Below, piece after piece: positions 1 to 64,000 of a stretch of 64,000 nt of DNA (positions within the stretch are counted from its first letter, which is position 1; each line of letters starts with the position of its first letter). Position numbers and translations under genes: made by a program. A model generated the notes under the pieces. The model was not told the DNA's origin. It ran no database searches and saw only the letters and a program-made list of their open reading frames with translations. Source of the DNA: Sphaerodactylus townsendi (lineage: Eukaryota); the NCBI RefSeq assembly GCF_021028975.2, contig NC_059431.1:80414001-80478000 (forward strand). The letters are read 5' to 3'.

Positions 1-1571
1 GTCTTGGAGATACAAGGCAAACCATTTCAAGGCTGAACCTGGGATCCCAGCATCAGTGAGGTGTTGACTCAAAAGACTCACTGATGCTGGGATCCGAGGT
101 ACAGCCTTTTGTGCTCTGATGTGAACTGAAAGCCTTGAAACTGATTGGAGGTGAAGAGGACAGGCTCTTCTCCTGTCCTCTCCGCCACTTTAAAACTGGG
201 AGCTGTTTTATGCTTGACTTCACCAAAGCACACAAGCAGACCCAACCCCTCATGTGATAGGCTTGGCCTTCCCCAACGAGCCTGATTTTATACCTTTGGA
301 AACAAAACAAGAACAGTGCATTATGTGCCTCCAAGTTACTTCTGACTTATGATCAGTGACCTCCAAAACATCCTCTATTATATTATTATATTCTCTTTCA
401 GGTATTGAAACTCATACAATTAACTTTTAAAGAGTTCCTTAATTTTTAAGATAGTCCTACAGAACCCAGGGTAGTCAACTAAAATAGTTAATATTTGTTT
501 TCTGGAAAAATCAAATGACTACATAAAACTAGAATCCACCAACAATACATTAGAGAAAGATGTACAAACTGACATATACTTTCAAAAATCCTAGAAGTCA
601 AGATTCTAACACAGCAGATTATAAGTGATGTATTCAAAAGTGAGAGATGAAGGCTTACAATGTAGGGGGTCAACTGCCTAGTCTGTCGAAGGATCAGCTG
701 TTGGAAATAGGTATAAATATTTTTTTGAAGCTAAGGTAGTGCAAGTTGTTGTCATCAATGCACTGCCAACAACAATGCAACTTGACAGATATTTTGAATA
801 TGAAGAAATTGAAGCTCAGCTGATTTTGCTTAAGGAAGAAATAGCATGGGGAGCATGAAGGGGTGGGACTTCCTGTTCCCCAAGTCCCACCCCTGGCCTC
901 AGTGCTTATAAAAGAAGGTATCCAAGGCCAGTCTCTTCTGGCCTGCAGTCTCTTCTGGCAGTCTCTTCTGGCCTGCCCGGAGGGGAGGTCAGAAGAGACT
1001 GCAGGCTGCCGGCTGGGAAGGAAGGGAGGGGGAGTCCAGGGCGGGGTTGAGGGCGCTTGGAGGCAGCAGGAAGTCCTGCTGTCTCGTTGTTTTTGTGTGC
1101 CTCGGATGGGGTCGAGGCATGCGAAAACGACAAGACAGCAGGATTTCCTGGTCACGTGGGGGGCCGATTTTGTGCCCCCTACATGACCAGAAGAGTGGCG
1201 CCCGGGGACAAGGGGTTTCCCTTATCCCTAGGCAGATACACCACTGTTCCTGGGATAGATTGAAAGTGCTTAAATTAAACAAAAAACAAAAAGGGGCTCT
1301 ATCAATCCCCTAGATATGGAAGCAGAACGTCTCCTGTCTGACAAGCAAAGGTGGGGAGGAGTGAAAAAGCCAAAGGAAGTAAAAACACATATCACTCTGC
1401 TCTGCTTTCCCTGCACCAGAGCCCTGGGGCAGAGCAGGATATAAATCCAACATAAATAAAGAAACAATATCATGCATTGCCTGCTCCTGGGAACTGCAGA
1501 GTTTATCTGATCTGCAGCACAGTGAATTCTGGGAGGGAAACGTGCACAATTGAGAATCCGACCTGAAGGTA

Positions 1572-2497
1572 CCGTATATACTCGCGTATAAGTCGACCCG
1601 CATGTAAGTCGAGGCACCTAATTTTACCACAAAAAACTGGGAAAACTTATTGACTCGTGTATAAGTCAAGGGTGGGAAATGCAGCAGCTGCTGGTAAATT
1701 TCAAAAATAAAAATAGATGCCAATAAAATTACATCAATTGAGGCATCAGTAGGTTAAATGTTTTTGAATATTTACTTCAAAGAAAAACAGTAAACTGGCT
1801 CTGTAAGTGGAAAAGAGGGTCAACAAGAACAATACGGTATCAACAATAACTTTAAAAGTACAAAAACCTTAGCTCAACCAGCAACCAAGCTAAAACACAA
1901 GAGTTAAAATCCTCCAAAACTGGATTCCTCATCATCATTTGTATGCCCAAATGTAACCCAACTTAGATTTTAAGAGGGATATTATCAGAAATGGAAAATC
2001 TACTATTAGCTTCCATTGTAAACAATGGGGATGGGGAGCATCCCTTTGGGGGTCCAATAACTTTGGATCCCCTGACCCAAACTTCACCTCAGAAACCTGG
2101 CTGGTATCATAAAGAGACTCTCTCCTCGATGAGACCAGCCAGGTTTTCGGCTCGAATTCAGACATTTGTTCAGAGGAGTCCAAAGGATATATGAACCCTC
2201 GAAAAAGGGTAGCCCCATCTACTAATAGCTCCCATTGAAAACAATGGGGAATGGGGGCACCTCATTTGGGGGTCCATAACTTTGGACCCCCTGAACCAAA
2301 CATTACCAAACTTGGCTGGTATCATCAGGAGTGTCTTCTGAGGGTACCCTGAAATTTCGGTGCCGCTAGCATAAAAACTGCACCCCCTGCTGGTCGTCAA
2401 AGTAAAAACACACAAAAAAATTTAATGACCCGCATATAATGCTTTTTCAGCATTAAAAATGTGCTGAAAAATTCGACTTATACATGAGTATATACGG
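1572..2497 (+). mobile_element. Non-autonomous Tc2/pogo-like DNA transposon (MITE)
   Basis: Terminal inverted repeats CCGTATATACTCGCGTATAAGTCGA ... TCGACTTATACATGAGTATATACGG flanked by TA on both sides; homologous copies at 35393 and 55081. Confidence 0.85.
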
Positions 2498-5377
2498 TAA
2501 TGTACATTTGACCCAAAGAAGACCAAAAATGTGCAGAAGGCCTCTGACTGATATTGTTAAACAATATGGCAATTTAAGAAAGCATCTTTTTAAACAGAGT
2601 TTCTGCTTAAAACAATGAAGGACTACTATTGGAATTATGTATAATCTCTCTCCTGGAAATTTCACGGTAAGCTCAACCTCTTGCAGCAGCCATTCTATGG
2701 TTGTGCCCACCATCCAGCATCAGAAATCGAAAGGTGCCCATTTGTTCAAAAAGGCTGGGAACAGCTTATTCTCCAATCAGCAGAAAATTCATGTAATTTT
2801 ATGAGAGTTTCTAGTGGAATACAAGTCGAAGCATGCGGGTGTCCAAATTTGACATTCATGGGCATGTCTTTTGTGGCATGTCTGAAAGACAGGCAACTTC
2901 TTGCAAAATTCCATTATGGACTTTTAACAAGTATGTGATAAGCTGATGACATCCAACAATGCTACTTCCACAAGGAACAAAAGAAAAATGAAGCAGTTTG
3001 CTTCTCAAGTGCTTCATAAAGTTAAGTTTGATGAAGTCACAAATTTAGATGGACAATTTCACAAGACATCACTGGAGAATGATTGTTTCAGTGAACATGA
3101 TACTTTAGGGACGTACTATCAGTTGAGTCAACCAAATGCACCTGCATCAGAATTAGCTCAATTTCTGATGCATTGTTGCATGAGTATCAGAAAGTTGAAA
3201 GTGAGCCTCAATTATCACCATTTCACTGTATAAATTGTGGAAGAGCTGTAAAAATGTCATCAAAATTTCATCATTAGTATTATACCCCTTGCTAAGAGAC
3301 TCGTGTCTAGAAAATGGACCAGTAATCATTGTTCTGGTCAGGTGGCACAGATTTGATGTTCCAGAACAACAACAGTTCCATCCTTGAACAGGGGGTAGCA
3401 AACTCAATCTATTCAATCATCAAGTTCTATGTCTCTTCTATTATTTGTATATCACCAACACAGCATACACAATCACTTATATGACATACTGTCTTCTTTT
3501 TATGAATCACATATATTTTCATTGCCCTTGCACACTTGTATTTAGGGCAACTATTTTTCTCCAAAACTGAGCATTAGAAGAAGCTGGCTGTGTTATAGAA
3601 GCAATGCAACACTTTGCACATGCAGTTACCCAAGAGTAAGCCTGAACCAGAGAGCTTGGCTAGCGAATAGCTGATACAGAACATGTGCAAATCTAGCATT
3701 TTTGCCTTTAAATTGACACACTTATTCCTTTGCTTAGTACGCACAGTACAACTGTATCAGAGTGTGAAAGGAGATAATTTAATTTAGAAACTCTTCAGAT
3801 GTCCTACAATCTACAATCAACACAGGGAAATTTGGTGTGCTGCAAATAACACAGATGGCAAAAAGTGGTTCATAATAGAATAAAATTTAAGAATCTCTGT
3901 CCTAGGATGCACAAGAAGTCACCATGAATGTAAACCCAAATGCTGAACGCAACGGCCAGATGTCAACAATCTGTTCAATAGTATGTTACTCACATTGGGC
4001 ATGCTTAGCAATATATGCAATAGGAAAAACCTTGTTTACCATTGCTAAATTGGGGGAGACTGATGACATAGTAATACAACTTAAACCTATGCAAACTGAA
4101 CAAAACCAACCATGCAAGGTCTCTGTTTAATATTTTTATACCATCATGGAGATAAGCACATCTCACCAATCACTGTTTGGTTCACTGAAGAAACTAAAAA
4201 ATGAGCTACTTTAACTCATGTGTAAGCAAGAATGGAATAGAATGCTACAGCTATATTACTTTTCAAATAAAGAGGACAACATCATAAAATCCCACCCATA
4301 AGTACTAGGTGAATTCTAGATTTACAACAACATTTTTATCAGTTTAAAATATTTATACCATGCTGTTCATAAATTAGCAATGTTCCAATTTTTTATACTG
4401 ACCGTCTTTTAGCATACTAACAGACTACAGATAGGATTTTTTTGTAGAATAAAGTAAACTGAATTGTCAGGAGTTCAACTAAAAACAATTAAATGGTGCA
4501 TATTTGTAATCAAATCCATTTTAGAAGACATCCTATATAATCCTATATAATACATCCTATATAACACAAAGAGCCTCAGCTTTTCCAATACTGAAACATG
4601 GTTATTAAAATCTCCCTTACAGAGCTTACTTTGATGTTAGTGTTAACATTAGTTAATAATGCCAATAATGGGTATTTCTATAGCAATAGTAGTTGAACTC
4701 TGATCTTACCACAACATTACTAATGAAGGTGGGAATGCATAGTTAGCTTATGTTGCATAAGTGTATTGACGCACACCAGTCATGTGCACAAACCAAAATA
4801 AACATAGATTTCAATCCCTTTTTTACCCCCTTTGGGCAGTTGCAATTTTTACCATATTTCTACCTCTTTCACATGAATATGATGAGACTTGCTTTCATGA
4901 AGCACTGTGAAGCCCAACACTGTGAATTCTTAGTCATAGAAAAAAACAAACGGTGGCATTCAATTTTATGGGCATAACATATGGCAGCTGCTGGAAACTA
5001 CAGTGTTTTTTGGGCTACATAGTCACTGTGAACTTGGCCACAACGAAATATATCATCATGTAGGGAACCAGACACACTATTGGAGTGATATTCACTCCAA
5101 AAATTGCAAAAAGTCACATTTGCAGTTCCCATCAACCACAAGAGTCACGTGACTACTGCAGACCCCTCACACCATGTCAAACACACACAAATAATATATA
5201 CCTGCATTACCTTTTTCAATTACTATACTATTTTTGACCATGAAGGATTCTCTCTCCGCTACTGTCATGACTTGAATCAGTCCTTGTGTATCTGGAGAGA
5301 AGGAAAGGATTTGCAAGAGAATTCTGATACAAAACAGCAGAAGAGTAGGTTTGCATTTAAACCCTTTCTCTCCTGTA

Positions 5378-5540
5378 AGAAGAAGAGTTGGATTTATATC
5401 CCACTTTATCTCCTGTAAGGAGACTCAAAGGGGCTTCTTACAATCTCCTTTCCCTTCCCCCCCCCAACAAACACCCTGTGAGGCAGGTGGGGCTGAGAGA
5501 GCTCAGAAGAACTGTGACTAGCCCAAGGTCACCCAGCTGG
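5378..5540 (-). mobile_element. Squam3-like (Ther-1/MIR-related) SINE, 3' part
   Basis: Reverse complement of the 3' half of the copy at 18440-18728, including the (CTT)n tail. Confidence 0.7.
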
Positions 5541-5708
5541 ACTCATATACAAAACCTCTCTACATCTCCAGAAACTTTTATATAACTATTACAAACAAGG
5601 TGTATTGTACTTAATACTGGGCCAGTAGTGATGATGAAATCATCGTAGTTTCTAAAGAAACTACCCACTTTCCAGAAACATGGGGCAGGTATCATGGGGC
5701 ATGTAGCT

Positions 5709-5854
5709 CAGGGGTAGGGAACCTGCGGCTCTCCAGATGTTCAGGAACTACAATTCCCATCAGCCTCTGTCAGCATGGCCAATTGGCCATGCTGGTAGGG
5801 GCTGATGGGAAATGTAGTTCCTGAACATCTGGAGAGCCGCAGGTTCCCTACCCG
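5709..5854. mobile_element. Palindromic hAT MITE (~146 bp)
   Basis: Near-perfect palindrome centred on TGGCCAATTGGCCA, CAGGGGTAGGGAACC terminus, perfect 8-bp TSD ATGTAGCT (5701-5708 and 5855-5862). Confidence 0.9.
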
Positions 5855-8304
5855 ATGTAGCTAAAAGCTACATGTGGATCCTGAGCCACTGTTGTTGATT
5901 TTATTAAAATATGTAGTCTGCTTTTCCTTATGTAGCAGGCAAAGGCAGTATACAATAATACGTTCAGGGGCATACATCATGATAAAACAAACCATAACTA
6001 CATCACCATCATCTCCAATGCTAACAGAAGCAAAATAAGAAAAAAGTCTCATGGAACTGCGCAGCTTTGCATCTTCATTTCTTTAAAAACTGATAGAAAA
6101 TGATCAATATTTATATCTACGCTAATCCTGCTCCAAATACTTTGCACAAGTACTGAAATACAAGATAGGCAAGATAGTCATTCAGATATGTAGGTTGGAG
6201 ATATGAAAGGTTTTAAAGATCAAACCAGTGCCTTAAATTCAGCCTGGAAAGACTGTGTTTGTGTGTGATGGTACCTGCAAGCAACCAACTTGCTACTCGT
6301 AGGGAGCAACAGGCATAGCAATATCAAGAAGCTACCAAGTAAGCAGTCATTGGAATCATTCCGAAACTATGACAAAATATGCTACCAGCACAACTGATAG
6401 TGCCCCAGTCTTTAACAGTTCTGTGCAGACTGCCACAGGTTAAACCTGTGAATAGTAAGGGAAAACTTACAATGAATTCTTACTCATAGAACTGCCATGG
6501 CAATACATTTATATATTCCCTTTTTGCACCTGTACAAGCCCAATCTGATTTTTAGTTACCTCTGCCTCATGCAGTCACCTAAATATTTGCATGATTGTGT
6601 GTTTTATTTTTACAGATTAATTTTCGGGGCATCTAGGAAAACTATCACCAGCTTACTTAACAAACACACAATTGCAGTTGGGAGAGGTAAATAAAAGATG
6701 TGTTTAAAAAGAAACACACAGACACACAGAAGAGGTGATAAATCAAGTTTAGTTCAATATCTCAGCACACTTTAAAAGTGTGAGTGCTCTCCCCAAAATG
6801 AGTGATTATTTCACATAACACCATATCCTTTCTCTCCAGAATAATTATTTTCTGCCATCATAATTTTGCCTTGATCTGGATGTCCTGGGATAGCTCAATC
6901 TTGTCAGATCTTGGAAACTGAGAAGGGTCAGTCCTGGCTAGTACTTGAACAGATGAAAAGTAAGGAAATCCAGGATTGCTATGTACAGGCAGGAAAACCA
7001 CTTCTATTAATCTCTCTCCTTAAAAACCCCCATAAGTTGACTGCTTGACACACTTTACACCACTACCACTTATGACTGCAAATTTCAGTTCTCCACCCAT
7101 ACACTGCTTTGTTTTTCAAATGGCAAACAAACTACACACAAAGCCTAAGGTCTGGTTTTGAGTTCATATTTTTTATTCTTTCAGCTTAGGCTATAGTTAT
7201 TTTGATTTGAACAGACAGTTACTTCAATCATGTGAATGCTAAAAAAATTTCAGCCTGATTTTTTATAGCAGCCAGCTACCTTCATATATTCATGGTTAGC
7301 AGTCCCATCCAGAAAGTCCCAGGTGGGTGGTGACAGTGCCACTTTGGTGCTCCCCCCCCCCCCCGGCCTTTCTCGTAGTGCCGGAAGCCAGAAAAAAACA
7401 AACACAAAATAAAGCAGTGAAAATGGGAGATAATAAAGATATGCAACACAAATTGTGGTGTTATCTTTGCCATGTCTCTGCCATCGTATGAGGTCCAGCC
7501 AGACAGTATTGGCTGACTAAGATTGGAGCCACGGCCACCCCACGCCAGTGCAGTGTTTTGCACCTGCAGGCCTGGGAAACGGTGTGGTTTTTGGGATGGG
7601 CACCATGGAACTGCGCAGCAGCTGACAAAAAAGGTAAACACCCCCGTCCACTGGGGCCTTTGCTTCTTGCACTGGCGGGATGGGAACACATGCTGGCACT
7701 GGGCTATGCTGGCTCCATAGGGGGATCCTCCCCCATTGGGCTGCCCAGTTTTCATAGTAGAATGCATTAACTCAAGGAATACTAAAGCCAAGCACCTCCC
7801 TTTTTAAGAAATTCAGCCATGTGAGCTTTCTACTGTTTTCAAATAGTGTACAGATAAAAAAGTAACACGCAGCAAACATGAAAACAAACGTTTCTGATAA
7901 ATTACATTAAGTGGAACAGCACCTCAAATGAGTTTAATAATAATAATAATAAAAGGAATACTAGGGTCATGACATTGAAGCAGGTGATGACAAGCCACTT
8001 CTGAACATGTCTTACTTTGCAAACATCACCATGAGTCATTTTAAGTCAGATGTTTTGAAAGCAAAAAAAAACCCCAAAACACCCATCACTATAGAGCTTG
8101 AATTCACAGGGACCTACCCTCTAGTTAGCATCTGTTAGGTCTGAAGTCTTAGAAATATAGGTTTTGATGTATCCAAATCAAGATGTCCATAAATATAACC
8201 TGTGGTTTTAAGTAAGGTGCAATTTGCTCCATCCTGCATAGAACATACTCATAATTTCCTTCTTGCTAGCCCAGTATTGAAAATAATGCCTTGGTTACAC
8301 CTAC

Positions 8305-8840
8305 CGAGATAGCAGCGCCAACTTTTGTTCCAACATCATCTCCAACTTTTGGGCCTGCTTAGAGAGCCAGTGATCCACACCATGCAACCGATAGCAGCTC
8401 TCCAGCATTAATCGAAAATCGGCAACGAAATCCGCGATCCCTGTATATTGCCCGACAGAAAACTTCTCTTCCATCTTCAGTAACGTCAGCGGCTGAGGTT
8501 CTTGAGGAGACGGATGCCCTCTACTTTCATGGTAGGAGGAAAAGGCGACTTCACATGGTCCGTCCTCAGGTCTTTGGCCCTCCAAGGGCTTCAGAAAAGG
8601 CGCTGTCAGTGGCCGGTGCTTTTCCAGCAAAAACTCGCTCAGGATGCGATAAGCCTGCTGCAGTTCGGGGCTCAGGCTCTGCTCCCAGCTGTGGAGGCCA
8701 CCGGCATCTTTCTCCTTTTCGTTCAGCAGGCACTCAACTAACGCGGCCGGGGCTTCGTCCGGCGGCGGCGGCTCCATACCGTTTTCTTCTCCTTCGCCGC
8801 CGTCCTCCTCCTCCTGGCCCCCGGGCTGCGCCAGATTCAT
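8305..8840 (-). CDS. KIAA2026: KIAA2026/BRD10 first coding exon (N-terminal bromodomain-like region)
   Basis: ELQQAYRILSEFLLEKHRPLTAPFL...MEEKF..GQY.GI..FVADFRLMLESCYRLHGVDHWLSKQAQKLEMMLEQKLALLSR closely matches the human KIAA2026 N-terminus as I recall it; phase-2 donor CG|GTAGGT at 8304. No downstream exons recognised in the window. Confidence 0.93.
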
Positions 8841-9720
8841 GCCCCGCCGTCTCTAGAACGACAGGTGCAGGGAACAGACCCCGCAAGAAGTCCCCTCGCC
8901 ATCTAAGGCTCTGAGCCCCCCTTGCCCTCAGCCTGCCCTGCCGACAGTTCTCTTCCTTGCTCGCCGTCAGTCCCCACTCGCTAGGACGATCGTGGCCCAG
9001 GTAGCCGCCGCTGCTGCCAGTGTACCACCGACGCCTCCTATCTAACTTCGTGTTTGGGATGCTGGAGGCCCCCGAAGCCGTTGGAATTTGCAGCTCCAAG
9101 CTCCAGGAGCGCAAAGGACACACAATCACGGATGGCTGCTTATTATGGGTGGGGGATAAAATAAAGGGCGCCTCAGGTATGGTTAACCTGAGGCGCCCCT
9201 GCCCTAAAAGACAGTAAGAAGAGGGGAACCACCGCCCCCTTAGGATTGCCTGTGCAGGACCTGCTGCTGCCCAGGTCCCTGTGTCATTCCGTCCCTCCCC
9301 GCTTCCATTACCAGGCCTCTGCTCCGTCGTCACGTCAGGACGTCTGACCCATGAAAGGCTCTATATCCCCCTCTCCTGCTGAAGGACACGGCCGAAGCCG
9401 CTGTCAGTTAATGGACGGGGGGGGGGGGGGGCGCTACTAGCCCTTAGCTGCTATCCCCTCCCCTCAGCTCAGAGACAGAGAAAGGGGAGTGGGGAAGAGA
9501 GTCCGTTGCAATTGCGCATGTGCGACAGAAGCGGCCTATGCTCGTTGTGTTTCGCTGCGCGCTTTGTTTTGGACATCAGCTGGAGGGTTCGTCATCGACG
9601 AGCGACGAAAAAAAGGGGAGGAGGGCGAGAAACAGCCGCGGGGTCACGCGCGTTGTTGCATAGCCAATGGAAGGCAGGGGAACGCACATGGGCGCGAGCG
9701 AGGGGCAATCTTTAAAAGAC
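8600..9720. promoter_or_regulatory. CpG island / promoter of KIAA2026
   Basis: High CpG density over and upstream of exon 1; NRF1-like TGCGCATGTGC near 9513, CCAAT box near 9662, CRE-like GTCACGTCA near 9329. Confidence 0.75.
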
Positions 9721-12700
9721 CAGCTGCTAATGATGATGACTGTATATCCCAGAACTGTGGGTTTGCCTTAAATCCAGTGCTAACTGATAGGAGGCTTTGT
9801 TTGGGAGCTCCGTCAATTCTAGAGAACAGATTCTACAGAATTCTAGAGAATAAAAAGCACTGCGTGGCTTTACTTGTGTGTGTGTGTGTGTGTTTTTAAG
9901 TTTTTCCTGAAAGGTCGCCTTCGGGAAAATGGGAAGTGAAGGAAGACAGAATGACGATGCTGCGCTGTACGATGTGAGATGTTTGAGAAATATCCGCCTT
10001 TGTAGAAATGTTTAATTCTGGGAAGTGCTGTTGTTTGAGCAGCAGGTGGCAGTGATGAAGCCTAGCGCTCTGATTTAAATGATCTTGACGGAAGACTGCT
10101 AATACACTTCCAGATTTATCTGTGCTAACGGTTGGAACAAATATGGTGTTCCATTGCTGTAATTACATTGCTGTAATTTTTATTTTTATTTAACTATGTG
10201 TGTTCCGACAGTGTGAACTTTATACTCCTTATACACTTATGCCAATATCCTCCATCCTAAAATATGAATTCATTACATAAATGAATTATGTCTGAAGTAT
10301 ATATTTATGTTGATTGTTAAAACAAATAACAGGGTTATATTTACCTGTAACTGTTGTTCATCAAGTTGTTTTCTGTGTTTGCACATGCTGGAACAGGTCA
10401 ACTGTTTAGAAAGATTTTTTTTTAAAAAAGTTTGGATTCTCTGGTGGAATTAGCTGTGGACAGTAACTTAAATCTATAACCTGGGTGTATGGGGATTGTC
10501 CAGGTAAGACAATTCTCAAATAAACAGGTAAAAGTTAAGGATTATATTAATACAATAATGAAAATCAAAATTGATTTTGATCAAGCATACATATGCCCAC
10601 AAATATGAGCTTACTGAGAAAAAAAGGTTAAAAGGTGGATAGAGTTTAGGATTTGGTGATATTTACCAGTCTCAAAGAGAAGGACAACTAATAGTACCGA
10701 AAAGGGAAATATCCAAGAGCAAAAGGAAGGAATCCGCATGCAAATGGGTGTGTGGGCACAGATCTAAAACACACACTATGCATGACTAAAGAACTAATAT
10801 TTATACTGCAAATTGTTTCCTGAGGCAGTTTGAGGTAAGCCAATGACAAAGAGTTGATTGCTTACCGGAGGTCTGAACAAAAATGATAAGAAATGTGGTG
10901 GGCCACCGGGATGCAAGAAAATGCTTTGAACTGTTTCCTAAATATTGATTAACGACTGATAAATACAGATCAGATGGTTGTGATGGATACAGATCAATAC
11001 CGTATAGGATAATCAAAAGTCATCTCCGAGTGCTGATTTTTTCACCTTCGGTGAACAAATGCAGATCTATTGACCTCTTTGTTCAGCTAAACGTATCTTA
11101 GACTGTGTCCCAGCTTGAGCTGCCAGGCAGAGATATCAGGTTACAGAAGGGAGTTGAGTCCAGTCCAAGCAATAGCATATCGGGGGAAACTGGTGGCCGG
11201 GGGCAGCAGCTGCTCTGGATGCCTCCCCCGCCCCACTTATTTTAGCCAGCGACTGCTCCGACGCGGGGGTCCCAGCAGCTACTTGGGCAGTGGTGGTCCT
11301 GGGCTGCCTGGCGGGGATGGGCCGAGGGGCGCCCAGAGGGCTGGAACATGTCTACCATGGGCCGCCCCTCTGCCCAGCCCTGCCAGGCTGCTCCTTCAGC
11401 CGATGGAGCCCCCCCGAGCCATTTGTTGTTGAGCCACAGCTGCATTCTGGCTCCTGCCCAAGAGCCGGTCTGTGGCTGCAGCTTACAGCTCAGGCAGGTG
11501 CCTGAGCCTCCTGCCTCCCCAGACTCCCAGCTGACAGGGAGGCTGGCTCTCGGGCAGGAGCCGGCCTGAACTGCCTGCTGCTGAGCCATGGCCGCAGGCT
11601 GGCTCCTGCCCAAGAGCAGTAAATTGGTATGGTAAAAATAAAATCTAACTCCTGATACATACATGAGGTCAGCATAAGTAAAGTCACAGGAGGTTTCATG
11701 GCTTCAGCCTGTATGTGTGTGTGTGCACGCGCATGCATGTAAGTGAGCAAGCAAGTGTTCACTCTGTTTTATTGAAGCAGGTTTTCTCCTCCCTTTACCA
11801 TTTGGTCCAGGATGTTAAACCTCAAACCAGATCTTTTTGGTTTGCAAAGGGATCTTGCAGGTTTTGAAGTAGATTACGGCTCTCCTCACACTCAACAAAA
11901 TGTTTACTCAGACAGTGTATTATAGTCATTGACCAGCTTTTGCATACAATCAGTTTTACAAAAGCAGCAAACTTCAATTTAAAACAGAATAAAACAATAC
12001 CTATGTATTCCTTTAAAGCAAAAGAGATTATAATATAAAGATAAGATGATAAAACAATACTTACTCCAGTTCAAAGTTTCAAAGTTAATTTTTATCAATC
12101 ACATAATGTAGACTATATACAGAATTTCGCAATTTGTGGGACAGCCTAAGATAAGGGCTAAGAGTTGGCAGGAATATTACTTCTAGGCAGCCCGCCAAGA
12201 ACTCAAGCAGTGAAAAACATTCCAGCTGACAAATTTCCCAGCAAGTTCTGAGCAGATAGCAAGTTTTGCTGAGCTGAAGTAACCAAGGACTAAAACTTGT
12301 AACACAAGAAAGGACTGTGAAGAAGTACGCAAAAGATGTAGCAAAAGCACTAGCTGAGGTTCCTCATCATTGCCCTCCTTTACATTATCAAAGCAGCTCT
12401 TCATAGAAACTCCTTCGAAACAACTTGGTGGGTAAGTCTGTTCCTTTATCTGCCTACATTTCCAGTATTTTAGAACAGGCAGGCAAGCAAAACAATTCAT
12501 TGCCTCAGTCACCATCAAGTGAGGGGGACAGGAAGGGCCCCACTTCCTGTTCTACAGGAGCAGAGTGGGGGAACTGCGCCCGGGGCATGCACACGCCCTT
12601 CGCCCCTGCCATGGAATGCCCACCTTGGCCTGGAATACCCCCTCCATGTCCCCTCCATGACCCTGTACAGACGCGCACCCGGGGCGCTATGCCACTGCTG

Positions 12701-14434
12701 TTCTGTGACTGTTTTAACAGCTGTTTTAAGAGGGGTCATCTTTTCCTGCAGCTCCACTGTTGTCAGCTGAGAGTGGAGCACAATGCCACCATCCGGCTGC
12801 TAATTAAAACAGCCATCTAAATCCCAGGTTCAGCTGAGCTTGGCTGGGCCATAACAGGCAGTCAGATGACCATTATTCTATTCTGGAAGAGCTGCTGCTT
12901 TTTGAGCCCATCATTTCATCCCAAAAATCAAGCTGTGGATCTATAGGTTCTAACTTCAAATATGAAGGGGTAGCCTTGAGGGCAAAGGCACTTGATGATT
13001 CCCCACAATCGCAAGTCTGGGAATCTCTCACCTGACTGGATTTGGAGAAACATGCTTAGAGAACTGTCAGTAGTAATATTTATTTACGGTCTTTGACCAA
13101 AGTATTTACAATACAATTTAAAATAAACCAGCTTAGAACCTTCTTAACTAATATAAGGTACAATTAAAATAATACTCCTGCATATTTCAACAGCCAAGAT
13201 GACCAAAAGTTATAATGGTGTTTCTCAGTAACTATTTAAAAAGTCACTTCACCCTATTTTTCATTGTTCTTAAAAATTCTTAAATTTACACAAGTAACCA
13301 CAAAATCTTTCAACATGATGTAATATTAGGGTCTGTTCCCTGGAGTAATCTTCTTAATATATATTTGTTATTATTACCACCAAATCTCTTTAATATCGGA
13401 CCCAACATATCTTTACGAGGCTCTTTCAGCAAAGGGCACCTGAAAAACATATGTTCCATCGTATTTATCTCTTTTAATGGACAATCACACAGCCTTTTTT
13501 CAAAGGGAATTTTCCTGTATCTTCACTCCAAAACCCTAGAGGGGAGTGAGTCACTTCTAGCTAAAGTGAATGATCTTCTCTTATTACTTCCTTCTAGAAA
13601 ATATATATATAGGGTGCTGGATCATTTTTGTTTTTTAGGTGATCTGGAGAGGGATACTCTGAAAAAGCCGCTAAATCAGACTGATGCTCAATATCAAAAA
13701 TTCTTTGCTTGATAAATGATTTCGCCTGTGCATATCCCAGCTCTAGAATAGCCGGGGGGGGGGGGGGGGGGGATATACCCATCTTGTACAGAGAACTAAT
13801 GACTGATTTAAGCCACCTAGATTGCAAATTATCCCGCAGTATTAAAGGGAAAAGACCTTGGGGATTGAAATGGCCTGATGTAACGAACTTGCCCCACCCT
13901 GAAGGGCTGGCGTACAACAGGCCTAATTGAGAAGGCCTTGGCAACAGCCAGAGTAAGAGAAAAAGGCTCCACAAGCAGAGAACCAACCTGATTGGTTGGG
14001 AAAGGACCAATAACATTTGGCCAAAGCTAGGGGGAGCTAGTGTGCTTACAACACTTAGAGGGAGTGCTGATCGGAGTCTGTCAGAGAGAAGTCCAGACTG
14101 AAGATCAGTCAGAGCAGAGCAGAGTCTGGCAGAGAGGAGTCTGTCAGCTCTGGAAGAAAAGGATTCTGTCTCAGCAGTGTTGGCTGACAGAAGTCCAGTC
14201 CCTGTCTAAGTGGTGTATGCTTGACAGAGAGAGGAGGCCCTGACTGGGTGCAGATTGAAGTGCCCTTCAGGAGCTTGGCGGTTTTTAAACTGACCAGACC
14301 TATCTAGTCTGCCTTGCCCTTGTGTGTATCACCAGAATCACCAGTCTGGGAGAAGCCAGTCCAGAGGCAATGAAGCCATATTAGGACTAGTGGGAGAGAG
14401 GGAGGCCAAGTGTGCCAGAATCTCCTGGGTTTGG

Positions 14435-15230
14435 CACTGGCGTAATGCCCATTGGGCAAGGTGGGCAGCTGCCCAGGGCATCACCTTGTGGGGGGCATCA
14501 AAATGCTGGGTTCGTTTTGGGGTATTTTAGTGGTTTTCCTTTTTGGCCTGCAGGGGGCGCAGTTTTTAGGCTAGCGGCACCAAAATGTCAGCGCATCATC
14601 AGGAGACTGTCCTTATGCTACCCCCCAAGTTTGGTGAGGTTTGGGTCAGGGAGTCCAATGTTATGGACTCCCAAAGGGGGTGCCCCTATCCCCCATTGTT
14701 TCCAATGGGATCTAATAGGAGATGGGGGCTACAGTTTTGAGGATTCATAACTTTGGCCCCCCTGAACCAAACTGCACCAAACCTGGGGGGTATCATTAGG
14801 GAAGTCTCCTGATGAGACCCTGCAAGTTTTGAGACTGTGCCTTTAGAAATGTGCCCCTCCAGCCTGCAACCCCCATTGACAGCAATGCAGAAAACTCAAT
14901 GCAGAACAAAGATTCTTGGGCAAATTTCGGGATGTTCTTGCAGGGAGGGCATTCATGGATGTATCAGCACCAAACTTTCAGGGTATCATCTGGAGACTGT
15001 CATGATGGCACCCCCAAGGTTTGGTGCAGTTTGGTTCAGGGGGTCCAAAGTTATGGACCCTCGAAAGGGTAGCCCCCATCTCCTTAGCAAAGAATGGGGG
15101 ATGGGGCACCCCCTTTTAGGGTCCATAACTTTGGACCCCCTAAACCAAACTGCACCAAACCTGGGGGTGGGGGTCCCATCAGGACAGTTTCCAGATGATA
15201 CCCTGACATTTTGGTGCTGAAATGTGGAAA
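14435..15230. mobile_element. Non-autonomous DNA-transposon-like repeat carrying the GGGGTCCAAAGTTATGGACCC module
   Basis: Several direct and inverted copies of the module also seen inside other MITEs; hAT-like CACTGGCGTA start; boundaries approximate. Confidence 0.55.
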
Positions 15231-15249
15231 CAACTTTGGAACCTGCATT

Positions 15250-15640
15250 AAGGATCTTAAAAATCTAGATTGAACTCTTTCCAAAGTGCCAAACGAACAG
15301 TGAGAAGGTCCTAGGAAGGAACCATAAGTTAATTGGGGAATTAGTTTCGCTTTGTAAAGCTTGAGAGCTGCTGGAACATATGAGCCTCCATGGGTCTTGT
15401 GAAATTATAGAATACTGTTTGCAGTTTTCTTTTATAGCTTGTGCCTTATGGTGGAAATTTTTGGCACCGGAGGCCTGTATTGTTACCCCTAAATATGCAA
15501 ATCTGGTAACTTGATCTATTTTATTACCCTGGATTTGCCATTTTCTCATCTTTGGTCTTTTCCCAGACACAAGAATTTTAGTTTTTTGGAAATTTATTTC
15601 TAATTTTTCTTCTATAAAATAGCTGGACAATCTAAGAGTA
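15250..15640 (-). mobile_element. Decayed non-LTR retrotransposon RT C-terminal fragment
   Basis: LEINFQKTKILV...IDQVTRFAYLGV motif typical of the LINE RT thumb region; frameshifted. Confidence 0.7.
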
Positions 15641-17709
15641 CTGTTTGGAGAATCTAAGAGTACTGTTTGGGAAAGAAATTAATGATGCAAACCTAAAAAT
15701 GGTAGAGATCTTGGAATCAAGAGCGCAGCAATTAAAAGTGTTACTAACTTTCTATTCACATAGCACCCCTTTAAAAATGCTGCGCAAAAGAGCCTTTTTA
15801 GCATCTAGGGGGGTGTTTCTGGCCCATGTACTTAAGGATACTTTTATTCGTCCACTACTCTTTAATAAACCAGCTGCACAAAGAGATTGTGTACAATGCA
15901 ATCCTAAGAGAACTGTTTTGAAATTTTATTGTGGAAGGGTGCCTGGCTGGTTTTGTTGTATATCTTGCTGCCCAGAAATCCCTTTCTTTAATTGGAACTA
16001 TGACATTATTACATTTCAAGAGACTTGGACAGCTGCAGATATTGAGTTAGATTAATATTATTCTTACAGTGTTGGGGCATTGCAAGGAGTCAGGGAGGCT
16101 GAAGCGGGTTGGGGTTGTGTATTTTGATATCAACTGCTATTTTGATATCAACTGTTTTCTGAGAGAGTCAAATGTCTAGTGTGGGAGTCTGTAACCTGCT
16201 GTTCTACAGTGACTCTCTACCCAAGTAGACAACCAGCCAGCCAGAGCAGCACAGGAGTGAGTGCTTACAATTCTTTCATTCCCATTTATTGTAATTGTAC
16301 AATTACATTTTGTAATCTTGACAGATAAAAGGAAAAGGATTTGTTTTGGCTGCAAAGAGAAAAATTAATTAATGTTAATTAATTATAATTAAGGTGCCCT
16401 CTCACCTTTTGGGAACAAGAACTGATACTTAAGGATCTTTCAGGACTAATGCAGCCACTTCTAATAATCAGGAAGCAATTAAAAGGAAGCACCTTTCAAA
16501 CTGAGGAATAAAATTTAAAGGATACAAGAAAGTTGAATTTTTATCAGACAGTGGCAAACTGCAGCATGTTATATATGATTTTGCTTATGAGGAACGGATA
16601 GTTTCATATTTTTGTGAGAAATATAGTGCTATAAAAACTAACGAATGAGTGACTGTAGTTAAAGTGTTGAAAGTGTGAAATTAACCTAGAGGTTTTCCCT
16701 CTGGCAATCATATGGACATTTCCAAACATCCATTTTGAGAGCCAGAGAGTAAGAATGAGCAGTGCACACATTACAAAAAGGGGGGGGGGGTTGGATTTGC
16801 ATTTTGGGAAGTGCATAAATACTGGTATTTGAGGGTATTCAAACCCCTGATATTTGACATTTGGATTTGGGGGGGGGGTGCATTCTGGAATTATTTGACT
16901 TATCCTACACTGGCCATGTGAGTCTCAAACTAGGAGCTGGGCTTGGTTCAATCTTAGCTCTTTTCTGTGGTAGCATGCCTGCCTGTGACAGAAAAACAAG
17001 GTAGTGCAGCTTGGGTCTCTGTACCTTCCACCACTTCTGGGAGTGCTAAGCAAGGCCGGGAAAGAGCCATGCTCCCACAGGCAACCCTTCCAGAATTGTC
17101 AAGATGGAAGAGTGTCAGAATGTAAAAATAAGTAATAAAAACTTTGATCCAGCAGAACTGCATTCCCAATCCACTTTCTATGTAGCTCCAGACCCATCAC
17201 CTGTATCTGCCCTGTTTCTGACATATTTGCTTTTGCAGCTGGGAGGCATAGGTCTGAAGAGGGAAAAGGTGACATGTGAATGAGCCAGAGTGGAGTTATG
17301 TCAGTGCAGGCCAAGTAAAGAACTAAGGGGAATGTTTGACCTAGTGCTGATTTAGCACTGTTACCTGTGCTTTCAATTTAAGTCTTCAAAAATCTGTATT
17401 CCTTGCCTCATAGAGCAAACAAACCTTTGACACATATCCTGTTTTCTTAAGCATAACAGTCAACAATTCTTTGTACACTAGTACAGTAAGATAGATAAGG
17501 AAGTAGTATTCTTAAAAATGTGCCAAGAAGCAAGTATAGATTGCTTTTCTATTCGTTATAATAGTACAGTATTGAGTTGTCATTGTATAGTTGGTGAAAA
17601 CGTTCTGCAGGATCCTGATGTCAGTTTGCCTATATATGCTTCTGCTTTTTGCTTGTAAAGTTGTCAGTGTCTCAAACTTTCTTAGGAACAGATGCTCACC
17701 TTGGTCATC

Positions 17710-17778
<69 letters not shown>
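17710..17778 (+). repeat. (ATCA)n tetranucleotide microsatellite
   Basis: About 17 perfect ATCA units. Confidence 0.97.
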
Positions 17779-17779
<1 letters not shown>

Positions 17780-17862
17780 GAGTTTCTATTCCAGTTAGTC
17801 ATGATTTGAACTCATCTTTGAACCCAGCTAAAATGTGTGCTTTCCCCATCAGGTCCTATCAG

Positions 17863-19875
17863 CAGTGGCATATCGACAGAAAATGGAGCCCAAGGGAAGA
17901 ACTGAGTTTTCTGGGGGCCACCCTCACCCATGGGCAGCAAAGCTGCCCTCCCCACCTTCTCACATTCCCCCCTTTTATCCTCCCTGTCCTCCCTCTGTGC
18001 ACATGCCACCCCTTCCAGCAGGGACGTAGGTATAGATTTTTTTATGGGGGAGTTCGGGGGTGGGGCCACCCCCTCACCCTTAGGGCATTACCACACCTCC
18101 CCAAGCCCTGCCCCCGGCCTAGCGCTTATAAAAGCACCTCTCCGAGGTCTGGGATGGCAGACTCCCCTCCCCTGCCCCTCCCCTCTGGGCAGAGGCATAG
18201 AGGGAAAATGGAGCCTGGTGCAAAATCTGAGTTTTGCGCCCCCCACATGGGCAGCCGCTGTGATGCTGGAATCCACCCCTAAACAGCATCACTTTCAATG
18301 GTGTTTAAATTAAAGAGCCCAAATTCTCCTTTTAAATCCACCTTAAAGGGAGAATCTGGCGTCCCCAGTTAAACAACATTGAAAGTGATGCTGTTTTGGG
18401 GTGGATTATCCCCCACCCTGAAACAGCTTCACTTTCAATGTGGCATAGTGGTTAAGAGCAGGTGCATTCTGGAGGAACCGGGTTTGATTCCCTGCTCTGT
18501 CACTTGAACTGTGGAGGCTTATCTGGGGAATTCAGATTAGCCTGTCCACTCCCACACACGCCAGCTGGGTGACCTTGGGCTAGTCACAGCTTTTCGGAGC
18601 TCTCTCAGCCCCACCCACCTCACAGGGTGTTTGTTGTGAGGGAGCAAGGGCGAGGAGATTGTAAGCCCCTTTGAGTCTCCTACAGGAGAGAAAGGGGGGA
18701 TATAAATCCAAACTCTTCTTCTTCTTCTAAACTTAGGACCTCGGATTCTCCCTTTAAATCCATGCCGAAGGGGGTGGATTTAAAAGGAGAATCTGGGGAA
18801 ATTTGGGGGGTGCCTGCTGTCAGGGGTGCAATGGTTAAGCTAGAAGCACCAAACTTTCAGGGTATCTTTAGGAGTCTCAAGTTTGGTGAAGTTTGGTTCA
18901 GGGGGTCCAAAGTTATGGACCCTCGAAGGTGTAGCCCCATCTCCTATTCGCTCCCATTGGAAACAATGGGGGATGGGGGCACCCCCTTTGGGAGTCCATA
19001 GCTTTGGACTCCCTGGACCAAACTTCACAAAACCTGGGTGGTATCAGTAGGAGACTCTCCCAATAGTACATCCCAGGCTTGGTGAAGTTTGGTTCATGAT
19101 GTCCAAAGTTATGGACCCTCAAAGATGTAGCCCCCATCTCCTATTAGCTCCCATTGGAAACATTGGGGGCACCCCCTTTGGGAGTCCATAACTTTGGACC
19201 CCCTAAACCAAACCTCACCAAACCCAGGTAGTATCATCAGGAGAGTCCCCCAAACAATCCCTGAACGTTTGGTGCTGCTAGCCCAAACAATGCGCCCCCT
19301 GCAGGCCAAAAGCCCAAAAAGCACTAAAATGTTTTAAAAACCCACAAACGGAGGGGCGGAGCTTCGGACATGAATGGGGTGGTTCAAACCCGAGAACCCC
19401 CCCTTACCTACATCCATGCCTTCCAGCCAATTAGTGCCCTGCCCCCTTATTCTGCAGGCCCGGCCCATCTCCATGCCAGCCTGCTTCTTCCCAGCCCCAC
19501 CCATGGCCTTCCTGTTAGGCATGGGGATCGTCCTCAAGTCTGCTGGGTCACCCTGGGCTGCTGGGCTCTTGCGGCTCACACCTGAGCCGCCCACTGAGGG
19601 GCCACTCGCCGCTCAGTTGTCTGCTGCGGCCACAGGCCTCCTGTCCTCCCCAGTCTTGCTTACTAGCTGCCTCCACTCCCAGCTCACCCTTCAGCTCAGG
19701 GTAGGTTGCTGGTAGCTGGGGTGGGGCAGCTGGGCGAGTCTGAAGCGGGGGTTGCCCCCAAACTCCGACACAGGGAGTAAGGAAGAGAGGTGTGGAGGGT
19801 GATTTTCACCCCATATGACTAAATGGCTGCCTGGGACATTTGACCCCATATGTCCCCCTGGGTGGTATGCTCCTA
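17863..19875. mobile_element. Composite non-autonomous hAT element (~2 kb)
   Basis: Perfect 8-bp TSD CCTATCAG (17855-17862, 19876-19883), degenerate TIRs CAGTGGCATATC / GGTATGCTCCTA; contains a SINE and arrays of the shared internal module. Confidence 0.7.
18440..18728 (+). mobile_element. Squam3-like tRNA-derived SINE, near full length
   Basis: Pol III A-box TGGCATAGTGG, B-box GGTTTGATTCC, CORE-like GGGTGACCTTGGGCTAGTCAC, (CTT)n tail. Confidence 0.8.
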
Positions 19876-22084
19876 CCTATCAGCCCAGGTTGGTCCCAGT
19901 GATTCCAGACAACCATACTGCAGTGGTGGCTTGAATATAAACTTCCTGTCAACTGGCTTCCAGATCTCAGTACACCCTGTAGTCAAGATTGCTGGCTTTA
20001 AATTGCACTTATATTGATATTACAGTTCCAAAGATACCCCCCTACACACACACCAATGAAAAAGGCAAAGTAATTAGCTGACCACAGGCTGCTAAAGAAG
20101 GGGGCCATAACTTAGGTCTAATATTATGTCTCCCTCCCCCCACACTTTCTGCTGTAGCTGCTGCAGCCTGAGGACAAAGAGGCTTGTTATTTCCAAGCAC
20201 TTGCTGTTATTATATCAATATCTTGAAATATCAATATGAGAGTTTTGGCTAAGTCCATGTGAGTAAGCTTCCTTCTGTGAATTGAAGCAACCAGCAATGT
20301 GGGGGGGGGGGGCAAGGGAGAAGGTGTGAATGGCAGTGCAAGGGAATGGGAAGTGTGGCAATGGGCAGAAGGAAGATATCTGGGGTAAAGCTGTGCTCAC
20401 TGGCAAATTTATCCCACTCTGGCAGTGAAGCAAATTAAAATTGGGCTTGAAGTGGTCTTGCTTACTGCAGAGAGAATGGAAAGTGAAAGCAGGGCTTGAG
20501 GAAATGCATCTGTACAAGAAATCTTGCCATGATGGACATTCGCTCCCACCGCACAGAAGATACCTTGTACATAATTGACCTTAGAGTATGAGGGGCCTCT
20601 AAATAAAAATGAACTTAATTACCATTTTAGTAATGTTATGGGGTCTCTTAAGCTTGATATATCATATGGCCCTTAGCATGTCTTAATCTGAGATAGTCCC
20701 CTAGGAGGTTATGTCTGTTAGATACAGAGGCTTCTATAGGCAGATGATCCTTACTGAAGCTCATTATTGGACAATTCATAAGTAGTTGGGCCTGATGATA
20801 CTAAGCTCTTTCCTTTCTCCAGCCACCAGGACATGGCACATAAAAGTTATACTGGCTGAAAAAGGATGGCTATAGAATCAGGACTGCAGCTGAAGTTCTG
20901 GCAAATCCAAGCTCATTTCCTTCCTTTCTCCAGCTTGAGAACTAAGATGGAATAGTTAATTATATAGCTGGTCAAGTGGAATAGCTGTTTTCTACTGGCT
21001 GATTGGTTCAATATGGAAAGTCAGGAGAGCTGCTAAGCACTCTAATGAGTAGACAGGACCAGACTAATACCTTCTATTTCCTCAGATTCCAAACAATTAC
21101 AATTAAGTTGGAACTTCTGAGGGCTAGAAATGGAGGAGCTTATGGACAAGTAGATCATTATGGCAGAACAACTCATATGTGACAGTTTGAGCAGTAGAAA
21201 TGGAACTATTTAAACTGTAGTGTGATCAAGAAGCCCCACAAAATGGACAATTAACGTGCTTCTCACCCTGGTACCACCTTTATCATTTCCTCCCTCTGAG
21301 TAGACTTTATATCGAAAATAGCTTCTACAAGGATTAAGACAGCAGAGGAGAAGAAGTTTGGTGGCAAATGAAAGGTGGAGAAAGGATACATAACACCCCA
21401 ACCACTTGCCTTCCAATGCTGCTTTTTATATGACACCCACGTAATTTGCTGACTGAAAATGTCCTAACTCAGTCTACTTTAGTTCACTCCCTCCCAGGAT
21501 GGAAATGTTTAAGCATTCCTCTTCTTGTTTTACCATTTCAAGCTCATCTTTATTCATGCTTTTCATGTTCCATGTGCCTATTATATGCATCAAACAGCTT
21601 TGGACTTCTGCATCCATTCACATCAATAAATGAACATTCTTTTGACTTTAATCCAGTTTCATCATTAAGAGTACTGTTCCTCGTAGTTGTCCTCCTTTCT
21701 TCCCCAGTAGCTGACTGAGTGCCATTCATCCTGGAAATATGATCTTTCAGCACAATATCTTTTTTGATTTTGGATTGTCTCATAAGGTTTTCAAGGTATG
21801 GGTTGGGAAGAAATGGTTTACCATTGCCTTCTGCACAGCACTAATCAGGGTTATCTGTAATGGCACTCTCATTGTCTACAAAAGATCTTCCACCAATGTC
21901 ACTTTTCATTACTGCTGCTGCCCCCCAGCTAGCCTTCAAGATTCCTCCATCCTCATCACCACTAAAATTATTTGTTCTCTTCTGTTGAGAGATACCATGG
22001 GCCACCAAAAATACAATAAGTGGGTTCAAAATCAAATTCAGGTCAAATAACACAATGTGCCAATCAGTAATTAGTTCAGAAGCT

Positions 22085-22280
22085 AACATGACTAAATTGA
22101 GGCAATAGTACTTTGGTCACATTATGAAAAGACAAGAGTCACTGAAAAAGATGGTAATGCTAGGAAGATTGGTAAGTTTGCAAGACCAAAGCTAGGCTGT
22201 TAATGACAGGATGCTTTGGAGAACATTGATTCATAGGATCACCATGAATTGGAAGCAACTTGATGGCATTTAGCACATAA
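22085..22280 (+). mobile_element. RTE/BovB-like LINE 3' fragment
   Basis: Encodes degenerate YFGHIMKRQESLKK..MLG, typical of the RTE-clade C-terminus. Confidence 0.6.
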
Positions 22281-23684
22281 ATGTGCCACTATCCAAGTGT
22301 TCTATAATACCTGGTTGGGTCCATAGAACAAGTTGAACAGTCATATTGGCCTATGCAAAATCCAAAAATGAGAACAAAATCCATGTAATACCTTTCATTA
22401 GGGCCAACTAAATTGCTTGCACAATGTCATGAGTATATTGGGTTGTTCAATTCCAAATAAAAAGAATCACACAGATTTCATCCTTGCTTTTGATCTATAG
22501 AGCCAACATTGTTGCTTATGCTCTGACAACAAACAGAATCAAGGTGATGCCCTTTCTGCTTCTAGTCACTTAGGCTGTGCTTTATTTGTTGCACAATTTA
22601 CATTGGGCTTAGGCAGCAAATCAGTGAAATAAAAAATGCTTTTATTTTGACATCTGCAGAAGAATTAGTATTAATGACTGGAACTAAGAGCCAAAATACC
22701 TGAAATACTGATTCACTTGTTTTTCCTTTAGCATTTTCCTTCATTCAGCTTTTCCACACATTAGCTGTAGGAATATCATTTTTCAAGATTAGAGGGAATG
22801 GTTTTTGACTTGAACTGCTACTGAGGGGTGGGGGGGGTGTTATTGCCTCTCCCCAGTTGGCTTCCCCCCCCCCAAAAAAAAACCCCTTCCTCAAGGGAGT
22901 TATTTACATAACTTTGAAGAAGCACTTGCTTGAAATTATCCATGTGCTGGTCAAAAACCAGAGACAGATAGTGAAAAAATGTCTGGTATATTTTGGCCCT
23001 AGGAGTCCCATCCAAAAGGGAGGGGAATCTGGTCTTGGGAATGGTGGGATTATTTTTCATTATTTCTTGATTCATTCAGCCTGTGCTTACCTTGCAGGGA
23101 CATAGGTAAGGGGGCGTCTTGGGTTCAAACCTCTCCCATTACATGTCCAGCTTGCTTGAAACAATGCATGGAATGGATCAGCCGGAACGCCCTCAGTCAC
23201 CGAACCCACCCATAAAAAATGTATACCTACGTCACTGCTTGCCTGTCTCTGTCTTGCGAGTTTTCTGGCCATGAGTCATATATTGGTCTTTAAAAATTAA
23301 CTTTAGGGCTGCAGTAAGCTGCCAGCAGAAGAACGTGTGATAAACTAGTCCAAAGAATGACCCATATTGTAACTATGAGAATGAGTCTCACATCCCAAAG
23401 ATTCTTAAAAGCTGTTATACTTACAGTATGTGTGTTTTGCCAAACATCTGTCTTCTATTGATCATCTCAAAGCAAGCTAGAGAATTTCACCATCCAGCTC
23501 AGTGATGAAAGCTAGAAAACAGAAGTGATTTTCAGCTAACGTAAGTGAAAAGATAAATTGACCACATGTAACATGAGATCCTTCATTTTAAAAAAAGAAA
23601 TGTATGTGCATTGGCTAAATATTTATCTGACTTTCTTTTAGCCTTCCAAAGCATCTCAATCAGAGGAATCTAAAAAAACTAAGC

Positions 23685-23696
23685 ATGCAATCTAAT
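23685..23696 (+). CDS. IL33: IL-33-like cytokine, putative start-codon exon (exon 23642-23696; MQSN)
   Basis: Acceptor CTTTCTTTTAG| at 23641, strong donor AAT|GTAAGT at 23697, phase 0 matching the next exon; ATG at 23685 has A at -3. The frame is open back to the acceptor, so an upstream coding exon cannot be excluded. Confidence 0.5.
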
Positions 23697-24152
23697 GTAA
23701 GTATGAGAATGAATCAGCTGTACATAGCATAAGATTCTTAAAGCATTTTAAAAAAGATTTATGTTTGCCTGCATGGTAGAGTTCTTAAAATGACCATTAA
23801 GCAGTAGTGATTTTAAAACTTTGCAATAATGCAACAAAAGATCCTGATTTTTGGGGGGAAGTCTATACAATTTCCCTACCTTTGAAACAGATACTAATAA
23901 ATTTTGGTTGTGGGGAGGCACTGAACTTGCCAGCTACATTTCTGTCTACCTGAGGGCTTGGAAAGATCCAGCTCTCCTAAGCCCCCAACTTTTATGTGGT
24001 TATTTCTACTGCCACCTTTCTAGTATTAAAAAGTGTCTCTTGCAGAAGGAGAAGCACTTCAGTTTTCTTTATCACAGTACTACTTAAAGGCTCTGTCTTT
24101 TTTTTTCCTTTGTCTCCTTTTCATTTGCCACAAGGGTATTTACTCCATAGGA

Positions 24153-24750
24153 CAGTGGTGGCGAACCTTTGGCACTCCAGATGTTATGGACTACAATTCC
24201 CATCAGCCCCCGCCAGCATGGCCAATTGGCCATGCTGGCGAAGGCAATGAAATTGTAGTCCCTAACGCTGGAATATAAGGTCTCCTACCCATTTCTATAA
24301 GACATAGATGGCGAACCTCTGGCACTCAGATGTTATGGACTGCAATTCCCATCAGCCCCGCCAACTGGCCAGTGGCCATGCTGGCGAGAACTATTAAGTG
24401 TAGTCTAACATCTGAGTAAGAATGCTCCCTACGACTACTCTCGAACATAGGTGGCGAACCTCTGGCACGGGTGCCAGCAGTGGCACTCAGAGCCCTCTCT
24501 GTGGGCACTCACAAACAGTTCGACATGTGGGGGGGAATAGCCCCCCCACATCTAGACTAGTCTGGGCTGCTGGGCTTGATCATTAGCATTAAACCTAAGA
24601 CCTCGTTTTGGGGAAGCAGTGTAGGTAACCCTGTTAAGCACTGCTAAACCCCACTAATTTTCATGCGAAGAACTAAAGCACGATCCTTTATATGGGAGTA
24701 AGCTCGGTTGTGGCAATGGGGCTTGCTTCTAAGTAAACCCTTGCTGGGTT
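24153..24750. mobile_element. Cluster of degenerate hAT MITEs
   Basis: Three tandem CA(G/T)..(G/A)TGGCGAACC starts; two resemble the 5709 palindrome, the third resembles the 29415 element. Confidence 0.7.
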
Positions 24751-24759
24751 GTGAGTCAC

Positions 24760-25530
24760 CCATTCAAAGAGTTGCATGGTCCAGTTCTTCAACTGCAGAT
24801 TTTTTGGGATGGTTAAACTGACAGTGTCTTCCGTGTTCCTTAATTCGGGTGTGAATGCTGCATTTTGTGGTTCCTATGTAGACCTCTCCACAGCTACAGG
24901 GTATGTGATATACTCCTGCAGAAGTGAGGGGGTCTCTCTTGTCCTTTGCTGAGCGTAGCATTTGCTGTATTTTCCTGGTGGGTTTGAAGATGGCTTGTAG
25001 GTAATGCTTTTTCATTAGTTTCCCTATTTGATCTGTGATTCCCTTGGTGTATGGTAGAAATATTTTTTCCTGTGGTAGGCTGTTTCTCCTCAGTCCTCTG
25101 GGTTTCTCTTGGTCTTAAAGATCTTCTGATTTCTGTTGTGGAGTAGCCATTAGCCTGCAGAGCCCAATCTAGATGGTTGATTTCATCAGAGAGGAGATGA
25201 GCTTCACAAATTCGTTTTGCACGATCTGTGAAAGTTTTGATTATGCCCCTTTTCTGTTGTGGATGATGATTGGAGTTTTTATGTAGATATCGATCTGTGT
25301 GTGTCGGTTTTCTGGTTTTCTGTATACTGTGTGGCCCAATTGTTGGTTGGGTCTGCGAAAGACCAAGACATCTAAAACAGGCAGTTTCCCTTCTGTCTGG
25401 GGGCGGCCGAGATGCCTCACCCCGAACCTGTCCAGCTGGAAGTATGATGATTTCTGGATCTGAGCTGAGAATCTTAATAGCATTTCTTTCCTTTCGTGTA
25501 ATATTGCTGGAGGGAAGTTTTGCTTTTCGC
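24760..25530 (-). mobile_element. Penelope-like retroelement fragment (RT C-terminus plus GIY-YIG endonuclease)
   Basis: GVYHIPCSCGEVYIGTT..IHTRIKEH (GIY-YIG) and RKPTHTDRYLH.NSNHH.QQK (PLE RT thumb); frameshifted. Confidence 0.88.
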
Positions 25531-26291
25531 AAAAATATTGCAAAAACAACAAGAATATTGCAAAAACAGCAAGAATATTGTGTAAGAAAGCGAGAGCCAA
25601 CAGCAGCAGTTACAATTCCTGGATCTCATATTCAAAATAACCCCACCCCACCCCCTACCCCGCCAAAAAAACACATTAAGTGCAGAATTTAATTCCAAAA
25701 TAGCAGAGAAAAATAATATTAATCAACTTCAGCCATCATTACTGTGGGATCAAATTTTCATGGTAAACCAGGGTAGTAAAAACTGTGAACTCTAGAAATA
25801 AAAGAACACAGATGCTGAGGTGCACGTGATGTGATCATGGACAAGGACTGAACACTTGGGAACCACGGCTCACTAGAACAGCGTCTGACATGCAGAAACT
25901 CTTGGGTTCAATCTCTGTCACCTCCATTAAAAAAAAAGATTGTGTAGTAGGTGATGTGAAAGACCTCAACCACTCTGGAGAGCTGTTTCCAGTTTGAATA
26001 GGCAGTACAGACCTTGGTGGACCAATGGTCTGATTTAGTGTAAGCCAGCTTCATGAGCTTACTCAGGAAAGATTCTTTTAAGTAATTGTTTCCTGGTAGG
26101 AAGGGAAATCTTCCTCGTGTGTGCAGCTTTTTGTACTGCAAACACTGATCATTCCTCTTGCTCATAAAAATGTACAGAGAAGCTCTTACATGAATTCCAA
26201 TGGTGCATTACTCTAGATTTTAAGAGTAAATTGCTTCTTAAAGAGATGGCTATCATCAGCTTAGCATAATTGAAATCATGTATTTTTCTAG

Positions 26292-26403
26292 AAATCAACT
26301 GGACGTTTTCAATATAGAGGCCAGGTTATGAAATGTGTATTAAAAGCCAACTCCAAAGTGGTGCATTTTGGTTCAGCTGGAATATCTCTTCAGGATTCAC
26401 AAG
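26292..26403 (+). CDS. IL33: IL-33-like cytokine exon (KSTGRFQYRGQVMKCVLKANSKVVHFGSAGISLQDSQ/G)
   Basis: Acceptor TATTTTTCTAG|, donor CAAG|GTATGT, 112 nt, phase 0 to 1. Aligns without gaps to human IL-33 TYNDQSITFALEDESYEIYV (Y..Q.h.h.L...S..h.h). Confidence 0.75.
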
Positions 26404-26966
26404 GTATGTTTTGCATAATTCAACATTACAAGTTAGTGTATATATGTTTCTCATGTTGACCTTTTGCTAAATGTTTACTTAAATTTCCTTATTGTCCAGA
26501 GTCCCACTTTGCTCTCTGGGCCTTGCCCAAGGAGATTTGGGGTGTGCCTCACCATAGGTGGTAGGACAACAAGGACCGAGTCAATATTATGGGCTCCTCA
26601 AGGAAATGTGGACTTGCAGAACCAGCATGGAGTTGGCAGAGATGCCCGGCCCTGACTTTGTTCTCCTGCTTGGCTGATGAGGGGAGGGAGAAGGGAGGCA
26701 TGATGATTTCTGATAAAGCCAGGTGGGTCTCATAATTGCTCTAGGAGTGGTGTGGGAATTTTTCCATTAATAAAGACAGGTTTATAAAACCATTGATTCA
26801 TGTGTTATTTTTCTCAAGGCTAATGCTGTAGGTTTACTGTAAAAAAAAAAAGACTGTTTGCCCACAAAATCCTAAAAGTAAACTCTCAGCCCTACTGTGT
26901 CAAAACATTTTAAACTTTAATGTTTAAAGTGATTTAAACTTAAAATCTACAACTCAGCATGATGAT

Positions 26967-27225
26967 GATGAAGAAGAAGAGTTTGGATTTATATCCCCCC
27001 TTTCTCTCCTGTAGGAGACTCAAAGGGGCTTACAATCTCCTTGCCCTTCCTCGACAACAAACACCCTGTGAGGTAGGTGGGGCTGAGAGAGCTCCAAAAA
27101 GCTGTGACTAGCCCAAGGTCACCCAGCTGGCGTGTGTGGGAGTGTACAGGCTAATCTGAATTCCCCAGATAAGCCTCCACAGCTCAAGCGGCAGAACTGG
27201 GAATCAAACCCGGTTGCTCCAGATC
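26967..27225 (-). mobile_element. Squam3-like SINE
   Basis: Reverse complement of the 18440 copy with a GAA/GAT tail. Confidence 0.8.
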
Positions 27226-27419
27226 AGATGTGTTTCCTTTGTGATCTTTGAGGATTAATAAATGCCTCATCATTAATTTTTGCTAACATCTGATCATGAA
27301 AGAAACCTTACAAACATATTTAGTGAAGATTTGGATAAGACTAGCAAAAAAAGTCCACCAAAGTGTTGTTTTCAATATTAAAAAGCACCAGCCCTAACCT
27401 AATACCAATGCATATGGGA

Positions 27420-27860
27420 TCCCGCTTCTTATTTCCCTCCATTGAACAAAGGGTCTATTCTTTTCGTTCCTGTTGCTTACCCAGTTTTTAATCCAGTTGC
27501 TTGACCAGTTTTTAATCCATAACAAGACCTGTCCTCTTATCCCCTGATTGTTAAGCTTAGGAGTCTTTAGTGATGTGAAAAGCTTCTAAAAGTCCAAATG
27601 TAATGTTTATTGGCTCACTGTTATCTATATTTTATTCACTTTCTCAAAAGGTTGGTGAGGCAAGACTTCCCTTTGTAGAAGCCATGCTGATTTCCCTTCA
27701 GCAGGCTTCATTCATCTGTGTGCCTGATAATTCTTTGATTATAGTTTCTACCAGTTTGCCTGGAACAGAAGCTAGGCTAAGTGGACTGTAATTTCCTGGT
27801 TCCTCTCTGAACCCTTTTTTTAAAAAAAGAAAAAAAAACTGGTGTAATGTTCACTCCTAG
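27420..27860 (-). mobile_element. CR1 LINE fragment
   Basis: Reverse complement resembles 49200-49520 (NYSPLSLASVPGK, QHGF, GIRGQVLLWIKNW). Confidence 0.7.
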
Positions 27861-28250
27861 GTCTTCTGATACATCTGATATTAATGGCAAGTTACACATA
27901 TTGGTGATCTTATAAGTTTCCCCGAAGTTTGTGAACATATCTCCCTCTTCTATTTATCAGCTTAATCTGTGGATTTTAACAAGCTGCATCAATACAGAAC
28001 TGGATACATGATAAAATTTATTTATTTTTAGATTTTTAGACCACCCTCCTCCACCCTCATAGGCATATATTCCAGGATGTAGTTTGCTTTAAGATCTTGT
28101 CCTACTTTAAAGTGCATTTCTATGCGTGTGCAAAAAAAAAATCTGTTAAATTCAGATTCAGGTCTAATGGATAAGAGAATCTAAAATTAATTCATGTTGC
28201 TAAACTGTAGTAGCATAAAAGTGTTTGTTATTTTTGTTTATTATATTTAG

Positions 28251-28286
28251 GCAGTCAACCATTTACTTGGATACACCACTTCAGAG
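28251..28286 (+). CDS. IL33: IL-33-like cytokine short exon (G/SQPFTWIHHFR/D)
   Basis: Acceptor TTTATTATATTTAG|, donor GAG|GTGAGA, 36 nt, phase 1-1 like the short phase 1-1 exon of human IL33 (DKVLLSYYESQ...). Confidence 0.7.
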
Positions 28287-29414
28287 GTGAGAATCTGGTA
28301 ATTATATTGCTTTAAAAAATATTTTTGATAGGTTGATTGTTTCAACCTTTTTATAAAGCACTGAGGACTCTGCTGTAGAGCCTGAAGGTATTATGGAGCC
28401 ACAGCTGGCTCCTTGTGAGGAGATGCAGGCAGCAGAGCCAGCTCCAAGCCCTTCCCTGCAACCCAAGGGAGAAAGTGATGCTATGCAGCTAGGAGAACTA
28501 TCAGGAATCTCAGAAGAGCTGAGTAACAAGCCAGCTGTACAAAGGCAGGGTCCCAGCCTCATTAGTCAAGACTTCCTACATAAATAATGTTGTGGGCTTG
28601 GTTCTGTCTGGGTACAATAAATGTACTTCCTGGTAAGCTCTACATGCTTGGTCTTCCTCTGACCTCCAGCTCCCAGCCTGCCTGCCTGATCTCCTGCCTA
28701 TGCCTTGACTCTGGACTGCCTTGACCTTTGTCTGAAACTTGCCCTGACTCTGGTCTGTCTTGACTATGTCTCACTTGCTGCCTGCCTGAACTTTGGTCTG
28801 TCTGGCCACACCCTAGCTAACACATGCTGACAGCAAAGCAGTCAATGCTCCAAAACGAATCTTCAAAAGTTATTATGAAATAATGTAGGCAGGGCAATAT
28901 GGCTTTTCTTCCCGTTTCGCTGTTCCAAGAACAAAAGCCTTTGAAATACTCATTGGCTTGAAGTTTACCACAAAAAATATTCCTTCATTGAAGAATTCTC
29001 CCACAGTGAGAATCTTAATTTCTGCACACTCATCTCACAGTGGTGTTCATTTGGACTTACTGAACTTACATGTTCTCCTGCAGCTTCTTGTGCATTTCCA
29101 TTCATTCTGTTTGGTGGTTTGTATGCTGTTATCATATTGCTTTTGCTTTCTGTTGTGCCTTTTTAAAATATATACTGTATATTTCCTCTGATTCCTTTAT
29201 ATATGTTGAGCCTATTGTGTGGCTGTTTTTGTGTTATCTGTTGTTGATAGCTTGCTAATCGCCACCACATGTTCCTCTTTGTTTCCTTTCTTAATCATAG
29301 GTCAAAGAGGTTCTCTGAAGTCCCAGTTTTCATTTTTTAAAAAGTAGGTTCCAGTCTCTTCCCTTGCAGAGATATGCCTTCTTCCTTATACCTCCACAAA
29401 GAAAGGGCCTAAAC

Positions 29415-29746
29415 CAGTGGTGGCGAACCTATGGCACACGTGCCAGAGGTGGTACTCAGAGCCCTCTCTGTGGGCACGCACACACAGAGTTTGTCATGTG
29501 GGGGGAGCGGAAAATCGCCCCCTCCCCACATCTAGGCTGGCCTTGCTTCTGAGTAAAACCTCCTAGGGTCGTGATTCACCCGTTTGAAGCATTGCATGGT
29601 TGCTTCGCCTCCTCGGAGCAAACTGTTTTTTTTCTAAACTAAAACCTCAGTATTCAGTTAAATTGCCATGTTGGCACTTTGTGATAAATAAGTGGATTTT
29701 GGGTTGCAATTTGGGCACTCTGTCTCGAAAAAGTTCGCCATCACTG
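29415..29746 (+). mobile_element. hAT MITE
   Basis: TIRs CAGTGGTGGCGAAC / GTTCGCCATCACTG, perfect 8-bp TSD GCCTAAAC. Confidence 0.9.
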
Positions 29747-31157
29747 GCCTAAACCCATATTTTTTAAAAATACAGAAGCTGATAATGTAGACAATCTGCT
29801 TGGCCTTTCATTATAGCACCATATTGATATTTTGGTGCTTTTAAAAGAAAAATTAGAAAAGAAACCGTGCATCTTCAGGATGGGAGAGGAGGGGAAGTGG
29901 TTTGATGACAGCAGTCCAATCAACAAAAAGTGGACTAGTAGGTGGGAGTGGACAGGACAAAAAAAATAACAGAAATGTTATGGAAAAAGAAAAAGGTGTC
30001 TCAAAACTGACTTTCAGATCAGGTTAAAAGTGGTTTCAGAAGAAATGGGAAAAATGGAAAAAATAAAAAGCAAAACAAAAAGTGAAAATTAAATGCCTAA
30101 AATGTATGCAGGAATAAAGAGATAAACTGAAGAAGTATGGGGCTAGGAGCAATGAGAAAAATCCATGTGGAAAGTCCTTTATATTCCAAAATTCTTGGTT
30201 TATGTGTGTTTTTTAAAAACATTTTGGTATCTTCTACCATATTATGAAGTCTTCCCAAGTATCCAAAACACACCTTGTTGAACCAGTAGAGTTCCATAAT
30301 TCATAATAAATAATTATGGTTGCCCAATTATTAGTAAAACATGGTCAGTGCAATCCAATTTTGCAGCAACTGGGGATGGAGCACATAGCTGCGCCACCTC
30401 CAAAGAGATTTGGGTGGCTTAACAAGTAATGAAAATGAGAAATACCTGGCTGCCTGAAAAATCCCCAAGTGGGCTACAACTCACTTTTTTATAGTATACA
30501 TCAGCTGCTGGGGTAGGGAACATTCCAGGTTGAAAGCCCTTTAGAAGCTGACCCTTGGGAACGTCTGCCCCCCCCCCCCCAACACTGGCACGGCTCCTGC
30601 AGCAGATTAGTACCAGTGCAGGGAAAACTTCTGCATTCAGCTACAGTGCCCCACCACGGACACAAATGCCCCTCACCAGTGTATTTGCCCCTCTGCTGGT
30701 GTATGGGGCATTTGCATTGGCACACCCTTGTGCTGCCTCCAAAACGATTTCATGCCCCCCGCCAGAGATGGAGCAAGGGGAAACTATGCCTGGGGCGTGC
30801 ATGTGCCCTGCACCCTTGCTGCAGCGTTGCCTGTCCCCGCCCCACCCCGGAATGCCCACCACACCCCCTTGACAGCCCAGCCACCCTCCACTGCTGCTCT
30901 GCCTGGGGCATCGTGCCCCCCCCCGGCGCTATGCCACTGCCCCCCACCCTTAGGACTACATGGTAAGTATTAATGGCAATGGTTAACATCTCCATTTTTG
31001 CAACTGACCTGTCAATTTGTGGATAATGCAGTTCAGTTTCGTCTTTAAGTTATCTTGGAAAAACTAATAAATTCTGTATTTCATTGTATATTGTTAACTG
31101 CTTCTTCCTAGAATTAAAAATTTAAGCCACAAAACAAGCCTTCTTATGTCTTTCCAG

Positions 31158-31252
31158 ATCGGAATAGTAGAAGACCTTTGGTTACCTTCACCCAGAAATC
31201 AAGAAATAAATTTTGGGTACTGACTAAAGACAAATATGGCAACAACCTGAAG
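31158..31252 (+). CDS. IL33: IL-33-like cytokine exon (D/RNSRRPLVTFTQKSRNKFWVLTKDKYGNNLK)
   Basis: Acceptor TTATGTCTTTCCAG|, donor AAG|GTATTG, 95 nt, phase 1 to 0. Matches the penultimate human IL33 exon (DGVDGKMLMVTLSPTKDFWLHANNKEHSVE, 92 nt, same phases): VT and FW conserved. Confidence 0.82.
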
Positions 31253-33732
31253 GTATTGGTTTTCCTTTATATCTGGAATAAAGATAGGAATTGAGAATTG
31301 AAGAAACATTTGACTGTCTAGACATTAATTGGTTGTTATTGATTGCTTTGTCAATAACACACTTGCAATTCACACAAAATACTTCATAACAGTAGTTTGC
31401 TTTGAGTTTCAGTGAAAGAGGTAGATTATGCATGCATGCATACATACATACATACATGCCCCATATTTGAATTTTGGAAGAATGGGCAACATTCCATGGT
31501 ACATATGCAGTTTCCTGTTTAAAATGTAGATCTTGCTTTATGTTACACTTAACCTGCAAATTTGAGATTTTTGACTTTTTCATAAGACATATTATTTACA
31601 TATTTACAAAACAAGACAATACAGAAGGGAAGTATTTATTGTTCAGTCCTCAATAAAAACAGGACCCTTCTTTGATTTCAATAGTCTTAGGAGGGTATAT
31701 CTCTGTTTAGGATTGCACTGTTAGCTACTTCCCCAAATGAGCAAAATTCCCCCCCCCCAAAAAAAGAGGGGGAGCTGTTTTCATAATGAGTAAAACAAGA
31801 AAGCCACTACAGCAAAATCACCTGTTGCTTTCAGAGAGTACACTAGAGTCTGTTTACTTCTTTGGCAGAATGGAACAAATAATATTTTCATAGGATGGTT
31901 CTACCAAGTCACTTTTACATCTATTTGCCTTTTCAAAAACTTGACCCAGCTCTAGAAAGGCAGGACAGATCTTGATGGCTAATAAGAATACATGTTTCAA
32001 CCCATTCCAAACTACACAGAGGCATGAAGAACCTGCTACTTGGTTATCTTTTCACTTCCAGATGATGATTTACATAAAGTGGAAGAAAGATACTGCAATT
32101 GTTTGTGTGTGGGGTGTGTGTGTGTTTTGAAGTAAAAACCTGAACTATTTCATTGAGCTCTTCATTTAATGAGATTCCAATAGCAGGCTTTCCACAGAGC
32201 AGTAATGTAATGTGGTTGTTTGTTGGCTTTGAGTTTTAGTTGATTCTTTATAATTTTAGAATTATGTGAAGTGGTAAATAAATATTCTCTTTTCTAATAT
32301 GTCTAACCCAAATTATGTGTCAAATCACTAACAGACTCTTTAGCTTTCTGTTTTTGAACTGAACTTCATCATATCAGCCTTTGATTAGATTCTTATCTTC
32401 TTTTCTTCAGGAAGCTGAAAACATCATACTGTACTTGGAAATAGACTATATCCTCAGGGTGCCTTGGGCTAATTGGCTTTTCTGTATAATCCTGACCTAA
32501 CATCACTGGTGTAGTGAGGGGAGGTGTAGGGGGGCTAGAGAACCAGGTTTCACTTCCCACAGTCATGGGGGAAGCGCTTTGCAGGACCATCCCCCTCTTG
32601 CAACTGTGCCCTGCCCCTGAACTCTCTGTGGAGATCAGGGCAAGGGTTCAGTTGAATGCTGACCAGCGGAGCAAACCTTACTGGCCCTGCTTCTGAACTC
32701 CTTGTGGAGTTTGGGGGTGGGGCAAGCCCTTCTGCCTGGTGTTCAACAATGCCTGAGTCCCAATCTTCATGTGGAGTTTGGGGGAGGGGCACAGCTGCGG
32801 GGGGGGGGGTGCCCAGGATGAGCCCTGGGAGCCTTTTTACACAGCTATGCCCCACCTTACATGACTAAAGGACCCCAAAGTATGAAAATGCTTTGATGAG
32901 AACTATGGCTATGTTCTTTCCCCAACATTGATGGTTGATTTCCAAATCCTTAGCAGAAGTTGTTTGCACCCAATGGGAAAAGAATGAAGGCCAAACTAGA
33001 TTTGACAGTGCCCTCATAGTCCTCTTTATGCCACCAGCACAATTTTAAAGTCATTTAAAAATACATTGAGGGTACTGATTGGGCCTGCAGCGCAGGCAGC
33101 TGAGGTGTCTTTGTCTCCCCCACACCCTGTGATTTATCTAGCATCAGAATGGCTACACTCCCTTGCAGCTGTTTCAGCACTTGAAAAGATATATGGGGAA
33201 GAAAAGCACTGTGTTGCAGGCACAATCAGGATTAAATGACTGTAAAATGTTAATATTAAATTACTGTAAAACGTCAACAGCATAGCAGCCATGAGGATGC
33301 CATCACCTCTAGTTGGGTCCTGAAGTGCCGTCATCAAATGCACTGAAAACACCAAACTGTGTAGACTACATGAACCTGCTCCATGCTGGTATTATGTTCC
33401 ACATCAAGACCTGAGTAAAATTGTAATTTCACTCACCATTTCCTTCTGTCTCCCCGAGTCCCTGCATGTGCTCCATGCCCCCAGTTACTATCTAGTCTGG
33501 ACCAGGCTGTGATGAGTGAGGGTGTGGAGCCCATGGAGCGGGAGCAAGGAAATGGTGGATAAAGCTGCAGTTTTACTTAGGTCTTGATGTGAAACACGGT
33601 ATAACTTGAGTTCTTCTCTTTCATCCCCAGTTAATTGGCGAGAAGTTAAGTCAGAATCAATCCTTAAACAAGTCATTAGGATAAATCTGAATAGAAGATC
33701 AGTCTTAATATTTGGGGTGTCTGCTTTTTCAG

Positions 33733-33777
33733 CTCTATTCGTATAATCACAGTGATGAGGAACCTGATGTCCAGATG
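33733..33777 (+). CDS. Candidate extra or cassette exon of the IL-33-like gene (LYSYNHSDEEPDVQM)
   Basis: Acceptor TCTGCTTTTTCAG|, strong donor ATG|GTAAGC, 45 nt, phase 0-0, open and frame-preserving; no counterpart exon in human IL33. Confidence 0.5.
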
Positions 33778-34600
33778 GTAAGCAATGAACTAATTCCAGT
33801 TTCTGAAAAGAATGTTTAGAATACATTATAGAACTATTGTATGCCAGGCCCAAACAGTTTGTGACCTGCGAAGTCAAACCAGCCCACAGTCCAGATTTCA
33901 GTAAGTGAGTGAATGGTTTGACAGCCCTCACCCTTTCTAAAGTCCTATGTAGGCAATAAAAACAGGTTTAATAAGTCTCTATTGGGCTTCCATACATGGC
34001 TCGTGGGCCTATGCTTAATTTGGTGCATGACAAGGTCTACAGGCCAGCTTTATATTAGATTGTTTCATGCTTCCTATTTTCCCAATCCCTCATTTGCATT
34101 GTCTGTTTTCTTGTGAAGACAGAATATTGAGAATATTGAGGATTTTTTCCCTGTCTGGTTATTCACAATTATACAGGCATATCCAATGGGAAGAGAAAAG
34201 CGGGCACATAGCAAACTTGGTTAGGCTCAAAGCAGTATCTACCTCCATAGTATTTGTTTAGAGTGTAGTTCAAGGAGACATACAATTTAAAACATACAAT
34301 TTAAAGCACCTAAACATTTTCAGTATATCATACCTTTATTATTATTTTTTAAATGCTGGTAGCATAACATGCCACCAGCTGCCCACAAAGAATGGCTCAC
34401 TCTAGGGACTCCTGAGATTGAAGCAGAATTATGAACCTTGTGATGTAAGGTTGACATCTAGCTTAGGCAGCTATGTGTGACTGGCTCCAAAATCTTTTTA
34501 GGCATAGAAAAGAACTGTGGATGGAACATTTGTCACCATGACTGGCAAGCACCATAAAGGTTATTGATTGGCCAGGGCTGCCTTGTTTCTTTACCTAGTC

Positions 34601-35302
34601 CAGGGGTTGGGAACCTCCAAGAGCCATTTGGCTCGCTCGCCCCCGCTCGCCCCCCCTGCCCGCTCGCCCCCACTCCCTCACCCGCTTTCCCGCCCTCCCA
34701 CTCGCCGCCCGCTTACCCGCTCGCTCCCCCGCTCGCTCGCTTGCCCCCGCTCGCTTGCCCCCGCTCGCTTGCCCACCCGCTTGCTTGCCTGCCCACCTGC
34801 TCGCCCTCGCTCGCTTGCCCGCCCGCTTGCCCGCCACAAACTTTTACTCGCTTGCCCGCCCGCCCCCTTCGCCCCCCTGGCCGCAGCGCTTGCCGCCCGG
34901 CTCCCTGCGCTTCCACTTTCGCATTTCGCTCTTTGCTTGCCGCCCGGCTCCCTGCAGCCCGGCTCCCTCGCCCACTCGCTCGCCCTCGCTAGCTTGCCCG
35001 CCTGCTCGCCCACTCGCTTGCTTGCCCGCCCGCTCGCCCCCCGCCCGCTCGCCCCCCGCCCTCTTACTTGCCCGCTTGCCCGCCCGCTCCCCCTCGCTCG
35101 CTCGCTCGCCCGCTCGCTCACTTGCCCACCTCCCGCCCACTCACTCGCTTGCCCTCACCCCCGCTCCGCTCGCTCACCTGCTTGCCTCGCTGCCTTTAAT
35201 TTCTGCCTGGGCTTGCACGGGAAGGGGCAGCCACGTCAGAAGCCACAGGAGAAGCAGCGAAGAGCCGCTTGCGTTTCGGGAGCCACGGGTTCCCGACCCC
35301 TG
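34601..35302 (+). mobile_element. hAT MITE with CpG-rich (CTCG/CCCG/CTTG)n interior
   Basis: TIRs CAGGGGTTGGGAACC / GGTTCCCGACCCCTG, 8-bp TSD ACCTAGTC/ATCTAGTC (1 mismatch). Confidence 0.85.
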
Positions 35303-35392
35303 ATCTAGTCAATAGAGTAATACATTTGCCTTGCTATGTTTCAGTCTCCAGCCAACATAACAAAGCTCTGAGAGACTGGGCTGGCCCATATA

Positions 35393-36142
35393 CCGTATAT
35401 ACTCGAGTATAAGTCGACCCGCATATAAGCCAAGGCACCTAATTTTACCACAAAAAACTGGGAAAACGTATTGACTCGCGTATAAGTCGAGGGTGGGAAA
35501 TGCAGCAGCTACTGGTAAATTTCAAAAATAAAAATAGATCCCAATAAAATTACATTAACTGAGGCATCAGTAGGTTAAATGTATTTGAATATTTATTTCA
35601 AAGAAAAACAGTAAACTAGCTCTGTAGGCCCTGATTCTCCCTTTAAATCTACTCAGAAGGGGGGGGGGTGATTTAAAGGGAGAATCTGGGGAAAATTTGA
35701 GGGTGCTTGTCAGGGGAGGAATGTTTATGTTAGCAGTACAAACATTTCAGAGTATCTTTAGGAGACCCTCCTGATGATACCACTCGGGTTTGGTGAAGTT
35801 TGGCTCAGGGGGTCCAAAGTTATGGACCCTCAAAAGGGTAGCCTCATCTGCTATTATCTTCCATTGGAAACAATGGGAGATGGGGGCACTCCCTTTGGGG
35901 GTCCATAACTTTGGACCCCCTGAACCAAACTTAACCAAACCTGGGTGGTATCATCATGGGAACCTAATGATACCCTGAAATTTTGGTGCCGCGCTAGCCT
36001 AAAAACTTTGCCCCCTGGCGGCCGACAAAGTAAAAACCCTAAAATATTTTTTAAAATACACCTCACTCGTGTATAAGTCAAGGGGGACTTTTTCAGCACA
36101 AAAATGTGCTGAAAAATTCGACTTATATGCGAATATATACAG
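35393..36142 (+). mobile_element. Tc2/pogo-like MITE (second copy)
   Basis: CCGTATATACTCGAGTATAAG TIR, TA flanks; first ~230 bp nearly identical to the 1572 copy. Confidence 0.85.
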
Positions 36143-36574
36143 TACATTATAAGTCTCACATCAAATATGGCTGCCCATATTATGAAGTCCTTGTTCACTT
36201 AGTAAAGCACAAATGTACCTGACATTAGTCAAGAACTTCTGCATAGAGTAAGCCTGAGTTCAGATGAGGTTTCACATAAGATCACACAGGGGTTGGAAAG
36301 TTGAAATAACCAATTCTTTTGTCTTTTAAGACTTGCCATGTGAAATGAAATGCATTATCTAGAATCCAAAAGGAAAGTGAAACTTCTTGGACATTCAGCT
36401 CTGCAGTGTCCTTAAAAATTCTGAGAAACATTATGCTTTAAAAACTGAGCATGAAGCCATTGCTCATGCATGTACATTAATACAGATAATTATTTTCTTT
36501 TCACTATAATGTATTAGAAAATTTAATAAAAGTAGGAAACTTAAACAATGTATACCACTTTGTGTTTTTCACAG

Positions 36575-36769
36575 TTATTGAACAAGGGGCTCGAAGAACA
36601 CCTTTTCATCAAGCATACACGTGAAGCACTATCTGTATCATTTGAGTGCCATGGTGATAGAAATAACAGTCGTTATCTGTATGTGAATGACAATCTTAGC
36701 GTGCAGTACAAGAAAGGAAATGACCTTCCTGATGGACAAAATTATCTCTTCCAATTGGAAAAGAAGTAA
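36575..36769 (+). CDS. IL33: IL-33-like cytokine terminal exon (LLNKGLEEHLFIKHTREALSVSFECHGDRNNSRYLYVNDNLSVQYKKGNDLPDGQNYLFQLEKK*)
   Basis: Acceptor TGTGTTTTTCACAG|, phase 0, 195 nt including stop. Matches the human IL-33 last exon (...FFVLHNMHSNCVSFECKTDPGVFIGVKDNHL...ENILFKLSET*): F..H, VSFEC, V.DN, N.LF.L and stop position conserved. Confidence 0.88.
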   Translation, partial: LLNKGLEEHLFIKHTREALSVSFECHGDRNNSRYLYVNDNLSVQYKKGNDLPDGQNYLFQLEKK

Positions 36770-36989
36770 CTAGACTTACAAGAATCCTGTTTTTAAAAGG
36801 CTGTAAATTACAGACAGTAGACAGGCATCCAATCTTAGAATCCAGATATGATAAGCCAAGATGATATACCACATCAACCACATATTTTTATTCCTTCTTC
36901 CTTCTCTATAGGCTACAATTTTTTCCCCATATAGTGATGTCACATGAATTGTGTTTCTTCATCCCATGTCAAGAAAAGGAAGCAACATT

Positions 36990-39960
36990 TTAAATAATAT
37001 TTTATTAATTTTTTCAATATAGTTAACAAAAATATGAAGCAGAAAAAAGTCAGTAAAGACAAAACAGAAAAGGTAATATAGCTACCCAGAAACTGTATGA
37101 ATATTAATTTGAACTCATTGGATCTTGAGATCACATAACTAATATCAGAGAGAATGTTATACAGTCTTAACATTCACTACCTTCTGTCCACTGGCTCTGC
37201 AATATCACTAAACAATTTCTTGTATCTTGATCATTAACAAATTAGTTTTCTTCCTGCTATTATTTTTACATAGTCGATTCAGCCTCAAATAAGAAATACA
37301 GTTCCCATTTATCATCAAATTCATGTCTTGACGATCTGTTAAAAAGGTTTGGTAATTTAGCCATTATAGCATATTCTCTAATGTTATCTTCCCAAAGTTC
37401 TGCATTAAGAGTTTTACTGGTTTTCTAACAAGCTGCAGTTATTATTCTTACTGCGGTTATTAAGTGACATTAAGCTTTTTGGGAATATTTTCTGGTAAGA
37501 TACCTAGTAACATTGTTTTGGCAATAAGGGGAAATCTTAATTTGATTATTTTTTGCATTTTCATGTGTATTTTTATCCAATACTTCCTAATTTTTTTTAC
37601 AAGTTCACCACATATAGAAGAAGGACCCAACTTCATGACATCTCCAGCAGACTGTCACGAAGAATGATCTTCTTGATCATTTCAGTAGTTATGTATCATC
37701 TATATAACTGTTTATACCAGTTCTCTTTTAGCATTTGGCATGCAGTAAGTTTAATGCTTTTAGTCTATAATAGTTCCCATCACTGAAAAGTTATCTCTTT
37801 TTTTAGATTTAGCATCTATTTCACCATGCATATATTTACCTGTTTCATTTCTGGTTCTAATTTTAGCAGAATCTTATGTATTCTTCCCATCAAATGTTGT
37901 TTCTGTGAGGTAACCTCTTTTTCAAAATTTGACTTTCATATACTGTGTCCCCCCCCTCCCCCCCCCCCCGTGATTTTAGTTCTCTTCTGAGTCTGGATGT
38001 TATCTGAAAATATATCAGTCATTGTATTTTCTTGTCCTCCTCCTTTATCACATGCCATCATTTGATTTTCCCGTGCTTGTTGATAATTTCCTTACAGAGT
38101 ATATTGTCATTCTTCTTCTATGTTTCTGTATCAGAAGTGGCTTCCATGGGAGATTCTCGAGGAAAATTTGGAGGGCCAAGTCATACTTTTTTTCCCAGAT
38201 TTCAAAAAGTCCGTTTCTTATTACATGGGAGTCTTTTCTCATCTGCTCTGTCTTTTGGACATTTTTTTTCAGCCATAGATAATTATGTATACCTGTTGTT
38301 AAATCTGCAGTTTCTAATTTTACTAGTCTGTGAAATGGATTTAATATCCAATCAGGAATCCACACAAGTCCTGCTGCTTGATAATATAGTTTAATATTGG
38401 GTGCAGCTGGGCCTCTTCTTTTTTCATCTTGTAGAACTTTAAATCTTATTCTTGGACTTTTATTGCTCCAGATAAATTTATTAATATGTGTTTGCCATGC
38501 GTTCAAGGTCTTTTCATGTATATACATATAAAGCTGAAGTTTGGACCATCTTTGTAGAACTACTTGAATTTTTTCCAGGTTGTTCTTGTTTTGTTAAAAA
38601 CCTTGTGATAATTTTTTTGCTGATTAATTTTATATCCAGCAAAATGTCCAAATAATTCTATTTGATCCATAAAATGTCTTATTGAAAAGTGAGGATTACT
38701 TATTTGACATAATCTGTGTAACTTTTAACCTTTAATTCTTTTCCTTCTATTTTTAGAACTGTGATTCTTTCATCTTGTCTAATCTTTGTTGCCAAGAGTT
38801 CCAAAAGCAGGATGAATAATAGCAGTGATAATAGACATCTTTGCCTTGTTCCCATTTCAGTTTAGATTTCCTCTGTCAAAGTACCATTAATTAATATTCT
38901 TGCTCTTTGTCTAGTGTATATTCTCTGTATCCAGTCTAGAAACCTAGGACCACAATTTATATGTTCCAATGTCTTTAACATGAATGTCCGTGAAATATTA
39001 TCAAAGGCTTTCTCTGCATCCAAAAAGATGAACGAGGTTTTCGTTTTCTTGGTCTTAGAGAATTTTGAAGCATCAGTTACAAATTGTATGTTGTCCTTCA
39101 TATATGTTTTGGGAACAAAACCTGTCTGATCCATGTATCATCTCCTGAATGCACTTTCTTAATCTTGCTGCCATTACAATTGCAAATAGTTTGTAATCCA
39201 CATTTAATAATGATATTGGTCTATATGACTGTGGCAGTTCTGGGTCATTCCCTTCTTTATGTATTAAAGTCACATGTGCCTCTTCCCAGGTCAGGGGGAA
39301 ATTCCCTCTTAAGTATAGCTCATTCATCATTTCTTGAAGAGGTACAATTATTTTTTCTTCCACACATCTGTATTTGTCTGAGATTAAGCTGTTGGGTCCT
39401 GGAGTTTTCCCTTTTCAATTTTTTTTTAGCCTGTGATAATTTAAAAATGGATATACTTTTGTTCAGAATATCTCTACTGTGAATTTCTTTTATGGGAATC
39501 TGGGCAATATAATCTTTTAATGCTTCTTCTTCCACGTTTTGTTTTTTTATAAAGTTCGGAAAATAAAGAAGCAAATGGTTCTTGTATTTCTCTTTCTGAA
39601 TATACCAGAGTACCATTTTTAAAAACAGCTATTATTGTCCTTCTTCTAATTTCTTTCCTCAACTGGTGCACTAAAATTGTCCTGGCCTGTTGGTATGCTC
39701 AAACATTTTTGCTTCAAAATCTTAACTTTTTTTTTGCATTTCTTCCATTTCTAATAGGTTCTGTTGATGTTTCAACATCTTCAGTTCTCTTAATGTTTCA
39801 TTATCTGTTGTTTTCTTATGATGTTCAGCCAATATTTTCATTCTATTTACAGTATTTCATTTCTTTTCCATCTTGTCTTTCTTCTGTTTAGTGGCAATTG
39901 CTATTAATTTTCCTCTTGCATATGCCTTGCTTGCTTCCAAGATAGTTGTATTTGACAGAA
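36990..39960 (-). mobile_element. Decayed L1-clade LINE ORF2
   Basis: PQSYRPISLLNVDYKL, DQTGFVP, FIFLDAEKAFD, INKFIWSNKSPRI...PNIKLYYQA motifs with many frameshifts; boundaries approximate. Confidence 0.88.
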
Positions 39961-41288
39961 AGCAACATTTTTTGAAGTGCAGCCTTGTACTGGTATAAGA
40001 TAGAGTTGTAATTCTAATGTCAGCCAGTGTTGATCCATCCTGTCTTTGCAATTTGGACTGCAATTGTAGCCCATTATGCATGGAATGCTTACCTTGGGGC
40101 TCTTAGTTGTGCAGTGGGGATGTGGTCTTCTCACATTTCTTTGTTTACACACAAGGAGGCATTCACTGCCTGCTTCCCTACTTGTTTGATGAAGGCTCAA
40201 TGGGCCTCTGCTTTTCATGGTTCACTTAACTCTGCCCATCAACTCCCTCTTAAAGGCACAGACCTCATCACACCCAATGGTTGCAAGATAGCTTTGTTGA
40301 AGCCCTTTAAATTGCAGTTATATTAATATTGTAGATCCTTTCCAAAAATGACCTCCCTTTGAAAAAAGAAAGAGGCAAGGTAATTCTCTTGATTACACTC
40401 TGCAGAAGGGTCCATGTTCTAGAACTAATATCTCTTCTCCCCACACACACACTTCCTGCTGCTTCTGTGGGAGGAGAGAGGCTTGTTATTAAATGGTTAA
40501 CCCACCATTTGTAATTTGTCCTACAGACATTCCCCCCACCCACACAAGCCTATTGTTAACTGCAATGGCTCTAGAAGTGAGAGCATGAGGGAAATTGCTT
40601 ATGAGCCATTTGAAGGTTTTTCAATGCAATAAAGGACAGCAATTTTGTAGTGATTCTCTGTTTATATCGACTTATCAATATAATAACAAAAATTTAATTA
40701 ACAAATGTGAAAAGGGGAAGGGGAAAGGAATGCATGGGAGTGCAAGGGAGTAGGAGGGGCTGGTGGTGGGTCTGAGTTTGTAAGGGGAAGAGCATCTATT
40801 TAAATTAATAATAGTAATAACTAATGTTTAGTAAGAACTGTATAAGCTCTGAAATTTTAAAAAATATATTCACATTTATCTGAGATGGTTGGGATTATGA
40901 GACATCATTTAGGATAAACATCCCATATAACTATGAATCTTCACTGTGCTGCAACATCCTACTGTGGAAATATATGTGAATTTTATTTTAAGGTATTATC
41001 GGTCTATTCCGTTCCTAAAATAAAATCGAATTTGCTCTAGTACCATACTGTGAACTGCTGTTATTCATCAATATCCTTGAAGCCCATCATGGCTTAAGAC
41101 CAACACCTTTTTGACACAACCCCCCATGCCAATTAAGATTCTCTGATCAAGTCCTGATGTGTTTGCATTTGGCATCCTAGATGGAGAGGAAAAGACCGTG
41201 TAATAATGCAACTAGCCACAACGATTTTTCAGACTGGGATGGGGGAAGGGTAAAATACATTCCAAATTGTTGTAAGAAGGAACTAGAG

Positions 41289-41584
41289 CAGCGGTGGCGG
41301 ACCTACGGCACACGTGTCAGTGGTGGCATTCAGAGCCCTCTGTGTGGGCACGCGCACCGTCGCCTCAGTTTGGCACTTGGCAGTGGCATAGCGCCAAGGG
41401 GCGATGGGTGCACGACACACGGGGTGGCGAGGTGAGGGCGTACTGGGGGCATGGTGGGGGTGTTTCAGGGCAGGGTGGGGGCGAACAGGGGCATGGCAGG
41501 GACGCAGGGCACATGTGTGCACCAGGCGCAGTTTCCCCTTGCTCCGCCCCTGGCACTTGGTCTCTAAAAGGTTCACCATCACTG
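41289..41584 (+). mobile_element. hAT MITE
   Basis: TIRs CAGCGGTGGCGGACC / GGTTCACCATCACTG, perfect 8-bp TSD AACTAGAG. Confidence 0.88.
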
Positions 41585-42399
41585 AACTAGAGGATAGAAT
41601 AAAGCTGTTGTTGCTACATACAAATCATTTTTCAGCACACCAGCATTACTGAGCCAAATGTAAAGACTCACATTCAAGATTTCGGCTAACCAGAGCTTGC
41701 AAGTAAACCATGGTGTAACAACTGAAATATAATTCAATGTTCATCAGTTCACTCCTGAATCCTCAAGAGGAAAAGCAGCCGGAACAACCAATATTGAGTC
41801 TTTGTAGATTTGAAGACACCTCATTGAAAACAAAGGGAAAAAAGACACGTGTGCAGAATTGGCCGTCAAAACTAACTTTATTCATATACTTTGCACATGG
41901 AAATGGTGGGCGGATGAGCTACATGCAGAGCAAATGTCCACGGGAACCTTTTGCAAAAGGTTGTGCAGCACGGAGAAGCCTAAAGTGGCAGAAAATGACA
42001 GGAACCAGCTGCTCATAAACCAAAAGTGAGACCTGGACAGGGGCAAGGGAGAGTGGACAAAAGAACCATTTTTTCCTGGAATGGTCCCGCCCCCTCCCAC
42101 GCTATGTGGAGAAAAGAAGCCAAAATGGTTCTTTTTCAAATGTTTTATTTGCATTGTGCAGAATGGGCCATTATTGTGTTTCCTATTCTGTTATTTATTA
42201 TTGTTGTGTTTCTTATTCTGTCTTGCCATCTAGTGGACAAAGGTGAATTATAAGGAAACTCAACTTTCCTCTATGGGATACAACATACTTAGCATCTGAA
42301 AAAATTAAATTATAATCCTGGAGAATACTATCCTACTGAACTCAATGAGTCTTACTTTTGAACTCTTCTTGAACTTGAAGAATTAAATAACATATTATC

Positions 42400-42900
42400 T
42401 ACCTATCAGTGCAGTTCACCATTAGAGGTTTCCTCAGGATGGAAGTGGGTATCTATAGGATACTGAGCTTTTTCAGTGGTTCTGCTCACATATGGCACTT
42501 TCTCTAGAGGGACATGCTTCAAACAATCTAATAAAATGTCATGGTCAGTTGTGCCAAAGGTTGATGAAAAGTCCAACAAAATTATGAGGGAACCTTTACT
42601 CCTGTTCACATGCAACTATAGGTAATCTGCTAGCGTTTACTAAAGTTGTATGTGACTCATGACCAGTCCTGAAGCTGACTGAAATGGATCGAGGGAAGAT
42701 ATGTCTGGGACTTGCGGTGATATGTCTGCGGTCACCCTCTCTCACCATGAAGATATGTCTGTGCTGTGACTACATGCTCAATTAACTAGTCTGGAAACAG
42801 GTTGATAACTGGAAACAGGTTGATAATTGGTTAGACCTTTATCCAATATGGGGGTTTTCCAAGAGGAGACAAAATACTGTTCCTTATGTGCTTGATGTAA
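42400..42900 (-). mobile_element. Old L2-like LINE RT fragment
   Basis: IILLDFSSTFGTTDHDILL resembles the L2 motif LLDLSAAFDTVDHxILL; upstream FQSASGLV resembles the FQSGF motif. Confidence 0.6.
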
Positions 42901-43374
42901 GTTATATCGCAATCCTAAATAGAGTTACACCCTTCTGTCCATTGAATAAATGAGCCCAGAAGGGTTTTTAACTCTGTTTAGGATTGCGTTTTTTCTTGCA
43001 GTGGCATAGCGCCAAGATTTAATCAGCCATGACATGCATGAATTTAATTTGCAAGTGGTCTTCACACCTTTAAATAGTCTGTTAACTTTAGATCCATGCA
43101 ACTGTGAAAAATGGTTGCTTCCGACACTGTTGGTACAGGATCTGTATATCAATTACCACTGAATAACAGATTTCTTCAAAATAATCTAGCAAATATGTTA
43201 TAGCGTTCCATCAATGTTTCCTTTTCCAGGGCACTTGAGTAGCATAAAGCCTTAAATAATCCTTAAAATCCCCATTGGGTAAGGTTCTTCTGACACTAAT
43301 GATGGAGGAATAGAAAAAATATTTGTCAATAACACTGCTATATCAAAAGCTTGCAAACAAGCTTGACTTAATGT

Positions 43375-43500
43375 ATTATCGAAGGCTTTCACAGCAGGAT
43401 TCAACTGACTGTTGTGGGTTTTCCGTGTTGTATTGCTGCGGTCTGTAGATCTTGTTCCTAAGGTCTTGCCTGCATCTGTGATTGGCATCTTCAGAGGATG
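43375..43500. mobile_element. Penelope-like terminal-repeat fragment
   Basis: GAAGGCTTTCAC...TGTTGTGGGTTTTCCG...GGCATCTTCAGAGG; related pieces near 51020-51110 and 52310-52410. Confidence 0.55.
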
Positions 43501-43936
43501 ACCTCAAGCCCAACACACCTTCTAACCAGCCTCCTAGGGTTGTTATGAGGATAAAATGGAGAACAATGTAAGTTGCTTTGGACCTCATTGTGGAGAAAAT
43601 AAATAAATAAGGACTATGGAAGAAGCATGCCAGCCTCCTTGTGACAGATTTCTTATGGATATTCACTCAGCTGTATTGCTGTTTTGTTCATGATCACAAA
43701 AAGGGGCATGGCTTTGGAGACAATAGGGTTCAAGCCTAGCTTAGATACTTAAGATGAGTGCTGCCAGACCCAGGGCAAATGTCAGGCCTGCAATATTTTC
43801 AACTTTTCAATCTGACTACAAGCACAGTATGGTGACAGCAAAGAAGTTATAAAGCTTTTGCTTGCTTGGATCTGATAGGCCACACTACATGGCCGGTGTG
43901 GTACATTCTATTTGGTAGTTTGGATGACTGACCAGA

Positions 43937-44070
43937 GACTCTTAGGAAAATTCCACATGGGCCAAAAACAGCAGTGTAAAAATGGTGTGAAAACGGTGTA
44001 AACCCTTTTACACCATTTTGCGCCATTTTCACACTGCTGTTTTGACCCATGTGGAATTTTCCTAAGAGTC
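43937..44070. mobile_element. Palindromic MITE (Harbinger-like)
   Basis: Arms GACTCTTAGGAAAATTCCACATGG... / ...CCATGTGGAATTTTCCTAAGAGTC form a ~134 bp hairpin. Confidence 0.7.
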
Positions 44071-44619
44071 GCCCTAGTTTCTATATTTAAGTTCCTGAGA
44101 GGAGCCTGAAGGATGTATCAGGGAAAATTAAATATGAGCATTTTTAGCTGCTGCTATTCATACAACTTTTCATATTGTAACCCCCCCCCAGTTCTCCTAC
44201 CCAACTCCCACTTTATACCTGAACTGTGCATACTAATGAATAAGCAAACATGACCACCTTTATGAAAAGCAATCCACCCTTACATAGTGTTTCCAAGAAG
44301 TCATATCAACTCAACTGGGCTGCCTCTCAAGTAACTGATCACATACTCACTCAGTCCATGATTAGGACAAGTCTGAAAGGGAACACTCTTGATATCAGGT
44401 ATAGTCTTATTTATGCTTCTTTGGACATTAACTTGACTTTGGCACTTGCTCCCAAATAATCGTTAATCGAACTGCTCTATAAGACTGCAATTGTCTGTAA
44501 ACCGCATTGAACCCCACGGGATTTACTTCCAAGAACAGAATCGCACAGTTGCTGAGATGCAGCTTTCAATGAAGCTCTGTAAACCCAACCTGCAAAACCA
44601 GCAGCCCTGGCCCCGGAAG

Positions 44620-45450
44620 ATGTTTGCACGCGCACAGATCAAGGAGAGGACCCCACGATATGCTCCGTGCCGTCCGCCACCGCCGTCCAAGATGCGTCGC
44701 CTGCGGCAGCGGCGCAAGAGGGCGTGGCCTCGGCTTCCAACAGGCTGGAGCGGAGCGAATCCGAACCGATTTCCTTTAAGCTCCGCCTTCGTCTTTCGCC
44801 TCTCCGTCGCCTCTTTAAGGTCGGGGCGGGGGCGCGTGTGGTGGTCCGTGCCTGTCTCGCGAGAACAGCGTTGGCGCCGTGACCTCCATGTGAGAGCGGC
44901 GCCGCCTGGTAAACAGTCCTGGGGGTTAGGACATGGCTCCCGTAGGCGCCCGTTAGCGGAGCCAAACCCGGTATCGTAGCAGAGGCTGGCGGCCATTCGG
45001 AGCTGGTCCCTTGGAGCCGTTGGGTACGGGCGACAGAAAACGAGAGGACGGGTGGAGCCGTGGTTTGCTGGTGGGGCCCGAGGGAGAGAGGAAGGAAGGC
45101 CAGCCGGAGGCGGGGAGGGGGTGAAGGAGCTTCGCGGGGGACCCTGGGCTGAAGAGGAGGGTTTCTTGCTCTCGCTTCCCCTTGCCAGTTTTCCTCCGCA
45201 AAACAAAGAGGCGTGAGAAGCCGTTTCCCTTGGCTGCGGGTCGGGTGCCTTTCACCATCCCGAGTGGGAGCCCGCCATGTGGATCCAGGTCCGCACCATC
45301 GACGGTGCCCAGACTCGGACCATCGAAGACCTCAGCCGCCTCACCAAGATCGAGAGTCTCCGCGAGAAGATCCAGGAGAGCTTCCGTGTGAGCCCCGACC
45401 GGCAGCGCCTTTTCTACCGGGGCAAGCAGGTGAGGCGGTGACATGCCGGT
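44620..45450 (+). promoter_or_regulatory. CpG island / promoter of UHRF2
   Basis: Dense CpG; GC box near 44823, TCTCGCGAGA palindrome 44855-44864, E2F-like TTGGCGCC 44871-44878. Confidence 0.8.
45277..45429 (+). CDS. UHRF2: UHRF2 first coding exon (ubiquitin-like domain N-terminal part)
   Basis: GCCATG start; [51 protein letters not shown], 153 nt, donor CAG|GTGAGG. UHRF family is certain; UHRF2 assigned from RTIDG/TIED and KIAA2026 synteny. Too short for the ORF track. Exon 2 not recognised in the window. Confidence 0.92.
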
Positions 45451-46995
45451 CTTCCCCTTCAGGACCTTTGCCTTTCAGCACCTGCCCTCCCCCGCCTTTT
45501 GTTTACCAAACACCTTACCTGGCGGGGGGGGGGGGGAGGTGGCAGCCCCAGAATGCCTTTGTGTTAAGGAAATGATGGGGAAGGGGCAGTTTTACCTTTC
45601 CTGCCTCACCTCCAATTTCTGGTTTTACTGGCGAGGCTCAGCCTCTAACGTGTGTTTTCTGCCACTCAGCTTCAGAAACACGCTTGTTTTGAAAAAGGGC
45701 GGGGTATGTGTGCAGGAGAGCAGGTAACGCGGGCCCCCTCTCCTGTGGCTGGCGCCACTTCCGGCGGTTCAACGGTCTCCAGAAACTGTTGATACACAGT
45801 GTCTCCAATCCAAGAAAAGTTCTGTTCTGGGTCATGTCCCCCCCCCCCCCCCTTTTTATGAACCAGCTGTATCTTGCTTAGTGATGCACCGCATGCAGAA
45901 TCGTTGCTTTGTACTGCCTGGGCGCAATTTGAGAAACTCATATACTCGCTGCCAGAAAGCATTCTAAGCTAGCCTTTCTTTGGTGCCCATAATAGTTTTG
46001 GATCTTAGAGCAAGACATCATTCAGTGCATTATATACAGTAGCTGCTTTTGGAATTGGCATTTCAGCTGCTTGAAATGCAGATAAGAATGTAGGCATCTT
46101 TACCAAATTGTCAGTGATAGATGGTGTTTGGGATTCCTAAGCAACATAAAGGATTGCCTTTTTTTCATTTTGATGACTACATGTTGTGCCTACATGTAAT
46201 CTTTTGTTGTACATTTGCCACATGGTTTAGTCACTGCACTTTTTCAGTCAGCCAGAACTTCCATAATTGATATGCATTATGGGTATTGTCTTATAAGATT
46301 CTCCACATAGCCTCTGGAATCTGGTGCTTTACAAGTTGTACAGAATGGGCAGAATGCACCCTGATGGGCTGGGGACATATTATGGCCCAATGACTTATTT
46401 GAAAGTCTGAAGATGAGATTGGGGTACAAATATGCTTCATAAGAGGAATGGTCAGAATGTATACCCCATTGGTAGATATGAAATTGACAATAATAACAGT
46501 GTGTATCTCACATCTCAGTGGCAAAAAGAGTTGAGGGAGTGGTAGAGTGTTGTTGATGAGAATCAATGTTGTATAGTGGTTAAAGTGTTGGACTAGTGTC
46601 TGGGAAACCCAGGTTTGAATCCAAACTCTGCCATGGCAAATTGATGGGTGAGTGACCTTGGGCCAGTTACACACTCAGCTTTGGCCTTGACTAGCATTTG
46701 GATGGGAGACCTCCAAGGAATACAGGGGCATGATGTGGAGGCAGGCAATGGCAAATCACCTTTGAACATCTGTTGCCTTAAAATTCTTATAGGATTGCCA
46801 TGAGTCAGCTGTGATTTGATGGCAAAAAATGTTGTAGATACTTGAACAAGACAGAAAATGCCTCAAGAGACTGGTCACTGAAGAGTCTCCTCAGTTCTGT
46901 CCTTACAGACATATCCATAAAGTTTATTTAAAGGACTCTTGGATATGTCCATTTAATATAACAGAGCCAGTAATGCGATGTGATACACTAGGCCG

Positions 46996-47143
46996 CAGGG
47001 GTAGGGAACCTGCGGCTCTCCAGATGTTCAGGAACTACAATTCCCATCAGCCTCTGTCAGCATGGCCAATTGGCCATGCTGGTAGGGGCTGATGGGAACT
47101 GTAGTTCCTGAACATCTGGAGAGCCGCAGGTTCCCTACCCCTG
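46996..47143. mobile_element. Palindromic hAT MITE (same family as 5709)
   Basis: Nearly identical to 5709-5854; imperfect TSD CTAGGCCG/CTAGGGCA. Confidence 0.9.
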
Positions 47144-49139
47144 CTAGGGCATAGGCCAGAGTAAGGAATTTGTTAAATACGTCTTTATCCTTCCATCTTT
47201 CCCTTTCATTTTATCCTCACAACATTGTGAGGTAGGTTAGGCTTAGAGGGATTAGTCAAAGATCACCTAGCAATCTTCTCTGAAGTCTGACTCCAGCACA
47301 GCTATTGAGCAAAATGCCTTTGTAGTATTATAATTGTACTTTTGTCTGTGGGTAACTTAGTTTATTACAGGAAGCCTTGAGTAAACATGTCCCTAGTTCA
47401 TTTGTTGACAACTCTGTAATTAGTTTTAAAGCCTCCTGATAGCCAACATAACATGTTATGGTGTAGCAGTGAACACATGAAGCTGCCTTGTACTGAATAC
47501 GAACATCAGTCCATAAGGTTCAGTACTGTCTCCTCAGATTGGCAGAAACTCTCCAGGGACTCAAGCAGAGGCTTTTCCCAGTATCTGGTACCTGATCCTT
47601 TTAACTGGGAAAGCTAGGGATTTTACCTGGGATCTTCTGCATGCCAGGTATATTCTCTATCACTGAGCCATGGCCCCATTCCTGTGTAAGCACGTGGCAG
47701 GTTCTGCTTTTTTGCTGTTGTTAACTGCAGCATCTTTAGACCAATTTTGGCATGTTTCTGCCTTGCATGACTTGAGAAACTACCTGTCTGCATTCATATT
47801 AGAAATATATAGCAAAATCTCTTGCAACAATTAATGTATAGTTTACCATGTATTGTAGCAACTTGTGGCCTATTGATACAGCTGATCTGGCCACCTGGAA
47901 CCATGCCAGGGTAACATTGACTAGACGACTGTAATGTACTGTATCCTGGTCTCCCCTCAAAATCAGTTTGAAAACTCCAGTTGGTGCAGAATGTTGTGGT
48001 CCAACTATTATCTGGAGCTGGATGGTGCATGCATCTTGCTCCCATTCTGCAGTTACTTTGCTGGCATCCCATCTGTAACTGGGCTCAGTTTAAATTGGCT
48101 GTCACAGTAAAGCCCTTGATGGCATTGGACCCTCATATCCGCAAGATTGCCTCCCCCCTGTGCTTTATCAAATCAGCTTTGTTCATCTAAGGATGACTTT
48201 CTGCAGGTGACAGCCAAAATGGGAAGAATCAACAACTGCTTGTATGTATATCTTCATTGTAGCCCCCACAAACTATGCAAAACTGAATGATTAAAGAGAA
48301 CTTTTCCGCATAGATATTAGGGTAATATCACAAAGTTGCTTGGATAGTTTATTAGGGACTGTGATCTATACTACTGAGCAAAGTTTGCTGCAAGTAGAAT
48401 CATATGTAATTTGGCATAATTTAATGGATCATTGTAACAATTTGCTTTGTTTCAGTTTTTTTAAATTTTTGCTTAATTCTGCAAATTGTATTTCAGTGTT
48501 TACTGAATGTCCCATCCTGTTGATTGTACTGTAATCCACTTTATGTCCTAGCGAGAAGGGTTGACTTTAAATAGTATAAAAAGGCAAGTGTTTAAAATTA
48601 CCGTTAAATGCTTTTCAAAATCATGTTAACTTGTCTCTAAGATTAGATTTGCTGAATTGTTAATTATAATCCATGAGCAAGGATGTAGGGAGATAGGTTC
48701 TTCTCCCTTTGTCTATACTGGTATATAAAGTTGTTTTCGGTTTTGAGCGAAAAACCCACATATCTGCAGGTTTCATAAATGTCTGCATATATTTGGCATG
48801 AGAGCTTGGACTGACTCCATTTTACTTTGAAGTCTGATAGAAAATTGAGCTTTTATCATGTAATAAAGATATTAATCTTCCAGCACTAATTGAAAAGTGA
48901 TGGTTGATCGAAAACTAAAGAAGTTTCTACTCTTACTATAGTGTAGTTGGAGTAAATGGAAACCCAACTTTTTGTTTCTGGGTGTTCTCCAAGACAACTC
49001 CATATCATTTCTAAGCTGCTCCTGATCTGTCATAGTTCTCATAGCTGTAAGGCTGTATTCTTCTCTAACGTTGAACCCCTTTTCTCATTATTCTGGAAGG
49101 ACAATATACCCTAATGGAAAAGTTATGCAACTTATCCCT

Positions 49140-50579
49140 GAAATCAGCCTCCATCCTTGGACTGGAAGATGGCCAGTGTCACACCAAAGGATGGGGGGGG
49201 GGGGGAGGAAATTACAGGCCAGTCAGTTTGACATCTGTTCCTAATAAATGAGTAGAATCTACCATTAAAGATAAAATTATAAAACATGTAGAAAAGCAAG
49301 ACCTGCTGAGGAAGAGTCAGCATGGCTTTTGCAGAGGCCTACCTTACCAACTTACTAGAGTTCTTTGTGGGTGTAAACAGGATAAGGGGGAACCAGTGGA
49401 CATTGTCTACTTCGATTTCCAAAAGGCTTTTGACAAAGTTCCCGACCAGAGACTATTGAGAAAACTCAGCAATGAAGGAATAAGAGGGGAAGTTGCCCTA
49501 TGGATTAAAAACTGGTTGATAACAGAGGGGGGATGGCAGAAGGAGAGGGGAGTGGAGGGGACGCAAAAAGCAGCGCCCTCACGCACAGAGCCGCCTCCGG
49601 TTCAGCCCTCCATTCACCTTTCCTTCCAGCGCTGCTGCGGAGGGACATGCCCACGCTACCCTCTGACCTCCAGGACATGTGGAGCCGCAGTATAAGGCTG
49701 AAAGAGCCGCATGAGCCTCCAGAGCCGCAGGTTGCAGACCCCTGACATACACGCTACAGGGGTCAGTGCTATCAGTCACAGACCAGGAAAGGGATTTGAG
49801 CATCTTAGTTGATAGTTCCATGGGAATGTCAACTCAATGCATGGCAGCTGTGAAAAAGGCAAACTCTATGCTGGGGATGATTAGGAAAGGAATTGATAAT
49901 AAAACTGCAAAGATTGTCATGCCCTTATATAAAGCAGTGGTGCGACTGCACTTGGAGTACTGTGTTCATGTTCTGGTCTCCACATTTCAAAAAGGATATC
50001 GAAGAGATAGAAAAAGTGCAGAGAAGGGCAACGAGGATGATTGAGGGACTGGAGCACCTTCCTTATGAGGAGAGGTTGCAGCGTTTGGGACTCTTTTGTT
50101 TGGAGAGGAGATGTTTGAGGGGGGATATGATTGAAGTCTATAAAATTATGCATGGGGTAGAAAATGTTGACAGAGAGAAATTTTTCTCTCTTTCTCACAA
50201 TACTAGAACCAGGGGGCATACATTGAAAATACTGGGGGGAAGAATTAGGACTAATAAAAGGAAACATTTCTTCACGCAACGCATGATTGGTGTTTAGAAT
50301 ATGCTGCCACAGGAGGTGGTGATGGCCACTAACCTGGATAGCTTTAAAAGGGGCTTGGACAGATTTATGGAGAAGTAGATGTATGGCTACCAATCTTGAT
50401 CCTCCTTGATCTCAGATTGCAAATCCTTAGCAGACTCAGGAGCAGCAGCAGTAGAAGGCCATTGCTTTCACATCCTGCATGTGAGCTCCCAAAGGCATCT
50501 GGTGGGTCACTACGAGTAGCAGAGTACTGGACTAGATGGACTCTGGTCTGATCCAGCAGGGTCTTTCTTATGTTCTTAT
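49140..50579 (+). mobile_element. CR1 LINE 3' portion, internally deleted and interrupted by a MITE fragment (~49520-49744)
   Basis: DIVYFDFQKAFDKVP, QERDLSILVD, LYKAVVRLHLEYCV, RGDMIEVYKI, TRGHTLK motifs; TTCTTATG-type tail. Confidence 0.92.
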
Positions 50580-51956
50580 ACGGTCCCTTATTCCCCTGGC
50601 TGTTCAGTTCCTTATGTAAAGGAACCTTGGTTCTCTAAGCATCTTTGAAATTAACTTGTACTTTCTGGGACCTTTCATTTACACACATGTTCTTCTAATG
50701 GATGGATGGGAAAGGATTCTCCCTCTGTTGAATCCTGAACCTGCAGGATATATTTCCATATCTGCAGCATTCTGGGAAAGCTCAGTTTAGAGCTCAGTTT
50801 TGTTGTCTTTGTTGCTTTGAGAGTGACTGGATAACTTTAATGTGTGCAGTTACAAATGTTGTACTTGGGCACAGTGTTTTGTAAGGTAGACAGAAGCATT
50901 ATTGGGAAACCAGTATTGCACTGTATTATTGTTATTTCATACTTCTAATAATCTTGACAATTTTTTAGAATGACTTAACAAAAGGCAGGTTCAGTCCCAA
51001 GAATCTTGCATTGTAACAAGCTGTTTTGGTTTTTCTGGGCTGTGTAGCTGTGGTGTAGTAAATTTTGCTGCTAACATTTTGCCCGCATTTATGGTTGGCA
51101 TCTTCAGAGGCATGCTATGGTAAGATGTCTATGACATGCCTGCTGAGATGCCAACTGTAACGTACCCAAGCACTTAGGAGCTCTTGTTCTCTGGAAGTGG
51201 AGGGCCAGTTCAGAGTGAGCTGTGCTTCTCTGAATTAAGTGCCAGGAAGGGCAGTGTTCAGTAAAGGAATCTGTACCAGAGCTCCTGGAGTTAAAGGTAG
51301 CACAGTAACACTGATTAATCACACTGGTGCCATGGTGATTTTTTTCTCTGATGAGAACCCCACTCAAATATGAAGCAGTGAAACTTCTGAGAGAAAGGGG
51401 AGTTATATAGAGAGGATTGGAGCTTCCTCAAGGAGAGTGGCCATCCTTCTAAGCATCATGCGAAAGAGACACTCTAAGGGAGAGTTTGTATTAGTGTCCA
51501 AAAAACTGTATGTGTTGTACTTACCTGAGAATAAAAAGTATGATTTTAAGAAAAAGGGCTAGATCGCCAAACTGAACTCTGTAACAACTATATTGAAGTA
51601 ACAGATTAATTTTATCTTGTGGCAAAGTGACAGTATCATCAGGAAATCACAAAGTCTGTAATTTGTATCAACTGGATAAGTTACTAAACAAAGTCTTGTA
51701 CATAGCAACTTCTCTAAAATCAGCTTCCTTTGTACCTATATATTTTTCCTCCTTAATTCTTTGCTAGATTATCACTTTTAAACTTGTTCCTGTAAATAAA
51801 ATCTTTCAATTTTTGCGTTCAATTTTATAATCCTCTGGTGCCATTTCTTTATTTACTTTGTGACAGAAAGACACAGGTAATTTTAGGTTTTTTTTCATGC
51901 TGCCTAAAAGACAAGTGACCTGGAAGAGCAGCTAAATACTATTTAGATGGCTTCTT

Positions 51957-51957
<1 letters not shown>

Positions 51958-51993
<36 letters not shown>
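51958..51993 (+). repeat. (GT)n microsatellite
   Basis: About 17 GT units. Confidence 0.95.
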
Positions 51994-51995
<2 letters not shown>

Positions 51996-54549
51996 AAAAC
52001 TGAAGGAGAAATATAAACTCTTAAGCATCCTCGCCACATTACTAAAATTTTTGTTCTATTAAAAAGTTGCTCAATCAGAGCTGTTTGGTCACTTAGAGAT
52101 TTTGGAGGGAAAAATTTCCCTCAGGGCATAGGCAGTTGGCAGATGCTTGTGTGTGAGAGAGCCATACCCTCTAAGACTAGGGGGTGCTTTGTTACACCAA
52201 CCATCAGTGGTGTAGTGCCAAGAGGGCAGGGGAGCGTGATGCACTGGGTGCGCTCGGGGGCGTGGCTGGGCGCAGTTCTCCCTTGCTCCGGTCCTGCCAA
52301 CCATAGATGCTGGCAAATCATTAGGAGCAAAAACTACCAGACCAGGGGCACACGGCCCAGAAAACCCACAACATCCATTTAATTCTTGCCGTGAAAGCTT
52401 TCAACAATACTTGCATTCTAACTTTACACTTGGAAAATGCTTAGGGGTGGGATACCACAAGGGATGAGTATGAGTGATGCAGTTTGATTCCATTTTTCTT
52501 TAATTGGTGATGACAGTGTATGTCCCCTAAGAACCAGGCTCTTTTAATCGATTATCTGTGCTACCTGAGTTGTGTGGTTTGTGCAGATATTTTGGATTGT
52601 GTGGGAAGCTGTTTTGTGCTGTTTCATACGTGAATGTGTGACCATATGCCTGAGAATAAGAGTACAAAAAGCTTGCTTGTCATAGTTCCAAACAGCAAGG
52701 AGTCCAGATTTCCTAGCATCTCAGTCTGAGTGTGTGTTGTGGTATATGCATATTTTGTGCTGCATACTGTGTGATACAGTTCTGATTTGAAACAGCTGCA
52801 TGTAGGATTGAGTGACTTAATTTTTCTGTGGAATTATATGCTTTGGGGCTCTTTGAAATATATATTTCAGTGTAAGGTATTTGTTAGGCTCCACTTAAAT
52901 ATATGAAGACTTGCTAATGCTCCCCTTAAAAGGTTTTTAATGTTATTTATATGTTATGTTTTGGCTATGACTAAAACTAACAGATTGTAAATGTAGCAAG
53001 ATCTCTCTGGGCTTGAGTCATTGGATCAGCCTCTTCTCAGAACATTTGTATTTACTTGTTTTGGGGTTTCTTGGTCTATTATTTTGGGTTGTAGGTATAA
53101 AGGCTACGGCTAGGCAAACAGGATCCAGGAGAATGTGGCTACCCAAAACAGCTTTTATTTCTGCCTAGCATATCACTTCCTTGCTGGAAGAAGTACTTAT
53201 TGTTGCAACAGGTTTGCTGTTCAGGCAGTTAAATCATGGCGGAAGCAGCAAAATAATTACACCAATCTCGAACTTTTATAGGAAAAAAATCCTCGTATTT
53301 TAGAGTTGAATATTTGGCAGTTGTAACAATGTCATTAAACATATGAAAAATGTGTTTTATCAATAACACTTGTGCTAATTAACAACTGAATGATAAGATG
53401 TAATTATACTGTGTAAACATAAATGCATTTGAATAAATGAACAATTTTTTTATTTGGAATTGAGATATTCTTTGCTGCCAACAAAGGTGGGTACAGCATG
53501 GTGAAAACAAAGGCAGTAGTAGACTTTGCTTCAATTTTCTTCCTATGATTGAAAGTGCTTCTCTCTTCCACGCTGGAGCAAGGGGTGTGTGTGGATGGGC
53601 ATGATAGAGGTTTATAGAATTAGGCAAAGTGGTTTGAAAGCCTTTTCTCCCTCACCCATAGTACTATAACTTGGGGGCACCCAAATAGGAGGCAGTACTT
53701 CTCTACTTGATGGGTAATTCAATTGTGAAATGCTCTACAGTAGTCATAGCGATGGTCTCTAGCTTGGATGTCTTTAAGAGTGAGTTAGATTCATGGAATA
53801 TAGACCATCAATGACTATTAGCTATAATGATGTAAGGGAAACTCAATTTTCAGAGGCAGAAAACCTCTGAATACCTGTGCTGGATGACTGTGGCCTATTT
53901 GTTGGTCCTCCAGGTTACCTGATTGGTTGTTCTGTGAAACAGGTTGGTGGACTAAATGGACCATCTAATCCAGCAAGACGTGTATAGCTTTCTCTTAATA
54001 GGGGGAGGATATATGCAATATCTTCCATCTAGCATTAGAGCCAGTAGATGTGTTGTAATACTGGGGCTGACTTCCCTACGTGAGGATAACTAGCATTGGA
54101 CACTGCTACCTAGTGCTTGTGGCAAATAGTACTATATTCACTGTAATTCATAATTGTCAGATTTTATTAGGTTGGTATTTTACATTAGCTGGCCTCTTTT
54201 ACATTAGCTGGCAGCTTTGTTCCTCAAGGTCTAGAAACTTTTTTGGCATCTAGAGAGTGGTTCCCAAACCTCCAGGCACACTGCCCCTTTGGTTCCATAA
54301 ACTCCTCTCCAGTGCCCCCTATCCTACCCTGTAAGCATTATTCAGAATGGTGGTTTGTATAACACACTAAGGAAGATAATGGCAATAAATATTGTTTGTT
54401 GTAAGAACCTGGGAGGGTGGTGGTCTTTATCTGAAACTGAAGACTTCTTACTAAATTATTGATGGTCTACTCATTTCTGTGTACTTGCATCTTTATTGGG
54501 TGGTCAATTTAAATAATTCGTCAGTATTACTTTTGAATGGCCATCTTTG

Positions 54550-54850
54550 AGAGCCAGTGAGGTTAGTAGTTAAGAGGAGGTGGACTCTAATCTTGAGAAC
54601 CTGGTTTGATTTGCTGCTTATCCACATGAGTGGCCGACTCTTATCTGGTGAATTGGATTTGTTTCCCTGTTCCTGTACACGCAGCCTGCTGTGCTAGTCA
54701 CTGTTCTTGGCTAATCACATTCTTCGGAGCTCTCTCAGCCCTACCTACCTCATAAAGTGTATGTTGGAGAACGAGAAAGGGAAGGGAGTTTGAAAGCTGC
54801 TTTGAGTCTCCTTACAGGAGATAAAGGCAGGGTATAAATCCAAATTCCTC
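54550..54850 (+). mobile_element. Squam3-like SINE (diverged)
   Basis: Similar to the 18440 copy through GGAGCTCTCTCAGCCC and ACAGGAG...TATAAATCCAAA. Confidence 0.7.
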
Positions 54851-55080
54851 TCCTTTCTCACACACAGGCAAGAGACAACCACCACATGAAAATATTTGGA
54901 TTCAACAGATTTATGTTTTAGGGGATTTTTCAGGTGTTATTTGAGGATTGTTTGCCAAAGCTGAAATTTGGATGCAAGTAGGGGGACCCATTTCTAAGTA
55001 AATGGTTTTTGGGAACACTTTTGTATGGCAGAAGTACTAGTAGAGAACGAGCAGACAGTGTGTTTAGGATGTTTCAAATA

Positions 55081-55798
55081 CCATATAGCCCCCCTCGACT
55101 TATACACGAGTCAGCTGTATTTTAAAAATATTTTAGGGTTTTTACTTTGTTGGCTGCCAGGGGGCGCAGTTTTTAGGCTAGCGGTGACACTCCTGATGAT
55201 ACCACCCAAGTTTGGTAAAGTTTGGTTCAAGGGGTCCAAAGTTATGGACCCCCAAAGAGGGTGCTCCATCCCCCATTGTTTCCTATGGAAGCTAATACCA
55301 GATGGGGCTACATTTTGAGGATCCATAACTTTGGACCCCCTGAACCAAACTGCACCAAACCTGGGTGGTATCATCAGGAGGGTCTCCTAAAGATACTCTG
55401 AAATGTTGGTACTGCTAACATAAATATTCCTCCCCTGACCAAAAATCCAGTTTTGAAGGATTTTAACTCTTGTGTTATGGCTTGGTTGCTGGTTGAGCTA
55501 AGGTTTTTGTACTTTTAAAGTTATTGTTGAGACCATATTGCTTTTGTTGACTCCCTTTTCCACTTACAGAGCTGGTTTACTGTTTTTCTTTGAAATAAAT
55601 ATTCAAAAACATTCTACCTACCGATGCCTCAATTAATGTAATTTTATTGGTATCTATTTTTATTTTTGAAATTTACCAGTAGCTGCTACATTTCCCATCC
55701 TCGACTTATAGGCGAGTCAATACGTTTTCCCAGTTTTTTGTGGTAAAATTAGGTGTCTCGACTTATATGCAGGTCGACTTATACATGAGTATATACGG
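55081..55798 (-). mobile_element. Tc2/pogo-like MITE (third copy, reverse orientation)
   Basis: Ends ...GAGTATATACGG|TA; reverse complement of the 1572 and 35393 copies. Confidence 0.85.
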
Positions 55799-56545
55799 TA
55801 CCTTAAAAAAAGAAACACTTTCTCATAATGTATTTCGATTCTGGCCTTCTCTAGTACCTTTGTTGCTTTCCTTTAGGCACCAACCAAAACCTATTTGCCC
55901 AAGATTTTAATTAATGGGGTTGATCTTTTAATAACTATTTTAGTCTTGAAACTTATTTTATGCTGTTAATTTTAACACTTATTTTCAGTGTTTTAACTTA
56001 TTTTAAGCTGTTTAAACTTAACTTATGTTAAGCTGTATTATGATCTCTTTTTAAATAATGCCGTGAGTTTTTGATGCAAAAATTTAGTCAGTATCTTTTA
56101 ACGTTTTGTTTTTATGTGAAAGCTGCCTTTGGCAGGTTTCTGCAGAGGAAGCATAAACTTCTTCAAAATAAATATTCCCTAGACTAAAAAGTCATCGGTT
56201 CACTATTTTTTGCATGGTGAGGGCATAGGCAGCAACTGTCTGTGGATATTTTGTGTTCAGTTTAGAAAGTTGGTTTTAGACTTGCATATTCCTTCTGTGC
56301 CCAGTTGGTCTCTTTCACTCTGCAGATGGGATAGGATCTTCAACTAAGGAAAGGGAAAGCAAGCCAGTGCTGGGATTTGCTTTGGGTAGAAGAAGGAGGG
56401 GTAACAGAATTGAGACCTAATAAGTACTAGAAGCACATTTCACTTTCTTGATCTAAACAAAGATTTTGCTTACTTTAATTAATGGTTCTTGCACCTACCC
56501 CCTTCCGAGAAAAGTGTCTGAAAATGTGTAGAGTTAGACTATTTG

Positions 56546-57895
56546 TTCTCCTGGAGGTGGAGGACATCTTGATGGGTGTTTCATACTCTGTTCTCTGGGA
56601 GGCAGGAACTACTTTTTTCCAACTTCTTGTCTTGCCAGCGGACTCCATTTTAGCCAGTATTTTTCCTGCCTCGTATGGGAGTGCATGGAACTACAGTGGC
56701 TCCTTAGCGATTGGTGCTTTATCGTTGTGTTAGAAAATGTTTGTCTGGTTTGCTGTGTGCCATGTCTTTCTCGTTGTCTATCCTTCCATTTTTGGTGATG
56801 TTTACCCTTCCCTTAGTGTTATTTTAAGGGGATAGGGGATAGAGAAGGTTGTTCAATCTTTTGACACCCTTTTCACTAGATAGACAAAATGGCTGCCTCA
56901 TTTTCTCCTCAAACGGAAAGCTTCTCCAGGAGTGCTGCAAAAGCCACAAGGGCCCGAAAACAGCTATCCCCCTCAGGAAACTGCATGGCTGACCCAGAGG
57001 AGGGCAATAATTCCCCCCCAGGAGGCTGCTTGGCTGACTGAGGGCAGGGCAACTGAGCCCAAGGAGGCCGTCTGGTTGGCCGAGGGCAGAGCAACCAGGA
57101 TCCAGCCGACCGAGGCCAGGGCAACAGAGCTCCAGGAAGTCAGCCAGCTGATCGTGGCTAGAGCGACCAGACTGCAGAAAAAGAAGAAGAAGAAGCGCAA
57201 AATGGAGAAATGCTGCAAGGGAACGCAAGCACCGACAACAGGCAAGCTGCACCAGTGGCTGAGCTTCCCCAGCCCCTATGTCCCATCGGAGGACAATGCC
57301 GAGAACAGGCAAGATCCATTTGCAGCAGGGGGAGCCTGATGCATAGGAAGTCACTCACAGCTCCAGTGAGACCTCTGGCCAGAGATGGCAGGGTTTCCCC
57401 CCAACGACTTTGTAGCCTTGCTAATGAGAATAGTGAAGAAGGTAGTTGAATCCTCTCACCAGGGAGCTTTACCAAGCAGTTCTTCCAGGAGGCTCTCTCC
57501 CTACTAGATCGAGGTCCAGGTCATCCTCCGTGGGTAACTTGGAAGGAAGGATACCTTCTCACAGGAATCCAGTAGCCTTCCCAGAAGAGGAACAGTGGAG
57601 TGAAGGGATGGGAGGAGATTGGGCTAACCATTTTTCTGACTCAGAGGAGAATCCCCCAGACTCTGCTGATCAGGCTCCACACTTCTTTAAGCTAAATGAC
57701 CTGCCTTTTCTAATTACCAAGGCCATAGTTGCTCTGGATCTTCAAGATCCAGAGTTTGATCTGGACCCCTTGGGGGACTCCACAGAAGCGGGCAAATCTA
57801 TTAAGGGAAGACCTAAAGGAAGCAAGCAGAACTTCCCTAATGTGGATTCCCAACCTGAGTGCTTCCCCATCCCGGAACTGTTTAGGAGTAGGATT
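56546..57895 (+). mobile_element. Older degraded DIRS element, 5' end and ORF1 part (continues at 63628)
   Basis: Starts TTCTCCTGGAGGTGG..CATCTTGATGGG like the young DIRS terminus; FFKLNDLPFLITKAIVALDLQDP...KSIKGRPKG...CFPIPELF is homologous to young ORF1 LFKVEQLPTLLAKTISALALHDP...KPIKGCPKG...FFPLPEFF; tandem AWLxEGRAT peptide repeats; in-frame stops. Confidence 0.85.
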
Positions 57896-58178
57896 TTTAA
57901 AAAATCACATAAACAGCAAAAAAAAACCCTCGCACTTAACTACAGCTGGAGTAATTTACTAACTAAAAACTGCTCAGCAGCGTTGAGATGCAAGCTCATT
58001 CCAATTTGGAGGAATTCAAAACATTTAGAGCAACTTATTCAAGCTTGATGGAATTATTATGAGAAACGGCAGAAGGTTAAAAATATGATAAAAGTTAATA
58101 AATATTTGGTAAAAGTTAATAAATATTTGATAAAAGACTTGCGGAGAAGGTAAAAGCATGCTTCTCTAGGGTGGTTCC

Positions 58179-58270
58179 GGCCATCTTGATGGGTTGTACT
58201 TCTTTACCAATCGCTAGTCAGGCAGGAAGAGCTTTTGGTGACTTCCTGTTGGCGCCAAAACCCAGTATCT
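58179..58270 (+). repeat. DIRS left inverted terminal repeat
   Basis: Exact reverse complement of 63458-63549. Confidence 0.95.
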
Positions 58271-58457
58271 TCCTGCCTACGCTAGTTAGAGCAGCAATTT
58301 CGTCAGGCTCCTTGCAGTTTTTCTTCGTCCCTTCTTTTCTGTGGATTTCTTGTGTATTCCTTCCCTTCGTGGATTGTGAGTTTTTTCCCCGTTTGTCCTT
58401 CCCTCCGTCTCCAGTTTTTTACCTCAGCGGAGGAGTTTTTTCTTGCCCTCAGGGGCC

Positions 58458-60185
58458 ATGGCCACGGCGCCTTTTTCCCCGCCCAGGGAGGGCTTCTGCA
58501 GATCCACTGCAGAAAACACCAGGGCAGCGGCCCGGGCTTTGCGCTCGCCCCCCCCCCGTAGCGGCGGTGCCGAGCGAGCGGAGCAGACCCGCGCCTCGAT
58601 GACTGGCCATCGGGCCCGTCAGCGCAACGCCTCCCGCTCACCAGGGGAGAGAGGAACGAGGCGCGCAAGTTCAGCCGGCCCGTGTACGGGCCGCCAAGAA
58701 CTAGCAGGCAGCAGCCGCGGCAGGGAAAAAGACGCGGGAACTCATCCCGCCGAAGGAGGGCCGCGCCGCATCGACTCTGCCGTTTCCTCCGCCCGCGCAG
58801 CGGACAGCCTGGCCGATCCTTCTCGACGCAGATGCACCGACTTGAGGGACTTCGATCTTTATGGGCAGGATTTGGCGGTACCGGGCCCATCCACACGGGG
58901 GGAGGATATTCCCAATGATTGGAGCCAGTTTTCCCCTCGGCAGTTAGTGGCATTGATGCACTCCTCCATTAGGGAGCAGGTTTTGCATCAGATTCCCCCC
59001 CCTTCCCTGGGAAAGGAGAGGGCGCGCCACAGAGACAGATCCCCTAGGTCTCCCAGAAGATCAGACAGAGACTGGTTAGCCCTCCCTTATGGTTCTGACA
59101 TCAGTGACATTAGTGAGGGGGAACTGTCAGGATCGGATCATTTTTCTGACCCAGAGCCCCCTGCCCCTGAGCCAACAGACCAAAGTCACCGGCTCTTTAA
59201 AGTTGAGCAGCTCCCTACTTTGCTCGCGAAAACCATTTCCGCTTTGGCGTTACACGACCCAGAGGACGCTGAGGACCCGAACTCCACCCAGCCCTCCAAA
59301 CCCATCAAGGGGTGCCCTAAGGGGCTGACCTCATCCTTCCCCGCGGAGGATGAGGTGGCCAAATTTTTTCCGCTACCTGAATTCTTCGAGCGTAAATTCA
59401 GAAAGGAGTGGATTAATCCAGCCTCAAATAAGGGCTTTCCTTCTGTTTTTAACAAGTTATACCTTGCCCCAGGACATCTTCACGGCCTCATTAAAACCCC
59501 GCTTGTAGATGGTCCTGTCACTGCCCTGCATTCAGGGGGCCTAGTGCACAGGGATGGGGAGGGCAGCATTAGGGACCCTGTTGACAGAAAAGCTGAGGCT
59601 AGCTTACGTAGGGTCCATGAGGGCTCCGCCATGGCTGCCAGGATCCTAGCTCCTTCGGCTACGGTGGCCAGAGCCACCCTGGTCTGGCTGAAACGGCTGT
59701 TGGCCATCATCCCGCCCCAGGACCAGGGTATTCGTGAGAGTGTTGAAAGAGTGATTATGGCCGTGTCCTTCCTCGCGGATTCCACTCTTGACGCTTTTTT
59801 GACCTCGTCGCGCATCATGGCATCGGCGGCAGTCACCAGGCACCTGGTTTGGCTCAAGCCTTGGCAGGCTGACAGCCTCTCCAAGACGGTGGTCGCCAGC
59901 TACGATTACCAGGCCGGCATTCTCTTTGGCTCTGAATTGGAAAAGATCCTGGTGGAAACAAAGGACCGAAAAAAGACTATGCCCCGCTACGTCAGAGCTG
60001 ACAAGCCCAGGTTCGCCCACAAGCCAGCCTTTCGGTCCTTTCGGTCGTCCTTTCGGCCGCAACGGGTAGGTAGACGGTCCACCTGGCAGGGTCAGAGTTC
60101 CTTTCGGAAACGACAGGACTTCAGAGGACACGTCAGAGGAGGAAAGTCCTTCCGCCCTGACCTTGCCCAGGGCAACAAGGCATGA
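58458..60185 (+). CDS. DIRS ORF1 (gag-like)
   Basis: First in-frame ATG in GCCATGG context at 58458; uninterrupted; position upstream of RT and PVDRKAE..L / R.LVWLKPW / GILFGSEL motifs typical of vertebrate DIRS ORF1. Confidence 0.85.
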   Translation: MATAPFSPPREGFCRSTAENTRAAARALRSPPPRSGGAERAEQTRASMTGHRARQRNASRSPGERGTRRASSAGPCTGRQELAGSSRGREKDAGTHPAEGGPRRIDSAVSSARAADSLADPSRRRCTDLRDFDLYGQDLAVPGPSTRGEDIPNDWSQFSPRQLVALMHSSIREQVLHQIPPPSLGKERARHRDRSPRSPRRSDRDWLALPYGSDISDISEGELSGSDHFSDPEPPAPEPTDQSHRLFKVEQLPTLLAKTISALALHDPEDAEDPNSTQPSKPIKGCPKGLTSSFPAEDEVAKFFPLPEFFERKFRKEWINPASNKGFPSVFNKLYLAPGHLHGLIKTPLVDGPVTALHSGGLVHRDGEGSIRDPVDRKAEASLRRVHEGSAMAARILAPSATVARATLVWLKRLLAIIPPQDQGIRESVERVIMAVSFLADSTLDAFLTSSRIMASAAVTRHLVWLKPWQADSLSKTVVASYDYQAGILFGSELEKILVETKDRKKTMPRYVRADKPRFAHKPAFRSFRSSFRPQRVGRRSTWQGQSSFRKRQDFRGHVRGGKSFRPDLAQGNKA

Positions 60186-62073
60186 CTGCCCCGACATACC
60201 GATAGGAGGCCGGCTTCGACACTTCCAACATCAATGGACGGCCCCTTTCACCGACCAATGGATTCAGGAGATCGTTTCCTCCGGCTACTCCTTAGAGTTC
60301 CGCTGCTTGCCACGGGACCGGTTCCTCCCCTCACCCATCAGTTTGAAACCGGAAAAGGTCGCCAGGTTGAAGTCAGCGATTTCTCACCTGCTTTCCATCC
60401 GAGCAGTCGAACCAGTGCCCTTTGGCCAGGAGGGAGTGGGGGTCTACTCCCATTTTTTCACTGTCCCCAAAAAGAACGGGGACTCCAGGGCCATCCTCAA
60501 TCTCCGTCACGTGAATCGTTTCCTTCGCAAGTTTCGCTTCCGCATGGAGACGCTCAGATCGACTGTAGCGGCGATTCAACAGGGCGATTTCCTGACTTCT
60601 CTCGACCTGAAGGATGCATACCTGCACATCCCAATTTGCCCCCCACACTCCCGCTTCCTTCGTTTCGCTCTGGGAAATCTACATTTCCAATACGTGGCTC
60701 TTCCCTTCGGCCTGGCGACTGCGCCCCGGGTGTTTACCAAGGTTTTGGTCGCTCCGATAGCCCTCCTGCGCAGCCAGGGGGTCCACATCCACCCCTATCT
60801 GGACGACCTTCTCCTTCGGTCCAGGTCCAGAGCGCAAGCGTCCAGGGATGTCGATTCGGTGCGGAGAACGCCGTCGAACCATGGTTTTGTCGTCAACCTG
60901 AGCAAGAGCTCTGTCACCCCCGCCCAGAGGATGGAGCACCTTGGTGCTCTGATAGATACCTCCTCCTGCACCCTCTTCGTGCCTCCAGCCAAGGTGAAAA
61001 AGATCCAGGAGTTTTGTTTCAGGGTGCTACGGGTCAGATCCACGACCCTGCTCCAGCTTGCCAGCCTGTTAGGGCTCCTGATGTCCACCATAGACCTCAT
61101 CCAATGGGGCAGGGCCCATGCTCGGCCTCTTCAGGCTCTACTGCGTCCGCATGCGTCGCGCATCATCCGGAGGAAAGACCGAGTGCTCCCCCTGTCGCCC
61201 TCAGCGCGGGCCAGTCTCAGCTGGTGGACTTCAGCGAGCAATCTGAGCGGGGGGAAGGTGTTTGCGGCTCGGCAGCAACTTCACATCTTCACCGACGCCA
61301 GCCTCAGGGGGTGGGGGGCCAAGTTGAACCAACAGTTTGCCCAGGGTCTCTGGACCCCCTCTCAGGCGTCTCTACCCATCAATGTCCTGGAAATCAAGGC
61401 CATACTCCTAGCCCTTCGGTCCTTCAGAGCCAGTATTCTACACCGACATGTTGTGGTGCACACCGACAACGTTTCTTCCAAATGTTATCTAAATCATCAG
61501 GGGGGGTCCCGATCCTCCCAGCTCCACAGGGAGGCCTACCGGGTCCTGCAGTGGGCGGAAGCAAACCTGACCTCCCTGAAGGCGGAACATGTTCGGGGGT
61601 GCCTCAACACGGAGGCGGACTGGCTCAGTCGGACAAGGTTGTCGAATGCCGAATGGAGGCTCAAGCCTCAGGTCTTCAGTCAAATCGTGTCCAGATTCGG
61701 AAGGCCGGTGATAGACCTGTTCGCCACTCACCTGAACGCGCAGATCAGCGTCTTCATCACTCGCTTCTTCCACCCTCAAGCGACCGCCATGGATGCTCTG
61801 TCAGCTCATTGGCCGACCGGTCTCCTCTATGCTTTCCCTCCCCTAGCCCTGCTGCACAGGTTGCTTCGGAGAGTCCAGGAGGAGGGGAGGGAAATCATTC
61901 TGGTGGCACCGAACTGGCCCAGGAGGTCGTGGTACTCCATGCTTCAGAAACTCTTCATAACGCCACCGTTCCTTCTTCCAGTCACTCAAGATCTGCTGTC
62001 ACAAGGGCCCCTTCTCCACCCGGATCCAGGGTGGCTCAAGCTGACTGCATGGCTCTTGAGCGGAGGGGGTTGA
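60163..62073 (+). CDS. DIRS reverse transcriptase / RNase H / Dam-methylase-like domain ORF
   Basis: LDLKDAY, LPFGLATAPRVF, YLDD; RNase H FTDAS, INVLE, HTDN, NTEADWLSR; C-terminal DLFAT...YAFPP. The true start is unclear (no ATG at the ORF start). Confidence 0.95.
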   Translation: MPRATRHDCPDIPIGGRLRHFQHQWTAPFTDQWIQEIVSSGYSLEFRCLPRDRFLPSPISLKPEKVARLKSAISHLLSIRAVEPVPFGQEGVGVYSHFFTVPKKNGDSRAILNLRHVNRFLRKFRFRMETLRSTVAAIQQGDFLTSLDLKDAYLHIPICPPHSRFLRFALGNLHFQYVALPFGLATAPRVFTKVLVAPIALLRSQGVHIHPYLDDLLLRSRSRAQASRDVDSVRRTPSNHGFVVNLSKSSVTPAQRMEHLGALIDTSSCTLFVPPAKVKKIQEFCFRVLRVRSTTLLQLASLLGLLMSTIDLIQWGRAHARPLQALLRPHASRIIRRKDRVLPLSPSARASLSWWTSASNLSGGKVFAARQQLHIFTDASLRGWGAKLNQQFAQGLWTPSQASLPINVLEIKAILLALRSFRASILHRHVVVHTDNVSSKCYLNHQGGSRSSQLHREAYRVLQWAEANLTSLKAEHVRGCLNTEADWLSRTRLSNAEWRLKPQVFSQIVSRFGRPVIDLFATHLNAQISVFITRFFHPQATAMDALSAHWPTGLLYAFPPLALLHRLLRRVQEEGREIILVAPNWPRRSWYSMLQKLFITPPFLLPVTQDLLSQGPLLHPDPGWLKLTAWLLSGGG

Positions 62074-63101
62074 TTAGCAAGGGCTACTCCGAGGCGGTGG
62101 TGGACACTATGGTGGCAGCCAGACGTAGGTCCACCATCGGGATTTATAACTCATCTTGGAAGGCGTTTGCTAGGTGGTGTAGGAGAAAGCAGGTCGATCC
62201 AGAGGTTCCTTCTATTTCTTCCGTTTTGGCCTTCCTACAGGACGGTTTCGCTGGAGGCCTCCGCTCCTCCACTCTGAGGCGGCAGATCGCAGCGCTAGCC
62301 ACAGTTCTTCCATCTGTGGGTGATGTTTCCATTAGCCGCCATCCGGACGTTCTCCAGTTCCTGAAAGGGGTGAAACAGTCGCAGGCTCCAACCGTCCATC
62401 GTTTCCCCTCCTGGCGCCTCCACGCGGTGCTGGACGCGCTCACCAAGTCGCCTTTTGAGCCGGTCCAGTCCGTTCATCTCCGCTGGTTGCGCATGAAGCT
62501 CCTTTTTTTGGTGGCCATTACTTCCGCCCGACGCGTGTCGGAGCTTAGGGCCCTTTCCGTCAACCCCAACCTTTGCCAGTTTTTCCCCGACAGGGTAGTC
62601 TTGAAGTTGGACCCGACCTTCCGGCCTAAGGTCGCCTCAGAATTCCACCTGAGACAGGAGGTCGTGTTGCCTAACTTTTGTCCCAAGCCTTCTCACCCCA
62701 GGGAGCGCCTCTGGCATTGTTTGGACGTACGACGGACGCTAAAAGCGTTCCTTATACGCACTGAACAGCTTAGGAAATCTGAAGCTCTTTTTGTCAATGT
62801 GGTTCCCCCCAAATTGGGGGAAGCGATGTCAGCTGCTGCCATTAGCTCTAATATCAAAGCCTGCATTATCGAGGCACACAAGGCTAATAATCTGCCGGTG
62901 CCGAGTGGGATCACGGCCCACTCTACTAGAAGTGCAGCAGCTAATGCAGCCCTAGTCAAGCAGGTTCCCATAGACCAGATATGTAGGGCTGCCACTTGGG
63001 CGTCCCCGTCATCTTTTGTCAGACACTATAGGCTGACGTCTTTGGACGCTGTCCAGGCTTCCTTCGGCAGAAGGGTCCTGGAGCATATTATTGGAGACTA
63101 A
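60234..63101 (+). CDS. DIRS tyrosine recombinase ORF (recognisable domain from ~62050)
   Basis: TSARRVSEL (Arg), AHSTR (His-x-x-Arg), ATW, FVRHY (Tyr); the N-terminal ~610 codons overlap the RT ORF in another frame. Confidence 0.92.
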   Translation: MDGPFHRPMDSGDRFLRLLLRVPLLATGPVPPLTHQFETGKGRQVEVSDFSPAFHPSSRTSALWPGGSGGLLPFFHCPQKERGLQGHPQSPSRESFPSQVSLPHGDAQIDCSGDSTGRFPDFSRPEGCIPAHPNLPPTLPLPSFRSGKSTFPIRGSSLRPGDCAPGVYQGFGRSDSPPAQPGGPHPPLSGRPSPSVQVQSASVQGCRFGAENAVEPWFCRQPEQELCHPRPEDGAPWCSDRYLLLHPLRASSQGEKDPGVLFQGATGQIHDPAPACQPVRAPDVHHRPHPMGQGPCSASSGSTASACVAHHPEERPSAPPVALSAGQSQLVDFSEQSERGEGVCGSAATSHLHRRQPQGVGGQVEPTVCPGSLDPLSGVSTHQCPGNQGHTPSPSVLQSQYSTPTCCGAHRQRFFQMLSKSSGGVPILPAPQGGLPGPAVGGSKPDLPEGGTCSGVPQHGGGLAQSDKVVECRMEAQASGLQSNRVQIRKAGDRPVRHSPERADQRLHHSLLPPSSDRHGCSVSSLADRSPLCFPSPSPAAQVASESPGGGEGNHSGGTELAQEVVVLHASETLHNATVPSSSHSRSAVTRAPSPPGSRVAQADCMALERRGLISKGYSEAVVDTMVAARRRSTIGIYNSSWKAFARWCRRKQVDPEVPSISSVLAFLQDGFAGGLRSSTLRRQIAALATVLPSVGDVSISRHPDVLQFLKGVKQSQAPTVHRFPSWRLHAVLDALTKSPFEPVQSVHLRWLRMKLLFLVAITSARRVSELRALSVNPNLCQFFPDRVVLKLDPTFRPKVASEFHLRQEVVLPNFCPKPSHPRERLWHCLDVRRTLKAFLIRTEQLRKSEALFVNVVPPKLGEAMSAAAISSNIKACIIEAHKANNLPVPSGITAHSTRSAAANAALVKQVPIDQICRAATWASPSSFVRHYRLTSLDAVQASFGRRVLEHIIGD

Positions 63102-63136
63102 CGGAACCCACCCTATTGGGGTACTGCTTGGAGAGT

Positions 63137-63225
63137 CCCATCAAGATGGCCGGAACCACCCTAGAGAACGACCCATTGGATACTCACCGTGAATGGGTCT
63201 TCTCTCGGGTGGTGAAGGCCATCTT
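63137..63225 (+). repeat. DIRS internal complementary region (ICR)
   Basis: 63137-63168 is the reverse complement of 58162-58193; 63166-63225 is the reverse complement of 63541-63600 (1 mismatch); the halves share GAA. Confidence 0.95.
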
Positions 63226-63457
63226 GGCCCTCCCTGTTCTCGTTCTCCTCTGATAATATGCTCCCGGTAGTCTGGACTATCGCCCTGAAATAGCAATTTT
63301 GTCTGCAGGGAGTTAGTTAATCCAGTTTTTTGAATCTAGAGTTTTTGGTTCCTTCCATGTTCGCAATGTTAGAGTTTTTTCTCTTAGTTAGAGTAGGTTA
63401 ACACAGTGTTGGTGCTGTCTATTTCTCTTGTCTGCTTGTCCACTTTCTCTGCTCGTC

Positions 63458-63549
63458 AGATACTGGGTTTTGGCGCCAACAGGAAGTCACCAAAAGCTCT
63501 TCCTGCCTGACTAGCGATTGGTAAAGAAGTACAACCCATCAAGATGGCC
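63458..63549 (-). repeat. DIRS right inverted terminal repeat
   Basis: Exact reverse complement of 58179-58270. Confidence 0.95.
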
Positions 63550-63627
63550 TTCACCACCCGAGAGAAGACCCATTCATGGTGAGTATCCAATGGGTCGTTC
63601 CCTCACGCCTGCCGGAACCGGAACCTC

Positions 63628-64000
63628 GGAGTAGGATTAAGAAGGATTGGACTAAGCCACTCAACAGCAGAGGACTGCCTGCTGCAGCCAAGAGACTATA
63701 TATCGTGCCAGAATATTTTAATCAAATGCTACATGTACAACTAGTAGATGCCTCAGGGGCAGGGTTGCAGTCTGGAGGCCCATTATCCCGGGAGGGATAC
63801 CCTAAAAACTCACTAGACAAAAGGTCTGATGTGGCGCTGAGGAGGGCGCACAAGTAGTTTGCAATGTCCATCAAAGTACTCGTTACTTCATCAATGATGG
63901 CCAGTACATCCATAGTGTGGATTAGGCGCCTACTGGACATGGTTCCACATGAGGACACAGGTATTAGAGAGGGTTTGGAAAGAGTGTTGATAGCAAATTC
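63628..64000 (+). mobile_element. Older DIRS ORF1, continuation (runs off the window)
   Basis: RIKKDWTKP.NSRGLP....RLY...LVDA..AGLQSGG.....LDKRSDVALRRAH is homologous to young ORF1 KFRKEWINP.SNKGFP....KLY...LVDG..TALHSGG.....VDRKAEASLRRVH; premature stop. Confidence 0.88.

Follow-up and report, generated by a model that had tools for sequence, protein, structure and literature searches.

A candidate lizard IL33 gene predicted to encode a cytokine core without an N-terminal chromatin-binding domain

Mammalian IL-33 carries an N-terminal nuclear domain ahead of its cytokine core, and the locus described here raises the question of whether an IL-33-like gene in a lizard encodes that domain at all. 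The locus lies in a stretch of 64,000 nucleotides of the Sphaerodactylus townsendi genome (NC_059431.1, hereafter the window), for which an earlier note, made from the letters alone, had suggested a cytokine-only reptile form. In the available text of three papers, IL-33 is confined to mammals (PMC5861070, Rivers-Auty 2018; PMC12108812, 2025, with more than 400 species; PMC8750818, a 2021 review) and ST2 is left without its ligand in reptiles, birds and fish; PMC5861070 builds on this mammal-only distribution a model in which the receptor found its ligand. PMC4090809 describes no IL-33 in chicken, but allows an older origin. Our literature search, which covered open-access article text, listed no report of IL-33 in a reptile or a bird. 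The greater surprise at this locus is that the gene is likely an IL-33 outside mammals; a missing chromatin anchor adds an evolutionary question that can be tested.

A six-exon gene model and its counterpart in Paroedura picta

The gene model consists of six GT–AG exons on the forward strand, between 23642 and 36769, which join into a single open frame starting at ATG 23685 and encoding a protein of 164 amino acids with a computed mass of 19.2 kDa and pI of 9.6. Starting from the 5′ end, the first coding exon (23642–23696, 55 nt, with AG before and GT after) is open in one frame only, contains the ATG and ends in phase 0. The start codon has A at −3, as the earlier note had read it, and C at +4. 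The core is formed by the five exons that follow, at 26292–26403 (phase 0 to 1), 28251–28286 (36 nt, phase 1 to 1), 31158–31252 (95 nt, phase 1 to 0), 33733–33777 (45 nt, phase 0 to 0) and 36575–36769, the last of which ends with the stop codon TAA.

A HMMER search with the last exon against 1.84 billion representatives gave two hits. The better one (E=1.5e-08, 50% identity) is LOC143841144 of the gecko P. picta, listed by NCBI as ‘uncharacterized’ (XP_077201083.1, XP_077201085.1 and XP_077201086.1), with isoforms of 155 and 167 amino acids and names that carry no ‘partial’ tag; the other is a repetitive protein of 521 amino acids and was taken as a chance match. The P. picta model is an independent but automatic NCBI prediction. 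When the P. picta protein is compared with the window by tblastn, its five best matches fall on the core exons in their order, with E=9e-10 for the first of them (21/26 identical, with the match running from 26325 on), 0.001 for the 36-nt exon (9/11), 6e-04 for the 95-nt exon (13/22), 0.63 for the 45-nt exon (5/12), which nevertheless falls in its place, and 6e-15 for the last exon (28/57). Global alignment of the 164-residue model with the 167-residue P. picta protein gives 83 identities.

In all three accessions, the P. picta protein opens with its own Met and has just 19 residues ahead of the conserved core, with no long N-terminal part. These 19 residues are basic and give no significant alignment to the start of the 164-residue model, as 1839 of 5000 shuffles score equally well; the stretch encoded by the 55-nt exon is identical to the P. 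picta start at 3 of 18 positions, which is not significant. No equivalent of ATG 23685 by position could be demonstrated in P. picta, and the conservation of this codon, proposed earlier as a check, did not emerge.

A second phase 0 AG lies just before 26325, where the P. picta match begins, and splicing to it instead would leave the protein 11 residues shorter. P. picta isoform X2 lacks 12 residues where the last exon begins. This points to an alternative acceptor, and the loss may disrupt the fold. The 45-nt phase 0 exon at 33733–33777 is an extra one ahead of the last exon, consistent with an intron gained or lost in one lineage relative to human IL33, which presumably has no intron at the place of the 33777/36575 split.

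Expression was assessed in three RNA runs (X5, X6 and X7), assigned to the species of the window by their labels. In X5 and X6, each of the three exon-bearing single-copy bins has reads, including that of the 95-nt exon, as opposed to 0/4 and 1/4 exon-free single-copy bins, whereas X7 has zero reads in the same three exon-bearing bins. Around the first coding exon, depth is low and found in two of the three runs, with 53–58 and 164–170 letters in bin 23448–23953, or about one and three times the length of the 55-nt exon. This amount hints that 23448–23540 is uncovered, in so far as binned depth, which cannot place reads, can indicate it. None of the 15 RNA joints (of 593) and 24 loose ends (of 3139) that were listed falls at an exon edge, and repeat-derived reads dominate.

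Locus and family assignment

Two genes flank the model and serve as synteny markers. Upstream, on the reverse strand, 8301–8840 is the first coding exon of a bromodomain gene (Pfam Bromodomain, E=2e-07), which we take to be KIAA2026/BRD10-like. Downstream, on the forward strand, 45277–45429 is the first coding exon of a UHRF-family gene (Pfam ubiquitin, E=1.1e-08); compared with PDB sequences, this exon scores higher against UHRF1 (72.4 bits) than against UHRF2/Np95-like (60.9 bits), and our assignment of the gene to UHRF2 is an assumption from synteny. Human IL33 is flanked by KIAA2026/BRD10 and RANBP6 on one side and by TPD52L3 and UHRF2 on the other. A bromodomain gene upstream on the reverse strand and a UHRF-family gene downstream on the forward strand, as seen here, is the arrangement expected at an IL33 locus. 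RANBP6 and TPD52L3 are named at the human IL33 locus and placed elsewhere in chicken by PMC4090809; the available text of PMC5861070, PMC4090809, PMC8531453 and PMC10972587 gives no statement of the full human gene order around IL33. Between the flanking genes of the window, from 9700 to 45200, there is no long single-exon frame fit for RANBP6 or TPD52L3, in agreement with chicken. Further downstream of the first UHRF exon, 58380–63101 on the forward strand holds a DIRS-type retrotransposon with three overlapping open frames of 601, 667 and 971 codons, in which reverse transcriptase and RNase H (E=1.5e-17 and 7e-07), a tyrosine recombinase (E=7.5e-05) and a LAP2alpha-like region are recognizable.

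Profile searches point weakly in the same direction as the locus. The only Pfam family matched by the last exon is IL33_bt (PF15095), with E=0.017 and 15.5 bits against a cut-off of 27; neither P. picta isoform gave an IL33_bt hit, and PF00340 was matched by none of the window frames or P. picta proteins. ESM features of the P. picta protein favour IL-18 (0.93, with 188 shared features and ranks 1–3) over IL-33 (0.91, rank 9), at a recognition value of 2103, below the mark of 2300; the last exon alone fell with unnamed and beta-trefoil lectin-like clusters. Searches of PDB sequences gave chance matches or none, with no IL-33 chain among the matches listed. Two AlphaFold2 models of the P. picta protein reached pLDDT values of 36.8 and 40.1, too low to be usable, and fold searches from these models (pLDDT < 41) had no IL-1-family chain among the matches listed. 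The inner exon pair, 36 nt in phases 1-1 and 95 nt in phases 1-0, mirrors the presumed division between exons 6 and 7 of IL33, a stretch that in IL18 is presumably one exon. From locus position and weak profile matches, we consider the gene quite probably the lizard orthologue of IL33. Since it does not match the nuclear alarmin as known from mammals, we class it as a likely orthologue of another form.

The 5′ region and the search for an N-terminal domain

Upstream of the 55-nt exon, the nearest candidate segment (23427–23540, forward strand) ends at donor 23541 and resembles a 5′ UTR. Its three frames are all closed at most 38 nt before that donor, by TAA 23537, by TGA 23526 and by the pair TGA 23503 and TGA 23506, which bears out the earlier reading of stops in every frame within about 40 nt, uORF MKARKQK* included. 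The only frame able to splice in phase with the core (phase 2) is the one closed by the double TGA. Since closure of all three frames over 38–40 nt occurs at 8–9% of positions in 9800–23400 by chance, it is by itself only mild evidence. The donor had been described as the nearest strong one; its position holds, with the segment ending at 23540 and GT at 23541, but its strength does not, as a crude splice matrix scores it at 4.1, a moderate value and rank 11 in 9700–23600. A stronger donor at 23106 (6.1) ends an alternative candidate upstream exon at 23080–23105, which would be non-coding in the joining frame unless further exons feed into it; with donor 23541, too, the joining frame is non-coding. 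By the same matrix the six modelled acceptors score between −0.8 and 7.5, so acceptor 23515, offered earlier as a weak site that might extend the frame, is implausible at −11.7. On the forward strand near the GC-rich promoter (9400–9700) of the bromodomain gene, a strong donor at 10504 scores 7.4; it might come from a divergent first exon without coding sequence, perhaps that of the cytokine gene itself.

Two uORFs lie in the candidate 5′ UTR segment. One, which the earlier note did not name, occupies 23428–23508 in the frame of the cytokine core, starts at ATG 23428 and is separated from the core by the double TGA at 23503 and 23506; it has a hydrophobic start and a faint look of a signal peptide. 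The other, MKARKQK* (23505–23528), with G at −3, is in a frame that would run on into exon 26292 in phase 0 and provide it with a 12-residue basic leader, save for the single TGA at 23526. Compared with the start of the P. picta protein, 3 of 308 ATG sites score as well as this uORF over 7 residues and 16 of 308 over 12; it may be left over from a short leader such as P. picta has, at a level that is not significant.

In mammalian IL-33, the MXLRSG motif lies within the N-terminal nuclear domain, at residues 40–58 (PMC8750818). The frame search for this motif, previously suggested after inspection by eye had found no such exon, gave no exact match upstream of the core on either strand, in the 164-residue model or in the P. 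picta protein. A single 4-of-5 match, at 9518 in the promoter of the neighbouring gene, compares with 1.17 expected from shuffles and was rejected as a chance-level match; there is also no donor with a score of at least 0 within 9300–9720. The earlier impression that the upstream region lacks a motif-like exon was therefore upheld. More generally, with cut-offs relaxed until even the weakest real splice sites passed, 100 open combinations of candidate exon and frame were found in 9300–23600, of which none bears the motif or is basic, and none is 100–150 nt long in phases 1-1, as we assume human IL33 exons 3 and 4 to be. A frame of 109 codons with an ATG, at 19374–19700, ends at donor 19701 in phase 0. 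It was set aside as an N-terminal exon, with 5% K+R in its 3′ 81 codons, no Pfam hit, a repeat copy beside it and DNA depth at the level of repeats.

An assembly error near the start would change little. A one-base deletion would extend the frame to 30 codons at most up to where the 55-nt exon ends, as opposed to 4 now, and the 26 residues so added cannot hide a whole domain. Over 23148–24151 the contig of a relative is one base longer, not shorter, whereas rescue by an indel needs a deletion; among the 6 of 10 differences listed for this interval, none falls in a stop or in the ATG. We also looked for longer relatives by word-index protein searches, which returned none among 24 candidates for the last exon and none among 2190 for alignment A1 against proteins of 294–2000 amino acids, a weak form of evidence for absence; the same kind of search with the P. 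picta protein gave one match among nine candidates, its own isoform. The short P. picta model gives the cytokine-only reading its best support, at the level of predicted sequence. With good confidence, we predict that the main product is short. The suggestion of a cytokine-only form is thus sustained by the P. picta model, the lack of a motif-bearing or basic exon and the indel test, while its extension to reptiles is too wide for a comparison of two lizards.

Three other explanations have to be weighed against this one. The gene could be IL33 with further, highly diverged upstream coding exons, missed both here and in the P. picta model, that would supply a long N-terminal domain with or without the motif. 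The 55-nt exon has no stop anywhere in the frame of the core, as an internal exon would be, candidate combinations are plentiful upstream at lenient thresholds, the 109-codon frame ends at a usable donor phase, and the transcript start is not among the RNA joints and ends listed. Yet the candidates are neither basic nor motif-bearing, the 109-codon frame has the composition and surroundings described above, P. picta begins at its own Met in three accessions and no longer relative appeared, for what the word-index searches can tell; we regard such hidden exons as unlikely. If instead the gene were an IL-1-family cytokine other than an IL33 orthologue, for example an IL-18-like duplicate at this locus, its short N-terminus would be silent on IL-33. 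The ESM ranking, the lack of an IL33_bt hit in the P. picta proteins and the mammal-only placement of IL-33 in the available text of PMC5861070, PMC12108812 and PMC8750818 all fit such a duplicate, but IL33_bt is the sole Pfam family matched by the last exon. The flanks, moreover, are those we associate with IL33 and not with IL18, and the 36-nt and 95-nt exon pair follows the presumed IL33 pattern, not the single exon presumed for IL18; we judge a duplicate of this kind quite improbable.

A decaying IL33 that has lost its 5′ coding exons, with a product of little effect, would account for the closed uORFs beside the start, one of them in the core frame, for the very low RNA depth and for a start codon that is not conserved in P. 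picta. All core exons are open with intact GT–AG ends, however, and P. picta keeps the frame open with about 50% identity, which argues against decay and makes this explanation very improbable. On balance, and from sequence comparison, we favour with moderate confidence a lizard IL33 orthologue whose main product is predicted to be a leaderless cytokine core of 19 kDa, with just a few residues ahead of the first strand and without the MXLRSG motif.

Comparison with known cytokines, and the direction of change

In size, the lizard protein of 164 residues resembles the cytokine part of mammalian IL-33 (IL1F11, NF-HEV; PF15095), which spans 159 residues (112–270). Like mammalian IL-33 it has no signal peptide, to judge from a hydropathy scan alone: the top 9-residue values in the first 35 amino acids are 1.41 in the model and 1.7 in P. 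picta, both inside the first strands. The weak IL33_bt match in the last exon is a further likeness, as are the flanks and inner exon phases, for which we presume the human side. Residues 112–270 of human IL-33 are its beta-trefoil part (PMC8750818). Unlike mammalian IL-33, the lizard model has no equivalent of residues 1–111, lacks MXLRSG, carries one extra phase 0 intron that splits the last exon, and has a phase 0 intron before the core. The intron at that position is in phase 1 in human IL33, IL18 and IL1B. The core of human IL-33 is acidic, whereas the pI values of the two lizard proteins are 9.58 (164-residue model) and 9.65 (P. picta), a difference that likely alters the receptor surface. 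The basic charge may also allow binding to chromatin or heparan sulfate independent of the motif, and so small and basic a protein could enter nuclei and stick there without it. Because the two proteins share this basic charge, we only infer that nuclear retention is lost, and a missing motif is no proof of a cytoplasmic protein.

In human IL-33, the loop that links strands 4 and 5 carries the caspase-3/7 site DGVD, and mammalian IL-33 has four C-terminal cysteines for oxidative inactivation (PMC8750818). The lizard model has no DxxD in the corresponding loop, its sole DxxD being at residue 150, and P. picta has none; by count only, the model has two cysteines and P. picta four.

Two known forms offer the closest parallels. 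Human IL-33 lacking exons 3–4, and the engineered 112–270 form, are likewise without the chromatin motif and are cytoplasmic or diffuse and released more readily (PMC7934940, PMC6092330): the natural isoform lacking exons 3–4 is cytoplasmic and tonically secreted (PMC7934940), and 112–270 has a diffuse distribution, can be extracted completely with detergent and shows about sevenfold more release on necrosis (PMC6092330). In human, motif-less isoforms are minor or disease-enriched, whereas the short form is apparently the only one encoded in the lizard. The other parallel is IL-18, the best ESM feature match (0.93). In the lizard gene, about 15 residues precede the conserved core, too few for a pro-piece with a caspase site as in IL-18, and the locus is a different one. 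IL-18 has a short N-terminal part and no chromatin domain, and the neighbours of IL18 presumably differ from the bromodomain and UHRF flanks seen here. In human, IL18 is on chromosome 11 and IL33 on chromosome 9 (PMC4090809).

If the favoured reading of a leaderless IL33 product is correct, the protein would be made ready to act, like human IL-33 112–270, and would have no tether to the nucleosome acidic patch. It would leave the cell upon damage or via unconventional secretion and, by analogy, signal through ST2 with IL-1RAcP; ST2 is present in reptiles (PMC5861070). Restraint might then lie upstream of the protein, in low mRNA and, if the 23427–23540 segment is part of the mRNA, in the uORFs at 23428 and 23505, or might come from a decoy receptor in place of chromatin; both are weaker suggestions than the preceding ones.

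With two lizards compared, we rate gain of nuclear sequestration in mammals and its loss in squamates as about equally likely. Gain in mammals is favoured by IL-18, which is the closest feature match and is known to lack a chromatin domain. The 5′ end may, on the other side, have been rebuilt in this lineage, as indicated by the phase 0 intron before the core, at a position that is phase 1 in human, and by the differing starts of the two lizard proteins, which speaks for loss or remodelling in geckos. Conservation of the MXLRSG motif within mammalian IL-33 (PMC12108812) again counts for gain in mammals. Tentatively, and with some doubt, IL-33 could be older than mammals: a short, leaderless, IL-18-like ligand of ST2 may have existed before the reptile–mammal split and been kept in geckos, and mammals may later have added exons with the acidic-patch motif, turning it into a stored nuclear alarmin.

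If the lizard gene is a true orthologue, IL-33 would date back to the amniote ancestor, and reptile ST2 would have a candidate ligand. In mice, removing the domain that binds chromatin leads to lethal eosinophilic inflammation, according to work cited in PMC6092330. An animal living with a naturally untethered form would make testable both the other restraints on the cytokine and the age of its nuclear storage.

Follow-up and report, generated by a model that had tools for sequence, protein, structure and literature searches.

A conserved gecko gene at the IL33 locus is a candidate orthologue of interleukin-33

Results

A six-exon gene between KIAA2026 and UHRF

We analysed a window of 64,000 nt from the gecko Sphaerodactylus townsendi (GCF_021028975.2, NC_059431.1:80414001-80478000). 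All coordinates are counted within this window, which contains no runs of N. The window carries a gene of six plus-strand exons flanked by two recognizable neighbours:

8301..8837, minus strand: 5′ coding exon of KIAA2026, encoding a bromodomain (Pfam Bromodomain, E 2e-07); synteny anchor
21194..23001, no strand: non-coding blocks upstream of the first coding exon, conserved with Paroedura picta (blastn blocks of 68-81% identity)
23642..23696, plus strand: exon 1, first coding exon; acceptor tttag/C, ATG at 23685, donor AAT/gtaagt; 4 residues, phase 0
26292..26403, plus strand: exon 2, where the conserved core begins; 81% identity of the core to P. picta, omega 0.15
28251..28286, plus strand: exon 3; 36 nt in both geckos, phase 1 to 1, 82% protein identity
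31158..31252, plus strand: exon 4; phase 1 to 0, 56% protein identity to P. picta
33733..33777, plus strand: exon 5; 45 nt in both geckos, encoding an acidic loop that carries D-E-E-P; omega 0.88
36575..36769, plus strand: exon 6, last exon, with the C-terminal third and the stop TAA; Pfam IL33_bt E 0.017, 46% identity to P. picta
45277..45429, plus strand: exon 1 of a UHRF gene with a ubiquitin-like domain, starting MWIQVRT (Pfam ubiquitin, E 1.1e-08); synteny anchor

Reading the sequence directly, we find all six exons where the original prediction had placed them, with AG/GT borders and in-frame joining, and their translations give the same peptide that had been proposed. All internal borders are AG...GT, each with a pyrimidine tract. 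The intron phases are 0, 1, 1, 0, 0, with split codons for Gly at the exon 2/exon 3 junction and for Asp at the exon 3/exon 4 junction. The coding nucleotides (12+112+36+95+195) specify 149 aa, or 164 aa when the 45-nt exon 5 is included. Both forms had been predicted; the 164-aa form stands, while the 149-aa form is unsupported, both P. picta RefSeq isoforms including exon 5. This exon is best treated as constitutive. Likewise, the phases of 1, 1, 0 for the last three introns, which the original prediction had likened to those of IL33, are found in the form without exon 5 only; with exon 5 they are 1, 0, 0.

At the 5′ end, the acceptor and the gtaagt donor of exon 1 are kept in P. picta, while the exon length is not, and neither the first ~4-19 residues nor the position of the ATG are conserved between the two geckos. 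The exon 2 acceptor orthologous to that of P. picta lies at 26325 (giving a 79-nt exon) and is followed by an internal ATG at 26328; the acceptor predicted originally, 26292, is likewise in frame. Since exon 1 opens at a conserved acceptor, at least one further exon is expected upstream, and the conserved non-coding blocks at 21194..23001 are candidates for a promoter or for an untranslated first exon. No coding exon that could encode a nuclear domain turned up upstream of exon 1, tblastx against P. picta giving stop-filled frames only.

In human, the gene order is KIAA2026(-), RANBP6, IL33(+), TPD52L3, UHRF2(+). As had been predicted from synteny, the gecko gene (+) sits between KIAA2026 (-) and UHRF exon 1 (+) and thus has the position and orientation of IL33. 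It is also the sole gene found in the interval where mammals carry IL33. KIAA2026 (-) lies upstream of the gene in both geckos, the S. townsendi exon being collinear with a P. picta gene that bears PF23450 (KIAA2026_hel); downstream, the S. townsendi window shows UHRF exon 1 (+). Given its linkage to KIAA2026, the UHRF gene at 45277 is probably UHRF2 rather than UHRF1. RANBP6 and TPD52L3, both part of the IL-33 locus in human, are elsewhere in chicken (PMC4090809).

The gene is conserved and constrained in a second gecko

All core exons recur in P. picta with the same phases and splice borders. RefSeq already predicts the gene in this species, but without a name: it is listed as "uncharacterized protein LOC143841144", 167 aa long with exon 5 included, in isoforms X1 and X2 (XP_077201083 and XP_077201086). 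Exon conservation in another squamate and an estimate of dN/dS had been put forward as checks of the prediction, and both came out in favour of a real gene. Over 142 codons, the two geckos differ by a dS of 0.55 and a dN of 0.27, giving an omega of 0.50 (Fisher p 0.005).

The pattern of alignment and of gaps agrees with these rates. Of the gene span, 21% can still be aligned between the geckos, and all five core exons fall inside this part (chance about 4e-4); exon 3 is the centre of a DNA block 85.5% identical to P. picta. Three exonic gaps are observed compared to 9.5 expected: two internal coding indels of 3 and 6 nt, and a third gap of 2 nt that affects the final codons ahead of the stop. 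Exon 4, for example, differs in length by 6 nt between the two species, so that the frame is kept. Among intronic gaps, 12 of 57 are divisible by three.

Genomic runs from a close relative show exons 4-6 intact, with a single V-to-M change in exon 6, at 36701. The last intron holds a very high-copy repeat, as seen in genomic runs.

It is very improbable that the locus holds no functional protein-coding gene, but instead a relic in decay, or a non-coding transcript in which a frame is open by chance. Such a relic could account for the omega of 0.88 in exon 5 and for the absence of AATAAA or ATTAAA within 1.7 kb past the stop, and it would fit with the four sequencing runs that carry the stretch being all genomic (no RNA run was found for the species) and with searches of 5.8 billion proteins in which no S. 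townsendi protein bearing these exons turned up. It would not be expected to leave five exons open in frame in two geckos at a dS of 0.55, with splice sites and phases kept and internal indels in frame, nor an omega of 0.50 overall and of 0.15 in exon 2; the P. picta gene is, moreover, modelled by RefSeq in two isoforms. We conclude that a real, conserved and constrained six-exon gene lies at the IL33 position.

Sequence, language-model and structure searches

Family searches were done with single S. townsendi exons and with the natural P. picta protein. The only Pfam match is that of S. townsendi exon 6 to IL33_bt (PF15095; 15.5 bits, E 0.017, profile positions 103-144 of 158). At 15.5, exon 6 alone falls short of the IL33_bt gathering score of 27. 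Counted for one model, named beforehand by synteny, the match is at ~7e-7, and its position in the profile is collinear. Neither the whole P. picta protein nor its exon 6 alone has a Pfam IL33 or IL1 match, and PF00340 (IL1) is matched by no exon and not by the P. picta protein at E up to 10.

A profile built from exon 6 of the two geckos gave 2 matches among 177,635 PDB sequences, one of which is mouse IL-33 (E 2). The alignment covers residues 105-136 of mouse IL-33 (8q5r_A), the same region as the IL33_bt match. Chains of IL-18, IL-1 and IL-36 were all absent from the PDB matches, and searches of the PDB with exon 6 of either gecko alone, with exon 2 and exon 4 profiles or with a whole-protein profile returned nothing informative.

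The neighbours of the P. picta protein in a language-model atlas are IL-18, IL-33, IL-1, and fungal and other beta-trefoils. IL-18 scores first at 0.93 (188 shared features), followed by IL-33 at 0.91, with a recognition value of 2090 that is below the level of strong evidence; IL-18 clusters make up 13 of the 30 atlas matches listed. AlphaFold2 models of the P. picta protein are of very low confidence (pLDDT 36.8 alone and 38.7 with a small alignment) and nearly all beta-strand. Foldseek of the pLDDT 38.7 model against the PDB gave noise only (best E 0.41, TM about 0.2).

Homologues outside geckos were sought in two large protein sets. With the P. picta protein, exon 6 and an alignment as queries, the 5.8 billion proteins gave nothing beyond P. 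picta, and a search of 1.84 billion representatives with exon 6 returned the P. picta protein and one repeat protein only. In the query alignment some exon fragments are out of place; other MAFFT alignments of exon fragments to the P. picta protein put them in wrong positions and carry no weight here.

All of the IL-33 matches are sub-threshold by the databases' own standards, and their signal comes mainly from S. townsendi exon 6. A genuine gecko gene with some unrelated or unknown fold, resembling IL-33 by chance, would be consistent with each match being sub-threshold, with the very low confidence of the structure models and with the finding of a single other species' protein in 5.8 + 1.8 billion proteins. 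We nevertheless hold this explanation to be quite unlikely: Pfam, the PDB profile and the language model agree on the superfamily, and two of these methods pick the very family predicted by synteny, at a collinear position, which is an agreement not expected of chance matches.

A leaderless, basic protein without a nuclear domain

The gecko protein has no signal peptide (the maximal Kyte-Doolittle mean over 11 residues is 1.0, and the N-terminus is Lys-rich) and is thus leaderless, as are the members of the IL-1 superfamily. There is no nuclear domain with a chromatin-binding motif at the N-terminus, the core being preceded by 4-19 unconserved residues with no conserved coding exon upstream. 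In P. picta there are in-frame stops upstream of the ATG. The N-terminal extension contains no Asp (19 residues in P. picta; S. townsendi likewise), which leaves no caspase-1-type pro-peptide site. The core is basic, with a net charge of +6 in both geckos and a pI of about 9.2 in P. picta.

Binding of IL-33 to ST2 depends chiefly on salt bridges of Glu and Asp; the contact residues of human IL-33 are E144, E148, D149 and D244 together with Y163, E165 and L182. HMMER aligns the Asp of the mouse V-K-D-N motif, which we take to be human D244, with D in S. townsendi and with E in P. picta. It is the sole contact residue that can be aligned.

These features bear on a further explanation, in which the gene is an IL-1-superfamily cytokine that is not the orthologue of IL-33, being instead IL-18-like or a lineage-specific paralogue at the locus, perhaps with an IL-18R-like receptor. 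The short N-terminus, the basic charge and the missing nuclear domain, all unlike mammalian IL-33, are in line with an IL-18 paralogue, as are the top-ranking IL-18 clusters in the language-model atlas (13/30 listed, 0.93 vs 0.91 for IL-33). A paralogue of this kind would have to be the only gene found in the mammalian IL33 interval, in equal orientation, and to match IL33_bt while failing to match PF00340, the family that covers IL-18; the PDB searches yield IL-33 and no IL-18, IL-1 or IL-36 chain, and the Asp-free N-terminal extension offers no caspase-1-type site. We consider this explanation unlikely.

Discussion

The original prediction, that the gene is an IL-33 orthologue, is thus supported in part: the locus, the IL33_bt match, the mouse IL-33 match in the PDB and the beta-trefoil neighbours favour it, but the scores stay below threshold and IL-18 comes first in the atlas ranking. 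We propose, with a probability of roughly 0.65, that the gene is the gecko orthologue of IL33, encoding a leaderless IL-1-superfamily cytokine of ~164 aa that consists of little beyond the receptor-binding beta-trefoil core. Such a protein would fold as a beta-trefoil, would stay cytosolic until released on cell damage or lysis, and would signal via IL1RL1 (ST2) and IL1RAP, whose genes lie outside the window, through MyD88 to NF-kB. N-terminal chromatin tethering would then be a mammalian addition, or would have been lost in geckos.

A wider proposal, on which we find the balance to be even, is that the true IL-33 of squamates amounts to a basic, leaderless trefoil that has no chromatin-tethering domain, and that the IL-33/ST2 pair dates back to at least the amniote ancestor. 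Nuclear sequestration and the acidic ST2 surface may have come later in mammals; alternatively, they may have been lost, or recharged as the gecko protein co-evolved with its receptor.

IL-33 is described as mammal-only, as the original prediction had noted, in papers of 2018, 2025 and 2026 (Nat Commun 2018 PMC5861070; Biology 2025 PMC12108812; Allergy 2026 PMC13753702). In these accounts IL-33 arose in mammals but ST2, its receptor, is of earlier origin, having been an orphan until it "found" its ligand. Reptiles possess the receptor gene IL1RL1. For birds, a 2014 paper reports no IL-33 in chicken and a breakpoint at the locus (PMC4090809), and a 2015 review cites the chicken Ensembl entry ENSGALG00000020558 as bird IL-33 (PMC4690019). 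Because of the latter, the idea of a non-mammalian IL-33 is not wholly new.

If our assignment is right, an IL-33-like gene at the gecko IL33 locus makes the orphan-receptor story unnecessary and provides a candidate ligand for sauropsid ST2. The ancestral features of IL-33, namely nuclear tethering, protease activation, the oxidation switch and the acidic receptor surface, would then become testable. The annotation can also be corrected, the P. picta protein being currently nameless, and no S. townsendi protein with these exons having turned up in the protein collection.

Comparison with known systems

P. picta LOC143841144 is a direct orthologue whose exons, phases and neighbours are the same and whose protein is 56% identical. 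It differs in a longer first coding exon and, owing to a 2-nt indel, in the last 2-4 residues.

Chicken ENSGALG00000020558, compared by description only, is a sauropsid gene that has been put forward as IL-33, with 'poor sequence conservation' to mammals (PMC4690019); we found no functional study of it in the literature.

IL-18 (PF00340) is nearest by language-model features and similar in being leaderless, of comparable size and probably all-beta. The gecko gene differs from it in having no PF00340 match, no caspase-1 site and no pro-peptide, and in its locus, IL18 adjoining SDHD, TEX12 and BCO2.

Where mammalian IL33 (PF15095) has ~110 residues of N-terminal nuclear/chromatin-binding and central domains, the gecko protein has no counterpart; the gecko core is basic instead of acidic, and the similarity stays under family thresholds. 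Mammalian IL-33 has four cysteines that form inactivating disulfides; of these, the gecko protein appears to retain only that of F-E-C. Shared with mammalian IL33 are the orientation and the place in the chromosome, with KIAA2026 on one side and a probable UHRF2 on the other, the leaderless state, a core of ~150 residues and, probably, a non-coding exon before the first coding exon. The best match, though weak, is in the C-terminal third, including V-S-F-E-C and V-x-D-N.

A six-exon gene next to KIAA2026

The presence of a six-exon, plus-strand gene in the window is confirmed. The exon coordinates and splice borders of the original prediction hold up: the sequence of E1 to E6 was read directly and the borders rechecked by script. 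All of these exons show GT donors and, behind a pyrimidine tract, AG acceptors. The introns have phases 0, 1, 1, 0, 0 and the split codons encode Gly and Asp. The coding lengths add up to the predicted 149 aa when E5 is left out and to 164 aa when it is included. The 64-kb window contains no N runs.

Exons of the candidate gene and its neighbours in the window
8301-8837, minus strand: KIAA2026 exon (bromodomain)
23642-23696, plus strand: E1, with an ATG at 23685
26292-26403, plus strand: E2
28251-28286, plus strand: E3
31158-31252, plus strand: E4
33733-33777, plus strand: E5
36575-36769, plus strand: E6
45277-45429, plus strand: UHRF gene exon 1 (ubiquitin-like domain; GC-rich island)

The human order is KIAA2026(-), RANBP6, IL33(+), TPD52L3, UHRF2(+). 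The gene had been placed in a KIAA2026-UHRF2 interval, and we find KIAA2026 on the minus strand upstream and UHRF exon 1 on the plus strand downstream. The gecko gene is the sole conserved coding gene found in this 36-kb interval and has the orientation of IL33. RANBP6 and TPD52L3, genes of the human IL-33 locus, lie elsewhere in chicken (PMC4090809).

Because it is linked to KIAA2026, we infer that the UHRF gene is UHRF2 rather than UHRF1. Its exon 1 residues S-R-L-T-K and K-I-Q-E look closer to mammalian UHRF1 than to UHRF2, despite the UHRF2 locus; sauropsid UHRF2 may simply have diverged more slowly. A largely intact DIRS-type retrotransposon (57446-63101, plus strand) sits within intron 1 of the UHRF gene.

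Coding features of the DIRS-type element
58443-60185, plus strand: ORF with LAP2alpha-like domain
60163-62073, plus strand: reverse transcriptase with RNase H
60234-63101, plus strand: 955-aa ORF with C-terminal tyrosine recombinase (Phage_integrase, E 7e-05)

Fragments of LINE reverse transcriptase occur at 38000-39620 (minus strand), between the candidate gene and exon 1 of UHRF, and at 49400-50400 (plus strand), in the UHRF intron. RVT_1 matches weakly only at 39073-39360 (minus strand, E 5.9e-05, under the Pfam cut-off); the remaining fragments were assigned by eye. The last intron of the candidate gene carries a very high-copy repeat (35300-36120), probably a SINE-like element, with a summed contig depth in the millions in both genomic runs versus about 75 in the flanks, and numerous joints and loose ends in contigs. 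The GC-rich segment at 34560-35310 (52% GC) consists of degenerate tandem GCTC/GCCC repeats whose periods range from 12 to 54 nt. On either strand it gives rise to long, spurious ORFs rich in Pro, Ala and Leu, and it has length variants in same-species genomic contigs (run X1).

Conservation and coding constraint

The gene is genuine and constrained. Searches used single window exons or the natural orthologous protein of Paroedura picta as queries. Among 1.84 billion representative proteins, the search with exon 6 returned a single true relative, P. picta "uncharacterized protein LOC143841144 isoform X2" (P0001, E 1.5e-08). Its cluster includes isoform X1 (P0003, 167 aa); the sole difference in X2 is its use of an acceptor that lies 36 nt into the last exon. 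P0003 has counterparts of E2 to E6, E5 among them, and tBLASTn of P0003 against the window recovered E2, E3, E4, E5 and E6 at the coordinates of the original prediction.

The P. picta locus (L001), where KIAA2026 (PF23450) is again upstream on the minus strand, is collinear with the window from KIAA2026 across the whole locus. Its exons (79, 36, 89, 45 and 198 nt) share the window's phases and have near-identical splice-site contexts. The acceptor matching this 79-nt E2 is at 26325 in the window; the one at 26292 also keeps the frame, which leaves an uncertainty of 11 residues at the N-terminus.

No more than 21% of the gene span can still be aligned between P. picta and the window, yet 5/5 exons fall inside aligned blocks. 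Protein identity is 56%. Per-exon substitution counts over 142 aligned codons give dS 0.55, dN 0.27 and omega 0.50 (E2 0.15, E4 0.45, E5 0.88, E6 0.56), with p 0.005 in Fisher's test. Exons contain 3 gaps versus 9.5 expected (3 nt, 6 nt and 2 nt), the 2-nt gap falling in the last codons and changing the tail only; 12 of 57 aligned intron gaps are divisible by three. This 2-nt indel before the stop (window 36755-36769, L001 24335-24350) alters the last codons, and the proteins end in K-K-stop versus N-I-S-N-stop, so the extreme C-terminus is not constrained. In genomic contigs of a closely related species E4-E6 are intact, with one V-to-M change at 36701.

Family assignment

The only Pfam match for any exon is IL33_bt (PF15095) on exon 6 (E 0.017, 15.5 bits versus a cut-off of 27), spanning positions 103-144 of 158, the corresponding C-terminal third of the profile. 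Synteny had pointed to this family in advance, so the chance to consider is that of one model (about 7e-7) and not the library-wide one. The P. picta protein gave no IL33 or IL1 match, whole or as exon 6 alone, nor did searches with the short exons return any match.

A profile of the two-gecko exon-6 alignment had 2 matches among 177,635 PDB sequences, one of them mouse IL-33 (8q5r_A, E 2), of which residues 105-136 align and F-E-C falls on F-E-C. In this alignment V-N-D-N (A-K-E-K in P. picta) sits on mouse V-K-D-N, whose Asp we take to correspond to human D244. D244 is among the listed site-1 residues for ST2 (IL1RL1), the IL-33 receptor (PMC13702225).

A protein-atlas search with P0003 ranked IL-18 clusters first (0.93, 188 shared features), followed by IL-33 (0.91), IL-1, and fungal beta-trefoil inhibitors and lectins, at a recognition value (2090) that the atlas itself flags as weak. 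The main rival is that the locus carries a different IL-1-superfamily gene, IL-18-like or otherwise, which we consider unlikely given the synteny and the IL-33 signals. Two AlphaFold2 runs gave pLDDT 36.8 and 38.7, too low to use, and Foldseek on the second model returned noise only.

Based on synteny and on convergent family signals, each below threshold by itself, the best reading is that the gene is a squamate orthologue of IL-33, pared down to a putative trefoil core (probability roughly 65%).

Previous studies present IL-33 as exclusive to mammals, either explicitly or as an assumption (PMC5861070, 2018; PMC12108812, 2025; PMC12953802 and PMC13753702, 2026), and chicken IL-33 was not found (PMC4090809, 2014). 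A 2015 review describes the conservation of IL-33 as poor "even between mammals and birds", citing Ensembl ENSGALG00000020558 (PMC4690019); a sauropsid candidate has therefore been in the database for years, unstudied. Our literature search found no paper on reptile IL-33.

Transcript ends and protein architecture

E1 begins at an acceptor conserved with P. picta, which implies a non-coding exon upstream, with the conserved non-coding blocks at 21.2-23.0 kb as candidates. No AATAAA or ATTAAA occurs within 1.7 kb 3' of the stop (window 36770-38500); P. picta has an AATAAA about 870 nt past its stop.

The ATG position and first residues differ between the geckos. In-frame stops precede the P. 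picta ATG and no conserved coding exon was found upstream of the gene, so the protein lacks a counterpart of the IL-33 nuclear/chromatin domain. It also lacks a hydrophobic leader, and its N-terminal extension contains no Asp; hence it has no signal peptide and no pro-peptide of the caspase type.

The protein is basic, with a net charge of +6 in both geckos and a pI of 9.2 for the P. picta core. IL-33 binds ST2 chiefly via acidic residues (PMC13702225). This difference between the basic gecko protein and mammalian IL-33, with its acidic ST2-binding residues, counts against simple conservation of the binding mode.
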